Under the pieces are notes generated by a model. The model saw only the letters and a program-made list of their open reading frames with translations. It was not told where the DNA came from and did no database searches. A stretch of DNA of 64,000 nucleotides from Rebecca billardiae RCC1528 (lineage: Eukaryota; Protista; Haptophyta), in NCBI GenBank assembly GCA_965240325.2, contig OZ251224.1:4030001-4094000 (forward strand), given 5' to 3'. Positions 1 through 64,000 of this stretch are shown one piece after another (position 1 is the first letter of the stretch; every line of letters starts with the position of its first letter). Both the position numbers and the translations under genes were made by a program.

Positions 1-504
1 TGAGAGCGGTGCCCGTATAATCATGACCGCTCCTCGGCCCGGCGAATCGGGTTATCGGCAGGGCCGCCTGTCACTGCGTCATCTGGAATGTCAGAACTCA
101 GATCGGCTCACGGCCCGCGACTCGCGGGTACCCGATTACCGGAGTTACTACGTTACCGTCGCGCCCGTGCGGCATACCGGGGCTGGCGCGCGGAGCGGCC
201 GAGCGGGGCGCAGCGCCAGCCTGCGTCTTCACCGCAAAAGAGTGAAAAGTCGGGAGGCAGGCCGGCAGGTAAGCAGGGTTTAGGATCATAGCAATGGGAT
301 CCAGTCGCGTATACATGATGCCGCTGAGCTTGCTGCGCGATCTGGCCGGAGGCCGAGCCTTGAAGATCATGCTCGCCACGAGTTGGCGGGCTCATGATTC
401 ACCTACTTGCAGTCGCCAATCAAGCGGGGCAGCGGGCGCGGTACGCCGTACCGGCGCTCCGTCGAAGAGTGTGTAGCGTGCGCGGCGCCTGGCGCGGGTG
501 GCAC

Positions 505-834
505 CTAGTTGATCGCAAGGAGCTGCACCTCAAACCTGAGCGCCGCGTTGGGCGGGATGACGCCGCCCGCGCCCTGCGCGCCGTAGCCGTAGTCAGGCGT
601 CATCTCGAGGATGGCCTTCTCACCGAGGCTCATCTTCATCACGCCCTCGTCCCAGCCCTTGATGACCTGGCCCTGGCCGATGACGAACTGGAACGGGCGG
701 CCGCGCTTGTGGCTTGAGTCGAACTCCTGGCCACCGTCGACGAGGGTGCCGCGGTAGTGCATCTGCAAGCGGTCGCCAGCCTTGGGGTAGGTTTTGCCAT
801 CTCCCGCCTCAGTCGTCTGCACGCTGACACCCAT
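505..834 (-). CDS. FKBP12: FKBP-type peptidyl-prolyl cis-trans isomerase (FKBP12), 109 aa
   Basis: MGVSVQT...HYRGTL...FDSS...[19 protein letters not shown]...YGYG...[14 protein letters not shown] is the canonical FKBP12 sequence. ATG at 834, no intron. Confidence 0.97.
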
Positions 835-1168
835 GGCGGCTGATGGCGAGGGGGGGCTGCGCCGTGCGGGTGGGGCCGGGATGGAGGGCGGATGCGTGCG
901 CGTGGGCGCGCGCGACCGCTGGCGCGCAGGAGGAGGCAACGACGGCGCGGCGGGAGACGAAAGCGCGGCGGCGCGCACGTCTATCCCCGAAACTCTGCAG
1001 TCTTCACGACGGCCGGCGGCATAATATCCGGGTGGATCGATCGGCGAGTCCGGTTTCGAGTCGTTGCAAGTTGTAACTGTCCGAGTTCAGACTTCAGATC
1101 GGAGTCCGGCCTTTCCGTCTTCAAACCAACCTCAGTGGTGGCGGTTGCGCGAGGGAAGGCGCCAAGGC

Positions 1169-3429
1169 ATGGCGCTCGCGCGCGCGACCGTGGACGCGCG
1201 GGCGCGTCAGGTGATGGCCTCGACCTACTTCATCCTGAGCGAGAATGGTCCCCTCTCCTTCACCGTCCGATCCGCGGAGTCTGAGGAGAAACACCGCGTC
1301 TCCATCGGGGAGGCGCACAAGTGCACGTGTCCGACCGCGACGCACGGCCCGTCCGAGCCGTGCGAGCACGTGCTCTTCGTGCTGCTCAAGGTGTTCCGTG
1401 TGCCGGTGCGTGCGACTCGAAGCATGCCGCGTCGTCCATCCGCTGGCTGCGACCCTGCTGCGCTGCGCGCCCACACACACGCTCAGCCCTGCTGACCTGC
1501 GCCCCTTCCCCAACACGGCCGCGACAACAGCCGACAAACCCGGTGTTGCACGCGATGGGGATCCGCGAGGCGCAGCTCGAGGAGGTCATGCGCGGCCGCG
1601 TCAAGCGCGGCGGGCGCTCGCGCGCGCCACGCGCGCACGGCGCGGACGGCGAGGGCGCTCACGGCGCGGCGCCGGCGCACGGCGCGGCGTCGAGCGCTGC
1701 GGACGCACCGCCGCCGGGCGGGGTGACTCGGCGCGTGCCGACGGCGGACGACTCATGCCCGATCTGCATGGAGTCGCTCGACTCGGGCGGCTCGCTCGTG
1801 TGGTGCCGCGAGGGCTGCGGCAACAACGTGCACCGTCACTGCATGCTCGTGTGGTCCAAGCACCGCGCGACGGCCGAGCGCGCGGGCGCGGCCGCGGGCG
1901 GCGGGCTCTCGTGCCCGATGTGCCGCGCGACGTGGGGCGAGATCGGGCTGCCCGAGCGCGACGCGCACCCGAGGCAGACCGCAGCGCAGCGGCGCGAGCA
2001 GCGGCTGCGCGAGCTCGCCGAGGACGAGGACACCCCGCACCACGTGGGCGCGAGCTGCTCCGCGTGTCGCGCCACGCCCATCGTCGGCATGCGATTTCGG
2101 TGCGTGGTCTGCGAGGGCTACGGGCTGTGCTCGCGCTGCTACGCGCACACGGCGACGCACGACCAGCACTCGTTCGAGATGCTGGGGCGGCCGGGCCAGC
2201 GCTGGGTGCCCGCCGACCGCGAGACGCACCAGGCGGCGGCTGCGGCGGCACTCGCCGCGCTCGCCGGGCCAGGCCTGCCGGCCGCGGACGGCGCGGGCGC
2301 AGACGGCACCGCGCTTGGCCCTGCCGCGGGTGCGCCGCCTGGCGTCCCGGCGCTTGGCCTGGACGGTGGCGGCACGATGCACGCGCAGATTGCTCGCATG
2401 CCACGCGTGCAGATGCCCACCGAGTCAGCGACCGCCGCCGTGGGCGCGGCGGCGGCGCCAGCCTCCGAGGACGGCGGTGGCGCGGCCGCGAGGGCGGGCG
2501 GGCGCGCGAGTCCCGAGGCGGGTGGGGACGGCGCGGCGCCGAGCGGCTCTGTGGCGCGCTGTGCGCATTGCCTGCGGCGCGCGCGCAAGCAGCAGTGGTT
2601 CAAGCAGCTCCCGTGCGCGCACTGCGTGCACGAGGCCTGCGTGCCGGACTGGCTCAGCGCTCACCGCGGCCTCTGCCCGACCTGCGGCGCCGCCGCGCTC
2701 ACCGCTGCGGTGATGAGCGCGCTGCCGCCCGCGCGTGGCTCCGCCAGCGCGGCGCCAGGCGGCGCGGCCGTGGCGGGCGGCGGCGCTGCGCCGAGCATCG
2801 CGCTGGCGGACGGCGCGCTCGGCCTGGCTGACCACGCGCCGCCGTTCGGCCCGCATGCGCCGCCGCACGCGGTGGCGGGCCGGCGGCGCCCTGCCGCCCT
2901 CGGACGCTCGGCGAGCGTCGGACGGCGCGCGCCTGCGGCAGGCTCGGCCACCGCGCGCTCGCACGTGCCGGGGCCGGGCGCGGGAGTGGACCTCGGTGTG
3001 ACCGGCTGCTCCCTCGGCGGCGGCGGTGGCGGCGGCGGCTCGCTCGGCCCCGGCGGCTCGCTCGGCGTGTGTGCTCCACACCTGGGGCTGAGCGCGGGGC
3101 GATGCGCCGGGGGCGCGCCCGCTCGCGGCCGCTCGCACTCGGCGCCATTCCTCGCAGCGCCCGGTGGCGCACCGCCGCCGGGCGCGGGGCGCAAACCGAT
3201 GGCGCGCGGAGCAGCACCCGCGCTGGGCGTGGGCGCGCACGCCGGCCACGTTGTTGAGGCGCGCGCGGCTGGCGCACCTCCGCCCGCGGGCCGAGTGCGC
3301 CCGCCCGCGGGGCCGAGCAGGCCGGCGCGCGCACGGCAGGCGGCCGCTGCCGCTGCGCGCGCGCACGGCGCGGGCGCGGGCGGCGCAATGTCGGGCATGG
3401 GCATCACTGCGCTCAGCGCGCATCTCTAA
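1169..3429 (+). CDS. ZSWIM2: ZSWIM2/MEX-like E3 ubiquitin ligase (SWIM + RING + ZZ + RING); intron 1406-1530
   Basis: SWIM motif CTC...CEH, RING CPICME...CGNNVHRHC...CPMC, ZZ CSAC...RFRCVVC...LCSRC, second RING CAHC...LPCAHCVHEAC...CPTC. A GT..AG intron joins VFRVP to PTNP in frame. Confidence 0.85.
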
Positions 3430-3829
3430 GGTCGTCCGAGGTCTGCCGGCGGTGGCCTGCCAGCACGATGTATACGACTAGATAGCTGTATGTCATAAGA
3501 AGGACCAGCCTGGACCGTATAGCCGCGGCAGCCGCGCGCCGGACCTGATTCCTGAAGGCCAATAATTATATATATGTTTATTCTATTTTTAATAAACTGA
3601 ATGATGATGACGATGATCGATCGATAAAGCCTTCAGTTTTTTGAAGGGCGGCCCCCCATAATGCGGATGATAATACTCGTAGGGGCCGCGGACCGCGGCG
3701 GACACGCCTCACTCGCCTGCCCAGGCCGGGCCGCCGGTCGGCTGGACACCGGCGGGCCCTGCCCCTGGGCCGCGGGGCGCCACTCGCCAGCGGCAGCCCA
3801 GCGACTGAGCCAGGCTCGAGGCGGAACGG

Positions 3830-5116
3830 TCAAGTTACCAATCGGTGCACCGCACCGAACGGCGAACGGCCCCGCCAATGACTAAGTTTCCGATGCATGC
3901 CCATCTCGGAGGCCGAGGTGGCATTGGCCACCGATTGGCCCGGTGATGGTGGTGGAACCCGCCGGCCAGCATCGCCGCTGCTCGCCTTGCCACTCGGCGC
4001 CATCGGCGGCTTCGTGCCCTGTGCCGGCGTCCCTGCCGTCGTTGTGTGGCGACCGCGATCAAAGTGGTAACAGTCCTCGAGCAGCCGCTGTTGCAAAGAC
4101 GCAGCCCCTCCATCGTCGTGTGCGACAGACGACATGTTCACGTGGCCCCAGAGCCCGTGCCGGCGCTGGAGCCAGGCGATGCCCAGCTGGTATACGAGGT
4201 CAAGGTGCGGCACGCGCTTTCCCCCACGGCACTGCACACGCCGGCCGTTGATGGTGTGCACTCTCGCCGCCGGGGTGAAGCGCGGCGCTGGGGTTCCCAC
4301 CAGCCATCGCCGCACGCCGCCCAGAGCCAGCTCCGAGGCGAGGAGCAGGTCGTCGCTCGCGCGCAGGTAGCTGGGCGCTTCCCGCACCAGGGCAGAGAGG
4401 CGCGAGGCATTCACGTCCCCGCGGCGCATGGCGATGCCTGAGAAGCCCTGCAGAACGTCCGCCCGGCGGGCGCAGCCTCGCCTGAGGCCGTAGGCGAAGA
4501 CTGCCGCCGCCCCTGCGCCACGAGAGGGCGCCGTGCATGCCGGGAGGACCTGGTCGTCGCAGGAGCGGTTGGCGCTCCCTCGACAGACGCGGTGCGCTGG
4601 CACGCCTCGTTCCACGAAGAGCGCACCCGAGCCCCCAACCGCGTGCCCGGTACCAAGTTGACCGAGCGCGGCGACCAGGGTTGCGACGAAGTTGATGGGG
4701 TACGCAGTGTCGTCATCAAGGATGACCACGATCGTGTCAGCCGCCTGCTCGAGGTCCAGCGTGACGAGGTACTTGCACGCGGGACCGACGTCCTCGCTCA
4801 CGTTCACCCTGTGGAGGTGTGCGCGGCCCGCCCCAGCCCTCACGGCGGAGAGCAGCTGCACAGACGGCTCAGGTGGCGCGGAGAGGCCTAGCCAGTAGAT
4901 CCCGCCGAGGGTCACGTGGATGGCGTCGAGCGCCGGCTCCTGTCCTAGGAGGCTAGCGATGGACTCCGTAGGGTCGCGCCCCGGGATGGTGCCCATGGTG
5001 GCGACGACTCGAGGCGAGGCGACATTGAGCTGAATCAGCAGCAAGCTGAGACTGAAGGAGATGGCCGCAATCGAGCGGGCGCCCATCCGCGTGGGCAGGC
5101 TCCTAGGGGACGCCAT
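3830..5116 (-). CDS. Putative GT-A fold glycosyltransferase with N-terminal signal/anchor
   Basis: Hydrophobic N-terminus, then RVVATMGTIPGR, DVGPACKYL and IVVILDDDTAYP (DxD-type motif). Intronless 428-aa ORF. Confidence 0.7.
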   Translation of the reverse strand: MASPRSLPTRMGARSIAAISFSLSLLLIQLNVASPRVVATMGTIPGRDPTESIASLLGQEPALDAIHVTLGGIYWLGLSAPPEPSVQLLSAVRAGAGRAHLHRVNVSEDVGPACKYLVTLDLEQAADTIVVILDDDTAYPINFVATLVAALGQLGTGHAVGGSGALFVERGVPAHRVCRGSANRSCDDQVLPACTAPSRGAGAAAVFAYGLRRGCARRADVLQGFSGIAMRRGDVNASRLSALVREAPSYLRASDDLLLASELALGGVRRWLVGTPAPRFTPAARVHTINGRRVQCRGGKRVPHLDLVYQLGIAWLQRRHGLWGHVNMSSVAHDDGGAASLQQRLLEDCYHFDRGRHTTTAGTPAQGTKPPMAPSGKASSGDAGRRVPPPSPGQSVANATSASEMGMHRKLSHWRGRSPFGAVHRLVT

Positions 5117-5403
5117 GACGCGGAGTGCCAGTCGCGAGACGGCCTCGTCGAATCACCGCGCTCCTGACCATCGGTAAACCGTGAATGGTGAAGGGAGCCC
5201 AAGCGACGGGCGACCGGGACTCGGCGACTCTCCAACTCTCAACTCGCTGCGGCGCTCCAGTCCTGACCAGCCGGAGCTCCGAGCGGCAGGGCTGGTGGGC
5301 GTGGCGACTTGGCGAGCGCTGTCCAACGGTCTTTCGCGTCAAGACCTCCTCCACCCCTTGGACACTGGCGAGCGGCAACACCGTGCGCCTCCGACACGCT
5401 CAG

Positions 5404-6873
5404 ATGGACGAGACCAGCGCGGCGGTGAAGCTGCTTCGTCGCCGATCGGCGCGAGGTGACGCGCGTGCCACGTACCTTCTGGCTGATCGCTTCGCACGTG
5501 GAGACGGCGTCGCTCAGAACGAGCGCGAGGCGATGCGCCTGTTCGACATCGCCGCCGAGCGCGGGTGGGCGGAGGCTCAGCTCTTTCTTGGCGATTGTCA
5601 TGATCATGGCGCGCTTGGACTGGGCCAGGACCCCATCCAGGCCGTGCACTGGTATCGGCTGGCAGCCGAGCAGGGCCTCTCAAGGGCGCAATTTAATCTG
5701 GGCGTGTGCTGCGAGAAGGGCGAGGGCGCGCCGCCGGACTGCGCCGAGGCGGTGCGCTGGTACCGGCTTGCTGCCGAGCAAGGCGTCGCAAATGCGCAGT
5801 ACAATCTTGGCAAATGCTGCGCGAACGGTAGGGGCGTGCCGCAGGACTGGGCCGAGGCGGCGCGCTGGTACCGGCTGGCGGCTGAGCAGGGCGATGCGGA
5901 TGCGCAGTGCAACCTGGGCATTTGCTGCGACAAGGGCGAGGGCGTGCCGCGGGACCGGGCCGAGGCGATGCGCTGGTTCCGGCTGGCGGCCGAGCAGGGC
6001 CACGCGGATGCGCAGTGCAATCTGAGCTTGTGCTGCACCGATGGCGAGGGCGTGCCGCAGGCCATGGTCCAGGTGGCGCGCCGGAGTCGGAAGGTGGCTG
6101 AGCAGGGCAACCCACAGGCGCAGTACAATATGGGCGTGTGCTGCAAGAAGGGCGAGGGCGTGCCGCAGGACTGTGCCGAGGCGGTGCGCTGGTTTCGGCT
6201 GGCGGCAGAGCAAGGCTACGCAGATGCGCAGAACTACCTGGGCGTGTGCTGCAAGAAGGGCGAGGGCGTGCCGCAGGACGACGCCGAGGCGGCGCGCTGG
6301 TTCCGGCTGGCGGCCGAGCAGGGCAACGCCGGTGCGCAGTGCAATCTGGGCAAGTGCTACGCGGGAGGCAAGGGCGTTCCACAGGACTGGGCCGAGACGG
6401 TGCGCTGGTGTCGGCTGGCCGCCAAGCAGGGCGACGCAGATGCCCAGTACTTTCTGGGCATGTGCTGTGAGATTGGCCTTGTTATGCCGTGCGACTTGGC
6501 TGAGTCGTTGCGTCTCTACCGGCTGGCAGCACATGCCGGCTCACCCAACGCGCTCCACACACTCGGTTACAAGCTCCTCGCAGGCAAGGGCGTGGAGCGC
6601 GATGTGGAGGAGGGTGCGCGGATGCTGCGCCGTGCACGCGAGCTGGGCAGCACGCACTCCCTCCCAAAGATGCTCGTCGCGGAGTTTGCAGGGGATCGCG
6701 AGGTGGCATCCAAATGCTGCCTCGTGTGCGCCAAGACGGACCGTTGTGGCCTGAAGAAGTGCGACCGATGCCACGTGGCAGTATTCTGCTCGCACGACCA
6801 CCTGCGTCTGGTGTGGAAGGCGCACAAGCCGCACTGCAACGCATGGCGGCAGCAGGGACCCGCGGCTGCCTAG
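5404..6873 (+). CDS. Sel1-like repeat protein with C-terminal MYND zinc finger
   Basis: About 11 repeats of 36 aa (AQxNLGxCxxxGxGVPQDxAEAxRWxRLAAEQG). C-terminal CLVC...CDRC...FCS..H...W..HKPHC. The start could be further upstream because the frame is open from 5185. Confidence 0.9.
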   Translation: MDETSAAVKLLRRRSARGDARATYLLADRFARGDGVAQNEREAMRLFDIAAERGWAEAQLFLGDCHDHGALGLGQDPIQAVHWYRLAAEQGLSRAQFNLGVCCEKGEGAPPDCAEAVRWYRLAAEQGVANAQYNLGKCCANGRGVPQDWAEAARWYRLAAEQGDADAQCNLGICCDKGEGVPRDRAEAMRWFRLAAEQGHADAQCNLSLCCTDGEGVPQAMVQVARRSRKVAEQGNPQAQYNMGVCCKKGEGVPQDCAEAVRWFRLAAEQGYADAQNYLGVCCKKGEGVPQDDAEAARWFRLAAEQGNAGAQCNLGKCYAGGKGVPQDWAETVRWCRLAAKQGDADAQYFLGMCCEIGLVMPCDLAESLRLYRLAAHAGSPNALHTLGYKLLAGKGVERDVEEGARMLRRARELGSTHSLPKMLVAEFAGDREVASKCCLVCAKTDRCGLKKCDRCHVAVFCSHDHLRLVWKAHKPHCNAWRQQGPAAA

Positions 6874-6928
6874 GCCCTCAGCCTAGGCTGCCAGCATTAC
6901 GTACTAGTAATGGCATTAGTGGGCCAGC

Positions 6929-7155
<227 letters not shown>

Positions 7156-7901
7156 GAATGGTGAGCCATATGTCATATACGATTCGCGTAGTATAACTAT
7201 ATATACGTCTTTGTAGCTTATAAAGTTAAGCGTCAGCTTGAACTATACTACGGTATCTTTGGTGCGATAACTACACCGAAGACTGGTCGTGGCAGCTTAA
7301 TTGTCGTCAGAAGATATAACTATGGCTCAATTACAACCAGAGTTCACAGTCACACACCACTACGCGTCGTGCCCGGACTGCGGTTGCACGCCGCAGATGA
7401 CTCACCGTGGATTCTTGCCTCTTGGAGTCAGGAGTGCGGCGGCACTGGCGCCGCCGCAAGGAAACGCGCATATCAGCAGGCGGCTCAGCAGTCGCAGCTG
7501 CATCACATTCCACCCAACCCACCCTACACAGTACACTGTACACAAGTAACTCACAGTAAGTAAACAGGGAAGCAGCAGTGCAGTCATATCGTCTACTCAT
7601 CGTAGGACGTGTTGTCCCCACCTGAGTTAAGGCAGACAAGGCATAGGGTCCGTGCTCATAGCCACTATTCAGTATTCACTCAGCCGATAATACACGGATG
7701 TCGGATCAGCAGCTGGATATGTAGTTGCTGATTCTGACAGCCACGTCACTAGCGCGCTGTTGAGGCCCATTTGAGATGGGCGGCGCAGCTGACTCAGGCG
7801 GGGATCTGGTTGACCCAGATCCTCTGATTAGTGTGCAGTGTTGGATGGTGTCAATCACGCCTCGGCCTACTGTGGCGTGGCCCGTCTGCCCGGCCTCTAC
7901 A

Positions 7902-8043
7902 GTTTATTTGTTTTAACATGCGTAAGGCTCACGGTGGCAGGTTGCCGCGCCATCCTTCATCTCACGCTCTCCGAAGAGAGACCTGGAAACGGGTTTGAAC
8001 CCATGACCTCAGACGCGAGAGCACACTAACTACTGCGCGCGGG
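7902..8043 (-). mobile_element. Possible tRNA-derived SINE or degenerate tRNA
   Basis: The minus strand has an A-box-like GCGCAGTAGTTAG and B-box GGTTCAAACCC at tRNA-like spacing. There is no intact cloverleaf. An A-rich stretch (TTAAAACAAATAAA) lies downstream. Confidence 0.4.
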
Positions 8044-8216
8044 AAAAATACCGAAAACTCGAAATAAAGGAAAAGGAAAACGAAAGTCCACGCTGCTGAA
8101 AAAACAAATCTGCGGGCAGCACACTAACTACTGCGCGCGGGAAAAATACCGAAAACTCGAAATAAAGGAAAAGGAAAACGAAAGTCCACGCTGCTGAAAA
8201 AACAAATCTGCGGGCA
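8021..8216. repeat. Perfect 98-bp tandem duplication (8021-8118 / 8119-8216)
   Basis: GCACACTAACTACTGC...AAATCTGCGGGCA occurs twice head to tail, just upstream of the ATG at 8251. Confidence 0.95.
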
Positions 8217-8250
8217 CGACCGGGAGCAGAGAGGCCGCGACCCCCGGCCG

Positions 8251-9201
8251 ATGGCGGCCGCCGCCCTCAGCTGCCACGCCTGTGGCGCAGTAGCAGCGCA
8301 CTGCCCACGCTGCGTGTCCAAGCTGGTGGGCGCGCGTCGGGGTGCACTCGACCGCATCACCACCGAGCGCGAGGCCAGCGCGCAGCTCGTCCACGATCTC
8401 GTCAGCCGCGAGCGCCCGACCGTCGAGCTGCGCACTCGCGCGCGCGCCGCCGACGCGCGCGTGCAGGCGCTGCGCCAGCGCGCGGCGGCGGCGCGCGCCG
8501 AGCTGGAGAAGACGCGCAGGCGGATTGCATCCGAGCGCGATCAGCTCGGTGAGCGCACCGACCGCCTCGAGGCGGTGCGCGCCCGACTGCACACCGCATC
8601 GGCCAGTGCCACGTCACGCTCGGACGGGGGCGCGCCGCCGACGGCGCTGCTCGAGGCGTGCCGCGGGCTGGCGACGACGAGGCGGCGGCTGATTCGCAAG
8701 CTGCTGCGCACGTACCGCGTCACCTTGCTCGCCGACGCCGCCGACGCGCCGTTCGGAGCCGGCGCGGCGGGCGAGGCGCGCTGGAGCATCCTTGGGCTCC
8801 CTGTGCCACCTCTGACCTCGGGCGCGCTCGAGCACGCGCTCGACGTTGCGGAGGCGGCGACGGCGCTCGGGCACATCGCGCACCTGGTCTCGCTGTGCGC
8901 GCGGTACGCGTGCGTCCGCCTCCCCTTCCCCGTGCGCTTCCAGGGCTCACGCTCCGCCATCGGCGGCGCGCGCCTTCTGCCGCTCTACGCCGAGCCAGCC
9001 GCGGAGCGCGGGGGCGGCGGAGCCGGCGGCGCGCACGAGTCCGCCGTGCTCGGGCTCGCGGCGGTGGGGTTTGGCGGCGGCGGCGGCGGCGCGGCCGATG
9101 CGGCGGCGCACGCCGATGCGAAGCAGCGCATGGGCCGCGCCATCGCGATGCTCGTCGCTGACTGCCAGGCGCTCTGCATCGCATGCGGGCTCAGCAGCGG
9201 C

Positions 9202-9232
<31 letters not shown>

Positions 9233-9768
9233 CTGCGCCCTCAGCCGCGGGCGCGGGCGCATTCGACGTGCTCGCCAGCCTCGCGCGGCTCTCGACCGCG
9301 CAGACGCTCGCGTGGGAGCTGCGCTGCGCGCCGAGCACGGGCGTCACCCTCGGCGCCAGCTGCAGCTGCGCGCCCGAGTCCGAGTCCGCCGCGCTCGTCT
9401 GGGGCGCGGCCGTCGCCTCAGAGCTGGAGTCGGACGACGAGCAGCACAGCGCTGAGCACGAGCGCGCGTGGCGCGCGGAGGCGATGGCGGCGGCGAGGCG
9501 CGAGGCGCTGGAGTGGGCGATGGTCGAGCGCCCCGCGGTGCCCACGCCGGCGCAGCCCGCGGACGACATCGCGCATTGGGCGCGCGCGATGCTGGTTGAC
9601 AGCGTCGCGCCCGCAGGCGGCGCGGCCGCACGGCACGCTGTCGCACCGCCCGCGCCGCACCCTGCTCCCATCAGGCCTGGCGCGGGTGCTGAGATGCAGC
9701 CGACGTTGCCAGCAGCCACCGCAGGGGCGGCCACCGCTGCCACTGCGGCGGGCGGCGCGGCGGCGTAG
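8251..9768 (+). CDS. Atg14/UVRAG (Vps38)-like PI3K complex subunit
   Basis: N-terminal CxxC-CxxC, a long coiled coil, and ATALGHIAHLVSLCARYACVRLPFPVRFQGSRSAI, typical of the Atg14/UVRAG family. Confidence 0.8.
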
Positions 9769-12700
9769 ACACCTGCTAACGTTTGATTCGGCTGGCCCGA
9801 GCGCGCAGTGGCCGGCAGCGGCAGCCGCAGCGGCCACTCGGCTGCGCCTTGATCGCGGCCGCTGTCCTTACTCCTTACTCACCTTACTGTCCTAAGGCTA
9901 CGACGACGACATACATGATGCATGATGACATTGATGACATTATATAGTCGTCATCATTCTGAGTCCGGTAGAGCTTTACGGGCCGTGATGACACAGCGTC
10001 GTCAGTTTGAGTTACTGACGAGACGACGAATATCTGACCGTCACAGGGCTCATCAGTCATCTAACATAAACATTCACAGCCACAGCCACAGGCACAGGCT
10101 GCGCGCGATCTCGGACGACACAGACGAATGCTCGCGGATGTGCTGCCGCCCGGGCGCCGGGCCCGCCCGGGCCGGCCGGGCCCGGGGCAGCCGTGGCGGC
10201 ACTCAGGCCGTGCCCGTGGGCGCACGCCCACGGGCCGCACTCCGGGGGCGCCCACGGCAGTGCCGAGCCGGCGCTAGCAGCGAAGCCATTCCACTGGGCG
10301 CAGGAATTTCGGGTGGGGATTTTCTTTTCCGAATATGTTGGTGATGCCGTCAGAGCACCACCAACCTGGAAACCTCTGCCGCTGGCGGCTGCGCTGAAGC
10401 GCGCTGGGCGGCGCTGGAGGGGCGAGATGAGCGCCGACTGCGCGCCCTCCTGCGGTAGTTGCGTGCCCGCGAAGGCGGTGCGCGTGGTTGAGCGCGGCTG
10501 AAGAGCAGCCATTTGCGTCGTTCCACCGCTCGCCGTTCGGAATCACTGCATCCGCCGCGCCTCAGGCCATCGCGTGCGCCGCACCAACAAGGAAGTTGTG
10601 TGCATTCCTCGGCTGACTGCACGCGTGCCGCGAGCAGCGGCGTCGGCGTCCGGCACTTGGTTGCACTGGGCAATGTCCAGGTAGTTTATGCACGCGGCAT
10701 CGCTCGTCACAGTACGCTGCCTGGCATACGCACCTGCACGGGTCACACAGCCGTCAAAAGGCATGATCGAGCATCACGCAGCGGTTGGCATCGACCTATG
10801 GCGAGGGTCGTGTGAGCATGCAAAGCACTGACATGCGCCCTTCTGGATAGTGATGTAGTGAGCACATTCCCGCGTGAAAGGAGCGCGCGCCATTCAGGCA
10901 CCGGAAGCGGCGTCGGGGCTGGATGCTCACGTCTTAGGCAGGCTGATGCTGCCTTCCGGCTGCACGGGTGCGTCTATCAAGGCTGACCGTGTGTGCACGA
11001 TGCGCACCGTCAAGTTCGACACGAACGTCCAGACGTGAGCTACTGCTTGACAAGGTAGTATACACACACTCATACAAGCGCCGTGTCATCCGAGGAGGCA
11101 CATACACGCAGGCCATCATGGGCCTCGTTCAGGTATATTCTGCATCAGCACGCATGCATGCACGTACTAGCTCGGGCCAAGATTGACGTCGGAGCACGAG
11201 TCAGGGAGTTCAATGCCGGGGCAGAGCTGGACAGCGGTCACGTGTGTGGCCACTCCGCGCGAGCGCACATGCTCCGCGTCACCGCATATCAGCATGGCGT
11301 GCGCTGCAACGTCATCGTCGGGCCAGAGCGCTTGTTCGACCAATCGGCTCGTATGAATGATGCAATCAGCACACCTGAACGCAGCTGTTCGGACCCGCGC
11401 TCATGCGCGGCGGCGCAAGGTAGCGCAGTGCGTACAGCGTAGGCCTCGCCGCGCGGAAGCGCATGCTCCGTGTGTGTCTCGCCTCGCATGGCGCACGCGG
11501 GCGAGGCTGGCCGTGTGGCGGTGTGCACAGACAAGTGCTGGCCCGAGGCAAGTACAGCCGAATGCGATGCGCGGCGCGAAGCGGCGAATGGCACTTCAGC
11601 ACGACTGCCCAGCCTAGCTCGCCGGCTCTGCGCTCGCGGGATCGTCCACACGCACGGGAGCGCGGCGCCGTCGCCCGCTCGCCCGAGACGCGCGCGTCCG
11701 CCGCGCAGCGCGCGGCTGAATAAATGCAAGGCGGAAATAAAAAGCGCGCCGATTTTCTGATTTCTCCGACCCTGGGTGCCGTGTCCCCCGCCAAGGGACC
11801 GGTCCAGACCTCAGGATTTGGGAAACTCAGAAATTCAAAACCCGCCGTGTGCGCCGCGTGCGCCGCCACAGCCATCCGCCGCGAGGCGCCGCCGGCTGCC
11901 GCGCCGCCGTGGTCGTAGACGTGCACGCGGCGATGGCGCACGCCGTCGGGCAGAGGCATAGAGCCTTTCTGCGCCGCCCTGCGCCGGGCGACTCGCGTCT
12001 GCCCATCTTCTCCGCGCCTTGAGCCCGCACGGACGTGTGCGCCGCCTCTCACTTCAGCCGTGCTGTCATCCCCGCAAAGTATGCGCGCGCTGAGAGCAAC
12101 CCGAGGCGCGCATCCCAGGAATGTGTGAGCCATGTTACAGTACGGTCGTAGGCGCGCGCCATGGTGCCCAGCGGCTTCCCGCGCGTGCGTGCCTCTCTGC
12201 TGCCTCGGCAGGCAAGGCGCCCATGTCTCTGGCTGAATGCGGCGGCTTCGCAAGCTCGTGCTCGCGCGGGCCTCAAGCTGACCTTCGAGGTGCGAGGGCG
12301 CGAAGCGCTGCGCCACGCGCAAGCTACAGTAGTTCACCGCCTCGCTACCGCCCCGCTGCGTCCCATCGGAAGCTCTACTGGACATCGCGCGGCCTCGCCC
12401 TGGCGGCGGTAGGCGCGAGCGAGGTGGCGGCGGCGGCGGCGTTCAGCTGCCGGTCCGGGAGCGCGGCGCCCAGATTTCCACCCGGAAACCCACCTGGGGC
12501 CCTTGCCTGGGGCTTGCAAACCAAGCCCCCCAAAACCCCTCGCGCGGCGAAAGGCACCGTCCCTATAAATTAGGAGTCGATGCCTTCCGGGAGCTCTTTG
12601 AATACGCGTTGCGCGTGCGCGGGCACTCCCGGACAGCCGCCGCCAAGAAGGCCAGCCGCTCGCCAGCCTGCGCGCGCCCTGCTCGGTCGTCCGCCGCGGT

Positions 12701-13293
12701 GCGTGCGCGTCGAGGCGCATGACGGGCTTTGCCGTGCACGTCGTGCCCGTGCTCGCGGCTCATGCACGCCTCACGACCGAGATGCATGTCTTGCGCGCCC
12801 TCCTTTGGCTCGCACTGCGGTCTCCTCGCCGACAGCCTTGTGATCACGCGCGCCGCCATTTCAACCGGTTGCTGGCCTGCCAGCTGTCGAGCGTGTGTGT
12901 GCGGTCTGATCGATGTCGGCATGGCTGCCGGCGAAGCAGTGATATTGAGTACACCCATGCCCATCTCGCAGAAGCGAAAAAGCCGACCTTTGAATGTCCC
13001 AGGGGCGCACGCGTGCCCATCACGCTCGTCGGACAGGCCTTCTCCAGAACAGCGCTTGCCATCCGGCAGGTCTCTGCGCGCGGAGAGGGACGCGAGGGCG
13101 TCAGCGAGGCGGCACGATTGCTGCCTACGGGTCTTCTAGCCCCCACAAAGTGCCCGCGCACGGCTGTCACGCCCGCATGCGGCCTTGGGAGCGCTGCGCA
13201 GGCGGGCCCTCGCGTCGCCCAGTGCTCGCCATCCCGTTTTGGGGGGCTTGGTTTGCAAGCCTGGGGTGGGTTTTGGGTTTGGGCTGGCAAATC

Positions 13294-14489
13294 CAGGGAC
13301 CGTCGCTCGCACTTTCCGCGGCTGCGAGTAGAGTGAACTCGCACTCGCACTTTTGAGGGGACTTTGCGAGTGCACTGCGAGTTGAACTCGCAGGCCACTG
13401 GGCGGAATGGGCGGCTGCGAGTGCGAGTGCGAGTAAAGTGCGAGTCCCAACTCGCAAAGTGCGAGTCCCAACTCGCAAAGTGCGAGTCCCAACTGGCAAC
13501 GTGTCCGGGGGCGCAGCCCCCGGACACGCCCAGCGGGGGGTCCGGGGGGCCTCCCCCGGGGCCCCGCCGGCCTGAGGCGATGAAAATTTTTGGCCCTATT
13601 TGGCCCTATTAGAGCATGCCTTACACCCGACCCGCCGCCCTGACCACCCTGCCACCGCGCCTGCGTCGCCAGCTGTTTGTCGGCGCGCGACACCTTCTTG
13701 AAGCCCGCAGCGAGGAGGCCCGATTGCTTGAGCTGCTTCTCGACGGGCATACTCACCGACATGCCCACCTGCTGCATGGTCCGCTTCGCCCCCAGCGCTG
13801 CCTCGTCCGCCTTGATGGAGGCCTTCTTGCTGTACTCGGTCAGCGGGTGCATCGTCTTCAGGTGGTTGCCCGCGTTTGTGATCGTGAAGACCGACTTGCC
13901 CCCCTTCGAGCGCACCTTGTCGAGGGGGAGCGTGAAGCGCTGGCCGCATCCCGGCATGACGCACACGTGCGTGTACAGCTTCGGGTTGCTCGACTGACTG
14001 CCCACCTGAACGTACGAGAAGTCGGTCGGCGCCGCTTGCGAGATGGGGTGGACGTGCGTCCACAAGAGCGAGACACCTTTGCCGTTGGGGGGCAGATCGA
14101 GCCAGGCCGGGTCGATCACCCCGCGCTGGTTCGACAGCGACCAGACGGTGATCTCGGCAGCCGGCGCCGACGCAGGCGCCGAAGCGACCGGCGCCGCCGA
14201 TGAGCTCGCCATTTGCCGCCCTGGGCGGGGGCAGCGAGGCTTTGACGCTTTGTGACTCGCCTGCCGTGCAGGCGGTCACGAGGCCGCCCAGGGACTCGCA
14301 CTTCTGCTCGCGCCAACTCGCATACTCGCGCTAGACCGCACCTTGCGAGTACCTTTGCGAGTTGACTCGCAAGCCCGCTGGGCCGGATCGGCGCCTTGCG
14401 AGCGCGAGTGCGAGTGCCCTGCTCGCACTCGCGCTCGCGCCCTGCTCGCACTCGCACCGCGAGTGCCTCGCTGCGAGCACCAGCCCCTG
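13294..14489 (-). mobile_element. Non-autonomous hAT DNA transposon, copy 1 (1196 bp), with BED-finger transposase N-terminal remnant (ATG 14212)
   Basis: Ends CAGGG...CCCTG with imperfect TIR (CAGGGACCGTCGCTCGCA / CAGGGGCTGGTGCTCGCA). 8-bp TSD GGCAAATC at 13286-13293 and 14490-14497. Dense TGCGAG/CTCGCA subterminal motifs. ORF with W...CVMPGC...NAGNHLKTMHP. Confidence 0.92.
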
Positions 14490-14844
14490 GGCAAATCCCG
14501 AGGTCTGGACCGGTTGGTGGATTGGCAGCATTGTCGGCCGCCGCGCGACAGTACTTTTTAAAAATAACGATTTATTATTTCAATAAATAACCTACTTTAT
14601 TACTTAGCCAGCAGGTACTGTGTGACGTATCGAAATATCATGTCGCAGATTATTACGACAGCCGCCTTATAATCGTCGATCGCAGCACCTCATATCCCGC
14701 GCACCCACGATGCCCGCCACGGCCACGCCCGCCCACCGGCCCACGGGCACGGTGCGCGTGATTCGGTGACGGGACTTGCCGACTAGTGCCCGTGCCGTTA
14801 TTCTGAACAAGTACCTCAGGCGATGCAAATGCGCGCCGGCGCAC

Positions 14845-16300
14845 TCAGCTGCCGCCACCGCCGCTGTCATTGCCACGCCGCGCGCTGCCGCTTTCGCCGC
14901 CACCGGCCGCTGGTCTCCCCGAGAGCGGCGCAGCGCCCTCACCGGTGCGCGCGTCGACGGGGTCGGCAGGCGTGTCGCCGAGCGGCCGGCGCGCGTGCGC
15001 GGAGGCCGCGCTGCCCGGCGCCTCGTCCGCGCGGCCGCCGCGGGCGTCGGCGTCGCCCGCGTCCTTCGCGGCCTGCGCGTTGAACAGGTTGATGGGCGGG
15101 TCCCACACCGACAGCCCGATCCCGCCCGCGAGAATCCCCACGATGATCCCGAGCGAGGTCGTGATCGAGACCTCGACGCCGTAGTACTCGCCGATCATCT
15201 TGCTGCCCACAAAGCCAAGCACGAGCGCAACCGCCGGCTGGGGGGCGCAGCGCGCAGCGGAGGAGGGGGCAGGCGAGCGGAGGGCGGGGGCGTGAGCGGG
15301 CGTGCGCGGCGCGCGGCGGCGCGCGGCGCGGCGCGCGGCGCGCGCGTGCCTGCAGGTAGTCGAAGTCCGCCACCAGCCTGGAGAGGATGCGGTAGAGCGC
15401 GCGCAGCCCAAGGATGGCAAACACGTTGGACGAGAAGGCGATCAGCGGCACGTCCGTCACGCCCAGCACGGCGGGCACCGAGTCGACGGCGAAGATGACG
15501 TCGGAGACCTCGATGCACGCAAGCGCGACGAGCAGCGGCGTCGCGAGCCACTGCACGCCCGCCCCCTCCACCCCGTCCGCCGGCGGCGGCGCCTCCACCC
15601 AGAAGCGGTCGCCACACATCTCGTCCGTGGTCGGCAGCAGCCGCTTGCACAGGTTGACGACCGGGTTGTTGGTGAGGTCGGGCTCCTCGGGCTCGCTGAA
15701 GGACTCGGCGATGATCGAGAAGGAGGAGAGCAGCAGGATGCCCGCGAAGACCAGCAGCACCGGCCGGAACGCGTGCACCGCCTCCACGCCGAGCGAGATC
15801 ATGACGAGACGGAAGATGGCGGCCGCGGCGATGCCCCAGCGGAGGCACTTGCTCTGCGCATCGCCCACGACGCCGAAGTAGTCGAAGATGAGCTTGAAGA
15901 CGAAGAGGTTGTCTACCGAGAGGCTCTCCTCTATTACGTACCCGGCGAAGTACTGCGCCGCGTCCTCCTCGCCGCGCATCACCCAGATGCCTGCGCCAAA
16001 CGCCACCGCGAGCGCGACGATGATGAGCGTCTGCGTGATGGCCTCGCGGTAGCCCGCAGCGTCCTCGCCGTCGCCGGTGATCTCGGCGATCACCTCCTCA
16101 ACCTCGATCTCGTCATCATCCGCCGCAGCCAGCCGCAAGACGGCCCTGGGAGCCACCGGCAGGCGGCGCGCGCGCGCTGGCAGCGCCGAGGCGCGCACGA
16201 GCGCGCTGCTGTGGCAGAGCCCGCGAGGGTGCGCGACGGCCGTGCCGCGCGCGGCGAGCGCCAGCACGGCGAGAGCCGCGTGTACCGCCCCGGGCCGCAT
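14845..16300 (-). CDS. TERC: TerC family membrane protein, likely plastid-targeted; GC-AG intron 15238-15349
   Basis: YFAGYVIEESLSVDNLFVF and EVSDVIFAVDSVPAVLGVT...SNVFAILGLRALY motifs. Bipartite signal/transit-like N-terminus. Exon 2 continues PAVALVLGFVGSKM. Confidence 0.92.
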
Positions 16301-16523
16301 CCCGCGCGCGGCGCGCGGCGGCGCTCCTGGCGAAGAGCGCCGCCTGCTCGCGGCGAACAGCCTCGTGGCGGGCCGCCGGCACTTGCACAAGGCTGTGGGC
16401 GCGGAGCCGCAAGCGCCGCGGCTGCTTCATCAACGCACAGCAAGCGGTGTCGGCAGAAAATGCTGATACGCTGACGACGCGAAGAATTTGAAATTCGTCC
16501 GCAGCGCGGAGCGGGGAAAATAC

Positions 16524-17699
16524 CAGGGACCGTCGCTCGCACTTTCCGCGGCTGCGAGTAGAGTGAACTCGCACTCGCACTTTTGAGGGGACTTTGCGAG
16601 TGCACTGCGAGTTGAACTCGCAGGCCCACTGGGCGGAATGGGCGGCTGCGAGTGCGAGTGCGAGTAAAGTGCGAGTCCCAACTCGCAAAGTGCGAGTCCC
16701 AACTGGCAACGTGTCCGGGGGCGCAGCCCCCGGACACGCCCAGCGGGGGGTCCGGGGGGCCTCCCCCGGGGCCCCGCCGGCCTGAGGCGATGAAATTTTT
16801 TGGCCCTATTTGGCCCTATTAGAGCATGCCTTACACCCGACCCGCCGCCCTGACCACCCTGCCACCGCGCCTGCGTCGCCAGCTGTTTGTCGGCGCGCGA
16901 CACCTTCTTGAAGCCCGCAGCGAGGAGGCCCGATTGCTTGAGCTGCTTCTCGACGGGCATACTCACCGACATGCCCACCTGCTGCATGGTCCGCTTCGCC
17001 CCCAGCGCTGCCTCGTCCGCCTTGATGGAGGCCTTCTTGCTGTACTCGGTCAGCGGGTGCATCGTCTTCAGGTGGTTGCCCGCGTTTGTGATCGTGAAGA
17101 CCGACTTGCCCCCCTTCGAGCGCACCTTGTCGAGGGGGAGCGTGAAGCGCTGGCCGCATCCCGGCATGACGCACACGTGCGTGTACAGCTTCGGGTTGCT
17201 CGACTGACTGCCCACCTGAACGTACGAGAAGTCGGTCGGCGCCGCTTGCGAGATGGGGTGGACGTGCGTCCACAAGAGCGAGACACCTTTGCCGTTGGGG
17301 GGCAGATCGAGCCAGGCCGGGTCGATCACCCCGCGCTGGTTCGACAGCGACCAGACGGTGATCTCGGCAGCCGGCGCCGACGCAGGCGCCGAAGCGACCG
17401 GCGCCGCCGATGAGCTCGCCATTTGCCGCCCTGGGCGGGGGCAGCGAGGCTTTGACGCTTTGTGACTCGCCTGCCGTGCAGGCGGTCACGAGGCCGCCCA
17501 GGGACTCGCACTTCTGCTCGCGCCAACTCGCATACTCGCGCTAGACCGCACCTTGCGAGTACCTTTGCGAGTTGACTCGCAAGCCCGCTGGGCCGGATCG
17601 GCGCCTTGCGAGCGCGAGTGCGAGTGCCCTGCTCGCACTCGCGCTCGCGCCCTGCTCGCACTCGCACCGCGAGTGCCTCGCTGCGAGCACCAGCCCCTG
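16524..17699 (-). mobile_element. Non-autonomous hAT DNA transposon, copy 2 (1176 bp)
   Basis: Near-identical to 13294-14489. It has its own 8-bp TSD, GAAAATAC, at 16516-16523 and 17700-17707. Confidence 0.92.
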
Positions 17700-17796
17700 G
17701 AAAATACGATCGAGCGGGCAGTTTTCCGGTTTATCGCGGCAACTTCCTGACGACGACGGCGCGCGCGTCGCTCATCATTTCGACTGGCCGGCGCTC

Positions 17797-20700
17797 ATGG
17801 CCGTGTGCGCCGCGCTCATGCTGACCATGTCGGTAGCGCGCGCGGCTCGAAGCGGGCTTCCGACGGCGTCGCCGGCGACGCGTCGACTCGCAACCGTCTC
17901 ACGCGCGCGTCCCCTCGCCAACAGCGCCGCCGACGGTACGGGCGGCCTGACGAGGCGCTGCACGATCGCTCGGCTCACGGCGCTCGCGGGCACCGCGCTG
18001 CCGCCGTGGGCGGCGGTGCCCTCCGCCGCGAGCGCGGCGTCGCTGGCGGCGGCGGGTGCCAAGCCACTCGTCTTCACACCGCGCTCCGCGCCGCTCGACG
18101 AGCGGCAGTACCGCGCGCTCGTCTTCCCGAGCGGGCTGCGCGCTCTGCTAGTCTCAGACATGACCGCCGAGCGCGCGGGCGCTGCGCTCTCGGTGCGCGC
18201 GGGCTCGTTCGACGAGCCGTCGACGGTGCCCGGGCTGGCGCACTTCTGCGAGCACATGCTCTTCCTCGGCACCACCGAGTTCCCCGAGGAGGGCGACTTC
18301 GACGCGTACGTGTCCGCGGCGGCGGGCTCGAACAACGCGTTCACCGCCTCCGAGGAGACCGCCTACTTCTTCGAGGTGGACGGGGCGAAGCTCGCGCCGA
18401 GCTTCGAGCGCTTCTCGAGCTTCTTCGCCGCGCCGCCCGACGGCCCGCTCTTCACGCCCTCCGCCACCGAGCGCGAGCTCTCCGCCATCGAGGCCGAGTT
18501 CCAGAAGAACTTGCAGAGCGACGCGTGGCGCGAGCTCGGGCTGCTTCGCACGACGAGCGCGGCTTTGACGGCGGGGCTCGGGCCGGGGGGCGGGCCGCAC
18601 CCGTTCGCGAGGTTCTCGGCGGGGAACCGGCGCACGCTGGTGGAGGAGCCCGCAGCGCGGGGCATCGACGTGCGCGCCGAGCTGCTCCGCTACCACGCCG
18701 CCAAGTGCGCGCCGCGCGCGCCGCGCGCGCGGAGCCGGCGCGCCTCCGCGCGCGGCTGAGCGGCGGCGCCCGGCGCGCGGCCCGCGCAGCGCCCACCCCG
18801 ATCGCTCGGCCGCCCCTGAGCGCGCGCCGCGATCCCTCCCGCCCGCCCTCGCCCCCGCGCACGACCGATCCCTCGACCAAACCACTCAACCGATCGATGC
18901 CGCGCCTGCGCTCGTGCGCGCGCGCGCCGCGCCCTCCGCAGGTACACGGCCGATCGCATGTCCGCGGTGCTGGCGGGGCCACTGAGCCTGGACCGGCTGC
19001 AGCAGCTGGCCACGCGCCGACTGAGCGCCGCGCCACTCGCGCCGGGCGAGGTGGGCGCGGCGGCGAGCGGCGCACCCGTGCCTCGAGCGCTCGGCTGGGG
19101 CGACGCGGGCGGCCCAGGGGATGCGCCCCTCGGCGGCGCAGCAGGCGGCGCAGTGCTCGGTCCCTTTGGCCCCATCGTCGACGCCGGCGCGTGCGGCGCG
19201 GGCCGCCGCGCCGCGCCGCGCCGCGCGCCACTGCCGGGGTACTACGTGTCGCCCGTGGCGGAGTCGACGCAGTCACTCTCGCTCACGTGGGCCGTGCCGC
19301 TGCCCGCCGACGGCTCGCTCAAGCCCGAGCTGCTGCTGCAGAGGCTCGTCGGGCGCGCGGAGGCGGGCGGGCTGCTGAGCGCCCTGCGCGCGCGCGGCCT
19401 CGCATCGTCGGTGGGCGCGGGGCTGGTCGAGGGGTTCGGCCGGACGGGGCTGTGCCAGCTGAGCGCGCAGCTGACGGAGGCGGGCGTGTCGCGCTGGGAG
19501 GAGGCGGCGGCGCTGTGCCACGCCTACCTGGGCTGGGCGAACGGCCTGGGCGCGGCTGCCTTCCGCGACCTCAGCGCCGACACCGTCGCCATCGCGCAGC
19601 TCGCCTTCCGCTTTGCCGAGCCGCAGGAGCCGTCAGACTTGGCGGAGGCGCTGTGCGGGGAGCTGTCCGAGTACTCGCCGGAGGAGTGGGTGGCGGGGCC
19701 GAGCACGGTGGGCGGCGGGGCGGAGGCGGAGGCGGCGTTCGGCGCGCTGCTGTGCGCGCTCGACGAGCCAGAGGCCGCCGTCACCATCGTCACTGCCAAG
19801 AAGTTCGCTCGAGTCGCGACCTCGGTCGCTTCGGAGTACGCAGCGCGGTACGCGCCTGTCGAGGCGCGCACGCTGCGCGCGGCGCGCGCGCGCGCTCGGT
19901 CGCTCGTCGCGGGCGCGGGCTTCAGCGCGCCGAGGCCGAACGCGTTCCTGCCCGCGCCGGAGGAGCTCACGCTGCGCGAGGCGCGCGCGCCGCCGGCCAC
20001 GCCCCTCTCCGCCTCCCTCTCGCCGATTGGTGCGCGCGCGCCGCGCGGCTCGGAGCCCGCCTCGCCCCTGCTTGCGCTCGACGCGGCTGGGTGGCGGCTG
20101 CACCACGCGCCGCTGCCGGCGCTGCGACGGCCGGTGGCCGTGCTCCGCGCCAAGCTGGCGACGCGCGCGGTGCGCGAGCGAGGCGTCGACGGTGCGGTCG
20201 CGCTGCGCCTGTGGATGGCCCTGGTGCGCGAAGGTGCGCGCGCGCGCGCCGCCGCCAGTCTCGCGCCGCGCGCCGCGCGCGCGCCCGCGCGCGGCGCGCC
20301 CGCCGGCTGAGCGGCGGCGCTCACGCGTGCGCGCGCGCGCGCACGCGGCCGCCCCGCCGCGCGCGCGCGCAGCGCTCGAGCCCGAGCTCGCGCCGGCGGT
20401 GGCTGCCGGCTTCGGCTGGGAGCTCGGCGGCCTGGACGAGGGCGTGGCACTGGCGGTGCGCGGATGGGGCGCGGGCGGCGGCGCGTTTGTCAAGGTGCTC
20501 GACACACTCGTGGCCGCGCTCGGCGCGGACGTGGGCGGCGGCGGCGGCGCGGGGGTGGATGCGGCGAGGCCGGCTGGGCTCGAGCTGCGCTGGACGGGCC
20601 CTGGCGGCGCGCGCGGCGCGTTCGAGCGCTCGCGCGAGCAGCTCGCGCGCGAGGTGGCCGCCCTCGGCGCGCAGCCGCCGCTGCAGCGCGCGCTGAGCAG

Positions 20701-21718
20701 CCTGCGGCTGCTGCTGGACCCGCGCGGCTACACCGTGGCGCAGCTCGAGGCGGCAGTGCGCGGCGCGAGCTTCGAAGGCGCGCTCGAGCTCGCACGGGAC
20801 GTGCGCGCCGGCCCTGTGTACGCGGAGGCTCTGATCGCGGGCAACGCGGACGCCGCCGACGCCGCGCGCGCCGCGCGCGCGCTGCGCGCGGGCGCGCTCG
20901 GCACGGGAGGCGCCCTGCCGCGCGCGGACGTGCCTCGGCGCGATGTGTCCGTCCTGCCGCTGGCGCCGAGCACGCCGGGCGGCGCGGGGCTGACGCTGCG
21001 CGTGACCGCGCCCAACGCCGCCGAGACGAACGGCGCGGCGCACGTGTACTGGCAGCTCGGCGCGCGCCGGAGGCTCGACACGGCCGCGCCCGACGCGCCC
21101 GACGGCGCCGCGCGCACGCGCCCCTCCGAGCGCTTCGCCTGCCTCGAGCTGCTCGCCCAGCTGCTCGAGCCGAGCGCGTACGCGACGCTGCGCACGCGCG
21201 AGCAGCTCGGGTACGTGGTCAGCGCGGGCGCGTCGGACACGGACGGCGCGAGCGGGCTGTACGTGCTCGTGCAGTCCGCAACGACGCCTCCGGACGAGGT
21301 GGCCGCGCGCATCGACGCGTTCGTCGGCGCGTTCGGCGAGCAGCTCGCGCGCACGAGCGCGCAGCAGTTCGAGTCGGCGCGCGCGTCGCTCGTCGCCGCC
21401 AAGCGCGAGCGCGCGCGCCGGCTCGGGCAGCAGGCGGCGCGGTACTGGGCCGAGGTAGCGCGCGGCGAGTACGCCTTTGCGCGCGCGCAGGAGGAGGCCG
21501 AGCTACTCGCGCGCGTGAGTCTGCAGGACGTGCGCGCGCTGTACGAGGAGCGCGTGCGCACGGGCGGCGCGCGCGTGCGCCGCGTGACCACGCTCGTCTT
21601 CCCGCAGAACGGGCCAGCGGCCGCGGCGGAGCGCGGCGCGGACACGGACATCGTCGCCCTGCGCGAGCAGCTCGCGAGCTTTGGGCGGCCGCGCCTCGAC
21701 GACGCGCTCGACGCGTGA
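17797..21718 (+). CDS. M16 family (insulysin/pitrilysin-like) zinc metallopeptidase; introns 18705-18941 and 20234-20372
   Basis: PGLAHFCEHMLFLGT (HxxEH), NAFT...T.YFF and LRTREQLGYVV. GT..AG introns restore the frame. The N-terminus looks like a targeting peptide. Confidence 0.92.
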
Positions 21719-22237
21719 CTCGCCTGCTCCCGTGGTCGTGGATGAGGCCGGCGCCGGCCGCGGCCGTGGCAGACGACCCGCGCCTGCCGGGCTGCCGGCT
21801 GTCCCGAGTGTGGCCCGCTCCGAGACAGACGGGAGCCAGCTCTGACTCTCCGAGGACTGAGAATGTAGTATTGTAGGTACCGAGTATTATAATAATATTT
21901 TATTATAATTATTTAATATTATATATATATATTGTACGGCGGTCAGTTACACTCAGTCTCACAGCAGTAGTCACAGTCTGAGGCTGAGCGCGTCGCGGCG
22001 CACGGCCTAACTAATAACCTGCTGTTCCGGGAAGGCGCGGACGCATTCTAAAGTACGCGTATATAGCTATGAGGATGATGATGCATGTGACAGTAGACTG
22101 TCAGTAGCTAGTCGTATATATGTGTCTGCTGCACTAGCTAACTCTAAGCCTGACGCCTGTAGGCCGTTGGGGCGGGCGTTGCATAATACTGCAGTAGTAA
22201 CTACTACCATCACATAGTCGTTAAACTAATAACGACT

Positions 22238-23260
22238 ACGGGCTTCGGGTGATCAGAGAGCGGCCCACAATCCACATCAGCAGAATAATAAGGGGTTGGA
22301 GGCACGGGCGGTCCACGCGCTCGCCCAGTGCGGGGAGGGTTGGACACCGCCGGTGTCCAACCCTGGCAAGCCCTCACACCGCCATCATAAAGTCGGTCGT
22401 CGTCATCACCGCCAGCATGTCAGCATATGTATTTTGGCGAAACGGAGCACGACATGGTTGGGGGCTGGCCAGGGTAGGGCTGGAGACTTCGGCCACCAGT
22501 CTGATCACCCGGAGCCCGTTATAAAGGGGAATTTATTACGACGAATCAGGCTGCCCGAGTTTTGCTTATCATTGATGCGATAACGACCGCAGGCTCATAC
22601 CAGCTGACTAATCCGCAGCCGGACTGCCAGAGGCCGCAGACGTCCTGAGCCATGCTTCGCACCAGCCGGATCGCTGGCCACAGGAAGCCAGGATCCTCCA
22701 AGGCCAGGCCCAGGCGGCGGCCAGGCGCGAGGACACCGCGCACCTTCGCCTGTGCCGATCGAACCCGGGAGCGACGCACCCGCGCGCACGGGCCGCGGCG
22801 CGTCGGGGACGGGCGGCTCCAGTCGCTGCTGCCAGCCTGCCACGCGCCAATACGGCAGTGGATGGCAGAGCGGCTTGGACTTGGTGCCGCCCGAAGACCC
22901 ATCTCTCTTATCCCAAGGAGCACTCGTACCCAGATAAGACAGGGGTCCAGAGTGGCTTGTTGGAAACCATATCATCATAATCTAGTCCACTACACAGTGG
23001 ACGACAGTGATCGTTGGCAGGGCGGAGCTCTGGCCAGGCTGACGGATTAGTGAGTGCACGCGTTAAAAAGTAGCGCGCAGTAACATCTGCCTTGGTCGAG
23101 TCTTTCGAGAAGGGGCGTTGGTTGCGGTAAGTATCGAGGAAAAGGGGCAGTACAGAGGTTGGGTGAGGGTGGTGGTTGGTTGGGGGCTGGCCAGGGTAGG
23201 GCTGGAGGCTTCGGCCGCCAGTCTGATCACCCGGAGCCCGTTATAAAGGGGAATTTATTA
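22238..23260 (+). mobile_element. Helentron/HINE-like non-autonomous element with duplicated 3' end
   Basis: 20-bp inverted repeat ACGGGCTYCGGGTGATCAGA (22238-22257 vs 22500-22519), followed by a short ATAAA-GGGGAA-TTTAT hairpin. The 84-bp 3' block is repeated at 23177-23260 with 2 mismatches. Confidence 0.45.
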
Positions 23261-23455
23261 GTATGCACAGTAGAAGCAATCTCGTCAAAACGCATCCATG
23301 GACTGGAGAAAATACCGCCTTACCTGCGGGCAAGGGCCGGGTGGCCGCGTAATATGATACTGCGGGTGCATGTGTGTAACCACCTCACCACTCGACGCGC
23401 CTTGCCAGTGGTACGGCCGCCACAAGGCGCCCTCACCGCGGCTTCCGTGGGCGGC

Positions 23456-26400
23456 ATGGCCCCGAGCGTCGCAGCGGCGACCGAGCGCATGCCTCGTCGC
23501 AAGAATGCGCTTCGGCGGGAGTCGATCATCCCGAAACAGGAGATGGATTCGCTCGCGAGCTACTTCGCCTCGTTGAACGAGGGTGCCGACGACGCGACGG
23601 TAGGCGCGATCGGCGAGGAGGAGAGCTACGATGGCGCAGCAGGCCTGGATGGCGATGTGGCCGGGTACGGGCGCGCTGATTTGGCGTCCGCAGGGCACGC
23701 GCCTGGAAGCCGAGCTCGCCATTCCCTCGCGCCCATCCCATCACGGCCGGGCACAACCCCTGCCGGCGCCACGCGCGCCAGCATCAGCGTCGCGAGGGGA
23801 TCGCCAGCCTCGCCCCACCTGGGCCCCACCGTGCCTATGTCGCCGCGCCGGCTCGAGCCACTCGGGCACGCATCTGGCGGACGGGGCGGCGGTGCCTCAG
23901 CCTCACCCCATCTTCCGCCGGGCACTGCGCCCGTCAGCCGGCGCCATGATGCTGACGCCTACTCGCTGGGGCGGATGCCACCCAACCGCCCTCCGGTCGC
24001 GCAGCCGCGGTCGGCGCAGCAGCAGCAGCAGGATGCGATGGGACGGGCAGAGACGACGGTGAGCACGACGATCACCTTTGCAAAGGTCAAGGCGGGTGAC
24101 GTGACCGTGCCCCGGCTCGCCGACCTCGCTCCGCGAAGGCCGCAAGGGTCAGCCGAAGAGGCCGCCCGCGCAGCAGCTGCCATGAAGGGCGGCTATGAGA
24201 ACGCGAGCAGATCCAGCTGCTCGGCGGCTCAGCACTCATCAATGGGCTGTTCCGGGATCGAGGCATCATCCTCGCCGCAGGGTGGCGCCAGGGGACGCAC
24301 GAGCGCGATGCGTACGTCGGCCTCCTCGGTTCTGTCAAGCGTCTCATCCCAGGCGGCGGCCCGCAGCACAGCCACGACGCCGTCAAACCAGCGGCGCGGC
24401 GTCGGCATGCGCGCGAGCATGGACGGCGTGTCGTGGGACTCGATGCACCAGGCGAGCGGCGGCGGCGGCACAGCCGTGGACGAGCGTCGCGCGCGCGGCT
24501 CGTCGACCATCTTCGAATCTTCACGCAGCGGCAGCATGACCCACGCGGCGGCTGGTGCCGTGCAACAAAGCCTAGATGAGCAGCTTGGCGTCGGTCGTCG
24601 CTCACTGTCAGAGGAGACCGACGAGAATGCGGACGTGCCTCTCTTCATCGGCGGCATGGGCGCGCCGCATCAGCATGATGGCGACTTCGAGCTCAAGTCG
24701 CAGCACGACGACCGACTTGCCGGCCTTCCTGCTGGTGTGGGCGCTCCACGAGAGAGCGGGGCATTGGGGCTCCGGTCGTGTGAGACGAGCCCAGCCGCTC
24801 ACAGCCGCAGCTCCCTCAGGCAGCCCGGAGCTGGCGCGGCAACGGACGTGTCCAGGCGGCGCTACGAGCCTGGGCGAGGGTCGATGAGCGCCGCAGCGAT
24901 GGGCATCGAGCGCCGCGGCTCGGGGATGCGCACGACGCAAGCGCCACTCAGCGAGGGGCGCTCGCGAGCGCAACCACTTGCGCTGCTTCTCGGCGCGGAT
25001 GACAGCGGGGGCGGGCCCCAAGCGACGCCGAGCTCGAGCCGCCTCGCCAGCATGGCGGATCGAATCCTGGCCGGCGGAGCCGGGCACCGCGCGACGGACA
25101 ATACATCTGGCCCCAGACGAGCTGGCTCATCGCTTGCCGGCAAACCACAAGCTGGCCGGGTGTCGCAGGAGCGGGAGACGTCCCACTCGGCGAGCCGATC
25201 AGCTCAGCGGTCGCGAGGCCTCGTCGACAAAGCCCACGCGGACAATGTCGCTCTGGACGCCGAGAGGATACAGGCGCTGCTGCGCGCGCAGTGCGCGCTT
25301 GCGGCGGCGGGTGATCTGCACACGCTCGCGCGCACGCTGATCGCCAATGTGCCCGCCGTGGTGCCGTGCGTTCGCGCGCGCCTGTTCGTACCGCCCGCCG
25401 TGAGCAGCGGCGGGTCTGGCAGCGGCGACGCCAGCGGCGATGTCGTCGTGCCAGTGGGCATCAGCGATCGCGCTGGCGCCGAGCCAGCACCCTCAGCCGG
25501 CCTCGTGCACTGGGCGGCGAGGTCGGGCACGAGTGCGATCGTCGAGGACGCAGTCGCTGACTCGCGCTACAACGCGCCGCATGACGGCGTGCTCCCGCCG
25601 GCGACCCCGATGGCAGCGATCCCCCTGCGCGCGCAGACCGAGCATCAGGGCACGCCCGCGCTCGTTGGCGTGCTCGAGGTCGTCGGCCATGCCGAGGAGC
25701 CCTGGGACGACACGAGCATCCACCTGCTCGCGTGGCTTGGCTGCGCGCTGCAGTCCATCGTGAGCTCGCTGCATCGGCAATCGGCGGCGCAGGAGAGGGC
25801 GGTGGGTGCGGCGCGCGCGACCCTGGCGCGCGTGGATGCGCAGCACGGCAAGCTCGTCAGCGCTCTCGCCGCGTGCGTCCGATACCCACCGCCGGCGCGC
25901 GTGCTCGAGGAGCTCGCGAGCTGCACAGCCGTGTTGGGCACCGCGCGCAGCGCACGCATCTGGGTGCTGTACGAGGCTCGTCGCGGTTCGCAGGGGCGAG
26001 TGCCGCAGTCTCGCGAGCTGTGGCGGCCGGCGGAATGGCGCCTCCGCCTGGTGGCGCAGTGGCACCGCGGCGCACGGCCGGGAGAGCGGGACCAGGCGCA
26101 CGGCGCTGACGGGCCCGCCTCCGCTTCCGGCTCGCGCACCGAGAGCGAGGCCAACGACCGGAGCAGTGATGAGGGCGACGACGACGACGACGATGATGAC
26201 GACGAGGAGGACGAGGACGACGAGATGGAGGGCTTTGCGTTGCCGGCCGCCGTCGCCGCCGACCCAGCTCTGCGCGGGAGCGTCGCCGTCAGCGAGCTGC
26301 CCGCTGACCTCCGGCTGGCGCTCGAGCGCGAGCTTGGCACCGCCGGCGCCTCAGACGACGCCGGCGCGGGCGCGTCAGGTGATGGGTGCTCGGGTAAGAT

Positions 26401-27777
26401 CGTGCTCAGCGTGCAGCCCGCGACACCGCGTCAGCGCGTCGTCGTCGCGCTTGAGCGTGATTCAAGCTCGGCCGAGGCAGGCTCGTCGGTCGAGCGCAGC
26501 TCAGTCGGTACGGCATCGGAGCGCGCGCGCGCGGCCGCGCATGTGATTGCGAGCCCGCGCGCTCACGCGATCGCCACAACCACTGCCCATCCACGCCCCT
26601 CCAACGCAGAGCTACTCGCGCGCTGCGCAGCGAGCGCACTTCAGACACTCGGCTCGGGGGCCGAGTTGGCGCTCGCGCGTCGGCATCGCGCCCGCATCCG
26701 CTGGGTGCGGGCCATCGAGACCGTGCGCAGGCAGCGCACCTTTGTCGCGTGCGCGCACGACGCATGCGGCCGCGCGCGAGAGCTACTGCGGCGCCCTCGC
26801 ATGCGCTGGGGCTCATCGGCGCGAGCCCGCCACCCTCGACCCTGCCTTTGCCGCGCGCGCGCACAGGGTCGCCGTGCGCGAGCACCTCCTGCAGTCGATG
26901 GAGGAGCAGGCGCACGCCATGCGCCAGCGCGCCTCGCTGCTGCTCGAGTCGTCCGCCATCCTGTCCGCGATGCGCGACGAGCCCGGCCAGGACGGCACGC
27001 CAGGCGCGCAAGGTGCGTCGATGGAGGAGGCCACCCTCTCGATGATCGGCCGGCGTATCATGACGTACTCGGAGAAGCAGCTCGTGGTCGACCGCTCCTC
27101 GCTCTTCCTATACGAGGAGCGGAAGCTCGAGCTGTACACCGTGTACGCGACAGGTGCGCTCGCGCGCTCCGAGCGGAAGCGGCCCCGCGCTTGGCTTCCC
27201 CGCGCAGCCTACCGCTGACGAGTGTCCGCGGGTGGCGTGTGCGCGGCGTGCGGGCGCAGGTCTCGACCGGCAGCTCGTCCTCTCGGTGCGTGGCGGGCAG
27301 GCGGCTCGCGCGGGGCTGGTCGCCGCCGCCATCTCGACGGGCCAGACCGTTGTCACCTCCGACGCGTACACCCACCCGTGGTTTAACTCGGCATTCGACC
27401 GCGACTCTGGCTACCGCACCAAGTCGGTCGTGGTGATCCCGCTCAAGACGACGGACGGCGCGACGATCGGCGCGGTGCAGCTGATCAACAAGCACCCTTA
27501 CCACGCGGCCGGCGCGGTCCCGGGCTCCAAGGCCGCCGAGAAGATCGTCGACTTCTCCGCCGAGGACGTGCTGGTCGCAGAGGCGCTCTCGACCCAGATC
27601 GCGCTCACCATCGAGATCCTCCAGGTGAAGCGGCAAGCGGAGAACGCCGTGCAGCTCATGATGAAGGAGGCGGGCGGGAAGGCCCCAACCGCCGTGCCGC
27701 TGCCGCCTTCCGTCGGGCGAGGCGCGGCGTCTCGCCCCGGCCGTGTGCGACCTGCTCAGGCGGCTCAGCAGAGGTAG
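23456..27777 (+). CDS. Large GAF-domain protein with low-complexity N-terminus; introns 26749-26866 and 27154-27259
   Basis: GAF motifs GLVHWAARSG...VEDAVADSRYN and VDRSSLFLY...DAYTHPWFNSAFDRDSGYRTKSVVVIPL...GAVQLINK...FSAED. The introns restore the frame. Confidence 0.82.
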
Positions 27778-28090
27778 TAAGCTAGAGTCAGATCACTGAT
27801 CAGACGGACGGACGATATTATAACTATTATAAGTATAAACTATAAGACTCAGTCCATCACTCGGCTGCGTCTGCTGACGGCAGCTGCCTCGCAGTCGTGC
27901 GCCATATCGTCGTCATGTTGATGAGCAGCTGACGATGCGCAGTGAATGCTGATGCGATTACAATAATGACTGCTACTACGGCATCAGTGCGTGCTATGAT
28001 AATCATCTCCTCGATCTCCTCGCTGCCGGCCGCCGCCCTCAGTGGCGCCGGCCGCCAGCCTGGTCGCCCCGCTCGACCGAGCGCCTGTAC

Positions 28091-29902
28091 TTACTTGTCG
28101 TCGGCCACGTCGCCGAGCTCTGCGAGCACCCGCCCCGCCGCCAGCCCGAGGGTGCGCAGGAACTCGTCGACGTGCACGACGGTGTTGTAGTGCGCGTGCG
28201 CATTCTCCGCGTGCGCGTTCGTCCAGCGCACGTACGCCAGCCCCAGCACGCCCGCCAGCCGCTGGAACGAGTTGGTGCAGTAGCCACGCGGGCAGAGCTC
28301 CGCCACGGCCGCATGCGGAGGCAGCCAGATCATGTTGGCGTACCCCGCGCCGTGCATGCCCGTGAGCACGTCAGCCTGGCGGAGCAGCCGGAGCTGCGCT
28401 GCGAACGGGATGGCGGCAAAGTCGGCCATCGTCAGCCCGTGCGCGGTGCGCGCGCGCACCGCGGCCGCCACCTCTGGCTCGTTGAGGCAGCGCCGCTCGA
28501 CCGTCGCGCCGTATGCGCCGCCCGCGCCGCGGCCGCGCGAGATCCAGAGGACGCGCAGCCCGCCCGCGGCGCGCGGCGGCTCGGTGGCGGGCTCCACCGC
28601 GTCCCCCGCCGCCGCGCCGCCCGCCCCGCCGCCGGCCCCCGCGCGGGGCAGCGCGTACGGCAGCGCGCCGAGCGCCTCGAGCACCGAGCCGGTCGCGCCC
28701 CTGTAGAAGGCAGAGGTGCGACACGGCGCGCCGCGCGCGCAGTGCGGCGCGCACGGCGCGGCGCACGCAGCCTCGAGCGCCTTGCCGATCACGCCGCGCC
28801 CGTAGTTGGAGTGGAAGCCGCTCACGCCGACGATCGCGCGGCGCACCCTCCGCGCGCGCCCGCCCAGCTGCGCGAAGGTCGCCAGCGGCTCATCGCTGAG
28901 CGCCGCCCACAGCAGCGCGTGCCCGCCCCAGAAGGCGCGCGAGCCGGGCGCGGTGGCCTTGTCCGGCGGCATCAGCACGATCTGCACGCGCGGGCGCGCG
29001 CGGCCGCGCTCGCCCGCGCAGAGCAGCGCGAGCATCGCGTACAGCTGCAAAAAGTCATAGTGCCCCAGCCAAAAGTTCTTGGGCGAGATTCTGACGAGCA
29101 GCACAGTGAGCACGTCCTCAGCGCCCAGCGAGCCCGCGCGCAGCTCGGCGCCGCCCGCCGCAAGCGGCACGCCGCCGGGGGGCGGCGTGGCGAGCGGGGC
29201 GGAGGCGCCGCGTGTCGGCGCGGGTCCCGGACCGTCCGCTGGCGCATCCACGTCCGGCGCGCCCTCCGCGAGCGCCGAGGGCAGGATGCGTGAGAGCGGG
29301 CCGCTGAAGCGCAGCGCGCGCAGCGCCACGCGGTCGAGCGCACACCCGCGCAGCGCGAGCACGCCCGGCTGCCAGACGAAGGGGTTGGAGATCGTGGGGT
29401 GCGAGTAATCGACCGCCTCGAAGCCTCCCGCGCGCGGGTCGAGCACAAAGTGCTCGAGCTCGCAGAACCACGCCACGCCGCCGCGTGCGTAGCACGCGAG
29501 CGACGAGGGCGGCGCCGACGCCTCAGCGGCTGCGCGCACACCTGCCGGCGGCGGGCGGCATATCTCGGAGCGGTTGGGCTGCCAGGCGCTACGCCATCGC
29601 TCGTTGCAACACGTGCGGTACATCCGCTCGTCCGTAGTCGCGTTCACTACGACTGGCGCGCCGACACGCGTGCGCGCATCGGGCACAGCTGCCGCGGCCG
29701 CAGCGGCAGCGGGCGAGGGCGAGGGCTCCGCCGGGTGCCGCGCGTCGGCGATGGGCGTGAGGGCGCGTGGCGGCGGCCGGTGTATTCGCGCGCGCTGCGG
29801 CTGCTCAGCCCTCGTGGCCAGCACGAACGCCACCAGCGAGCCGGCGGCGAGCGCTAGCGTCACCAGTGCGAGCAGCCGCATGCCGCCAGGGCCGGCCGCC
29901 AT
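28091..29902 (-). CDS. Glycosyltransferase family 61 (EOGT/POMGNT2/xylosyltransferase-like), type II membrane
   Basis: N-terminal TM, VLWISR...RRCLNE and QLRLLRQADVLTGMHGAGYANMIWLP...ELCP. Confidence 0.88.
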   Translation of the reverse strand: MAAGPGGMRLLALVTLALAAGSLVAFVLATRAEQPQRARIHRPPPRALTPIADARHPAEPSPSPAAAAAAAAVPDARTRVGAPVVVNATTDERMYRTCCNERWRSAWQPNRSEICRPPPAGVRAAAEASAPPSSLACYARGGVAWFCELEHFVLDPRAGGFEAVDYSHPTISNPFVWQPGVLALRGCALDRVALRALRFSGPLSRILPSALAEGAPDVDAPADGPGPAPTRGASAPLATPPPGGVPLAAGGAELRAGSLGAEDVLTVLLVRISPKNFWLGHYDFLQLYAMLALLCAGERGRARPRVQIVLMPPDKATAPGSRAFWGGHALLWAALSDEPLATFAQLGGRARRVRRAIVGVSGFHSNYGRGVIGKALEAACAAPCAPHCARGAPCRTSAFYRGATGSVLEALGALPYALPRAGAGGGAGGAAAGDAVEPATEPPRAAGGLRVLWISRGRGAGGAYGATVERRCLNEPEVAAAVRARTAHGLTMADFAAIPFAAQLRLLRQADVLTGMHGAGYANMIWLPPHAAVAELCPRGYCTNSFQRLAGVLGLAYVRWTNAHAENAHAHYNTVVHVDEFLRTLGLAAGRVLAELGDVADDK

Positions 29903-30044
29903 CGTAGCCTTGGACCACTGGCCGGAGCGGCCGGCGGCGAGCGCCAACCCCCCCCGACGGCGTGCGTCGTCGAGCTTTCGCACGTGGTGCGGGGCGCGCG
30001 GGTCGCCGCTGGCATCGCCTCGCGGGCGTGGCGGTGCGCGCAGG

Positions 30045-30473
30045 ATGTCGGAGGGCGTGGCGTCCGGCTCATTTGCTTCGGGGGGCGACCAGCGCGACCG
30101 CGCGCGCAAGCTTGCCGAGAAGCGCGAGCGCGAGAAGGCGGAGAACGCAGCGCAGCGCGCTGCGCTCGAGGAGGAGACGGCGCGCAGCGGGCTCAAGAGC
30201 CGAGAGGAGCGCTTCGACGTAACCGTGGACACGTTCAACGACGCGCTCACGCGATCGACCGTCGGTCTCGTCAGCAAAGCCGACTACGGCCGGCTGCGCG
30301 CCGCCGTGGCCGCCGCAGCTGCCCCAGCGGGCGCGCCGGCCGCTGCGGAAACGGCCAAGGAGCGCGCGGCGAGGAAGCGCAAGGCAGAGCGCGAGAAGTC
30401 GCGCTCGCAGCAACGCCAGCGCAGTGCGCTCAGCTTTGCCGCCGACGATGACGACGAGGAGGCCGCAGTCTGA
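30045..30473 (+). CDS. FAM50/XAP5 N-terminal-like protein (142 aa)
   Basis: RARKLAEKRERE...ERF...DALTRSTVGLVS...ALSFAADD resembles the FAM50/XAP5 N-terminal region. Confidence 0.65.
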   Translation: MSEGVASGSFASGGDQRDRARKLAEKREREKAENAAQRAALEEETARSGLKSREERFDVTVDTFNDALTRSTVGLVSKADYGRLRAAVAAAAAPAGAPAAAETAKERAARKRKAEREKSRSQQRQRSALSFAADDDDEEAAV

Positions 30474-31079
30474 CGCGGCACATCACCACCGCGTCGGTGC
30501 ACCCGTGAGATACTCTCTCTCCGCGCGCCATTGTCATCGCGTCATCAGCTTTTCAACATTATTTTGGCGTTAAATCGCATGAAGTATTATTGGACTCCTG
30601 CCTAGCTCGGTACCCCGTACCGTCAACTTCGGCATTCGTCAACTAGAGGTGCGACGACAGCGCCATTGACGAAGCAACATTATGATGGCCCCGTATCGCC
30701 TCTTTATTGCTTCTGAAAGTTGGCCGAAGGTGCGCAGACCTCGGCGGCCGGTTTGAAAGAACACGTCCGCGCACCCGTTTTCGTGCCCGCAATTAAAGCA
30801 CGGGCGCCGCCGCCTGATTCGTTTGCCCCATGCACTGGGAATAACGTGATCTTTGGTTCTTCTCAACAATCCGCTTCGTCTTCTGAGCATCCGCGCCTAG
30901 TCGCGCGCTTGCAACGAACCTCAGCCTCTTGTTTGACCCCGGAACAGCAAGCTGGGCGTGAGCCAGCGCGCGCAGTCAACCGAAATGAAGCTAAACGCAG
31001 TGACGTGCAGCAAGCGTGAGGCGTGGCCGGCGCCACACATTCGCCGACACTCCCGCCGAGCGCCGCCCCGGGTGCGCAC

Positions 31080-32235
31080 ATGGCGCAGCTCCCGCGCTCG
31101 TCGTCGCTGCGCGAGTTCGTCTCGTCGCTGGACGGCGAGATCGACCTGCCCTACCTCTCGCTCTCCTTCTCGCACCACGGCCTCGACTCGCTCGACAGCC
31201 AGCGGCATGCGCGCGGCGCGCGTGCAACTGCCGGCTCGTCATCATCATCAACGGCGCCGGCGAATCAGCCCGCGGGCCCTCCGCCGCGGCACGTGGTGCA
31301 GCCCGACGAGGACGTGCAGCGCGCCATGAAGGCTGCGAGCGCCACGACGGGCCCGGCCAACGCCAACCCCGCGCCCGCCTCGCCCTCGCGGCGCGAGGCG
31401 CGCGCGCGCACGCCGCAGCTCACGCGCCGCCCGTCGTCATCGGGCTCTCGCGCGCGCGGCGCGGGGCGCTCGACGGGCGGCGTGCTCGACGGGCTGACCG
31501 TCTCGCTCGAGGGCGGCGAGATGATCCGCAGCCGCACCTTCCGCCTCTGGGGCAGCGCGCCCGGCGGCCGCGCGGTCGAGGGTGGCGCGGAGGCATGCAG
31601 CGCGGCCGACGGCGAGCCCTGCGGTGGCCTCGCCTCGCCTGTCTCGCTGACGCTGGACTATCGGCGGCGGCAGCGGGGGATCACGGTGACCGTGGCGCCG
31701 CGCAAGCTGCGCGTGCGCAAGCGCACCCTCCTCGCGCTGCTGTGCATCTTCAAGGCCACGATGGTCGTCGGCCTGCTGGGGAGCGGCGCGCAGCTGGGCG
31801 CCTCGGGGCTGCGCACGCCCGCGCTGCTCTCGGCGCGCGGCGCGGCGGGGCGCGTGGCGACGGGCGCGCCGATCGCGATGCTCGGGCCGCTGCCGTGGGG
31901 CGCCGGCGGCGCGGCCTCCTCGCCCGCCGCCGGCCGCGTCCCCGGCGCGCGCGCGCCGGCCGCGCGCGCGCGCTCGGCCGCGCGCAGCCCGGCACACGCA
32001 GCCTCCTCCTCACCCGCCGCCGCGCCGTTCGGCGCGGCGCTCGGTGGCCTGCGGCTCGGCTTCCCCGGTGGCGGCGGCGAGAGCGAGGGCGGGCGGCGCG
32101 TGCACCAGAGCCCCCGCGCCGCCTCCGGCGGCGGCGGCGGCCGACTCGGCTCGCTCGCGCTCGGCCTGCCCACGCTCGGCAGCGTGCTCGGCGGCCCGGC
32201 CATCGACTTGCCCTCAGCCAAGCCGCGCGCGGCGC

Positions 32236-32266
<31 letters not shown>

Positions 32267-33836
32267 GGCGGCGCGCGCGCGCGGCGCGGCGACGTCGGGC
32301 GGGCACCGCGCCGTCGCCTCCGCCGTCGACTCGCTCGCCTCCTCGCTGTACGAGGCGCAGCGCCGCGTCGCGCTCGACTTCGACGAGCTGACGGCGCAGT
32401 GCGCGGCCGCTCTCGAGGCGCAGCACGCGCACGTGGCGCGCGGGCTGCAGGGCGCGCTCGGCGGCGGCGGCGGCGCGGAGGCGGCGGCGGCGGCGGCGGC
32501 GGCGCAGCGGCAGCCGGCGCAGCAGCAGCGGCAGCGGGGTGCGCCGACGACGGCTCGGAAGCCGCCCGCGCCGGCGGCGAAGGCCGCGCCGGCGGCGGCG
32601 CCTGCGGCCGCCCCGCCGGCGTCGCCGCCCTCCGCAGCATGGTGGCCGCTCGCGTCGCCGCAGGCGGGCGACCTGGGCGCGCCCGCCGCGACGGTCGCGC
32701 CGCCCGCCGCCGAGCCCGCCGCGGCGGTCGGCGCGCTGCCCGCCGGCTTCGACCGCGAGCTCGCGATCACCTTCGCCGCGCTGTGCGGCACGTCCTACCA
32801 CGTGTGCACCGACGGCAGCGCGCCCTCGGCAGACACGGCGCCCGACACGGCGCGCATGGCCGCCGAGCTCGCGGAGGCCGGGCTCGAGCTCGTCGAGTCG
32901 TTCCGCGACAAGGAGGCGGACACGTTCGCGTTCCTCGCCGCCGAGCGCCTGCCCGCCGGCCTCCCCTCGCGCGCGCGCCGGAAACCCGGCGCGGGCGGCC
33001 CGCCGACCGCCGCGCTCGGCGCCGCGCACCGTCCAGTCACGCGCCTCTACCTCGTGTTCAGAGGCTCCGTGTCCGCCGTGAACAAGGAGCAGAACCTCGA
33101 CTTCATGCGCACGGAGTACGACCGGGCGGGCGTGGCGTTCGAGCCCGTGTGCGAGCGCGCCGAGGACGCCGTCTCGCGCGTGCTCGTCCACCGCGGCTTC
33201 CTGCGTGCGTGGCAGTCGCTGCGCGAGCGGACGCTCGCGGGCGTGCGGCGCGTGGGCGAGGCGGAGGCGCGCGCCGGCCGCGACGTCGAGCTGCACGTGA
33301 CCGGGCACTCGCTCGGCGGCGCGATGGCGATGCTGGCGTCGCTCGAGATCGCGCACGTCGCGCGCGCGGCGGCCAAGGCCCACAGGGCCGCCGCGCCGCC
33401 GAGCGCGCACGGCGGCGCGCTCGAGGCGGCGGCGCGCGCGCTCGCGCACGCGCGCGCGCGCGCCTCCTCCGCGCAGGGCGCCCTGGTCGCCCACTCCCTG
33501 TACACGTTTGCGGCGCCGCGGCTGGGCAACGCGCACTTCGCGTCGCTGGTGGGCAACGTGCTCGGCGCGTGCGCGGAGTACTGGGCGCTGCAGGCCGGCG
33601 GCGACGCGGTGCCGCACCTCCCGCTGCAGGCGATGGGCTTCGCGCACCCGCCGGGGCGCATCGTCTCGCTCAACAAGTACAGGCGCGTGGGCGCGCACAT
33701 CGACCACGCGGGCGACGACCACCGGCTCGACGGCTGGCTGCCGCGCGGCGGCGACCCGGTGAACTGGGTGCGCACGCACGACGTCGCGTCGTACGGCGAC
33801 GACCTCGCCAACCTCAGCACGCACGTCGCGCCATAG
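31080..33836 (+). CDS. Class 3 lipase with long low-complexity N-terminus
   Basis: LVFRGS, VHRGF, VTGHSLGGAMA (GxSxG), YTFAAPRLGN and DAVPHLP. Confidence 0.9.
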
Positions 33837-34523
33837 CAGCGCGCGCACCGCCTGCCTCCATGCCGTCGCGCGCACGGCGGCGCGGCGCGCGCGCGGCTGT
33901 TGCCAGCCGGCGCGGCGCGCACCACCCTCGACCCGCGGCTGCTTTTTATTTCGGTCCTCAACCTCGCGGCGCCGCGCACGCCGAGGCGTCCACTGCTTAG
34001 CTAGCCACTCCGCGGCGCGTCTTCCTCCACCTAGTTTCCGCCGCGTATTCGCCGAGCGCGGCCGACGCGCTCGCGCATCATCATTAGAGTTGTGCCCGCA
34101 TCCGCGACACTCAGGGCCGCCGGCGATGCAGCAACGAACAGCCTTCAACGAACGCCCCGCCGGTTTACGTCGCGTGCGCCGCGGTCGCCCGCACTGGCCG
34201 CGATGAGCGCACTACTAGTCGGCGCAGATTCCGATCTCGGCTCCGTGACGCGCTCGAGCATCCGCATCGCGCGCCAGCATCATCTACGCAGTACGCTAAT
34301 CATCATCATGCCGTCGTACGTACTCAGTAGTCACTCCGCTCTGTAGACTGTAGTAGAGTGTCGTAGTAGATCATATCGGCGTCAGCAGCAGAGTTCATCA
34401 GATGATCGAATCCTACTGGCGGCTTCGTAGACGTCGTAGTCGATGACCGGCTAATCGCCATTTAAATTTTTTAAATATATATATATTCGGTCTCGCGTGA
34501 GCGGCGTGATCGAGAAGCGCGCT

Positions 34524-37176
34524 CACAGTGCGCTAACCGGCACCGAAAGTTGAATTGGCAGAATCGGCCGATTCCGCGATCAGGGACGTTTTCGCGGAGG
34601 CCGGCCGCCATCGCTGGCGCAGCCATCCGCGCGCGAACACGCGCGCGCAGCGACGCCAGCCGCATGGCGTGCGCCAAGACGGGGGGCGGCTGAGTTCTGC
34701 ATCGTCTACGCTCGTTCGGGCTCGCGGGTTATGCCTCCCATCGCGGCCGCCTCCGTCCGCCTTTGACCAGAGTGCGCGTGCAGGTGCGCCAGCAGTCTGC
34801 GACATCGGCTCCCGCGCGCCGCGCCACACCGCGGCTGACAGGGGGGTCTAGGAGGGAATCGCAGAAAGTTACGTGGCTGAAATTGTTCGGTGTACACGCA
34901 TCATCAAACCTAGCACAGCTGCGTTTCGCCGTTGACGAGCTGCACCCCCCCTCAATTCGCGGGCTCTCCGCGCTCGCTTCGCGAGCAGGAACATCTGAGA
35001 TCCGCACGCGAACATGCGCGCGCAGAGACGCCAGCCGCATGGCGTGCGCCAAGACGGGGGGCGGCTGAGTTCTGCATCACCTACGCTCGTTCGGGCTCGC
35101 GGGTCATGCCTCCCATCGCGGCCGCCTCCGTCCGCCTCTGACCGGAGTGCGCGTGCCGGGTGCTCGGCAGCCTGCGCGCGCACCTTGCGCGCGCCGCGCC
35201 ACACGGCGGCTGACAGCGGGGTCTAGGAGGGCATCGCAGAAAGTTACACGGCTGAAAGTGTTCGCTGTACGCGTATGACCAAGTGCATCACAGCTGCGTT
35301 CCACCGTTCACGAGCTGCACCCCCTTCCATTCGCAGGCGCGCCGCGGCCGCGCTCGCGCAGGCGCATGGGATCCACGTGTTGGCTCGATCATCGGGATCA
35401 AGCGGGCTGCGCAGGCAGTGGGCTGGCGTACGAGCTCACTACACGCGCAGTGTCAGAATACGCTGCATCAGATGTGCCCCGTCGGCTGTGCTGCTGAGCA
35501 TACGGCACACGACGGGCACTCGAGCAGTGTGGCTGGCGATGAGCCCGAGCATCCCAGCTGGCGTGCGAGTGGCTTACTGGGCGCAGCTGATGCACGAGCA
35601 CCCTGCGTTGCACACCGAAGGTGCCAGAAGCACGCGTTCTTGCCATCCAGTCGTATCGTCCGGCCCCCATGCGCTCAAGGCGGGGGAGGAGATCTGCACG
35701 CGCACGCGCGCGCTGGAGATTCCCGAGGCCGCGCATCTGGGCGCTCGGGTTGCCTCCACAGGGGCACCTGAGCTTGACTCGAGGGCTGAGTGGAGCAGGC
35801 GACGAAACACGCACGACGAGTGGCCGGCGTGATTGTCTGGGGTCTCCTCGTGGCGCGCTTGCACGTTTTCGGCGCATCACCACTGTGCTGACTTCGCGGC
35901 GGCGCCCCGACCGCGCCCCGAGTGACCGTGTCATCGGCTGACCCGCTGACTGCACCGTACGTCCGTACCAGGCGCAGCTGAGACTCGCGCAGAGTAGCGC
36001 GGCGCCTATGGCTATAGCCCGGTCGTAGCTTGCGCGTATAGGAGTAGCAGTTGTCGTCATGCGACGCCTGCTCGCCTGCTGCGCTAATAAAATTTGATGA
36101 CTGGCCGCCCGCGGACCAAACCTACTGTGCGCACGCAGCAGGATTCCACTTCCAGCGACGCGGGCAGCGTGCCCGCGCGTCGACCCGACGGCCAGCAGTC
36201 AGCTCGAGTCGCGTCGGCGGACGGCTGGCTGGCGGATGAGTCGGCAGGCTTGGGGAGCCCGCGGGCGCGGCACGCCACGCTGATTGCATGCTGCTGTAGT
36301 TGCGCATCGCCTCTTCGTAGACGCGCTGCCTCACTCTCAGCTGAGCTCGGGCCGCCGGGTGCGACGACGGCTGGCGGGAGCCGCTGACAGTGACGTCATG
36401 ACGACCGACCGCGAACTCCGACCTGGCTGACGGCAGCGCGAGCAGCACAGCACGGCGCGGCGCGATGCGATCTGCGGCGCGGCGTGGCGGTGGGCCCGCG
36501 TGACACGCTGCCAGCGCCACTGGCGTGCGAGACCCCGCCCCGTCTCCGCAGCGCCGCGCTCACATGTGACCACGACCTGCACAACACGGGCCGTGGTCAG
36601 AAAGCCGTCGCGCGCGCGTTCATTTACGCGGCACCTTGGTGCTGAGCGCCAGCCGAGAGGTAGTGGCGACGACGACATCCACTCCAGGTCGATGTGCACC
36701 TGCGTCTGTGCCCGGGTGCCGCTGGGATGCGATTGAGGATGAGATTGCGGCAGCATGCCCTGATATGAGCAGCGGTCAGTTTGGAGAGCGTGAGTCGTGC
36801 CAGCACGCGAGAGCAGACGTGCACGTTTCGAGCAGCCGAGCTGGACCATGAAAGTCAGCAATCCAGCGCGCATGCCGCGCACCCGAAAGAGCCGACCATC
36901 TCCGCATGCTCAGAGCAGCCGGCGGCGCGCTCGCAGAGTCGCTTCGGAGTCGCTTTGCGGCCGTCTCGGCGCGTGTCATGTGGAGCTGCTCTCGAGGCGA
37001 AGGAGGAGGAAGGCGTTGATCAGCGCCGCTGAAGACTAGGACTAGGCTCTCTCGCGAGGTCCGCCGCGCGGTCTACGCCGCCGATCACGGCCTCTTGAGG
37101 ACGGTCGGCCAGCGCGCGCGTCGGCAGCCATCGTGACGCCTCTCATTCAACTTTCGGCCCGTGTTAGCGCACTGTG
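34524..37176. mobile_element. Non-autonomous CMC/Transib-like TIR element with CACAGTG termini
   Basis: Left end CACAGTGCGCTAACCGGCACCGAAAGTTGAAT; right end (reverse complement) CACAGTGCGCTAACACGGGCCGAAAGTTGAAT. CT flanks both ends (possible 2-bp TSD). No recognisable transposase. Confidence 0.72.
34625..35325. repeat. Diverged tandem duplication with about 375-bp period inside the CACAGTG element
   Basis: GACGCCAGCCGCATGGCGTGCGCCAAGACGGGGGGCGGCTGAGTTCTGCATC...GAGCTGCACCCC occurs in both units. Confidence 0.85.
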
Positions 37177-37862
37177 CTTGCACTTTGAGCCGAACATTGC
37201 TGATGATGCTAAGTCGTTGTATATATATATATATAGTGCGGAATGTGCGCGCACGGCGGCGCCCGCCGCGGCTTGGCAACACGTTCGGGCCACGCCGGGG
37301 CCTGGCGACTCGAGTGGCTCCGGACGGGGCATTGCCATTGGCAGACGGCACTCGGGCCGTGGCCATGCCCGCCGCTCGGGCGGCCTGCGCCGGTTTAGTG
37401 ATGGTGTCCGTAGTAAAACTGCCTCTGGTGCCGAATCTGGAGGCCGAGCGCCGTGCCTCAGCACTGCTGCCACCTGCCAGTAGCACCGCTGCCACCCTTC
37501 ATCCCTTGCCTCGGCTGGAACTGCTGGAACAGGCCGTTGGGCCGAGGGGCGCGGGGCGTGCAGCCGGACGGAGCCCGCTGCTCGACTCCGGCCTGGAGGA
37601 GTCGAGGCGCGCGCCGCCGGGCGAGCTTGCCGCGCACGCCACAGGGAGCCGTGGCTGCCCACGCCTCTGTACAGCGCAGCGGCCGTGCGGCTGCGGGGTG
37701 CGGGAAATAAAATAAGTTGGCTACCTTGCGGGAAGCAGCCGGGGGACGCGGCGCCTCGGCCGCGCCGCTCACGCTCAGTCGTCGGCTGAGCCCTCCTCCT
37801 CGTCCTCGTCGTTGTCGTCGCCGTCCCCGTCCCCGCCGGCGCCGTCCGCGTCGTCGTCACCG

Positions 37863-37894
<32 letters not shown>

Positions 37895-40800
37895 CGAGTC
37901 GACGATGGCCGGCTTGGCCGCCGCGGCGCGCGCGGCCTCCACCGCCTGCGCCCGGGAGCGGCCAGCGCGGCGCCGCAGGTGTGTGTGTCGCGCGCGTGAG
38001 CAATCGGCGCGCGTCGTGTGCGCGCGCGCGCGCCGCGCGCCGTCGCCGTGGCGCGCACCTTGTCGTACTGCGCCTTGGCCTCCTTCGCCTGCGCCTCGTA
38101 CTTGGCCTTCTTCGCCTCGTCCAGCCCCTTCCACTTGTCCCTGAGGTGCTGCTTGAGCTCGGCCGCGCCCACCTCCGGGTTCTTCTCCTNNNNNNNNNNN
38201 NNNNNNNNNNNNNNNNNNNNNNNNNNNNNNNNNNNNNNNNNNNNNNNNNNNNNNNNNNNNNNNNNNNNNNNNNNNNNNNNNNNNNNNNNGTTCGGTGTAC
38301 ACGCATCATCAAACCTAGCACAGCTGCGTTTCGCCGTTGACGAGCTGCACCCCCCCTCAATTCGCGGGCTCTCCGCGCTCGCTTCGCGAGCAGGAACATC
38401 TGAGATCCGCACGCGAACATGCGCGCGCAGAGACGCCAGCCGCATGGCGTGCGCCAAGACGGGGGGCGGCTGAGTTCTGCATCACCTACGCTCGTTCGGG
38501 CTCGCGGGTCATGCCTCCCATCGCGGCCGCCTCCGTCCGCCTCTGACCGGAGTGCGCGTGCCGGGTGCTCGGCAGCCTGCGCGCGCACCTTGCGCGCGCC
38601 GCGCCACACGGCGGCTGACAGCGGGGTCTAGGAGGGCATCGCAGAAAGTTACACGGCTGAAAGTGTTCGCTGTACGCGTATGACCAAGTGCATCACAGCT
38701 GCGTTCCACCGTTCACGAGCTGCACCCCCTTCCATTCGCAGGCGCGCCGCGGCCGCGCTCGCGCAGGCGCATGGGATCCACGTGTTGGCTCGATCATCGG
38801 GATCAAGCGGGCTGCGCAGGCAGTGGGCTGGCGTACGAGCTCACTACACGCGCAGTGTCAGAATACGCTGCATCAGATGTGCCCCGTCGGCTGTGCTGCT
38901 GAGCATACGGCACACGACGGGCACTCGAGCAGTGTGGCTGGCGATGAGCCCGAGCATCCCAGCTGGCGTGCGAGTGGCTTACTGGGCGCAGCTGATGCAC
39001 GAGCACCCTGCGTTGCACACCGAAGGTGCCAGAAGCACGCGTTCTTGCCATCCAGTCGTATCGTCCGGCCCCCATGCGCTCAAGGCGGGGGAGGAGATCT
39101 GCACGCGCACGCGCGCGCTGGAGATTCCCGAGGCCGCGCATCTGGGCGCTCGGGTTGCCTCCACAGGGGCACCTGAGCTTGACTCGAGGGCTGAGTGGAG
39201 CAGGCGACGAAACACGCACGACGAGTGGCCGGCGTGATTGTCTGGGGTCTCCTCGTGGCGCGCTTGCACGTTTTCGGCGCATCACCACTGTGCTGACTTC
39301 GCGGCGGCGCCCCGACCGCGCCCCGAGTGACCGTGTCATCGGCTGACCCGCTGACTGCACCGTACGTCCGTACCAGGCGCAGCTGAGACTCGCGCAGAGT
39401 AGCGCGGCGCCTATGGCTATAGCCCGGTCGTAGCTTGCGCGTATAGGAGTAGCAGTTGTCGTCATGCGACGCCTGCTCGCCTGCTGCGCTAATAAAATTT
39501 GATGACTGGCCGCCCGCGGACCAAACCTACTGTGCGCACGCAGCAGGATTCCACTTCCAGCGACGCGGGCAGCGTGCCCGCGCGTCGACCCGACGGCCAG
39601 CAGTCAGCTCGAGTCGCGTCGGCGGACGGCTGGCTGGCGGATGAGTCGGCAGGCTTGGGGAGCCCGCGGGCGCGGCACGCCACGCTGATTGCATGCTGCT
39701 GTAGTTGCGCATCGCCTCTTCGTAGACGCGCTGCCTCACTCTCAGCTGAGCTCGGGCCGCCGGGTGCGACGACGGCTGGCGGGAGCCGCTGACAGTGACG
39801 TCATGACGACCGACCGCGAACTCCGACCTGGCTGACGGCAGCGCGAGCAGCACAGCACGGCGCGGCGCGATGCGATCTGCGGCGCGGCGTGGCGGTGGGC
39901 CCGCGTGACACGCTGCCAGCGCCACTGGCGTGCGAGACCCCGCCCCGTCTCCGCAGCGCCGCGCTCACATGTGACCACGACCTGCACAACACGGGCCGTG
40001 GTCAGAAAGCCGTCGCGCGCGCGTTCATTTACGCGGCACCTTGGTGCTGAGCGCCAGCCGAGAGGTAGTGGCGACGACGACATCCACTCCAGGTCGATGT
40101 GCACCTGCGTCTGTGCCCGGGTGCCGCTGGGATGCGATTGAGGATGAGATTGCGGCAGCATGCCCTGATATGAGCAGCGGTCAGTTTGGAGAGCGTGAGT
40201 CGTGCCAGCACGCGAGAGCAGACGTGCACGTTTCGAGCAGCCGAGCTGGACCATGAAAGTCAGCAATCCAGCGCGCATGCCGCGCACCCGAAAGAGCCGA
40301 CCATCTCCGCATGCTCAGAGCAGCCGGCGGCGCGCTCGCAGAGTCGCTTCGGAGTCGCTTTGCGGCCGTCTCGGCGCGTGTCATGTGGAGCTGCTCTCGA
40401 GGCGAAGGAGGAGGAAGGCGTTGATCAGCGCCGCTGAAGACTAGGACTAGGCTCTCTCGCGAGGTCCGCCGCGCGGTCTACGCCGCCGATCACGGCCTCT
40501 TGAGGACGGTCGGCCAGCGCGCGCGTCGGCAGCCATCGTGACGCCTCTCATTCAACTTTCGGCCCGTGTTAGCGCACTGTGCTTGCACTTTGAGCCGAAC
40601 ATTGCTGATGATGCTAAGTCGTTGTATATATATATATATAGTGCGGAATGTGCGCGCACGGCGGCGCCCGCCGCGGCTTGGCAACACGTTCGGGCCACGC
40701 CGGGGCCTGGCGACTCGAGTGGCTCCGGACGGGGCATTGCCATTGGCAGACGGCACTCGGGCCGTGGCCATGCCCGCCGCTCGGGCGGCCTGCGCCGGTT

Positions 40801-41267
40801 TAGTGATGGTGTCCGTAGTAAAACTGCCTCTGGTGCCGAATCTGGAGGCCGAGCGCCGTGCCTCAGCACTGCTGCCACCTGCCAGTAGCACCGCTGCCAC
40901 CCTTCATCCCTTGCCTCGGCTGGAACTGCTGGAACAGGCCGTTGGGCCGAGGGGCGCGGGGCGTGCAGCCGGACGGAGCCCGCTGCTCGACTCCGGCCTG
41001 GAGGAGTCGAGGCGCGCGCCGCCGGGCGAGCTTGCCGCGCACGCCACAGGGAGCCGTGGCTGCCCACGCCTCTGTACAGCGCAGCGGCCGTGCGGCTGCG
41101 GGGTGCGGGAAATAAAATAAGTTGGCTACCTTGCGGGAAGCAGCCGGGGGACGCGGCGCCTCGGCCGCGCCGCTCACGCTCAGTCGTCGGCTGAGCCCTC
41201 CTCCTCGTCCTCGTCGTTGTCGTCGCCGTCCCCGTCCCCGCCGGCGCCGTCCGCGTCGTCGTCACCG

Positions 41268-41299
<32 letters not shown>

Positions 41300-41594
41300 C
41301 GAGTCGACGATGGCCGGCTTGGCCGCCGCGGCGCGCGCGGCCTCCACCGCCTGCGCCCGGGAGCGGCCAGCGCGGCGCCGCAGGTGTGTGTGTCGCGCGC
41401 GTGAGCAATCGGCGCGCGTCGTGTGCGCGCGCGCGCGCCGCGCGCCGTCGCCGTGGCGCGCACCTTGTCGTACTGCGCCTTGGCCTCCTTCGCCTGCGCC
41501 TCGTACTTGGCCTTCTTCGCCTCGTCCAGCCCCTTCCACTTGTCCCTGAGGTGCTGCTTGAGCTCGGCCGCGCCCACCTCCGGGTTCTTCTCCT
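34885..41594. other. Apparently identical 3305-bp duplication (34885-38189 = 38290-41594) across a 100-N gap (38190-38289); probable assembly overlap artefact
   Basis: The ORF sets are identical at offset 3405, and both copies abut the N gap exactly. Confidence 0.85.
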
Positions 41595-42342
41595 GCAGCG
41601 CGGGCAGCCGCGCGTCGAGGTACAGCTCGAGCGGGGGCTTGGGCTTGGGCACGGAGGCGGCGGGGTCCTTCTTGGCGGGGGAGGCGGGCTTCGCGCCCTT
41701 GCCCGCCTTGCTCCCGCCCGCCGCCGTCTTCGCGCGCTTCGCGCCCTTCTCGCCGGCGGCCGCCGCCTTGGGCGAGGCGGCGCGCTTCGACGCGCTCGGC
41801 TTGGTCTTGGCGGCCTTGCCCTTCGTCTTCTTCTTCTTGGCGGGCGTGGCGGAGCGCTTGCGCGGCGCGGAGGGCGCGCGGCCCGTGTCGGCGGGCCTGT
41901 CCAGGAACGTGAGGAGCCGCTCGATCAGCTCGTCCTTCGTGCCCGCGCGCTCGAGCGTGCAGAGCGTGCACAGCTCCTTGATCTCAGGCAGCCCGCGCTT
42001 CTTCAGGAACGCGCTGCGCTTGGCGAGCTCGGCCTCGCGCTCGTCCTCGCCGAGGGCGAAGCCGGAGAAGTCGCGCAGGTGCGCCTTCACCTTGGCCGCC
42101 GCGCCGCGCCGGGCGAACGCCGCGTGGTACAGCGCCTGCAGCAGCGGCTCCTTCGAGCTGTGCTTGGTCACGCCCGCGTTCACCGCCTCGATGTCGCCGA
42201 GCCGCGTGCCCTTGCCCGGGACGACGCGGAACTCCTCCTTCTCGGCGACCTGGATCGTGAACTGCTCCACCGTCTTGCGCTGCCGCGCGCCCCGCACGAC
42301 GCCCGCCGGCTCCGCGGCCGCCGGCGCGCCGTCCTCGGCCAT
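41180..42342 (-). CDS. DEK: DEK-like chromatin protein with SAP, HMG box and acidic tail; intron 41351-41463
   Basis: RQRKTVEQF...GKGTRLGDI...LRDFSGF (DEK N-terminal region), LKELC...GTKDELIERLLTFL (SAP), PKPKPPLELY...KWKGLDEAKKAKYE (HMG box), poly-Asp tail. The 3' part is also present at 37775-38189. Confidence 0.8.
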
Positions 42343-42417
42343 GTCGGGACGCGGCGCGCTGCAGCGAAAGCCACTGGCACGGTGGCTGCCCAGCACACGC
42401 GGGCTGCCACTGGACCC

Positions 42418-42498
42418 ATTCTATGATTTAACGACACAGGTAGGACGGCGCAGGTCTCCTGATTCGTCGTCGGCAGTGCCCGATCGTCGACACGAAGT
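42418..42498 (-). repeat. About 80-bp repeat, inverted copy of 55828-55907
   Basis: ACTTCGTGTCGACGATCGGG(C/G)ACTGCCG(A/C)CGACGAATCAGGAGACC...GTCCTACCTGTGTCGTTAAAT(C/A)ATAGAAT is present at both sites. Confidence 0.85.
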
Positions 42499-43557
42499 CG
42501 GCGCTGGTGGCAGAGCATAGCCTGAACCGCGATCGAATGGCTTGAGCGCGGCCTTGAGCTGCTGGAGCGCGATCCACCTGCGCTGCGCGGCTCGCATGGA
42601 CCTGCTGTGCCCCGAGCGAGGGCGAGGGTGCAGGTCCGGATGTCAGACGGCCGTCTCAGCCGCTGGGCCCTGGCGGGTGATCCGGCGGTGATGTAGTCGT
42701 CCCCGTGTGCCCTGCGCGGCCGCGTGCGCGCTTGCCGCTCTGCTCAGCTGGCTTGCTGGCGGCGGCTGGCGCTGCTGCGGCGTGCAGGGTACGCTTTGCC
42801 CCCGACTGCTGCGCATCCTCGTCGTCCGAGTCGTCGTCCATGGACGAGTCTCGGTCCGCGTGGGGGACAGCAGCTGGAGCAGGCGCAGGTGCTGCGGGCA
42901 GAGAGGCCGCCAGCCGCGCCGCCTTGCGCTCCTGGCGTTTCTCGACGGCGCGCCGCGACGAGGTGCGGCGGCTCGATGGAGATCGAATCCGCCTGCCTTG
43001 CGCGTCACGCCGAGGCCCGCGCTTCCCGCGCCGAGGCTTCTTCTTCCGCTTCTGAGAGTGCTGCTGCTCGCCGTTTGCAGCCTGCACTCCAGTACCCGAG
43101 CCCTGCGCGGCGAGCGCGCGCGCCGGCGGAGCCGACTTGCGCGCTCGGCGCGGGGCGGGATGCAGGGGAGCTTTAGAAGGCGCGCCACCACCTCCCTCGC
43201 GCCGCTGGCTGCCACCAGCGGGGGTTCCCTGTGGAGAAGCATCAGGCCCTTGTGCATCAGGCGGACGCACAGACACCGTCAGACGGACACTCCCATCTGG
43301 CAGGAGGGAGATGTGCACCGCGCGCGGGAGGCCGTCGGCGGCGGTGAGCCTTGCTGCGTCACGCCAAAGGCGGACGTAGAGGCGCACCCAACGATCCGAC
43401 AGCCCCTCGGGCAGCAGCGCAGTCACGTCGAGGTCGTCCATGCGAGCGTCGCCATGTACACGTGGACCAACCGCCAAACCTCGGCAATAATATTGGAGCG
43501 CTCGGTCCGGGCGGAACTTACCCGCCTTTCGGATTCGTCATTCTCCCGGACTCGCTA

Positions 43558-45171
43558 TCAGGGCAGCGCGTGCTCGAGCGCGAGCGCGAGCAGCGAGCCC
43601 GCGGCGAGCCCGAGGGCGAGCGCGAGCGGCAGCGCGTGCCCGACGAGCGCCTGCTCCGCGGGCGGCACGCGCGCCGGCGCCGTCATGAACGCCACCGCCG
43701 CGCAGTAGCCGTTGGTCACGCTGAGCGTGGCCATCGCCAGCAGCGCTGGCCAGTCGGTGCCGCCGCCGGCGCCGCCGGCGCCGCCCGCGCCCGCGCCCGG
43801 CACGCCGCCGCCGCCCGCGGGCGCGCGGGGCAGCGCGAAGAAGGCGGGGACGAGCACCACGCGCACGAGCGCGAGCAGCACCAGCGGCCGCGCGCGCGCG
43901 AGCGCCCACCGCGCCGCGAGCGCGCGGCCGAGCAGGTCCCCCGCATTGAAGAGGACGAAAAGGGCGGGCACAAACAACTGCGCATACGCGCGCGACGGTC
44001 GCGCGCCTGGCCACAGGCCGCGCGGAGCGACGCGCGCCGAGGCGGAGGGGAAGACGGCGAGCGTGACGGCGAAGGTGGCGAAGAGCGTGAGCAGCTCGGC
44101 GCGCACGCGCGCGAGCGCCGACCACCGACGCCGACGCCGCCGTGCCTCCGCGGCGAGCGGCATGCTGGCCGAGTCCTCGGCCGCGGCCGCGGCCGGCGCG
44201 CCGCCGCCGCCCGCGCTGTCGGCGCCGCCGCCGCCCGGCGGCGCGGCCGCGACGTCGGCGGCGCTCGGCGCGGTATCCATCGCGCCCGGCTCGGGCAGCG
44301 CGTCGAACGGCACCGCCGGCACCGCGGGCAGCCCCGCCTCGCTCTCCGCCGACGCGAGGTCCGCCAGCGGCAGCTTGGTGTGCGCATGCAGCCGGCCGCG
44401 CGCGTGCAGCGCCTCGAGCGCCGAGTGAGACGCGGCGCACACGCCCATCACGCACGCGGCGACGGCGTAGTACGCGAGGGCGGCGGCGCGCGGGTCGGCG
44501 CCGCCGCCGCCGAGCACCTGCGCGCCGAGCAGCCCCCAGTTCGCCCCCGCCACCACCAGCCCCGACAGCGCCTGCCCCGCCACGACCGCGTTGTTGTACA
44601 GCGGCGGCAGCGTCGACGAGAAGGCGAGCACACCGCCCTGCAGCGCGGCCGAGAGGAGGGAGGAGGCGCAGGACATGGCGAGGAGCGCGGCGAGGAGCGC
44701 GCGCGGCGGGAGCGCGCCCGCGGGCGTGAGCGCGCACGCGCACACGAACAGCGCCAGCTGCCCGAGCAGCGGCACGAGCACGCGCGCGCGGCGCGAGGGC
44801 CCGTCGCACACGAGCCCGAGCCCGAGGCCGACCAGGTTGAGCGCCGTGTACGAGAAGACGATGGCGGGCTCGACGGCGGCGGCGTAGGAGGTGCCGGCGA
44901 AGGCGACGTCGTAGAACCCCGTGCACGTGATGAACGCGTTGAACGGGAAGAGCATGCCCACGCCCTGCAGCAGCAGCAGCGCGTAGCCCGCGCGCGAGAC
45001 GGCCGCCGGCTGCCGCCGATTGCGGCGGCCGCGGCCGCGCGGCGGGAGCGGATCGGGGGCGTCGTCGTCGTCGTCATCGTCGTTCGTAGCGGCCTCCGTG
45101 TCCTCGTGCCGCGGGCGCGCGTCGTCCTCGCCGCTGTCCACCGAGGGCAGCCGAGCGGCGCGTAGCGCCAT
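43558..45171 (-). CDS. Equilibrative nucleoside transporter (ENT/SLC29)
   Basis: [47 protein letters not shown] and TNGY. About 11 TM segments. Confidence 0.92.
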
Positions 45172-45403
45172 CCGCGTCGAGAGCGCCCGAGTTTGCGGGT
45201 ATTGTAGTACGATCAAGACGATGGCGCCCGTGCGCCCTGGTGGTGGGGTCACGGGTGGGAGAGCAAGCAGCCACTGTCTCTCAGAGCTTCACAGCTTTGG
45301 GTCGTGTCCTGCCGACCAGCAGCAGGGCTGCCGTCGTCGGTGGTCGCGTCGTCGCCGGGAGTGCTCGCTCGGAGGACGGCGAGGCCAGCGCGGCGGCGCC
45401 CGC

Positions 45404-46372
45404 ATGGCGGACGATCCGTTGGGCCGGCCCGATGAGTTTCTGAGCGCGCCGTCCGCTGTCGTGCCCGCCGGCACGAGCGTCGTGCCAGCGGCGCAGCCGC
45501 CGCCGCACCTCGTGCCCGCCGTGCCGCTCGGCTACGCGCTGCCGTCCGGCGCGGCGGTGGACCGCGAGCGCCACCCGTCGGGGATCGTGCCGACGATCCA
45601 GAACGTCGTCTCCACCGTCAACCTCGGCTGCGAGCTCGACCTCAAGAAGATCGCCATGCACGCGCGCAACGCCGAGTACAACCCGAAGCGGTTCACCGCC
45701 GTGATCATGCGGCTGCTCGAGCCCAAGACGACGGCGCTGATCTTCAAGTCGGGCAAGCTGGTGTGCACCGGCGCGAAGTCGGAGGAGCACTCGCGCCTCG
45801 CCGCGCGCAAGTACGCGCGCATCGTGCAGAAGCTCGATTTCCCCGCGCGCTTCCTCGAGTTCAAGGTGCAGAACATGGTCGCCAGCTGCGACGTGCGCTT
45901 TGCCATCCGGCTGGAGGGGCTGGCGGCGCAGCACGGGCACTTCTCGAGCGTGCGCGCGCGCGCGCGCCGCGCGCCGCCCGCCCGGCCGCTCGCCCGGCCG
46001 GGCTCACGCGCGCACATGCGGACCCCTCGCCCCCGGCGCGCGCGCGCGGCGGCGCGCGTGGCCTGCCCCCTGGCCGCAGTACGAGCCGGAGCTGTTCCCT
46101 GGCCTCATCTACAGGCACCAGAACCCGAAGGTGGTGCTGCTCATCTTCGTCTCGGGCAAGGTGGTGCTCACCGGCGCGAAGGTTGGCGCCGCGCACCCGC
46201 GCGTCGCGCCGCACCGCGCCGCGCGCGCGCGCGCCGACGCTGACAGCCGGCCGCCCCCCGCCCCGGACCGCCCCGTGCGCACCGCCGGCCCGGCGGGGCG
46301 CAGGACCGGCAGGACATTTACACGGCGTTCGAGAACATCTACAACGTGCTCAGGAGGTTTCGGAAGCAGTAG
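45404..46372 (+). CDS. TBP: TATA-box binding protein; introns 45950-46079 and 46182-46303
   Basis: [16 protein letters not shown]...[15 protein letters not shown]...[14 protein letters not shown]...[12 protein letters not shown]...[13 protein letters not shown]|[13 protein letters not shown]. Confidence 0.97.
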
Positions 46373-46751
46373 CGAGGTGCGCGGGGTAGGTGCTGCTCGG
46401 CTCTGGACCACGATCGTCACGACACGGCTGAGCCGGAGGCGGTACCTGCACGGCGCGTCATTGGCCCCGCGGCGCCGCTCGGAACAGTGAACGGCTGATC
46501 GGCCCAAGGTCTGTCGCCTGACCTCAGAGACGTTCACTCGCAGTGGGTCCGGGTGATGATGAGCCTGGCACGCGCCGCGCGGTCGCGGCAGCCAGCAACC
46601 GACGACGTTAACAGCGAGCGGTCAGAAATGAGCGCCGTGCGACGCGGCAGCATGAAACTGAAGCCATCGCGGTCAAGCGTCCGCAACAAAAAGATCATCG
46701 TACGTTAATATCTTTGGGCGGACAAATAAGGACACAGCTAGGTAAAAAACG

Positions 46752-46823
46752 AGCCGATTGTGAGAGTCGAACTCACGACCTAGTGATTACGGGTCACTCG
46801 CTCTGCCCCTGAGCTAAATCGGC
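46752..46823 (-). tRNA. trnT: tRNA-Thr(CGU)
   Basis: GCCGATT acceptor stem, GCTC/GAGC D stem, AGTGA-CCCGTAA-TCACT anticodon arm, GTGAG-TTCGACT-CTCAC T arm, and a T6 Pol III terminator downstream. Confidence 0.93.
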
Positions 46824-46832
46824 ACGACGTAA

Positions 46833-48611
46833 TCATTTCCGCAACCTAGTCGTGGGTATACATACAAAATATCTTCCGAAGTGCGGCCGCAACTCCAGAG
46901 CTTCCGAGGCCACTTCACCGAAATCCAGGTTGGGGAGGATCTCCGCTGCACTGGTGGGGAGGATGTCATCCTCCCCGCTCGCCACGGCTGGGGAGGATGT
47001 CCGCCGCGCTGTCCGGTCTTTCGCCGCTGACAAAACTTTCGAAAACGAAAGTCGCGCTATGGCGGACCCGGTGTTCCCGCCCGGCGGCGAAAGGGGCGCG
47101 GGGCCGGTGGCTCGCGATCCGAAGGGCAGTAGCTCGCGACCTCGCTTGGGCGGTGGCAGCGGCGCTGTGGCACGGCGTGTACCATCCGCGCGGCTGTGCG
47201 CGATCGCGCGGTCCCGTTCGTCGCCACGCCGCGCGCGACCGTTCACGCCACAGTCTTTCCGCACTGGCATGCACCCGTTGCAAGCGCATGACGGCGGAGA
47301 GCTCAGAGAGCCCGTCACGCGCGTGACGACCGTGTGGGATGGGTTGTGCCGATATGAAGGCTGCCCTTCGTAGGCTTTCTGATGAGCCCATCCAACGTTC
47401 AGACCATTCCTAACTGCTGAAAGATGAGTCATCGCCTGCCACACGGCCATGGAGTTGTGGACAGTACAGCAGCCGTCCATGATCCGCATGCCCGCCTCAT
47501 GGGCCGGCGCGTGCCTCCCTGAACATGAAGACAAGCTGTACAACCCATCCCACACGGTCGTCACGCGCGTGACGGGCTCTCTGAGCTCTCCGCCGTCATG
47601 CGCTTGCAACGGGTGCATGCCAGTGCGGAAAGACTGTGGCGTGAACGGTCGCGCGCGGCGTGGCGACGAACGGGACCGCGCGATCGCGCACAGCCGCGCG
47701 GATGGTACACGCCGTGCCACAGCGCCGCTGCCACCGCCCAAGCGAGGTCGCGAGCCACTGCCCTTCGGATCGCGAGCCACCGGCCCCGCGCCCCTTTCGC
47801 CGCCGGGCGGGAACACCGGGTCCGCCATAGCGCGACTTTCGTTTTCGAAAGTTTTGTCAGCGGCGAAAGACCGGACAGCGCGGCGGACATCCTCCCCAGC
47901 CGTGGCGAGCGGGGAGGATGACATCCTCCCCACCAGTGCAGCGGAGATCCTCCCCAACCTGGATTTCGGTGAAGTGGCCTCAAACGCCTTCCGGTCTTTT
48001 CAGATTTGCGCTTTTCAAAACGACGAAATGTTCTGCGCTCTGCATTTTGTCTGCATGTTCAAATGTCCAACGGCAAAGCGCGGCGGATGGCGGCTTCGCC
48101 GCCGCATGGGCGGGCGATGGCGTTGCCCGCATAAAACGTGCGTCGGAGGCAAGGAAGCGGGCAGATGGCGCGTCGCACGCGTCGTGGAACTCGGTCGCGA
48201 CGCTCGCCAGCCTCAGCGCGCGCGGCGAAGCCACGTCCATGGGCGCCCAGCGTGCAGGCGGCACGGTCACGCCCGGCTCGGCCGCGGCGCCACCGGCCTC
48301 GCACGCGTCCTTGCCGCGCGAAAGGGCATCCCAGCTGCGGTCATTCGACTTGTGCGTCAGGAGCAGTGTGCCAGCTAGCCGACGCGCACGCGCCGCGAGC
48401 TGCACGGCGTGTGCAAACGTAGCCCGCCGAGCGTGCGCCGATGCGGCATAGCGGGAGAGGGCCCAGATCCGCGAGGCGACTCTTGTCAGTGGCCCTCACC
48501 GTAGCTTCGTGATCTACGAAACTACTTACTAGCGTCCTCGCGTTTGTCCAGCTGGCGCAACGCTCCGAGGCGGCAAACGAGTCCGCGACGTCCGCCCGGC
48601 ACAGACCCGCG
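46833..48611 (-). pseudogene. Degraded coding remnant interrupted by foldback element A
   Basis: Removing the foldback, the 6 extra nt and one CTTCC gives in-frame ...FVVLKSANLKRP-EALELRPHFGRYFVC...stop. Upstream pieces are frameshifted. Family not identified. Confidence 0.35.
46906..47981. mobile_element. Foldback element A: 442-bp inverted arms (46906-47347 / 47540-47981) and 192-bp spacer
   Basis: Arms differ at only one position noticed. GAGGCC...GGCCTC termini. CTTCC is duplicated at 46901-46905 and 47988-47992, after 6 extra nt. Confidence 0.85.
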
Positions 48612-49294
48612 ATGGACCAAGGACCCCAGTTTCTCCCGGGTAACAATTCCTCTAACTATTACTCACCCCCGTCGCGCCCGTGAAAAGTGTTACGGGCCGA
48701 GCGTAGCAGTAACATGTAACACTCTCACGCCGGACTCACCCGGACTGCGGGTGTCTGACCGAGCCACGCCGCCTGACTAAACCCTGGCTGAGCACACTGT
48801 CAGCCATCACTTTCACTTGAGACCGTCGGTCTCGGATTCTCGCGGCCCGTTGCCGGCCAGTCCGGGTCCGGGGCCGGGGCCGGGCGGGTTTCGCTGGGCC
48901 CCGGGAGGAGGCCCCCTGTAACAGCTGTAACACCGTAACACGTAACAAGTCCGGCGCGGCGAGTCCGGGAGCCGACCGGTCCAGGTCCGGGGCGGGCGGG
49001 CCGCCCGGGCCGGGCCCGGGAGGAGGCCCCCTGTAACAGCTGTAACACCGTAACACGTAACACAATGGCGCCGCTCGGCCGCGGCCCGTCGGCCCGGTGA
49101 AAAAATGGCGGCGGGGCGCGCGGCGCGCAGCGTCGCGCTCGGTGCGCTCGGCGGGGCTCGAGGAACGACTGCGGACGGGCGAGCGCGCACGGGCGCGAGC
49201 ACGAGTCGCGTCGCCCGCGCCCCTCCCCGAGCGACCTGCCGCCGCGTCTCGCGACGATGGCGCAGTGGCCGCTCGTCCGTGGCCGCGTGAAAAA

Positions 49295-50542
49295 ATGGCG
49301 GCGGGGCGCGCGTCGCGCAGCGTCGCGCGCCCAGGCGAGGCGTGCACGCACGAGGTTGTGTTCCTGGCAAGTGGCTCGCAGCGTACGTTCGGCGGCCGGC
49401 TGCACGTGCCGAGCAGCCGCCTGCGCGAGCTCGATGCACTCGTGGCCGCGCAGCACTTGGTGCACGGCGCGCGCGCGCCCATGGTGGTCGAGGCGCTCGG
49501 CGCGCGCGCGCGCTTCGTCGTCGATGTGGACTGCGCCTTCAGCACCGCGCCCTCCCCCTCGGACGTGGCCGCACTGCTCGTCGGCCTCTACCGCGTCGCG
49601 GAGGAGCATCTGCCCGTGCCCGTTCCCGTGGCTGGGCGCGTCGTGTACGTCTCGGCGCGCGCGCCCAGCCCCGCGACCGCCGCCGGCTCGGCGCCGGGCG
49701 TGCGCCGAGCCGGGATTCACGCGACATGGAACGACTCGGCCATCATCTCGGCCGCTGAGGCGGCGCGCATCGCGCGCGTCCTGCACGACTGGGCGCGCTC
49801 GCAGCCGCGGCCGCCGTGCTGGCACAAGCTCGAGATCGACTGCAGCATCTACGGGGCGGGCCTGCGCCTGCCGTTCACGGCCAAGTCGGACGGCGGCCCG
49901 CCCTACCTGCCGGCAGCCGTCGTCGCCGCCGACGAGCACGGCGCCGTGCGCTGCGCGTGGCTCGACGCGCTGCCTGCGCAGCACGCGCTGCGGCGGCTCG
50001 CGGCGGATGGCGCGCGCTGGCTCTCTCGCGCGCGGCTGCGCACCGAGCTGGTCGAGTGGAGCGCGCCGCCGCCCGCGCCCGGCCGACCGGCTGTGCCGGC
50101 GACGAGCGCCGCCGGTCGCGATGCGGCGGCCGGCGCGCGGCGCGCGGCGCTGGTCGGCTGGCTCAACGAGCAGCTGCACGCGCACGCACGAGTCTCTGGC
50201 TCGGCCGAGCGCTGGCCGCGCATCGTGCAGGTGTTTGCTGGGAGCACGGCGCACGGCCCGGTCGCGACGTGCTCGACCGCCAGCAGGTGGTGCGAGTGCA
50301 AGGGCGCCGAGCACGCCACCGTCTTCTACTTCGCCAAGTCCGACGGCCTCGACCTGTGCTGCGCCGACGAGGCGTGCGTGCCAGCGCGCGGCGCCGGGTA
50401 CGCGCGCGCCGTCTGCCTGCGCAGCATGCTCTTCTGCGCGGGCGGCGGCCGCACGGGCGCGCCGCCCCGCAGCGCCGAGTTTGCCTCGCGCTTCCACGCC
50501 GCGTTCGCCAGCGGCCGTGCCGCGATGGGCCCGGCGCGTTGA
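49295..50542 (+). CDS. Archaeo-eukaryotic primase/PrimPol, NCLDV (A468R-like) type, with C-terminal UL52/PrimPol zinc finger, 415 aa
   Basis: AEP motif I FVVDVD, motif II GIHATW, motif III EIDCSIY, then GLRLPFTAK...PYLP. Zn finger SRWCECKGAEH...CADEAC (C-x6-H...C-x4-C). N-terminal GGRLHVP...VVE. Intronless. Confidence 0.85.
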   Translation: MAAGRASRSVARPGEACTHEVVFLASGSQRTFGGRLHVPSSRLRELDALVAAQHLVHGARAPMVVEALGARARFVVDVDCAFSTAPSPSDVAALLVGLYRVAEEHLPVPVPVAGRVVYVSARAPSPATAAGSAPGVRRAGIHATWNDSAIISAAEAARIARVLHDWARSQPRPPCWHKLEIDCSIYGAGLRLPFTAKSDGGPPYLPAAVVAADEHGAVRCAWLDALPAQHALRRLAADGARWLSRARLRTELVEWSAPPPAPGRPAVPATSAAGRDAAAGARRAALVGWLNEQLHAHARVSGSAERWPRIVQVFAGSTAHGPVATCSTASRWCECKGAEHATVFYFAKSDGLDLCCADEACVPARGAGYARAVCLRSMLFCAGGGRTGAPPRSAEFASRFHAAFASGRAAMGPAR

Positions 50543-51072
50543 CGACGCGGCGGCCGTGCAGCGCGCATGCGCCCGCGCGCCGTCGCCGTCGCCGCCGCCG
50601 CCGCCCCGCCGCCGCCGCCGCCGCCGCCGCGCCCACCTCGCGCCGTCGGCCGACGGGCTCGGCAAACGAGGCGGCGTGCAAACAAGGACTCGGCGCTCGC
50701 GCCGGGGTCGGTGCAGCGCGACGCCACGCGAACCGCCGCGGTGCTCGCGCCCGTGCGCGCTCGCCCGTCCGCGGGCGCTCCTCGAGCCCCGCCGAGCGCA
50801 CCGAGCGCGACGCTGCGCGCCGCGCGCCCCGCCGCCATTTTTTCACGCGGCCACGGACGAGCGTCCACACCGCCATCGTCGCGAGACGCGGCGGCAGGTC
50901 GCTCGGGGAGGGGCGCGGGCGACGCGACTCGTGCTCGCGCCCGTGCGCGCTCGCCCGTCCGCAGTCGTTCCTCGAGCCCCGCCGAGCGCACCGAGCGCGA
51001 CGCTGCGCGCCGCGCGCCCCGCCGCCATTTTTTCACCGGGCCGACGACGGGCCATGGCCGAGCGGCGCCATT

Positions 51073-51870
51073 GTGTTACGTGTTACGGTGTTACAGCTGT
51101 TACAGGGGGCCTCCTCCCGGGCCCGGCGGCCCGCCCGCCCCGGACCTGGACCGGTCGGCTCCCGGACTCGCCGCGCCGGACTTGTTACGTGTTACGGTGT
51201 TACAGCTGTTACAGGGGGCCTCCTCCCGGGCCCGGCGGCCCGCCCGCCGCGGCCCCGGACCGGCCGGCTCCCGGACTCGCCGCGCCGGACTTGTTACGTG
51301 TTACGGTGTTACAGGCACAGCTGTTATACAGGGGGCCTCCTCCCGGGCCCGGCGCGGCCGGCCCGCCGGCAGCCCCGGACTCGGACGAGCCGGACTTGTT
51401 ACGTGTTACGGTGTTACAACTGTTACAGGGGGCCTCCTCCCGGGCCGCGAGGCCCGGGCCCGCCGGCAGCCCCGGACCCGGATGACGCGCCGGACTTGTT
51501 ACGTGTTACGGTGTTACAGCTGTTAACAGGGGGCCTCCCGTCCCGGGCCGCCGGCGCGGCCGGCCCGCCGGCAGCCCCGGACTCCGGGACGAGCCGGACT
51601 TGTAGTACGTGTTACGGTGTTACAGCTGTTACAGGGGGCCTCCTCCCGGGCCGCGAGGCCCGGGCCCGCCGGCAGCCCCGGACCCGGACGCGCCGGACTT
51701 GTTACGTGTTACGGTGTTACAGCTGTTACAGGGCGGGCCTCCTCCCGGGCCCGGCGCGGCCGGCCCGCCGGCAGCCCCGGACTCGGACGAGCCGGACTTG
51801 TTACGTGTTACGGTGTTACAGCTGTTACAGGGGGCCTCCTCCCGGGCCGCGAGGCCCGGGCCCGCCGGCC
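51073..51870 (+). repeat. Tandem array of eight about 100-110-bp units, each with four TGTTAC-type motifs; two inverted units at about 48900-49063
   Basis: Core TGTTACGTGTTACGGTGTTACAGCTGTTACAGGGGGCCTCCTCCCGGG at about 51075, 51184, 51293, 51398, 51498, 51605, 51701 and 51800. Confidence 0.95.
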
Positions 51871-52604
51871 CAGGAGTGCCGCCGCGGACCGACCGCGCCG
51901 CTGACTCAGGACGCCGACGGCGTCACGGCGGCGATGCGGCGCGCCGCCGCGCGGCCGCCGCCGCGCGCGCGCGCCTGACGCGCGCGCTGTCGAGCCGCAG
52001 TCCCTCGCGTGCCTGCGCGGGCGGGTGACCGGGGTGTTACCATCGCTACGGCCGACAGGGCCAAAAATCCCTATAGAAAACATTTCCCCTATGAAGGTAA
52101 TATGGGTAGCAGAAACTCGGGTCCATACCCCCGTGATGACGATGATGATCGACTCACGGCCACGCTAGCGGCGCCGGCAGCCGCACTCGGCGACTGACTC
52201 GGCGGCTCGCCGGGCCGCCCACTCGTAGGCGCACTGCGCGCAGGTTTACAGCCGATGAGCAGTGGTTCGCTCATTCGCTCGCCCGTGCTGCGGCGCAGCG
52301 CGACGAGCGAGTGCATCAGCATGCCGGTGGTGCTGGCCGGCGGCGCCGCGGCGCCGCCGCCGCGGCGGCTGAGGTAGGTCACTAGGTGCCGGCCCATCAC
52401 TATTCACTAGGTGGCGCCGTGGCGGCGTTCTCCGTCGCGCCGCAAAGCTGGCGGCATTCATGTCGCGCGCGTAGTCGCGGCGCGCGCCAGCTTGCCCGCG
52501 CCGCGCGCGGGAGCGTACTTGTCTAGGTATACAGCCGGCGCGCGCGCTACTAGCGCGCGCGGGCGGCCCACGTGGCACGCGCGCTGCGCACGCGCGCGTC
52601 GCGC

Positions 52605-54681
52605 TCACACGGACACGCCGATCTTGATGTCGACCGGGTCGACGATGGGCGGCGCCATTGGCCGGATCGGGATGCCCGCGCGGGTGCGGAACGCGTTGAT
52701 CTCGAGGTGCAGCGCGAAGAGGTTGTCCATGAAGCGCTTGACCACGTGCTGGTCGCGCTGCGGCAGGAAGAAGCGCGAGACCTCGCTCTCGTCCGCGCGG
52801 TAGAGCGTGGGCGCCTGCTTGGTGGTGAGTGACTGGATGTAGAGGACGGAGAGGCGGTTCATCTTGGTCGGCTGCAGCGACGCCACGTCGTCCAGCACGC
52901 TCTCGGCCGGCGCGGAGACTGAGCCCGCCTCGAAGGCATAGAGCGAGTCGGCCGTGTTGCCCGTGTGCTCGTGCTGCGCGGTCACCGCCCACATGAAGTG
53001 CGCCATGAAGGTGACGAGCTCGGCGCGGCGGGCGACGGAGGGCGGCGGCGGGTGCTCGCAGATGCGCGGGAACATGGCGCTGTACTTGCCGAAGAAGAGC
53101 TGCAGCTCCGCGTCGGCCGCCACCTCCGCGTCGGACACCCAGTGCTGCGCAACGTAGTCGGCGGCAAACGCCTCGAAGCACGCGCTCAGCCTCTGCCCCC
53201 AGTGCGCGAACGGGTACTGCTCGGCAGAGAAGTGCGCGACGCCCTTGCGCTTGCACGCGTCGCGGAACGTCTCCATCCGCCACTCGCGCACCGCCTCGGT
53301 GTACATCATTGCCATGCCCTCGGCGGTGAAGCCGCTGACGCGCGCGAGCATCGCGCGGTCGTCGATCACCGTCAGCTTGGCGCCGTACGTGACCGAGAGC
53401 GTGCCCACGGTGAAGGGCGCGACGAAGCGGCGGAGCGGGTGGTCGTAGTCGATCTCGCGAATCGCCGTCGTCACGCACGCCGCGTCGAGGTAGTGCGACC
53501 ACATGGTGTGCGGCCCGGCCACCTGGTCGATGATCATGGCCGTGCGCAGCAGGTAGAGCGCGCCCTTGAACTCGGCGTCGGCCGGCACGTACGAGCGGCC
53601 AAACGAGCGCAGCTCGACGACGCGCGAGAGGTCGGGCGAGAGCCACAGCTGCCCGCCGACGCGGCGGAAGCCAGGCCGCACAGGCCGCTCCTCGCTCGAC
53701 GCGTAGTCAGCGACGAAGCGGCCGCTCGCCTCGTCGCGACGCAGCGCGCCGGCGCCGTAGCCGAGCGTCACCCACTGGATCGCGGCCGCCTCGCCGTGCA
53801 GGTCGAAGCCGGGCGGCGGCGCGTGGCCATTGTACACGCCGAAGCGCTGGAAGGTGTCGCGCACGACGCCATAGTACTCGTCGCGCGTGAATCTGGGCCC
53901 GACCGCCGTGAGCAGCGGGTAGCTGCGCGCGGGCCGAGGGGGCGCGCACGGAGCACGGCGCCGGCGCGCGGACGCGCGGCGGAGCGGGGAGGAGGAGGGC
54001 GGGTGAGGCGGCGGCGTGAGCGCCCGGCGCGCGGCGCGGGCGCGCGCACCGGTTCATGAGCCAGTCGAAGTAGCCGTCGACGATCTTGTGCGCCGTCGGA
54101 CCCACGAAGCCGTCGTAGTCGCCCTCGCCCACCTCAAAGTGCTCGCCAAAGATCTTGGAGAGGTACTCGATCTTGACGCGCTCGTGCGTGTGCGGCGGCG
54201 GGTTGGCGCGCGAGGGGACGAGGGCCCGCTTGAGGTAGACGCGCTCGGTGAGCGAGCTCACCGGCAGCGCGTGCACCACCATCGCGTGCCACGGGTCGAG
54301 CCCCTCAAGGCACAGCCGCAGGTGCACGCGCGACGACACGAACGTCTTGCGCCACTCCTGGGAGAAGAGGCCGAGCGCGAACTCGACGGGCAGACGGAGG
54401 AGCGTGATGAAGATGGCGAGCCACGCCAGCTCCATCCACGCGTGGTACCCCTCGACCAGCTGCGACGCGCGCTCGCCCGCCTCGACGTCCTGGGCGCGTT
54501 TGCTCGCGCTCGCGCGCCGCGCCGCGTTGCCGGCCGCGCGGATGCCGCGGCGGCTGTCCACCTTGTGCGCGGCGTCGCTGGTCTCGACGGTGGACGGGAG
54601 CAGGCTGCGCACGCTCAGCGAGTGCGGGTCGTCCTTCGGGCGCGGGGGCGGATCGGCCACACGACTATTGCAGGCGCCCAT
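52605..54681 (-). CDS. Lipoxygenase-like protein without PLAT domain; intron 53923-54049
   Basis: QVAGPHTMWSHYL (H-x4-H), DHPLRRFVAPF, DAELQLFF, TAQHEHTGN and C-terminal IGVSV-stop. N-terminus MGAC. Confidence 0.8.
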
Positions 54682-54689
54682 GGCTGTAC

Positions 54690-55743
54690 GAGGCCGCTCG
54701 AGCGACTTCGTGTCTGGCGAGGCAGATCGCGCCAGTGCGTGGCGAGGCAGACGCTCGCCTGCCTCGCCGCTTGGCGAGGCAGCTAAGCTAGTAACGCCGC
54801 GGCCGAACTTTACGAAAGCCAAATGTCTGCCGGTGCGCCGCCCGTCTTTTGCGCACGGTGACAAGGGCGCGCGAGGGCGCTTCCTCACGATCCCGAAGAG
54901 CGCTGCGCGCGGCGTCGCGTTGGCGGCGGCAGCGGCGCTGGGGTGTATCTTGCCCATTCTGCGTGGCGGCGCGCTCTCATGACGCCTCGGCCGCCGCCAC
55001 GCCATGCGCGACCGGGCGTGTCGCCTTCTTGACGGGCAGTGCACACGCCCTTGCAAGCGCACAGCCGTGAAGAGCCGAGAGCGTCCGTCGCGAGCACGCC
55101 GCCCACGCGGGATGCGTTGCCAGGGCTATTCGTATGACACTGGGTGCTCGCGCTCTGGCATGTGCGAGCCAGGATGACCATGGGTAGCAGCTACGATGAG
55201 CACTGCTAACCTGCATTTCAGCCGATGACATCCTCTCGTTCAGCGATCTTGACTGCTCTGAACGCATGGCGAACTCGGCGAAGCGCATGCGCAAGGTGGC
55301 TTCGGTGACAGCATAACGCATCCCGCGTGGGCGGCGTGCTCGCGACGGACGCTCTCGGCTCTTCACGGCTGTGCGCTTGCAAGGGCGTGTGCACTGCCCG
55401 TCAAGAAGGCGACACGCCCGGTCGCGCATGGCGTGGCGGCGGCCGAGGCGTCATGAGAGCGCGCCGCCACGCAGAATGGGCAAGATACACCCCAGCGCCG
55501 CTGCCGCCGCCAACGCGACGCCGCGCGCAGCGCTCTTCGGGATCGTGAGGAAGCGCCCTCGCGCGCCCTTGTCACCGTGCGCAAAAGACGGGCGGCGCAC
55601 CGGCAGACATTTGGCTTTCGTAAAGTTCGGCCGCGGCTTTACTAGCTTAGCTGCCTCGCCAAGCGGCGAGGCAGGCGAGCGTCTGCCTCGCCACGCACTG
55701 GCGCGATCTGCCTCGCCAGACACGAAGTCGCTCGAGCGGCCTC
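54690..55743. mobile_element. Foldback element B: 429-bp inverted arms (54690-55118 / 55315-55743) and 196-bp spacer
   Basis: Arms differ at only one position noticed. GAGGCC...GGCCTC termini. Exact 5-bp TSD TGTAC at 54685-54689 and 55744-55748. Confidence 0.9.
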
Positions 55744-55827
55744 TGTACTGTACAGTTCACTACTGTAAGAATAAGAGACACAGTAGTAGTACGATCGCGA
55801 GCGGTGCAGGACTTGCTAAACGGTATA

Positions 55828-55907
55828 CTTCGTGTCGACGATCGGGGACTGCCGCCGACGAATCAGGAGACCCGCGTCGTCCTACCTGTGTCGTTAAATA
55901 ATAGAAT
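55828..55907 (+). repeat. About 80-bp repeat, inverted copy of 42418-42498
   Basis: Matches 42418-42498 in reverse complement and ends in AAATAATAGAATAAT. Confidence 0.85.
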
Positions 55908-56113
55908 AATTACAATGAGTAAGCCGCCGCCGTATGTGTGCCTGGGCTCTACTCATTCTGATTCGTCGGCGGGCGCTCTGTGGATTCTCTGGCCTGGCGA
56001 GCGGCCGAGCGCGTAGATTCCTTCGGGCCACCGGTGCGCTGGCGGCTGGCGGCTGCCTCTCCCTGGGAAGGTTGGCTGCGACGTCTTCGTCTCCCGAGCT
56101 CCCGCCTCCTTCG

Positions 56114-57613
56114 ATGGCGCTCTTCATCACACGCAGGCCTGTAGCACTTCTGTCCGCGTGGGCTCACCTGGTGCTCGGCCTGCTGCTCGCATTCGATGCA
56201 GCCGATGCAGCCGATGCGACAGCTCATGGGGTGCATAGTGTGGGCAGCCTCTGGCCAGCTTGTTCGGCGCGCTGGGCCCAGGGCATGCCAGAGTACCCTC
56301 TGACGGGGCTTAGCGAGCAAGAGCTGTGGCGAGTCAAGCAGTACGTCGGCCCCTCACTGGCGGCCACAGTCGATGGCGCCGTCGCGAACGCTATTGCAGA
56401 GCGTGATTCCGAAACAGGGGAAGCCGAGCACTCCATCGCGCTGACAGTGCAAGGGCTAGGTGAAGGACGCGCCACCGTGGTGAGCGGAAGCGCCTGCAAG
56501 CCCTCGTCCTACACGTACGCGCACAGGGCTCTTACGCTTGCAGAGATGAAGGCATGTCTGGCAGCCAGCACGAATTCGACAGCACGCGGCGGCGCACGGC
56601 ACCTTGCTGACCTAGTGTGCTTTCTGGAGGCGTACGTGGCAGCACTGAGCAGTGGCAGCAGGGCAGGCGTGCACGTTGCAGCAGAGCGTGATTGGCTATG
56701 GTGGTTCATCTTCGGTGACGTGGTGCTGGGCAGCGCTGCGGCAGCCATGCCTGTTCTGACTAAGGCACGACTGGTAGGAGGCGGCGGTGTGTTGGTACCT
56801 ATCAAACACACTGTCCACAGTCGTGACCTGCGCGTTGTGCTGGATCTGGAGAAGCTCGATCCACTGCCCTTCCACCAACGCAAGCGGTGCGCCCCTTGGA
56901 GAGGCGCCACCAGTGGGCGCATTGAGTCCAGACTCAGTGCTGAGGAGGAGTGCAGCAAGCTGGCCCTTCGTGCGCAAGCAAGTGCTGGTCACCTGAGTGC
57001 ATCCTCAAACTCTACCTGCTCAAGCCTGCCTAGAGCGGAGCGGCTTGCCCTGGTGCGCACATGGTGGGGCGTGCCCAGATCGCGGAGGACAGGTGGGGTC
57101 CAAATTGATGTGGGCTTCGCTCAACCCAGAACAATCGATGATGCACGCCTGGCCGACTTCCAGAAGGACAGGCTCCCAGTGAAGGAGTTGCGCCAGTGCA
57201 GGTACTTGCTGTCTGCACAGGGCAATGATGTGGCCACAGGGCTTTCGTGGATGCTGCTGAGTGGGAGCGTGGTGCTGATGCCACCACCCACGAAAGAGAC
57301 ATGGGCGCTGCAGGGAAAGCTCGTGCCATGGGTGCACTTTGTGCCAGTCCAGCCTAGCTGGGCAGACCTTGGGGACAAGCTGGCTTGGTGTGAAGACCAC
57401 TTGGAACAGGCCGAAAACATCACGCGCAATGCCAGGTCACACGTCTTGAGGGTGTTTGACAACTCTGCTGCATCCGAAAGGAGGGTAGTAGTGGCTGTAC
57501 TGCACCTTGTCCGCAAGGCACTGGGCAAGGTGGACCCTGATCTCGCCCTGAGGTGGGTGACCAAGCCCCGCCCGCGGGGAATCGGCCCGCGCACAGGGTC
57601 AGGGGTGGTGTGA
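56114..57613 (+). CDS. Glycosyltransferase family 90 (CAP10/POGLUT/KDELC-like)
   Basis: WRGATSG, RYLLSAQGNDVATGLSWMLLSGSVVLM and LVPWVHFVPV...DL. Signal-like N-terminus. Alternative ATG at 55934. Confidence 0.87.
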   Translation: MALFITRRPVALLSAWAHLVLGLLLAFDAADAADATAHGVHSVGSLWPACSARWAQGMPEYPLTGLSEQELWRVKQYVGPSLAATVDGAVANAIAERDSETGEAEHSIALTVQGLGEGRATVVSGSACKPSSYTYAHRALTLAEMKACLAASTNSTARGGARHLADLVCFLEAYVAALSSGSRAGVHVAAERDWLWWFIFGDVVLGSAAAAMPVLTKARLVGGGGVLVPIKHTVHSRDLRVVLDLEKLDPLPFHQRKRCAPWRGATSGRIESRLSAEEECSKLALRAQASAGHLSASSNSTCSSLPRAERLALVRTWWGVPRSRRTGGVQIDVGFAQPRTIDDARLADFQKDRLPVKELRQCRYLLSAQGNDVATGLSWMLLSGSVVLMPPPTKETWALQGKLVPWVHFVPVQPSWADLGDKLAWCEDHLEQAENITRNARSHVLRVFDNSAASERRVVVAVLHLVRKALGKVDPDLALRWVTKPRPRGIGPRTGSGVV

Positions 57614-58754
57614 GGAGTGCCTGCGCGCGTATCCTGCGCGCGGCATGCAGGATACGCGACTGCAACCAACCGACATGCGCCATCATCATGCGGCCTGCGT
57701 AGCTCATCTTGATGACTTCCAACGGTAGCAGTCGGCGCTTCAGCCGTCGCCGTCGCCGTTGTGCTTGCCGCCGCCGGCCGGCGGCCGGCTGCCAGCGCCA
57801 TCGTCGGGACTGCTGCTACTTCAGCGGCCACGTGAGCCGCATCGCGTCCCATGCCGCTGCACGCGCCGCCTCAAGCTGTGACCGCGCTCGCCGAGCCTGC
57901 CACTCGGGTTCCAGCAGCAGCAGGAAGCGTCGCCTGCGGCCTGCTTGCTGGCTCGTCGAGGCGCGCGCGGCGCACCGCCCGCCGGTCGGTGCGTTGTGTC
58001 CCAGCTGGCAGTACGCCTTGGACTTCCTCCTCCACGGGCCAATCAGCCTGCGTTGACGAGTGCGATTGGCGCACGGTCAGCCACCTGCACACGGTTGGCC
58101 ACAGGGCAGTCTGCTGTTGGAGTGATGACAATCGCAAAAAGGCACGCGCCATCAGTGTTGCACGAGCGAGAGCGACGCGCGTTGGTTGATCGCCACGGTG
58201 TGAATGACAGTCGATGGCAGGCAGTGAGGGGGACGCGCGTCGCGTTGGCCAAGCTCCTTGAGGCCGTTGAAGAGCACACGCCCATCGTGCACGTTCGACT
58301 CCCGCGAATCGGGGCGCGGCACCTCACACTCACCCCGCTGCCACGCATGCACCTGCATGCGCTGCCGTCGCAATGTCATGGACTGCGCGCTTGACTTTTT
58401 CAGAGTCGAAGTGAGCGCGGAGCAACGCTGATCAAGTAGAAGCCGCGACGGGTTCTCGCCCGTCTCCGCGTAGACGGGCGAGTAGCCCGAGGTGCACGCG
58501 CGTGTTGCACTGCGCGCGCATGCGGCAGTGTTTGTGCAGATTCCGGTCCACGGTTCAGCTCGTCGTTCGACTTGAGGACGTCGAGGAACACGGCGCTACC
58601 CCGGCAGAGATCGTCGTCGTTGAACGTCACTCTTCTGGCCTGGGATCAGCTAGGCCTGCTCAAGGGCACGCCGCGCACGCCGGCGGCGCGTGGGCGCAAG
58701 CGCCATCATCAGCGCGTGGGCGATCGCGGCAACAAACCTGAATCAAAGATGCGC

Positions 58755-58989
58755 AAACGGCAACACAACTGACCCACACTACGCGACGGCAATACAGCTG
58801 AACAAAGTATTGGGCCATTGTCATCCACGGCAATACACCTGACACAAGTATTCGACGTTGATGGCAACAAGATTGACACGTGATTCCCAAACATGGAAAA
58901 CGGCAATACGCCTGACCACGGTAGTCAAAACGTGCGTTTGGCAATACACCTGACCACACTTTCCAAAACGGCAATACAGCTGGCCGGTA
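58755..58989. repeat. Seven spaced copies of the motif CGGCAATACAsCTGAC; probable transposon subterminal array
   Basis: Motif starts at about 58758, 58787, 58828, 58862, 58901, 58939 and 58969. Confidence 0.75.
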
Positions 58990-60036
58990 CATTATCTCAT
59001 CATCATATATATATATATATATAACACTACTAGCAGAGTCTGCTAGCGCCGACTAAGCTACTGATGGCCCGCGGTGCAGGCGGAGCGCGCAGCGTGGAGC
59101 CCGCACCAGCGGGCCCGAACCACGTTTCAAAAAGATCTTTGATCAAGAAAAAAGGGACGGGGGGCGATTTTTAGGGCTGGCGGAGACCGAGTTTCGAGTT
59201 TTTGAGATCGCATAGAGAGGTCTATTAGGCCGAAAATAACCGCGCCCAGCTGATTCCCATAAGTAAAGTGCGATCTGGACGTCAGCTGGACGTGACATTA
59301 ACGTAACGGTTCGTTACGAGCGCGAGTTTAAGTATGAGAACCGCCAACCGATAAAAACGGCAAGGCAAGGGATAGGCTTCGCGAAGGCAGAGGAGCCGCG
59401 AACATCTGAGTCATCTCAATATTATCTCGGTACGAGCGATCTTTCCGTCTCGGCGGGTCGAATAATAATTGGCGGGAAGGCCATATTCAATAGCAGTGCT
59501 CCGTTAAGGAGGAATCGAGCCGCGGGTCGTAAGTACGTCATTATTGAGTGATTGAATCGCATCTCATCAATGCTATCATACTGTAGTATGATCATGAGCC
59601 GCTAGAAGATAGAAATACCGCGCTTCAGGTAGTACCTGCTCATTCAGATTCGCGTGCGCGCAAACTACGCGCATCAATATGATAACCAGTTGGGAACGGG
59701 GCGAGCCCTCGTCGCCCTCGATCGACCGCCATCGGTGTGGACGACCGCGCGGAGCGCGCGCCGCGCGCGCGCCGCCCGCGCGGCCGCGGGCGCCTCCCGC
59801 GCGGGTGGCGCACGCACGCCCGCGCGCCCGCCCGCGCGCGCGGCCGCGTTTGCGGGCGCGCGCGGATTTTCGAAGGCTTCTGTCTGTCGGGCGTTGCGTC
59901 CGACTCGTGCGCCATGTCGTGCCATGTCGTGGCGTGCGCATGTGCGCACTCTCGGTGGGGTGGTGCGCGGGCGGCGGCGCTCTCCTGAATTCTACCCCGC
60001 GCCCGTTTCGCTGTGCGTGCGCGCTGCGTCGCGCAG

Positions 60037-60819
60037 GCACGCGAGAGTACCTGCGGCTCCCGCGCGGCCGACGTGGACGGTTGCCCCGGCGCGCCGCTCC
60101 AGCACGCGCTCGCGTGTCTGCGTGGACTGGGTTATAGCGCGCGTGCCGCGCCTTCTTTTCTCGGTGCAGGCGCGCTGGCTGCAGGCCTTGGCCATCGACT
60201 ACGCGGCGCGCACCCTAGCACTCCCTAGCAGCCAGCCGCGACGAGTCCGAGTCTGCGCGCGCAGATGGGCGGCGGCGCGCAGGCCGTGCGCGCGCAGATA
60301 CACGAGCACGTGCGCGTGAAGGCGCTGGGCGCCGAGCTGGCAAAGCGCGACGCCGAGCTCGACGCGTGCGCGCAGAGGCGCTGGGCGCCGAGCTGGCGAA
60401 GCGAGACGCCGAGCTCGACGCGCTGCGTCACGCGGCACGGATGCGCTGGGCGCGCGCGCTGCCCTTGTCCACGCCCTGCAGCAGCTCGAGCAGGTGTGGA
60501 CGGCCCTCGAAGCTACGGTGGGCGAGCGCGCGCCGCTCAGCCTGCCGCTGGCCGCCGCCATCCTCGAGGCCGACGCGGCGGAGCAGGCGGCGGGCGAGCA
60601 CGGCGGCGCGGTGCGGAGCAGGGCACGCGTGCGCCTGGCGGCGGGCGCGACACGCCACTCGCTTCGTCCCACCCCGAGCTCCGCTCGGTCTGCGCGTGGC
60701 TGCGCAGCGTGGGCGGGCAGCAGTGGCGCGCGCTCTCGCTATGCCGGCCCGAGGCGCGCCGGCTGAGCGACCAGCGGCCCTTCGTCGAGCGCATGGCGCA
60801 GCGCGAGCACCTCAAGCAG
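60037..60819 (+). pseudogene. Possible degraded gene with HMG-box-like segment
   Basis: Coding-like codons with frameshifts, an internal about 56-bp duplication (about 60319-60422), and the segment VGGQQWRALS...QRPFVERMAQREH before a GT intron start. Confidence 0.3.
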
Positions 60820-61340
60820 GTGCGCGCGCGCGCGCGCACGCGCCGGCCCGCGCCGCGCGGCGCCTCTCGCCCTGCACGCGCGCCGCCCCGCTTCCCCGCG
60901 CGGCCCGTCCGCGCCTCTCGCCCTGCGCGCGCGCCGCCCCGCTTCCCCGCGCGGCCCGTCCGCTGGTGTCCCGTGCCACCCTTGGCCGTCGGCGCGCCCA
61001 TTCACGCGCCGCGAGTCCGACGGACGGGTCTGACTCTCACTCACTCTCCGAGACGGTGCGGCTCGGCCTCGGTCTGACTGCCAGGCAGACGCCAGACCGT
61101 GCGGATTGACGACGTCACGGTCTCATTCTCAACCACTGCGCCGCGGGCCCCCAACTGCGTTGGTTCTACGGAAAAGGACCGCGGAACGCGGTCATATGCT
61201 ATATATATATATCGCCGAATCAGACATACGGAACTGCCAGCAGCCTTCGAGCACTGGCTCTCTAGCGGCGCTCGTCGTCCGGTCTGTCTCACTCTCCGTT
61301 GAGACCGTTCGTCATCATCGATATACTACAGTATCAACTA

Positions 61341-61343
<3 letters not shown>

Positions 61344-61405
<62 letters not shown>
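61344..61405. repeat. (TA)n microsatellite
   Basis: Seen directly in the sequence. Confidence 0.98.
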
Positions 61406-61407
<2 letters not shown>

Positions 61408-61574
61408 TCAGCGCAATATAATAAGCAGTATCATCATCAGCGCGCGCAGTCGTCATCAGCACATCCGCTTGACATAAGGCACATAAGCCACGCACGACGT
61501 AAGCGTATATATTACAATAAGCTGCCATCACGACTACGGCGCATCAGCCACAGCTGCCACAAGCGCTATATATA

Positions 61575-63943
61575 CTATCCCGGTGGCGGCGGCGCCGCCG
61601 CCGCGTCGGCGGCTGTGGTGGCTGCATCCTCCGTCGCGCCGGCGCCGCCCAGCCCGACCGCGGCCTCGAACGCGCGCGCAAAGCTGGCGGCGGTCACGCC
61701 GCCCACGTACGCGGCGCGCGCCAGCTTGCCCGCGCCGCGCGCGGGTGTGTACTTGTCCAGGGCGCGCGCGTCGGCCGCGGCCTCGCCGAGCGCGGACACG
61801 TCCGGCTCGGGTCGGCGGCGCGCCGGTCCGTCCCACTCGCCCGCGGCCGCGCGCACGCCGTCGATGAGCGCGACGTCGATCGAGGCGCCCTCGACCACGC
61901 GCACGCGCCGCTCGGCGCGCGCGCGGGCGAGCGCCGCCGCCGCGCCCTCGGCGCCCACCTGCGCGAGCAGCGCGGCCGACGGCGCGCCCCCGGTGGTCGT
62001 CTGCCAGAGGGGCAACCGGAAGACACCTCCGCGCACGTAGCCGGGCGCACCGAAGATCGGGAGCAGCGCGAAGCCCTGGGGGACGGCGCGCGCGCCCGGC
62101 GCCGCCGGCTTGGGCAGCGCGCGCACGTCGATCACGAGCGCGAGGTGGGCCGGCGCGCCGCCGCCCTCGCCGCCCGCGTCGCCCGCGCCCGGCGGCGGCA
62201 GCGCGTCGCGAGCGAACACGCGCGCGTGGCCAGGCCAGGCTGGCGCGCGCAGCTCTGAGGCGTCGTCGGGCGCGCCGGCGATGTGCGCGCCCGCGTGCGC
62301 CTCGGCTGCGGGCGGCGTGCGGTACAGGTGGGCCGGGGGGCTCAGGCTCGCGACGGCGCTGCTGAGGGCGACCTGCGCGGCGCGGCGGCGGCGCGGGGCG
62401 GCACGGCGCGCGCGCACGCGCCGGCGCGCGCGGGCGGGCGTCAACGCGGCGGCGCGGCGCGGCGCGCGGCGCGTGTCGCGCGTGTCGCGCGAGGCGGTGC
62501 GCACGTTTGGCAGGTTGTGCGCACGCAGCAGCGCGACGGAGAAGCCCTGGCTGCGGTGGAAGGGCAGGCCGCGCCACACGGGCAGTGGCGGCGGCGGCCG
62601 CGGACCTCCAAGCGCCTTCTCGTAGCCCGCCGCCGCCCACGCCTCGAGATCGGCGTCGGCGGTGTCGTCGGCGTCGGCGGGTCCGTCGGCGTCGTCGGCG
62701 TCCGCGGCGACGACGGCGTCACCGGCTGCGGTGGAGGCGGTGGCGGCGGCGCTGAGCCGCGCGCGCAGCGCAAGCAGCCGCGCGCGCACCGTCTCCGCCG
62801 CACGCGCCGCGCGCCGCGCGCGCGCCCTCTGCCGCAGCACCTCCGCCTCCGCACCCGTCGGCCGTGCACCCTCGCCATCGTAAGCTCCGCTCGAGTAGGG
62901 CGGGGGCGCGGCGCGCGCGCGCACGCGCTCGCGCTCGGCTGCGGAGGCGGGGTCGGCGGCGCTCTCCTCGGCGGCGCTGGGCGGCAGCAGCCGCAGCCCG
63001 TCGCCGGAGCGCAGCGCGGGCAGCACGCGCACGAGGACAGAGCAGCACGGCAGCGGCGCCAGGCCCGGCGGCACGCCGCCGCCCGCCGCGGCCGCGCCGC
63101 CGCCGGCCGCGGGCGCGCCGCCGCCGCCCGCCGCCGCCGAGCTCGCGGCCGACTCGGCCGCGCCCACGCGCAGCTGCACGGCGCCCAGGTTGGCGGCGAA
63201 GACGCGCGCGCCCGCGTGCGCGCCCACGCGCGCGCCGCCGCCGCCGCCCGCCTCCGCGCGCTCGACGAACAGAGGCATGGCGGCCGCGCCCAGCACGCGC
63301 ACCGCGACCGCCGCGTCCGCGCCGCGCCGGCCCGGCCCGCCGCGCGCGTCCAAGTCCAGGGTGAGCAGTGTGAGCTCGAGGGTGCTGCTCGGGTCGACGA
63401 CGGCGTCGCGCAGCGCGGCGCGTACGCGCAGCGCGGGCGCGCGCGCGTCCGCGCCCAGCGCCGCCGAGCCCGCGCGCACCGTCCGCCCGCCGCCGAGGTT
63501 GAGCGCGGCGCCGCCGGCCGTGCGCACGCGCATCTGCAGCCGCAGCCCGGCCGCGTTGTCTGGCACGCCCAACACGCCGTCGACGAGGATGTCGAGGCCG
63601 TCGCCCGGGCTGAACGGCGTGCGCGGCGCGGGGCGCGGCGTGCCGGGGCACCACAGCTGCGCGGGCACCCCGCTGAGCAGCGCGCCGGCGCCCGCGGAGC
63701 CACCGGCTGCGCCGAGCTCGGCGCCGGCCGCGGCCGCGGCGTCGTCAGATGCGAGCGCAGTTGCTGCGCCGCTGCCGCCGAGCGGCGGCGGCGCCGCCGC
63801 CTTCGTCGCCGCCTCGCCCCACGACACGATGCGCCGGCCGCCGCGCGCGCCGCCGCGCGCGCGCAGCCGCACGCGCAGCTGCGGCCGCGCCGCCGCCGCG
63901 CCCTCCGCCGCCGCCGCCGCCGCATCGTCATCGCCGCCGCCGC

Positions 63944-63998
<55 letters not shown>

Positions 63999-64000
63999 CG
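61575..64000 (-). CDS. Uncharacterised protein with C2-like beta domains (5' end outside the window); in-frame intron 62373-62504
   Basis: PFSPGDGLDILVDGVLGVPDN and GFSVALLRAHNLP...LVIDVR...GFALLPIF...GVFRLPLW. The frame stays open to the window edge (poly-Asp). Confidence 0.6.

Follow-up and report, generated by a model that had tools for sequence, protein, structure and literature searches.

Is a solitary primase gene, framed by inverted repeats and lying among ordinary cellular genes, the core of a small mobile or replicating element, or is it a viral gene that settled in repetitive host DNA? This question is raised by positions 48612-52126 of the 64-kb stretch of DNA analysed here (hereafter the window). 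The original prediction described this segment as a candidate new mobile or replicating element, namely a quasi-palindrome of 3.5 kb whose only gene encodes a giant-virus-type primase.

The gene occupies positions 49295-50542 on the plus strand. As predicted, it is a single, intact and intronless ORF that runs from ATG to stop codon and encodes 415 amino acids. This ORF is regarded as the true reading frame because its GC content by codon position (0.75/0.63/0.92) shows a pattern that is absent from the overlapping ORFs. The gene body lies in a unique central segment of 1.4 kb (49329-50740), which also contains a CCG microsatellite (50573-50633) 3' of the stop codon. The predicted protein is laid out as a stand-alone AEP primase-polymerase domain (approximately residues 13-225) followed by a UL52-type CHC2 zinc finger, and its last 50 residues are of low complexity. 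Pfam recognised no other domain in ORFs of at least 80 amino acids between 46.8 and 52.1 kb, including any helicase, polymerase, capsid, integrase, transposase or recombinase domain, in agreement with the claim that the primase is the sole gene of the unit.

On the basis of a profile match, conserved residues and the matches of modelled folds, the protein can be firmly assigned to the giant-virus/herpesvirus branch of AEP primase-polymerases, as the original prediction had proposed from the motifs of the NCLDV/herpesvirus clade with its UL52-type CHC2 finger. When an alignment of the window protein with its relatives P0001 and P0005 (A6) was compared by hhalign with 11 viral-type members of the AEP_C962R family (A4), the match reached a probability of 98.9% (E 1.8e-17) over 302 columns, covering query residues 13-362. 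In the family alignment of 12 sequences (A3), all of the motifs named in the prediction were found. The catalytic residues of DxD (D77/D79) and GxH (G140/H142) are conserved at 90% or more, and those of hD (D182) and of RLPxxxK (R191 and K197) are invariant, as are the zinc finger residues (C333-x6-H340...C356-x4-C361). The window protein alone gave no match to an AEP family of Pfam at E up to 1 and did not reach the curated score of the family; nine of the 12 aligned family members pass the Pfam AEP_C962R cut-off, as do the distant relatives P0005 and P0006. PF03121, which represents the UL52-type finger, was matched in three of the 12 relatives and not in the window protein itself. When the protein was searched by itself against Pfam, PHROGs and the PDB sequences, nothing was returned, profile searches of the PDB gave noise only, and a weak match to DUF7739 (20.7 bits against a cut-off of 27) was dismissed. 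With structure models of low confidence (pLDDT 54 and 59), the best Foldseek matches in the PDB were HSV-1 UL52 and ASFV PrimPol, and those in BFVD were C962R-like, D5-like and herpesvirus primases from many giant viruses, the three best BFVD matches being without names. A468R was absent among the named matches. The N-terminus had also been read as a phycodnavirus-type signature, which is doubtful because residues 1-11 are encoded by a 190-bp repeat unit described below and conservation in the family begins only at H19, the first conserved column.

Relatives of this primase are rare, and a homology search of 1.84 billion representative proteins, run without restriction on length, recovered only six. 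Looked up by exact sequence, neither the primase nor any of eight nearby ORFs of the window was present in the protein collection. Five closer, GC-rich relatives are known (P0001-P0005), each on a short contig, and three of these are truncated or broken. More distant family members were found in green-alga genomes (P0009 and P0011, from the Tetrabaena and Edaphochlamys assemblies), and 70 loci in IMG/VR, contigs of giant-virus MAGs among them, encode distant relatives. Scans with alignment A2 detected four distant relatives in marine metagenomes, none in bacterial and archaeal genomes, and none in IMG/VR itself. Alignment A1 was too divergent for use in locus scans, and an alignment-based word search yielded just two relatives, both already known, as its list of candidates had filled up with GC-rich words. 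The genes adjoining the relatives encode a capping enzyme, NUDIX, TFIIS and DUF5832 proteins. Similarity between the window and the loci of the relatives is confined to the coding sequence, and the arms have nothing in common with the flanking DNA of the relatives. At one GC-rich relative (locus L002), significant repeats flank the gene on both sides and include a similar A-run motif; no flanking repeats occur at L005, the second of the GC-rich relatives whose flanks could be used, and neither flanking repeats nor inverted arms were found at the loci of the viral and green-alga relatives.

The genomic setting of the primase gene is that of the host. The neighbouring genes, which encode a nucleoside transporter, TBP, tRNA-Thr, a lipoxygenase and a GT90 glycosyltransferase, are all host genes, no giant-virus hallmark gene was found beside the primase, and the GC3 of the primase gene (0.92) resembles that of host genes. 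The primase is therefore a solitary gene rather than part of a large viral insert, as had been anticipated. The primase unit is present in one copy within the window. Two foldback palindromes of a single family are located at distances of 0.6 and 2.6 kb from the unit, and the arms of the primase unit bear no similarity to them. The arms of these palindromes are perfectly identical within a copy, whereas the two copies share 64% identity, a contrast suggesting that some process homogenises arms in this genome. The window also holds tandem segmental duplications of 100% identity.

The inverted arms of the primase unit were clearly recovered. The near-identical portion on the left (48897-49328) pairs with that on the right (50805-51233); of the 435 aligned columns, 419 are identical, 7 are mismatched and 9 contain gaps, and the alignment score (759) far exceeds that of shuffled sequence (31 +/- 4). 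The predicted arms of about 430 bp are thus real features of the assembled sequence. Each arm is built from two types of repeats, a 100-115-bp unit with four TGTTAC sites and a 190-bp unit. The left array (48841-49062, minus strand) comprises two of the former units, which are 107-115 bp long, and a 32-nt block holding the four TGTTAC sites closes each of them (48916-48947 and 49031-49062). The right array (51061-51869, plus strand) comprises eight units of 97-109 bp, the last being 71 bp, each with a four-site block; the pairwise identity among these units is 0.62-0.96. The arrays are thus unequal in length (two units against eight). GTTAC sites are concentrated at the locus, with 41 in two 2-kb bins as opposed to 0-3 per bin elsewhere in the window. 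The 32-nt block is absent from IMG/VR, and none of the 82 related loci contains the array motif. A cluster of GTAAC in one viral locus (L014) proved to be an unrelated 11-nt microsatellite, and a reading of the TGTTAC block as Myb sites was dropped, as by eye it fits only one of the four sites.

The 190-bp units lie on the inner side of the arrays. On the left (49091-49328, plus strand), a full unit (49091-49280) is followed by the first 48 nt of a second (49281-49328). Both copies carry an A-run and then an ATG, and the innermost unit supplies the start codon and codons 1-11 of the primase. On the right (50741-51052, minus strand), the units are in mirror orientation, with an outer full copy (50863-51052) and an inner partial copy of 122 nt (50741-50862). 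Their minus-strand ATGs, at 51028 and 50838, point toward the 3' end of the primase gene; the ORFs that begin at them are 61 and 170 codons long and have no family match. The start stretch of the 190-bp unit also stands at the head of three unrelated short ORFs. Features of the locus and its family that are reminiscent of an element are the confinement of GTTAC sites to the locus, the broken GC-rich relatives, the flanking repeats of L002 and the two nearby foldback palindromes.

The left outer region (48612-48840) has a lower GC content (0.58) and scattered GTTAC/GTAAC sites. Positions 48666-48761 within it weakly resemble the array unit (z 3.8, compared with -0.4 for an upstream control) and are probably a decayed array unit, the third on the left. 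In the right outer region (51870-52126) the GC content falls from 0.83 to 0.49, and positions 51886-52060 bear a weak likeness to the array units (z 3.3-3.8 across both outer segments). No such likeness was seen beyond 48612 and 52126. The original prediction held that inverted similarity continues to the outer ends. This is borne out in part by the weak likeness to array units, but not by any significant inverted match, as, for the outer 300 bp, the top-scoring inverted local alignment falls within the range of shuffles and lies away from the proposed termini. The 7-bp ends ATGGACC/GGTCCAT are at chance level, since 36 seven-base inverted matches were observed between the flanks and 36.2 were expected. 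The adjoining 6/7 direct match, which had been likened to a target-site duplication, is present, but a 7-bp terminal match with such a neighbour arose in 8% of dinucleotide shuffles (p ~0.08). The termini and target-site duplication by which a terminal inverted repeat (TIR) element would be defined thus do not rise above chance level. Neither defined terminal inverted repeats nor a transposase or recombinase domain, as in TIR DNA transposons, was found at the unit.

The locus shares traits with several known systems without coinciding with any of them. Foldback elements such as Drosophila FB have long inverted arms of tandem subrepeats, which are often unequal and sometimes enclose a coding loop. 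The window unit is alike in its arms of tandem subrepeats, unequal in number, and in its unique centre with a sole gene; unlike FB elements, its loop encodes a primase instead of a transposase, and its termini and target-site duplication are undefined. The protein itself is closest to the stand-alone C962R-like AEP primases of giant viruses (PF23162, AEP_C962R) in domain order, length class (330-450 amino acids), the catalytic motifs and RLPxxxK, the CHC2 finger and the fold matches of its low-confidence models, its fold relatives being the N-terminal domain of ASFV PrimPol and herpesvirus UL52. Nevertheless, its identity to these primases is only 20-30%, and on its own it misses the Pfam threshold. 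The viral genes stand beside NUDIX or capping-enzyme genes and lack inverted arms, and the reverse is true for the window gene, which is GC-rich, uses host-like codons and is solitary in a cellular genome. As in endogenous giant-virus genes and GEVEs of algae, a giant-virus-type gene sits inside a eukaryotic nuclear genome; unlike them, it has no viral neighbours, is host-like in composition and is framed by dedicated repeats. The unit also differs from Polintons and polinton-like viruses, as it is about 3-3.5 kb long and lacks a capsid, a packaging ATPase, and a polymerase or TVpol-helicase module. Finally, the transpovirons of mimiviruses are linear, plasmid-like DNAs of ~7 kb with terminal inverted repeats (PMC5499653, PMC7031253), which carry a fusion of a superfamily 1 helicase with an inactivated polymerase as well as a Zn-ribbon gene (PMC5499653). 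The window unit is likewise small, has inverted repeats at both sides and is linked to giant viruses through the ancestry of its gene. The proposal of a transpoviron-like satellite nonetheless fails on gene content, as neither the helicase-polymerase fusion nor the Zn-ribbon gene is present, and the unit resides in a chromosome, with its composition ameliorated to that of the host.

We consider it about an even call that the locus is a virus-derived, stand-alone primase gene centred in a foldback-type repeat, situated among host genes in a GC-rich, alga-like nuclear genome of a eukaryote. The gene would have descended from a giant-virus primase and, as its GC3 of 0.92 matches that of host genes, may long have been resident in GC-rich genomes within a small family, some of whose copies are intact and others decayed. 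A foldback-type repeat would now host the gene, or have captured it, with the repeat units supplying a putative promoter and the start. The arms may have originated by tandem amplification and inverted duplication, and either gene conversion or the recency of that origin could have kept them alike. If expressed, the primase would be predicted to produce primers and short stretches of DNA. Judging from the layout, the right-hand units may carry promoter copies that give rise to antisense transcripts across the primase gene.

The alternatives to this interpretation differ in what they make of the gene and of the arms. Cellular PrimPol also combines an AEP domain with a UL52-type finger, and the ORF could in principle be a vertically inherited host PrimPol. 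This is scarcely credible, given that no cellular PrimPol was matched at E up to 0.001 among the 1.84 billion representatives, that viral primases and unrelated proteins, but no PrimPol entry, make up the best 50 fold matches in the PDB, and that the closest relatives are rare and mostly broken. Nor do the arms look like an assembly artefact, which we regard as highly improbable. The perfect palindromes and the identical tandem duplications in the window could signal assembly problems, but the arms differ from each other in mismatches, gaps and number of units, unlike a mirrored misassembly, and the two nearby perfect palindromes are 64%-identical homologues, which an assembler would not invent.

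A more serious competitor is a static host locus, in which a viral primase gene, anciently acquired and possibly domesticated, came to lie in a region of tandem amplification and local inverted duplication, with no discrete element involved. The single copy in the window, the host-like GC3, the ends at chance level, the other local duplications and palindromes of the window, and the lack of flanking repeats in L005 and the viral relatives are all consistent with such a locus. On the other hand, the repeats centre sharply on the gene, their motif is unique to the locus, a repeat unit forms the gene start, the divergent relative L002 is likewise flanked by repeats, and the GC-rich relatives are mostly decayed, unlike a conserved host gene; a static locus thus appears rather unlikely to us. 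At the other extreme, the unit may be an integrated minimal self-priming replicon or giant-virus satellite, whose primase would start synthesis on the arms and whose TGTTAC arrays would be candidate origin-like sites. Iterons and the repeat-rich inverted termini of large DNA viruses act as binding or initiation sites, and the analogy draws on the primase being the only gene in the unit, on short-motif arrays seen nowhere else in the window, on the intact catalytic residues and on viral proteins being the nearest characterised relatives. Nevertheless, the unit has no helicase, polymerase, capsid or integrase and no defined ends, its codon usage is like that of the host and unlike that of a virus, the array motif is missing from IMG/VR and the 82 related loci, and the viral relatives lack such arms, so that we find this reading improbable.

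Returning to the virus-derived gene in a foldback-type repeat, it is conceivable that the whole unit is, or formerly was, mobile, and we lean somewhat against it; that it replicates through its own primase is a much weaker prospect. Of the new mobile or replicating element originally proposed, the sole primase gene between inverted arms has stood, but the ends are at chance level, and that reading now draws on the architecture. In its boldest form, it would be a new minimal class of eukaryotic elements, that is, a foldback unit with a giant-virus-type primase-polymerase as its sole gene, copied or mobilised through the primase acting on the TGTTAC-array arms, alone or with the help of a giant virus, and with the decayed GC-rich relatives as its dead copies. 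We hold this form to be a long shot.

If the gene is simply of viral origin and endogenised, the giant-virus/herpesvirus primase clade gains a rare lineage of deep divergence, and a cellular genome is seen to keep an intact copy whose codon usage is like that of the host. The arm-homogenising process hinted at by the neighbouring palindromes merits a separate study. If the repeat frame and the gene truly belong to a single element, that element would be the first in eukaryotes to have a primase as its sole gene, and would bear on the kinship of small DNA replicons, giant-virus satellites and cellular PrimPol-type enzymes.

The primase gene is clearly solitary among host genes and host-like in composition: the 415-aa, intronless ORF at 49295-50542, upheld on re-examination exactly as first proposed, shows the codon-position GC of the neighbouring host genes (0.75/0.63/0.92), and no pattern of this type was found in the long ORFs overlapping it. 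The window has a GC content of ~70% and encodes eukaryotic proteins (ATG14, HMG-box, Sel1/MYND, GT90, a nucleoside transporter, TBP and lipoxygenase) together with a sole tRNA, tRNA-Thr with the anticodon CGU (46751-46823, minus strand; 83 bp from the first palindrome described below), indicating nuclear DNA of a GC-rich eukaryote, probably a microalga, with no sign of a human source. Two tandem segmental duplications of 100% identity were also noted, one at ~34885-41700 with a 3405-bp period, doubling the HMG-box gene (ORFs 37147-38457 and 40552-42396), and one at ~13395-16965 with a 3210-bp period; they may be genuine and recent, or else have arisen in assembly. The Sel1-repeat/MYND gene carries an internal 108-bp periodic repeat (5636-6583), and long CTAT/GT and AT microsatellites lie in low-GC dips (6929-7160 and 61344-61405).

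The window protein alone matched no Pfam AEP (archaeo-eukaryotic primase) family, PHROG or PDB sequence. Searching 1.84 billion representative proteins, with length left unrestricted, yielded six relatives (P0001-P0006), the two most distant of which, P0005 and P0006, score above the curated cut-off of PF23162 (AEP_C962R); P0006 also touches PF03121 (Herpes_UL52). Seven further relatives were retrieved with P0006 as the query, all of them with PF23162; two belong to green algae, namely Tetrabaena socialis and Edaphochlamys debaryana. In a 12-sequence alignment of the family, D182, Y186, G189, L190, R191, K197, C333, H340, C356 and C361 (window protein numbering) are invariant, and D77, D79, G140 and H142 are conserved at 90% or more. 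When the profile of the GC-rich members of full length was compared with that of 11 viral-type members, the probability was 98.9% (E 1.8e-17, residues 13-362), or 95.2% with fragments added. Confidence in the AlphaFold models is low (pLDDT 54 and 59). Among PDB entries they matched HSV-1 UL52 and ASFV PrimPol best; among viral models, three unnamed proteins of 412-480 aa came first, and C962R-like, D5-like and herpes primases next. The named viral proteins are known as hits by name only. The conserved residues, the 98.9% profile match and the fold matches bear out the NCLDV/herpesvirus PrimPol assignment of the original prediction, and firmly place the protein in the giant-virus/herpesvirus AEP clade, as a divergent primase-polymerase with its catalytic residues complete. 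It belongs among the C962R-type AEP primases and is predicted to work alike.

Relatives are encoded at 70 IMG/VR loci, some of them on giant-virus MAG contigs, the longest reaching 199 kb, and direct alignment of the window protein to a few of them gave 20-25% identity; none was found in a bacterial and archaeal genome collection. One viral-type relative (L004) adjoins genes for a capping enzyme, NUDIX and TFIIS, and four marine metagenome contigs (L006-L009) share the order NUDIX hydrolase, small primase, small ORF, with a DUF5832 gene nearby. L004, likewise a marine metagenome contig, has this order too, and the small ORF after the primase in L004 and L006-L009 is 135-143 aa long.

The closer relatives, P0001-P0005, show 33-49% identity and reside on contigs of 1.2-2.6 kb, mostly of 70-73% GC except that of P0004 (57%). 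Judged from counts and outer bounds only, P0001 and P0005 match most of the query in a single frame, albeit with a poorly conserved zinc-finger region in P0005, whereas the P0002 locus covers residues 178-389 only in one frame, the P0003 locus matches in two frames with one in-frame stop, and the P0004 locus matches in two frames; thus, three of the five are truncated or broken. The run accessions of P0003 and P0005 are neighbouring. Beyond the coding sequence, the relatives share nothing with the window. The flanks of P0002 (contig L002) resemble each other significantly (inverted 47, direct 49, versus 25 ± 3; reached by none of 300 shuffles), and the contig carries an A-run motif resembling that in the window; no flanking repeats of this type were found at L005 or at the viral and green-alga loci. 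L002 opens (positions 1-24) with an apparent library adapter and then an AT-rich stretch, so that the left end of the contig is possibly non-genomic.

The foldback-type repeat around the primase is real and supplies the primase start. As originally claimed, long inverted arms (48897-49328 and 50805-51233) are near-identical, at 419 of 435 alignment columns, scoring 759 against 31 ± 4 by chance; the unique centre spans 49329-50740. Each arm is built of two repeat types. In the 100-115-bp unit, a terminal 32-nt block carries four TGTTAC sites at spacings of 7, 8 and 9 nt; the unit forms a left array of two units (48841-49062, minus strand) and a right array of eight, 62-96% alike (51061-51869). 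The two 2-kb bins spanning the locus contain 41 GTTAC/GTAAC sites, versus 0-3 in each remaining bin of the window, and the arrays are candidate protein-binding sites. The 190-bp unit, with an A-run directly followed by ATG, occurs four times (starts 49097 and 49287, plus strand; 50825 and 51015, minus strand). The left arm comprises one full unit and 48 nt of a second, after which the repeat gives way to primase sequence, so that the primase ATG and first 11 codons are repeat-derived; the ORFs opened by the other three copies (61, 61 and 170 codons) match no family. The unit may act as a promoter, in which case antisense transcription from the mirrored copies is predicted.

On either side of the primase unit, at distances of 0.6 and 2.6 kb, lies a perfect palindrome, one at 46906-47981 (arms 442 nt, loop 192 nt) and the other at 54690-55743 (arms 429 nt, loop 196 nt), both with 100% arm identity. 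Between the two palindromes, the homologous arms share only 64% identity (z ~13). Each palindrome has its own set of 3-4 short direct repeats in subterminal position, the two loops may be in opposite orientation, and the second palindrome has TGTAC on both flanks. The two look like a foldback family with arms homogenised within each copy. An 81-nt inverted repeat, 94% complementary (42418-42498 and 55827-55907; copies 13.3 kb apart, the right one 84 bp beyond the second palindrome), encloses the transporter, TBP, the tRNA, both palindromes, the primase unit and lipoxygenase.

Of the features behind the original prediction of a new mobile or replicating element, the primase gene and the inverted arms were confirmed but the ends were not. 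Between the flanks there are 36 inverted matches of 7 bp where 36.2 are expected, and the proposed terminal match is one of them; combined with the adjoining 6/7 direct match, read as a target-site duplication, it arises in 8% of dinucleotide shuffles. When the outer 300 bp were aligned in inverted orientation, even the best score was no better than noise. Weak likeness to array units at 48666-48761 and 51886-52060 (z 3.3-3.8), with none outside 48612/52126, suggests that the arrays probably taper off near these bounds with no defined terminus.

The locus-specific TGTTAC arrays, the decayed relatives, the flanking repeats at L002 and the two foldback palindromes close by favour an element, whereas its undefined ends, the lack of a transposase or replication partner, the single copy within the 64-kb window and the arms not conserved in relatives speak against one. 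Arm design resembles that of foldback elements, but no other foldback feature was borne out within the window. Given this mixture, we consider the best account to be a primase gene that derives from a virus and is set in a foldback-type repeat, of unproven mobility, with roughly an even chance of being correct. A static locus is a possible but lesser candidate. A self-priming replicon or giant-virus satellite is doubtful. The gene content does not fit the transpoviron likeness once suggested (PMC5499653), and gene content and context both differ from those of GEVE, Polinton and PLV. An assembly artefact behind the inverted arms seems very improbable, and a host PrimPol slightly more so. On the preferred account of a virus-derived gene, the primase would descend from a virus and would since have been resident in GC-rich genomes for a long time.
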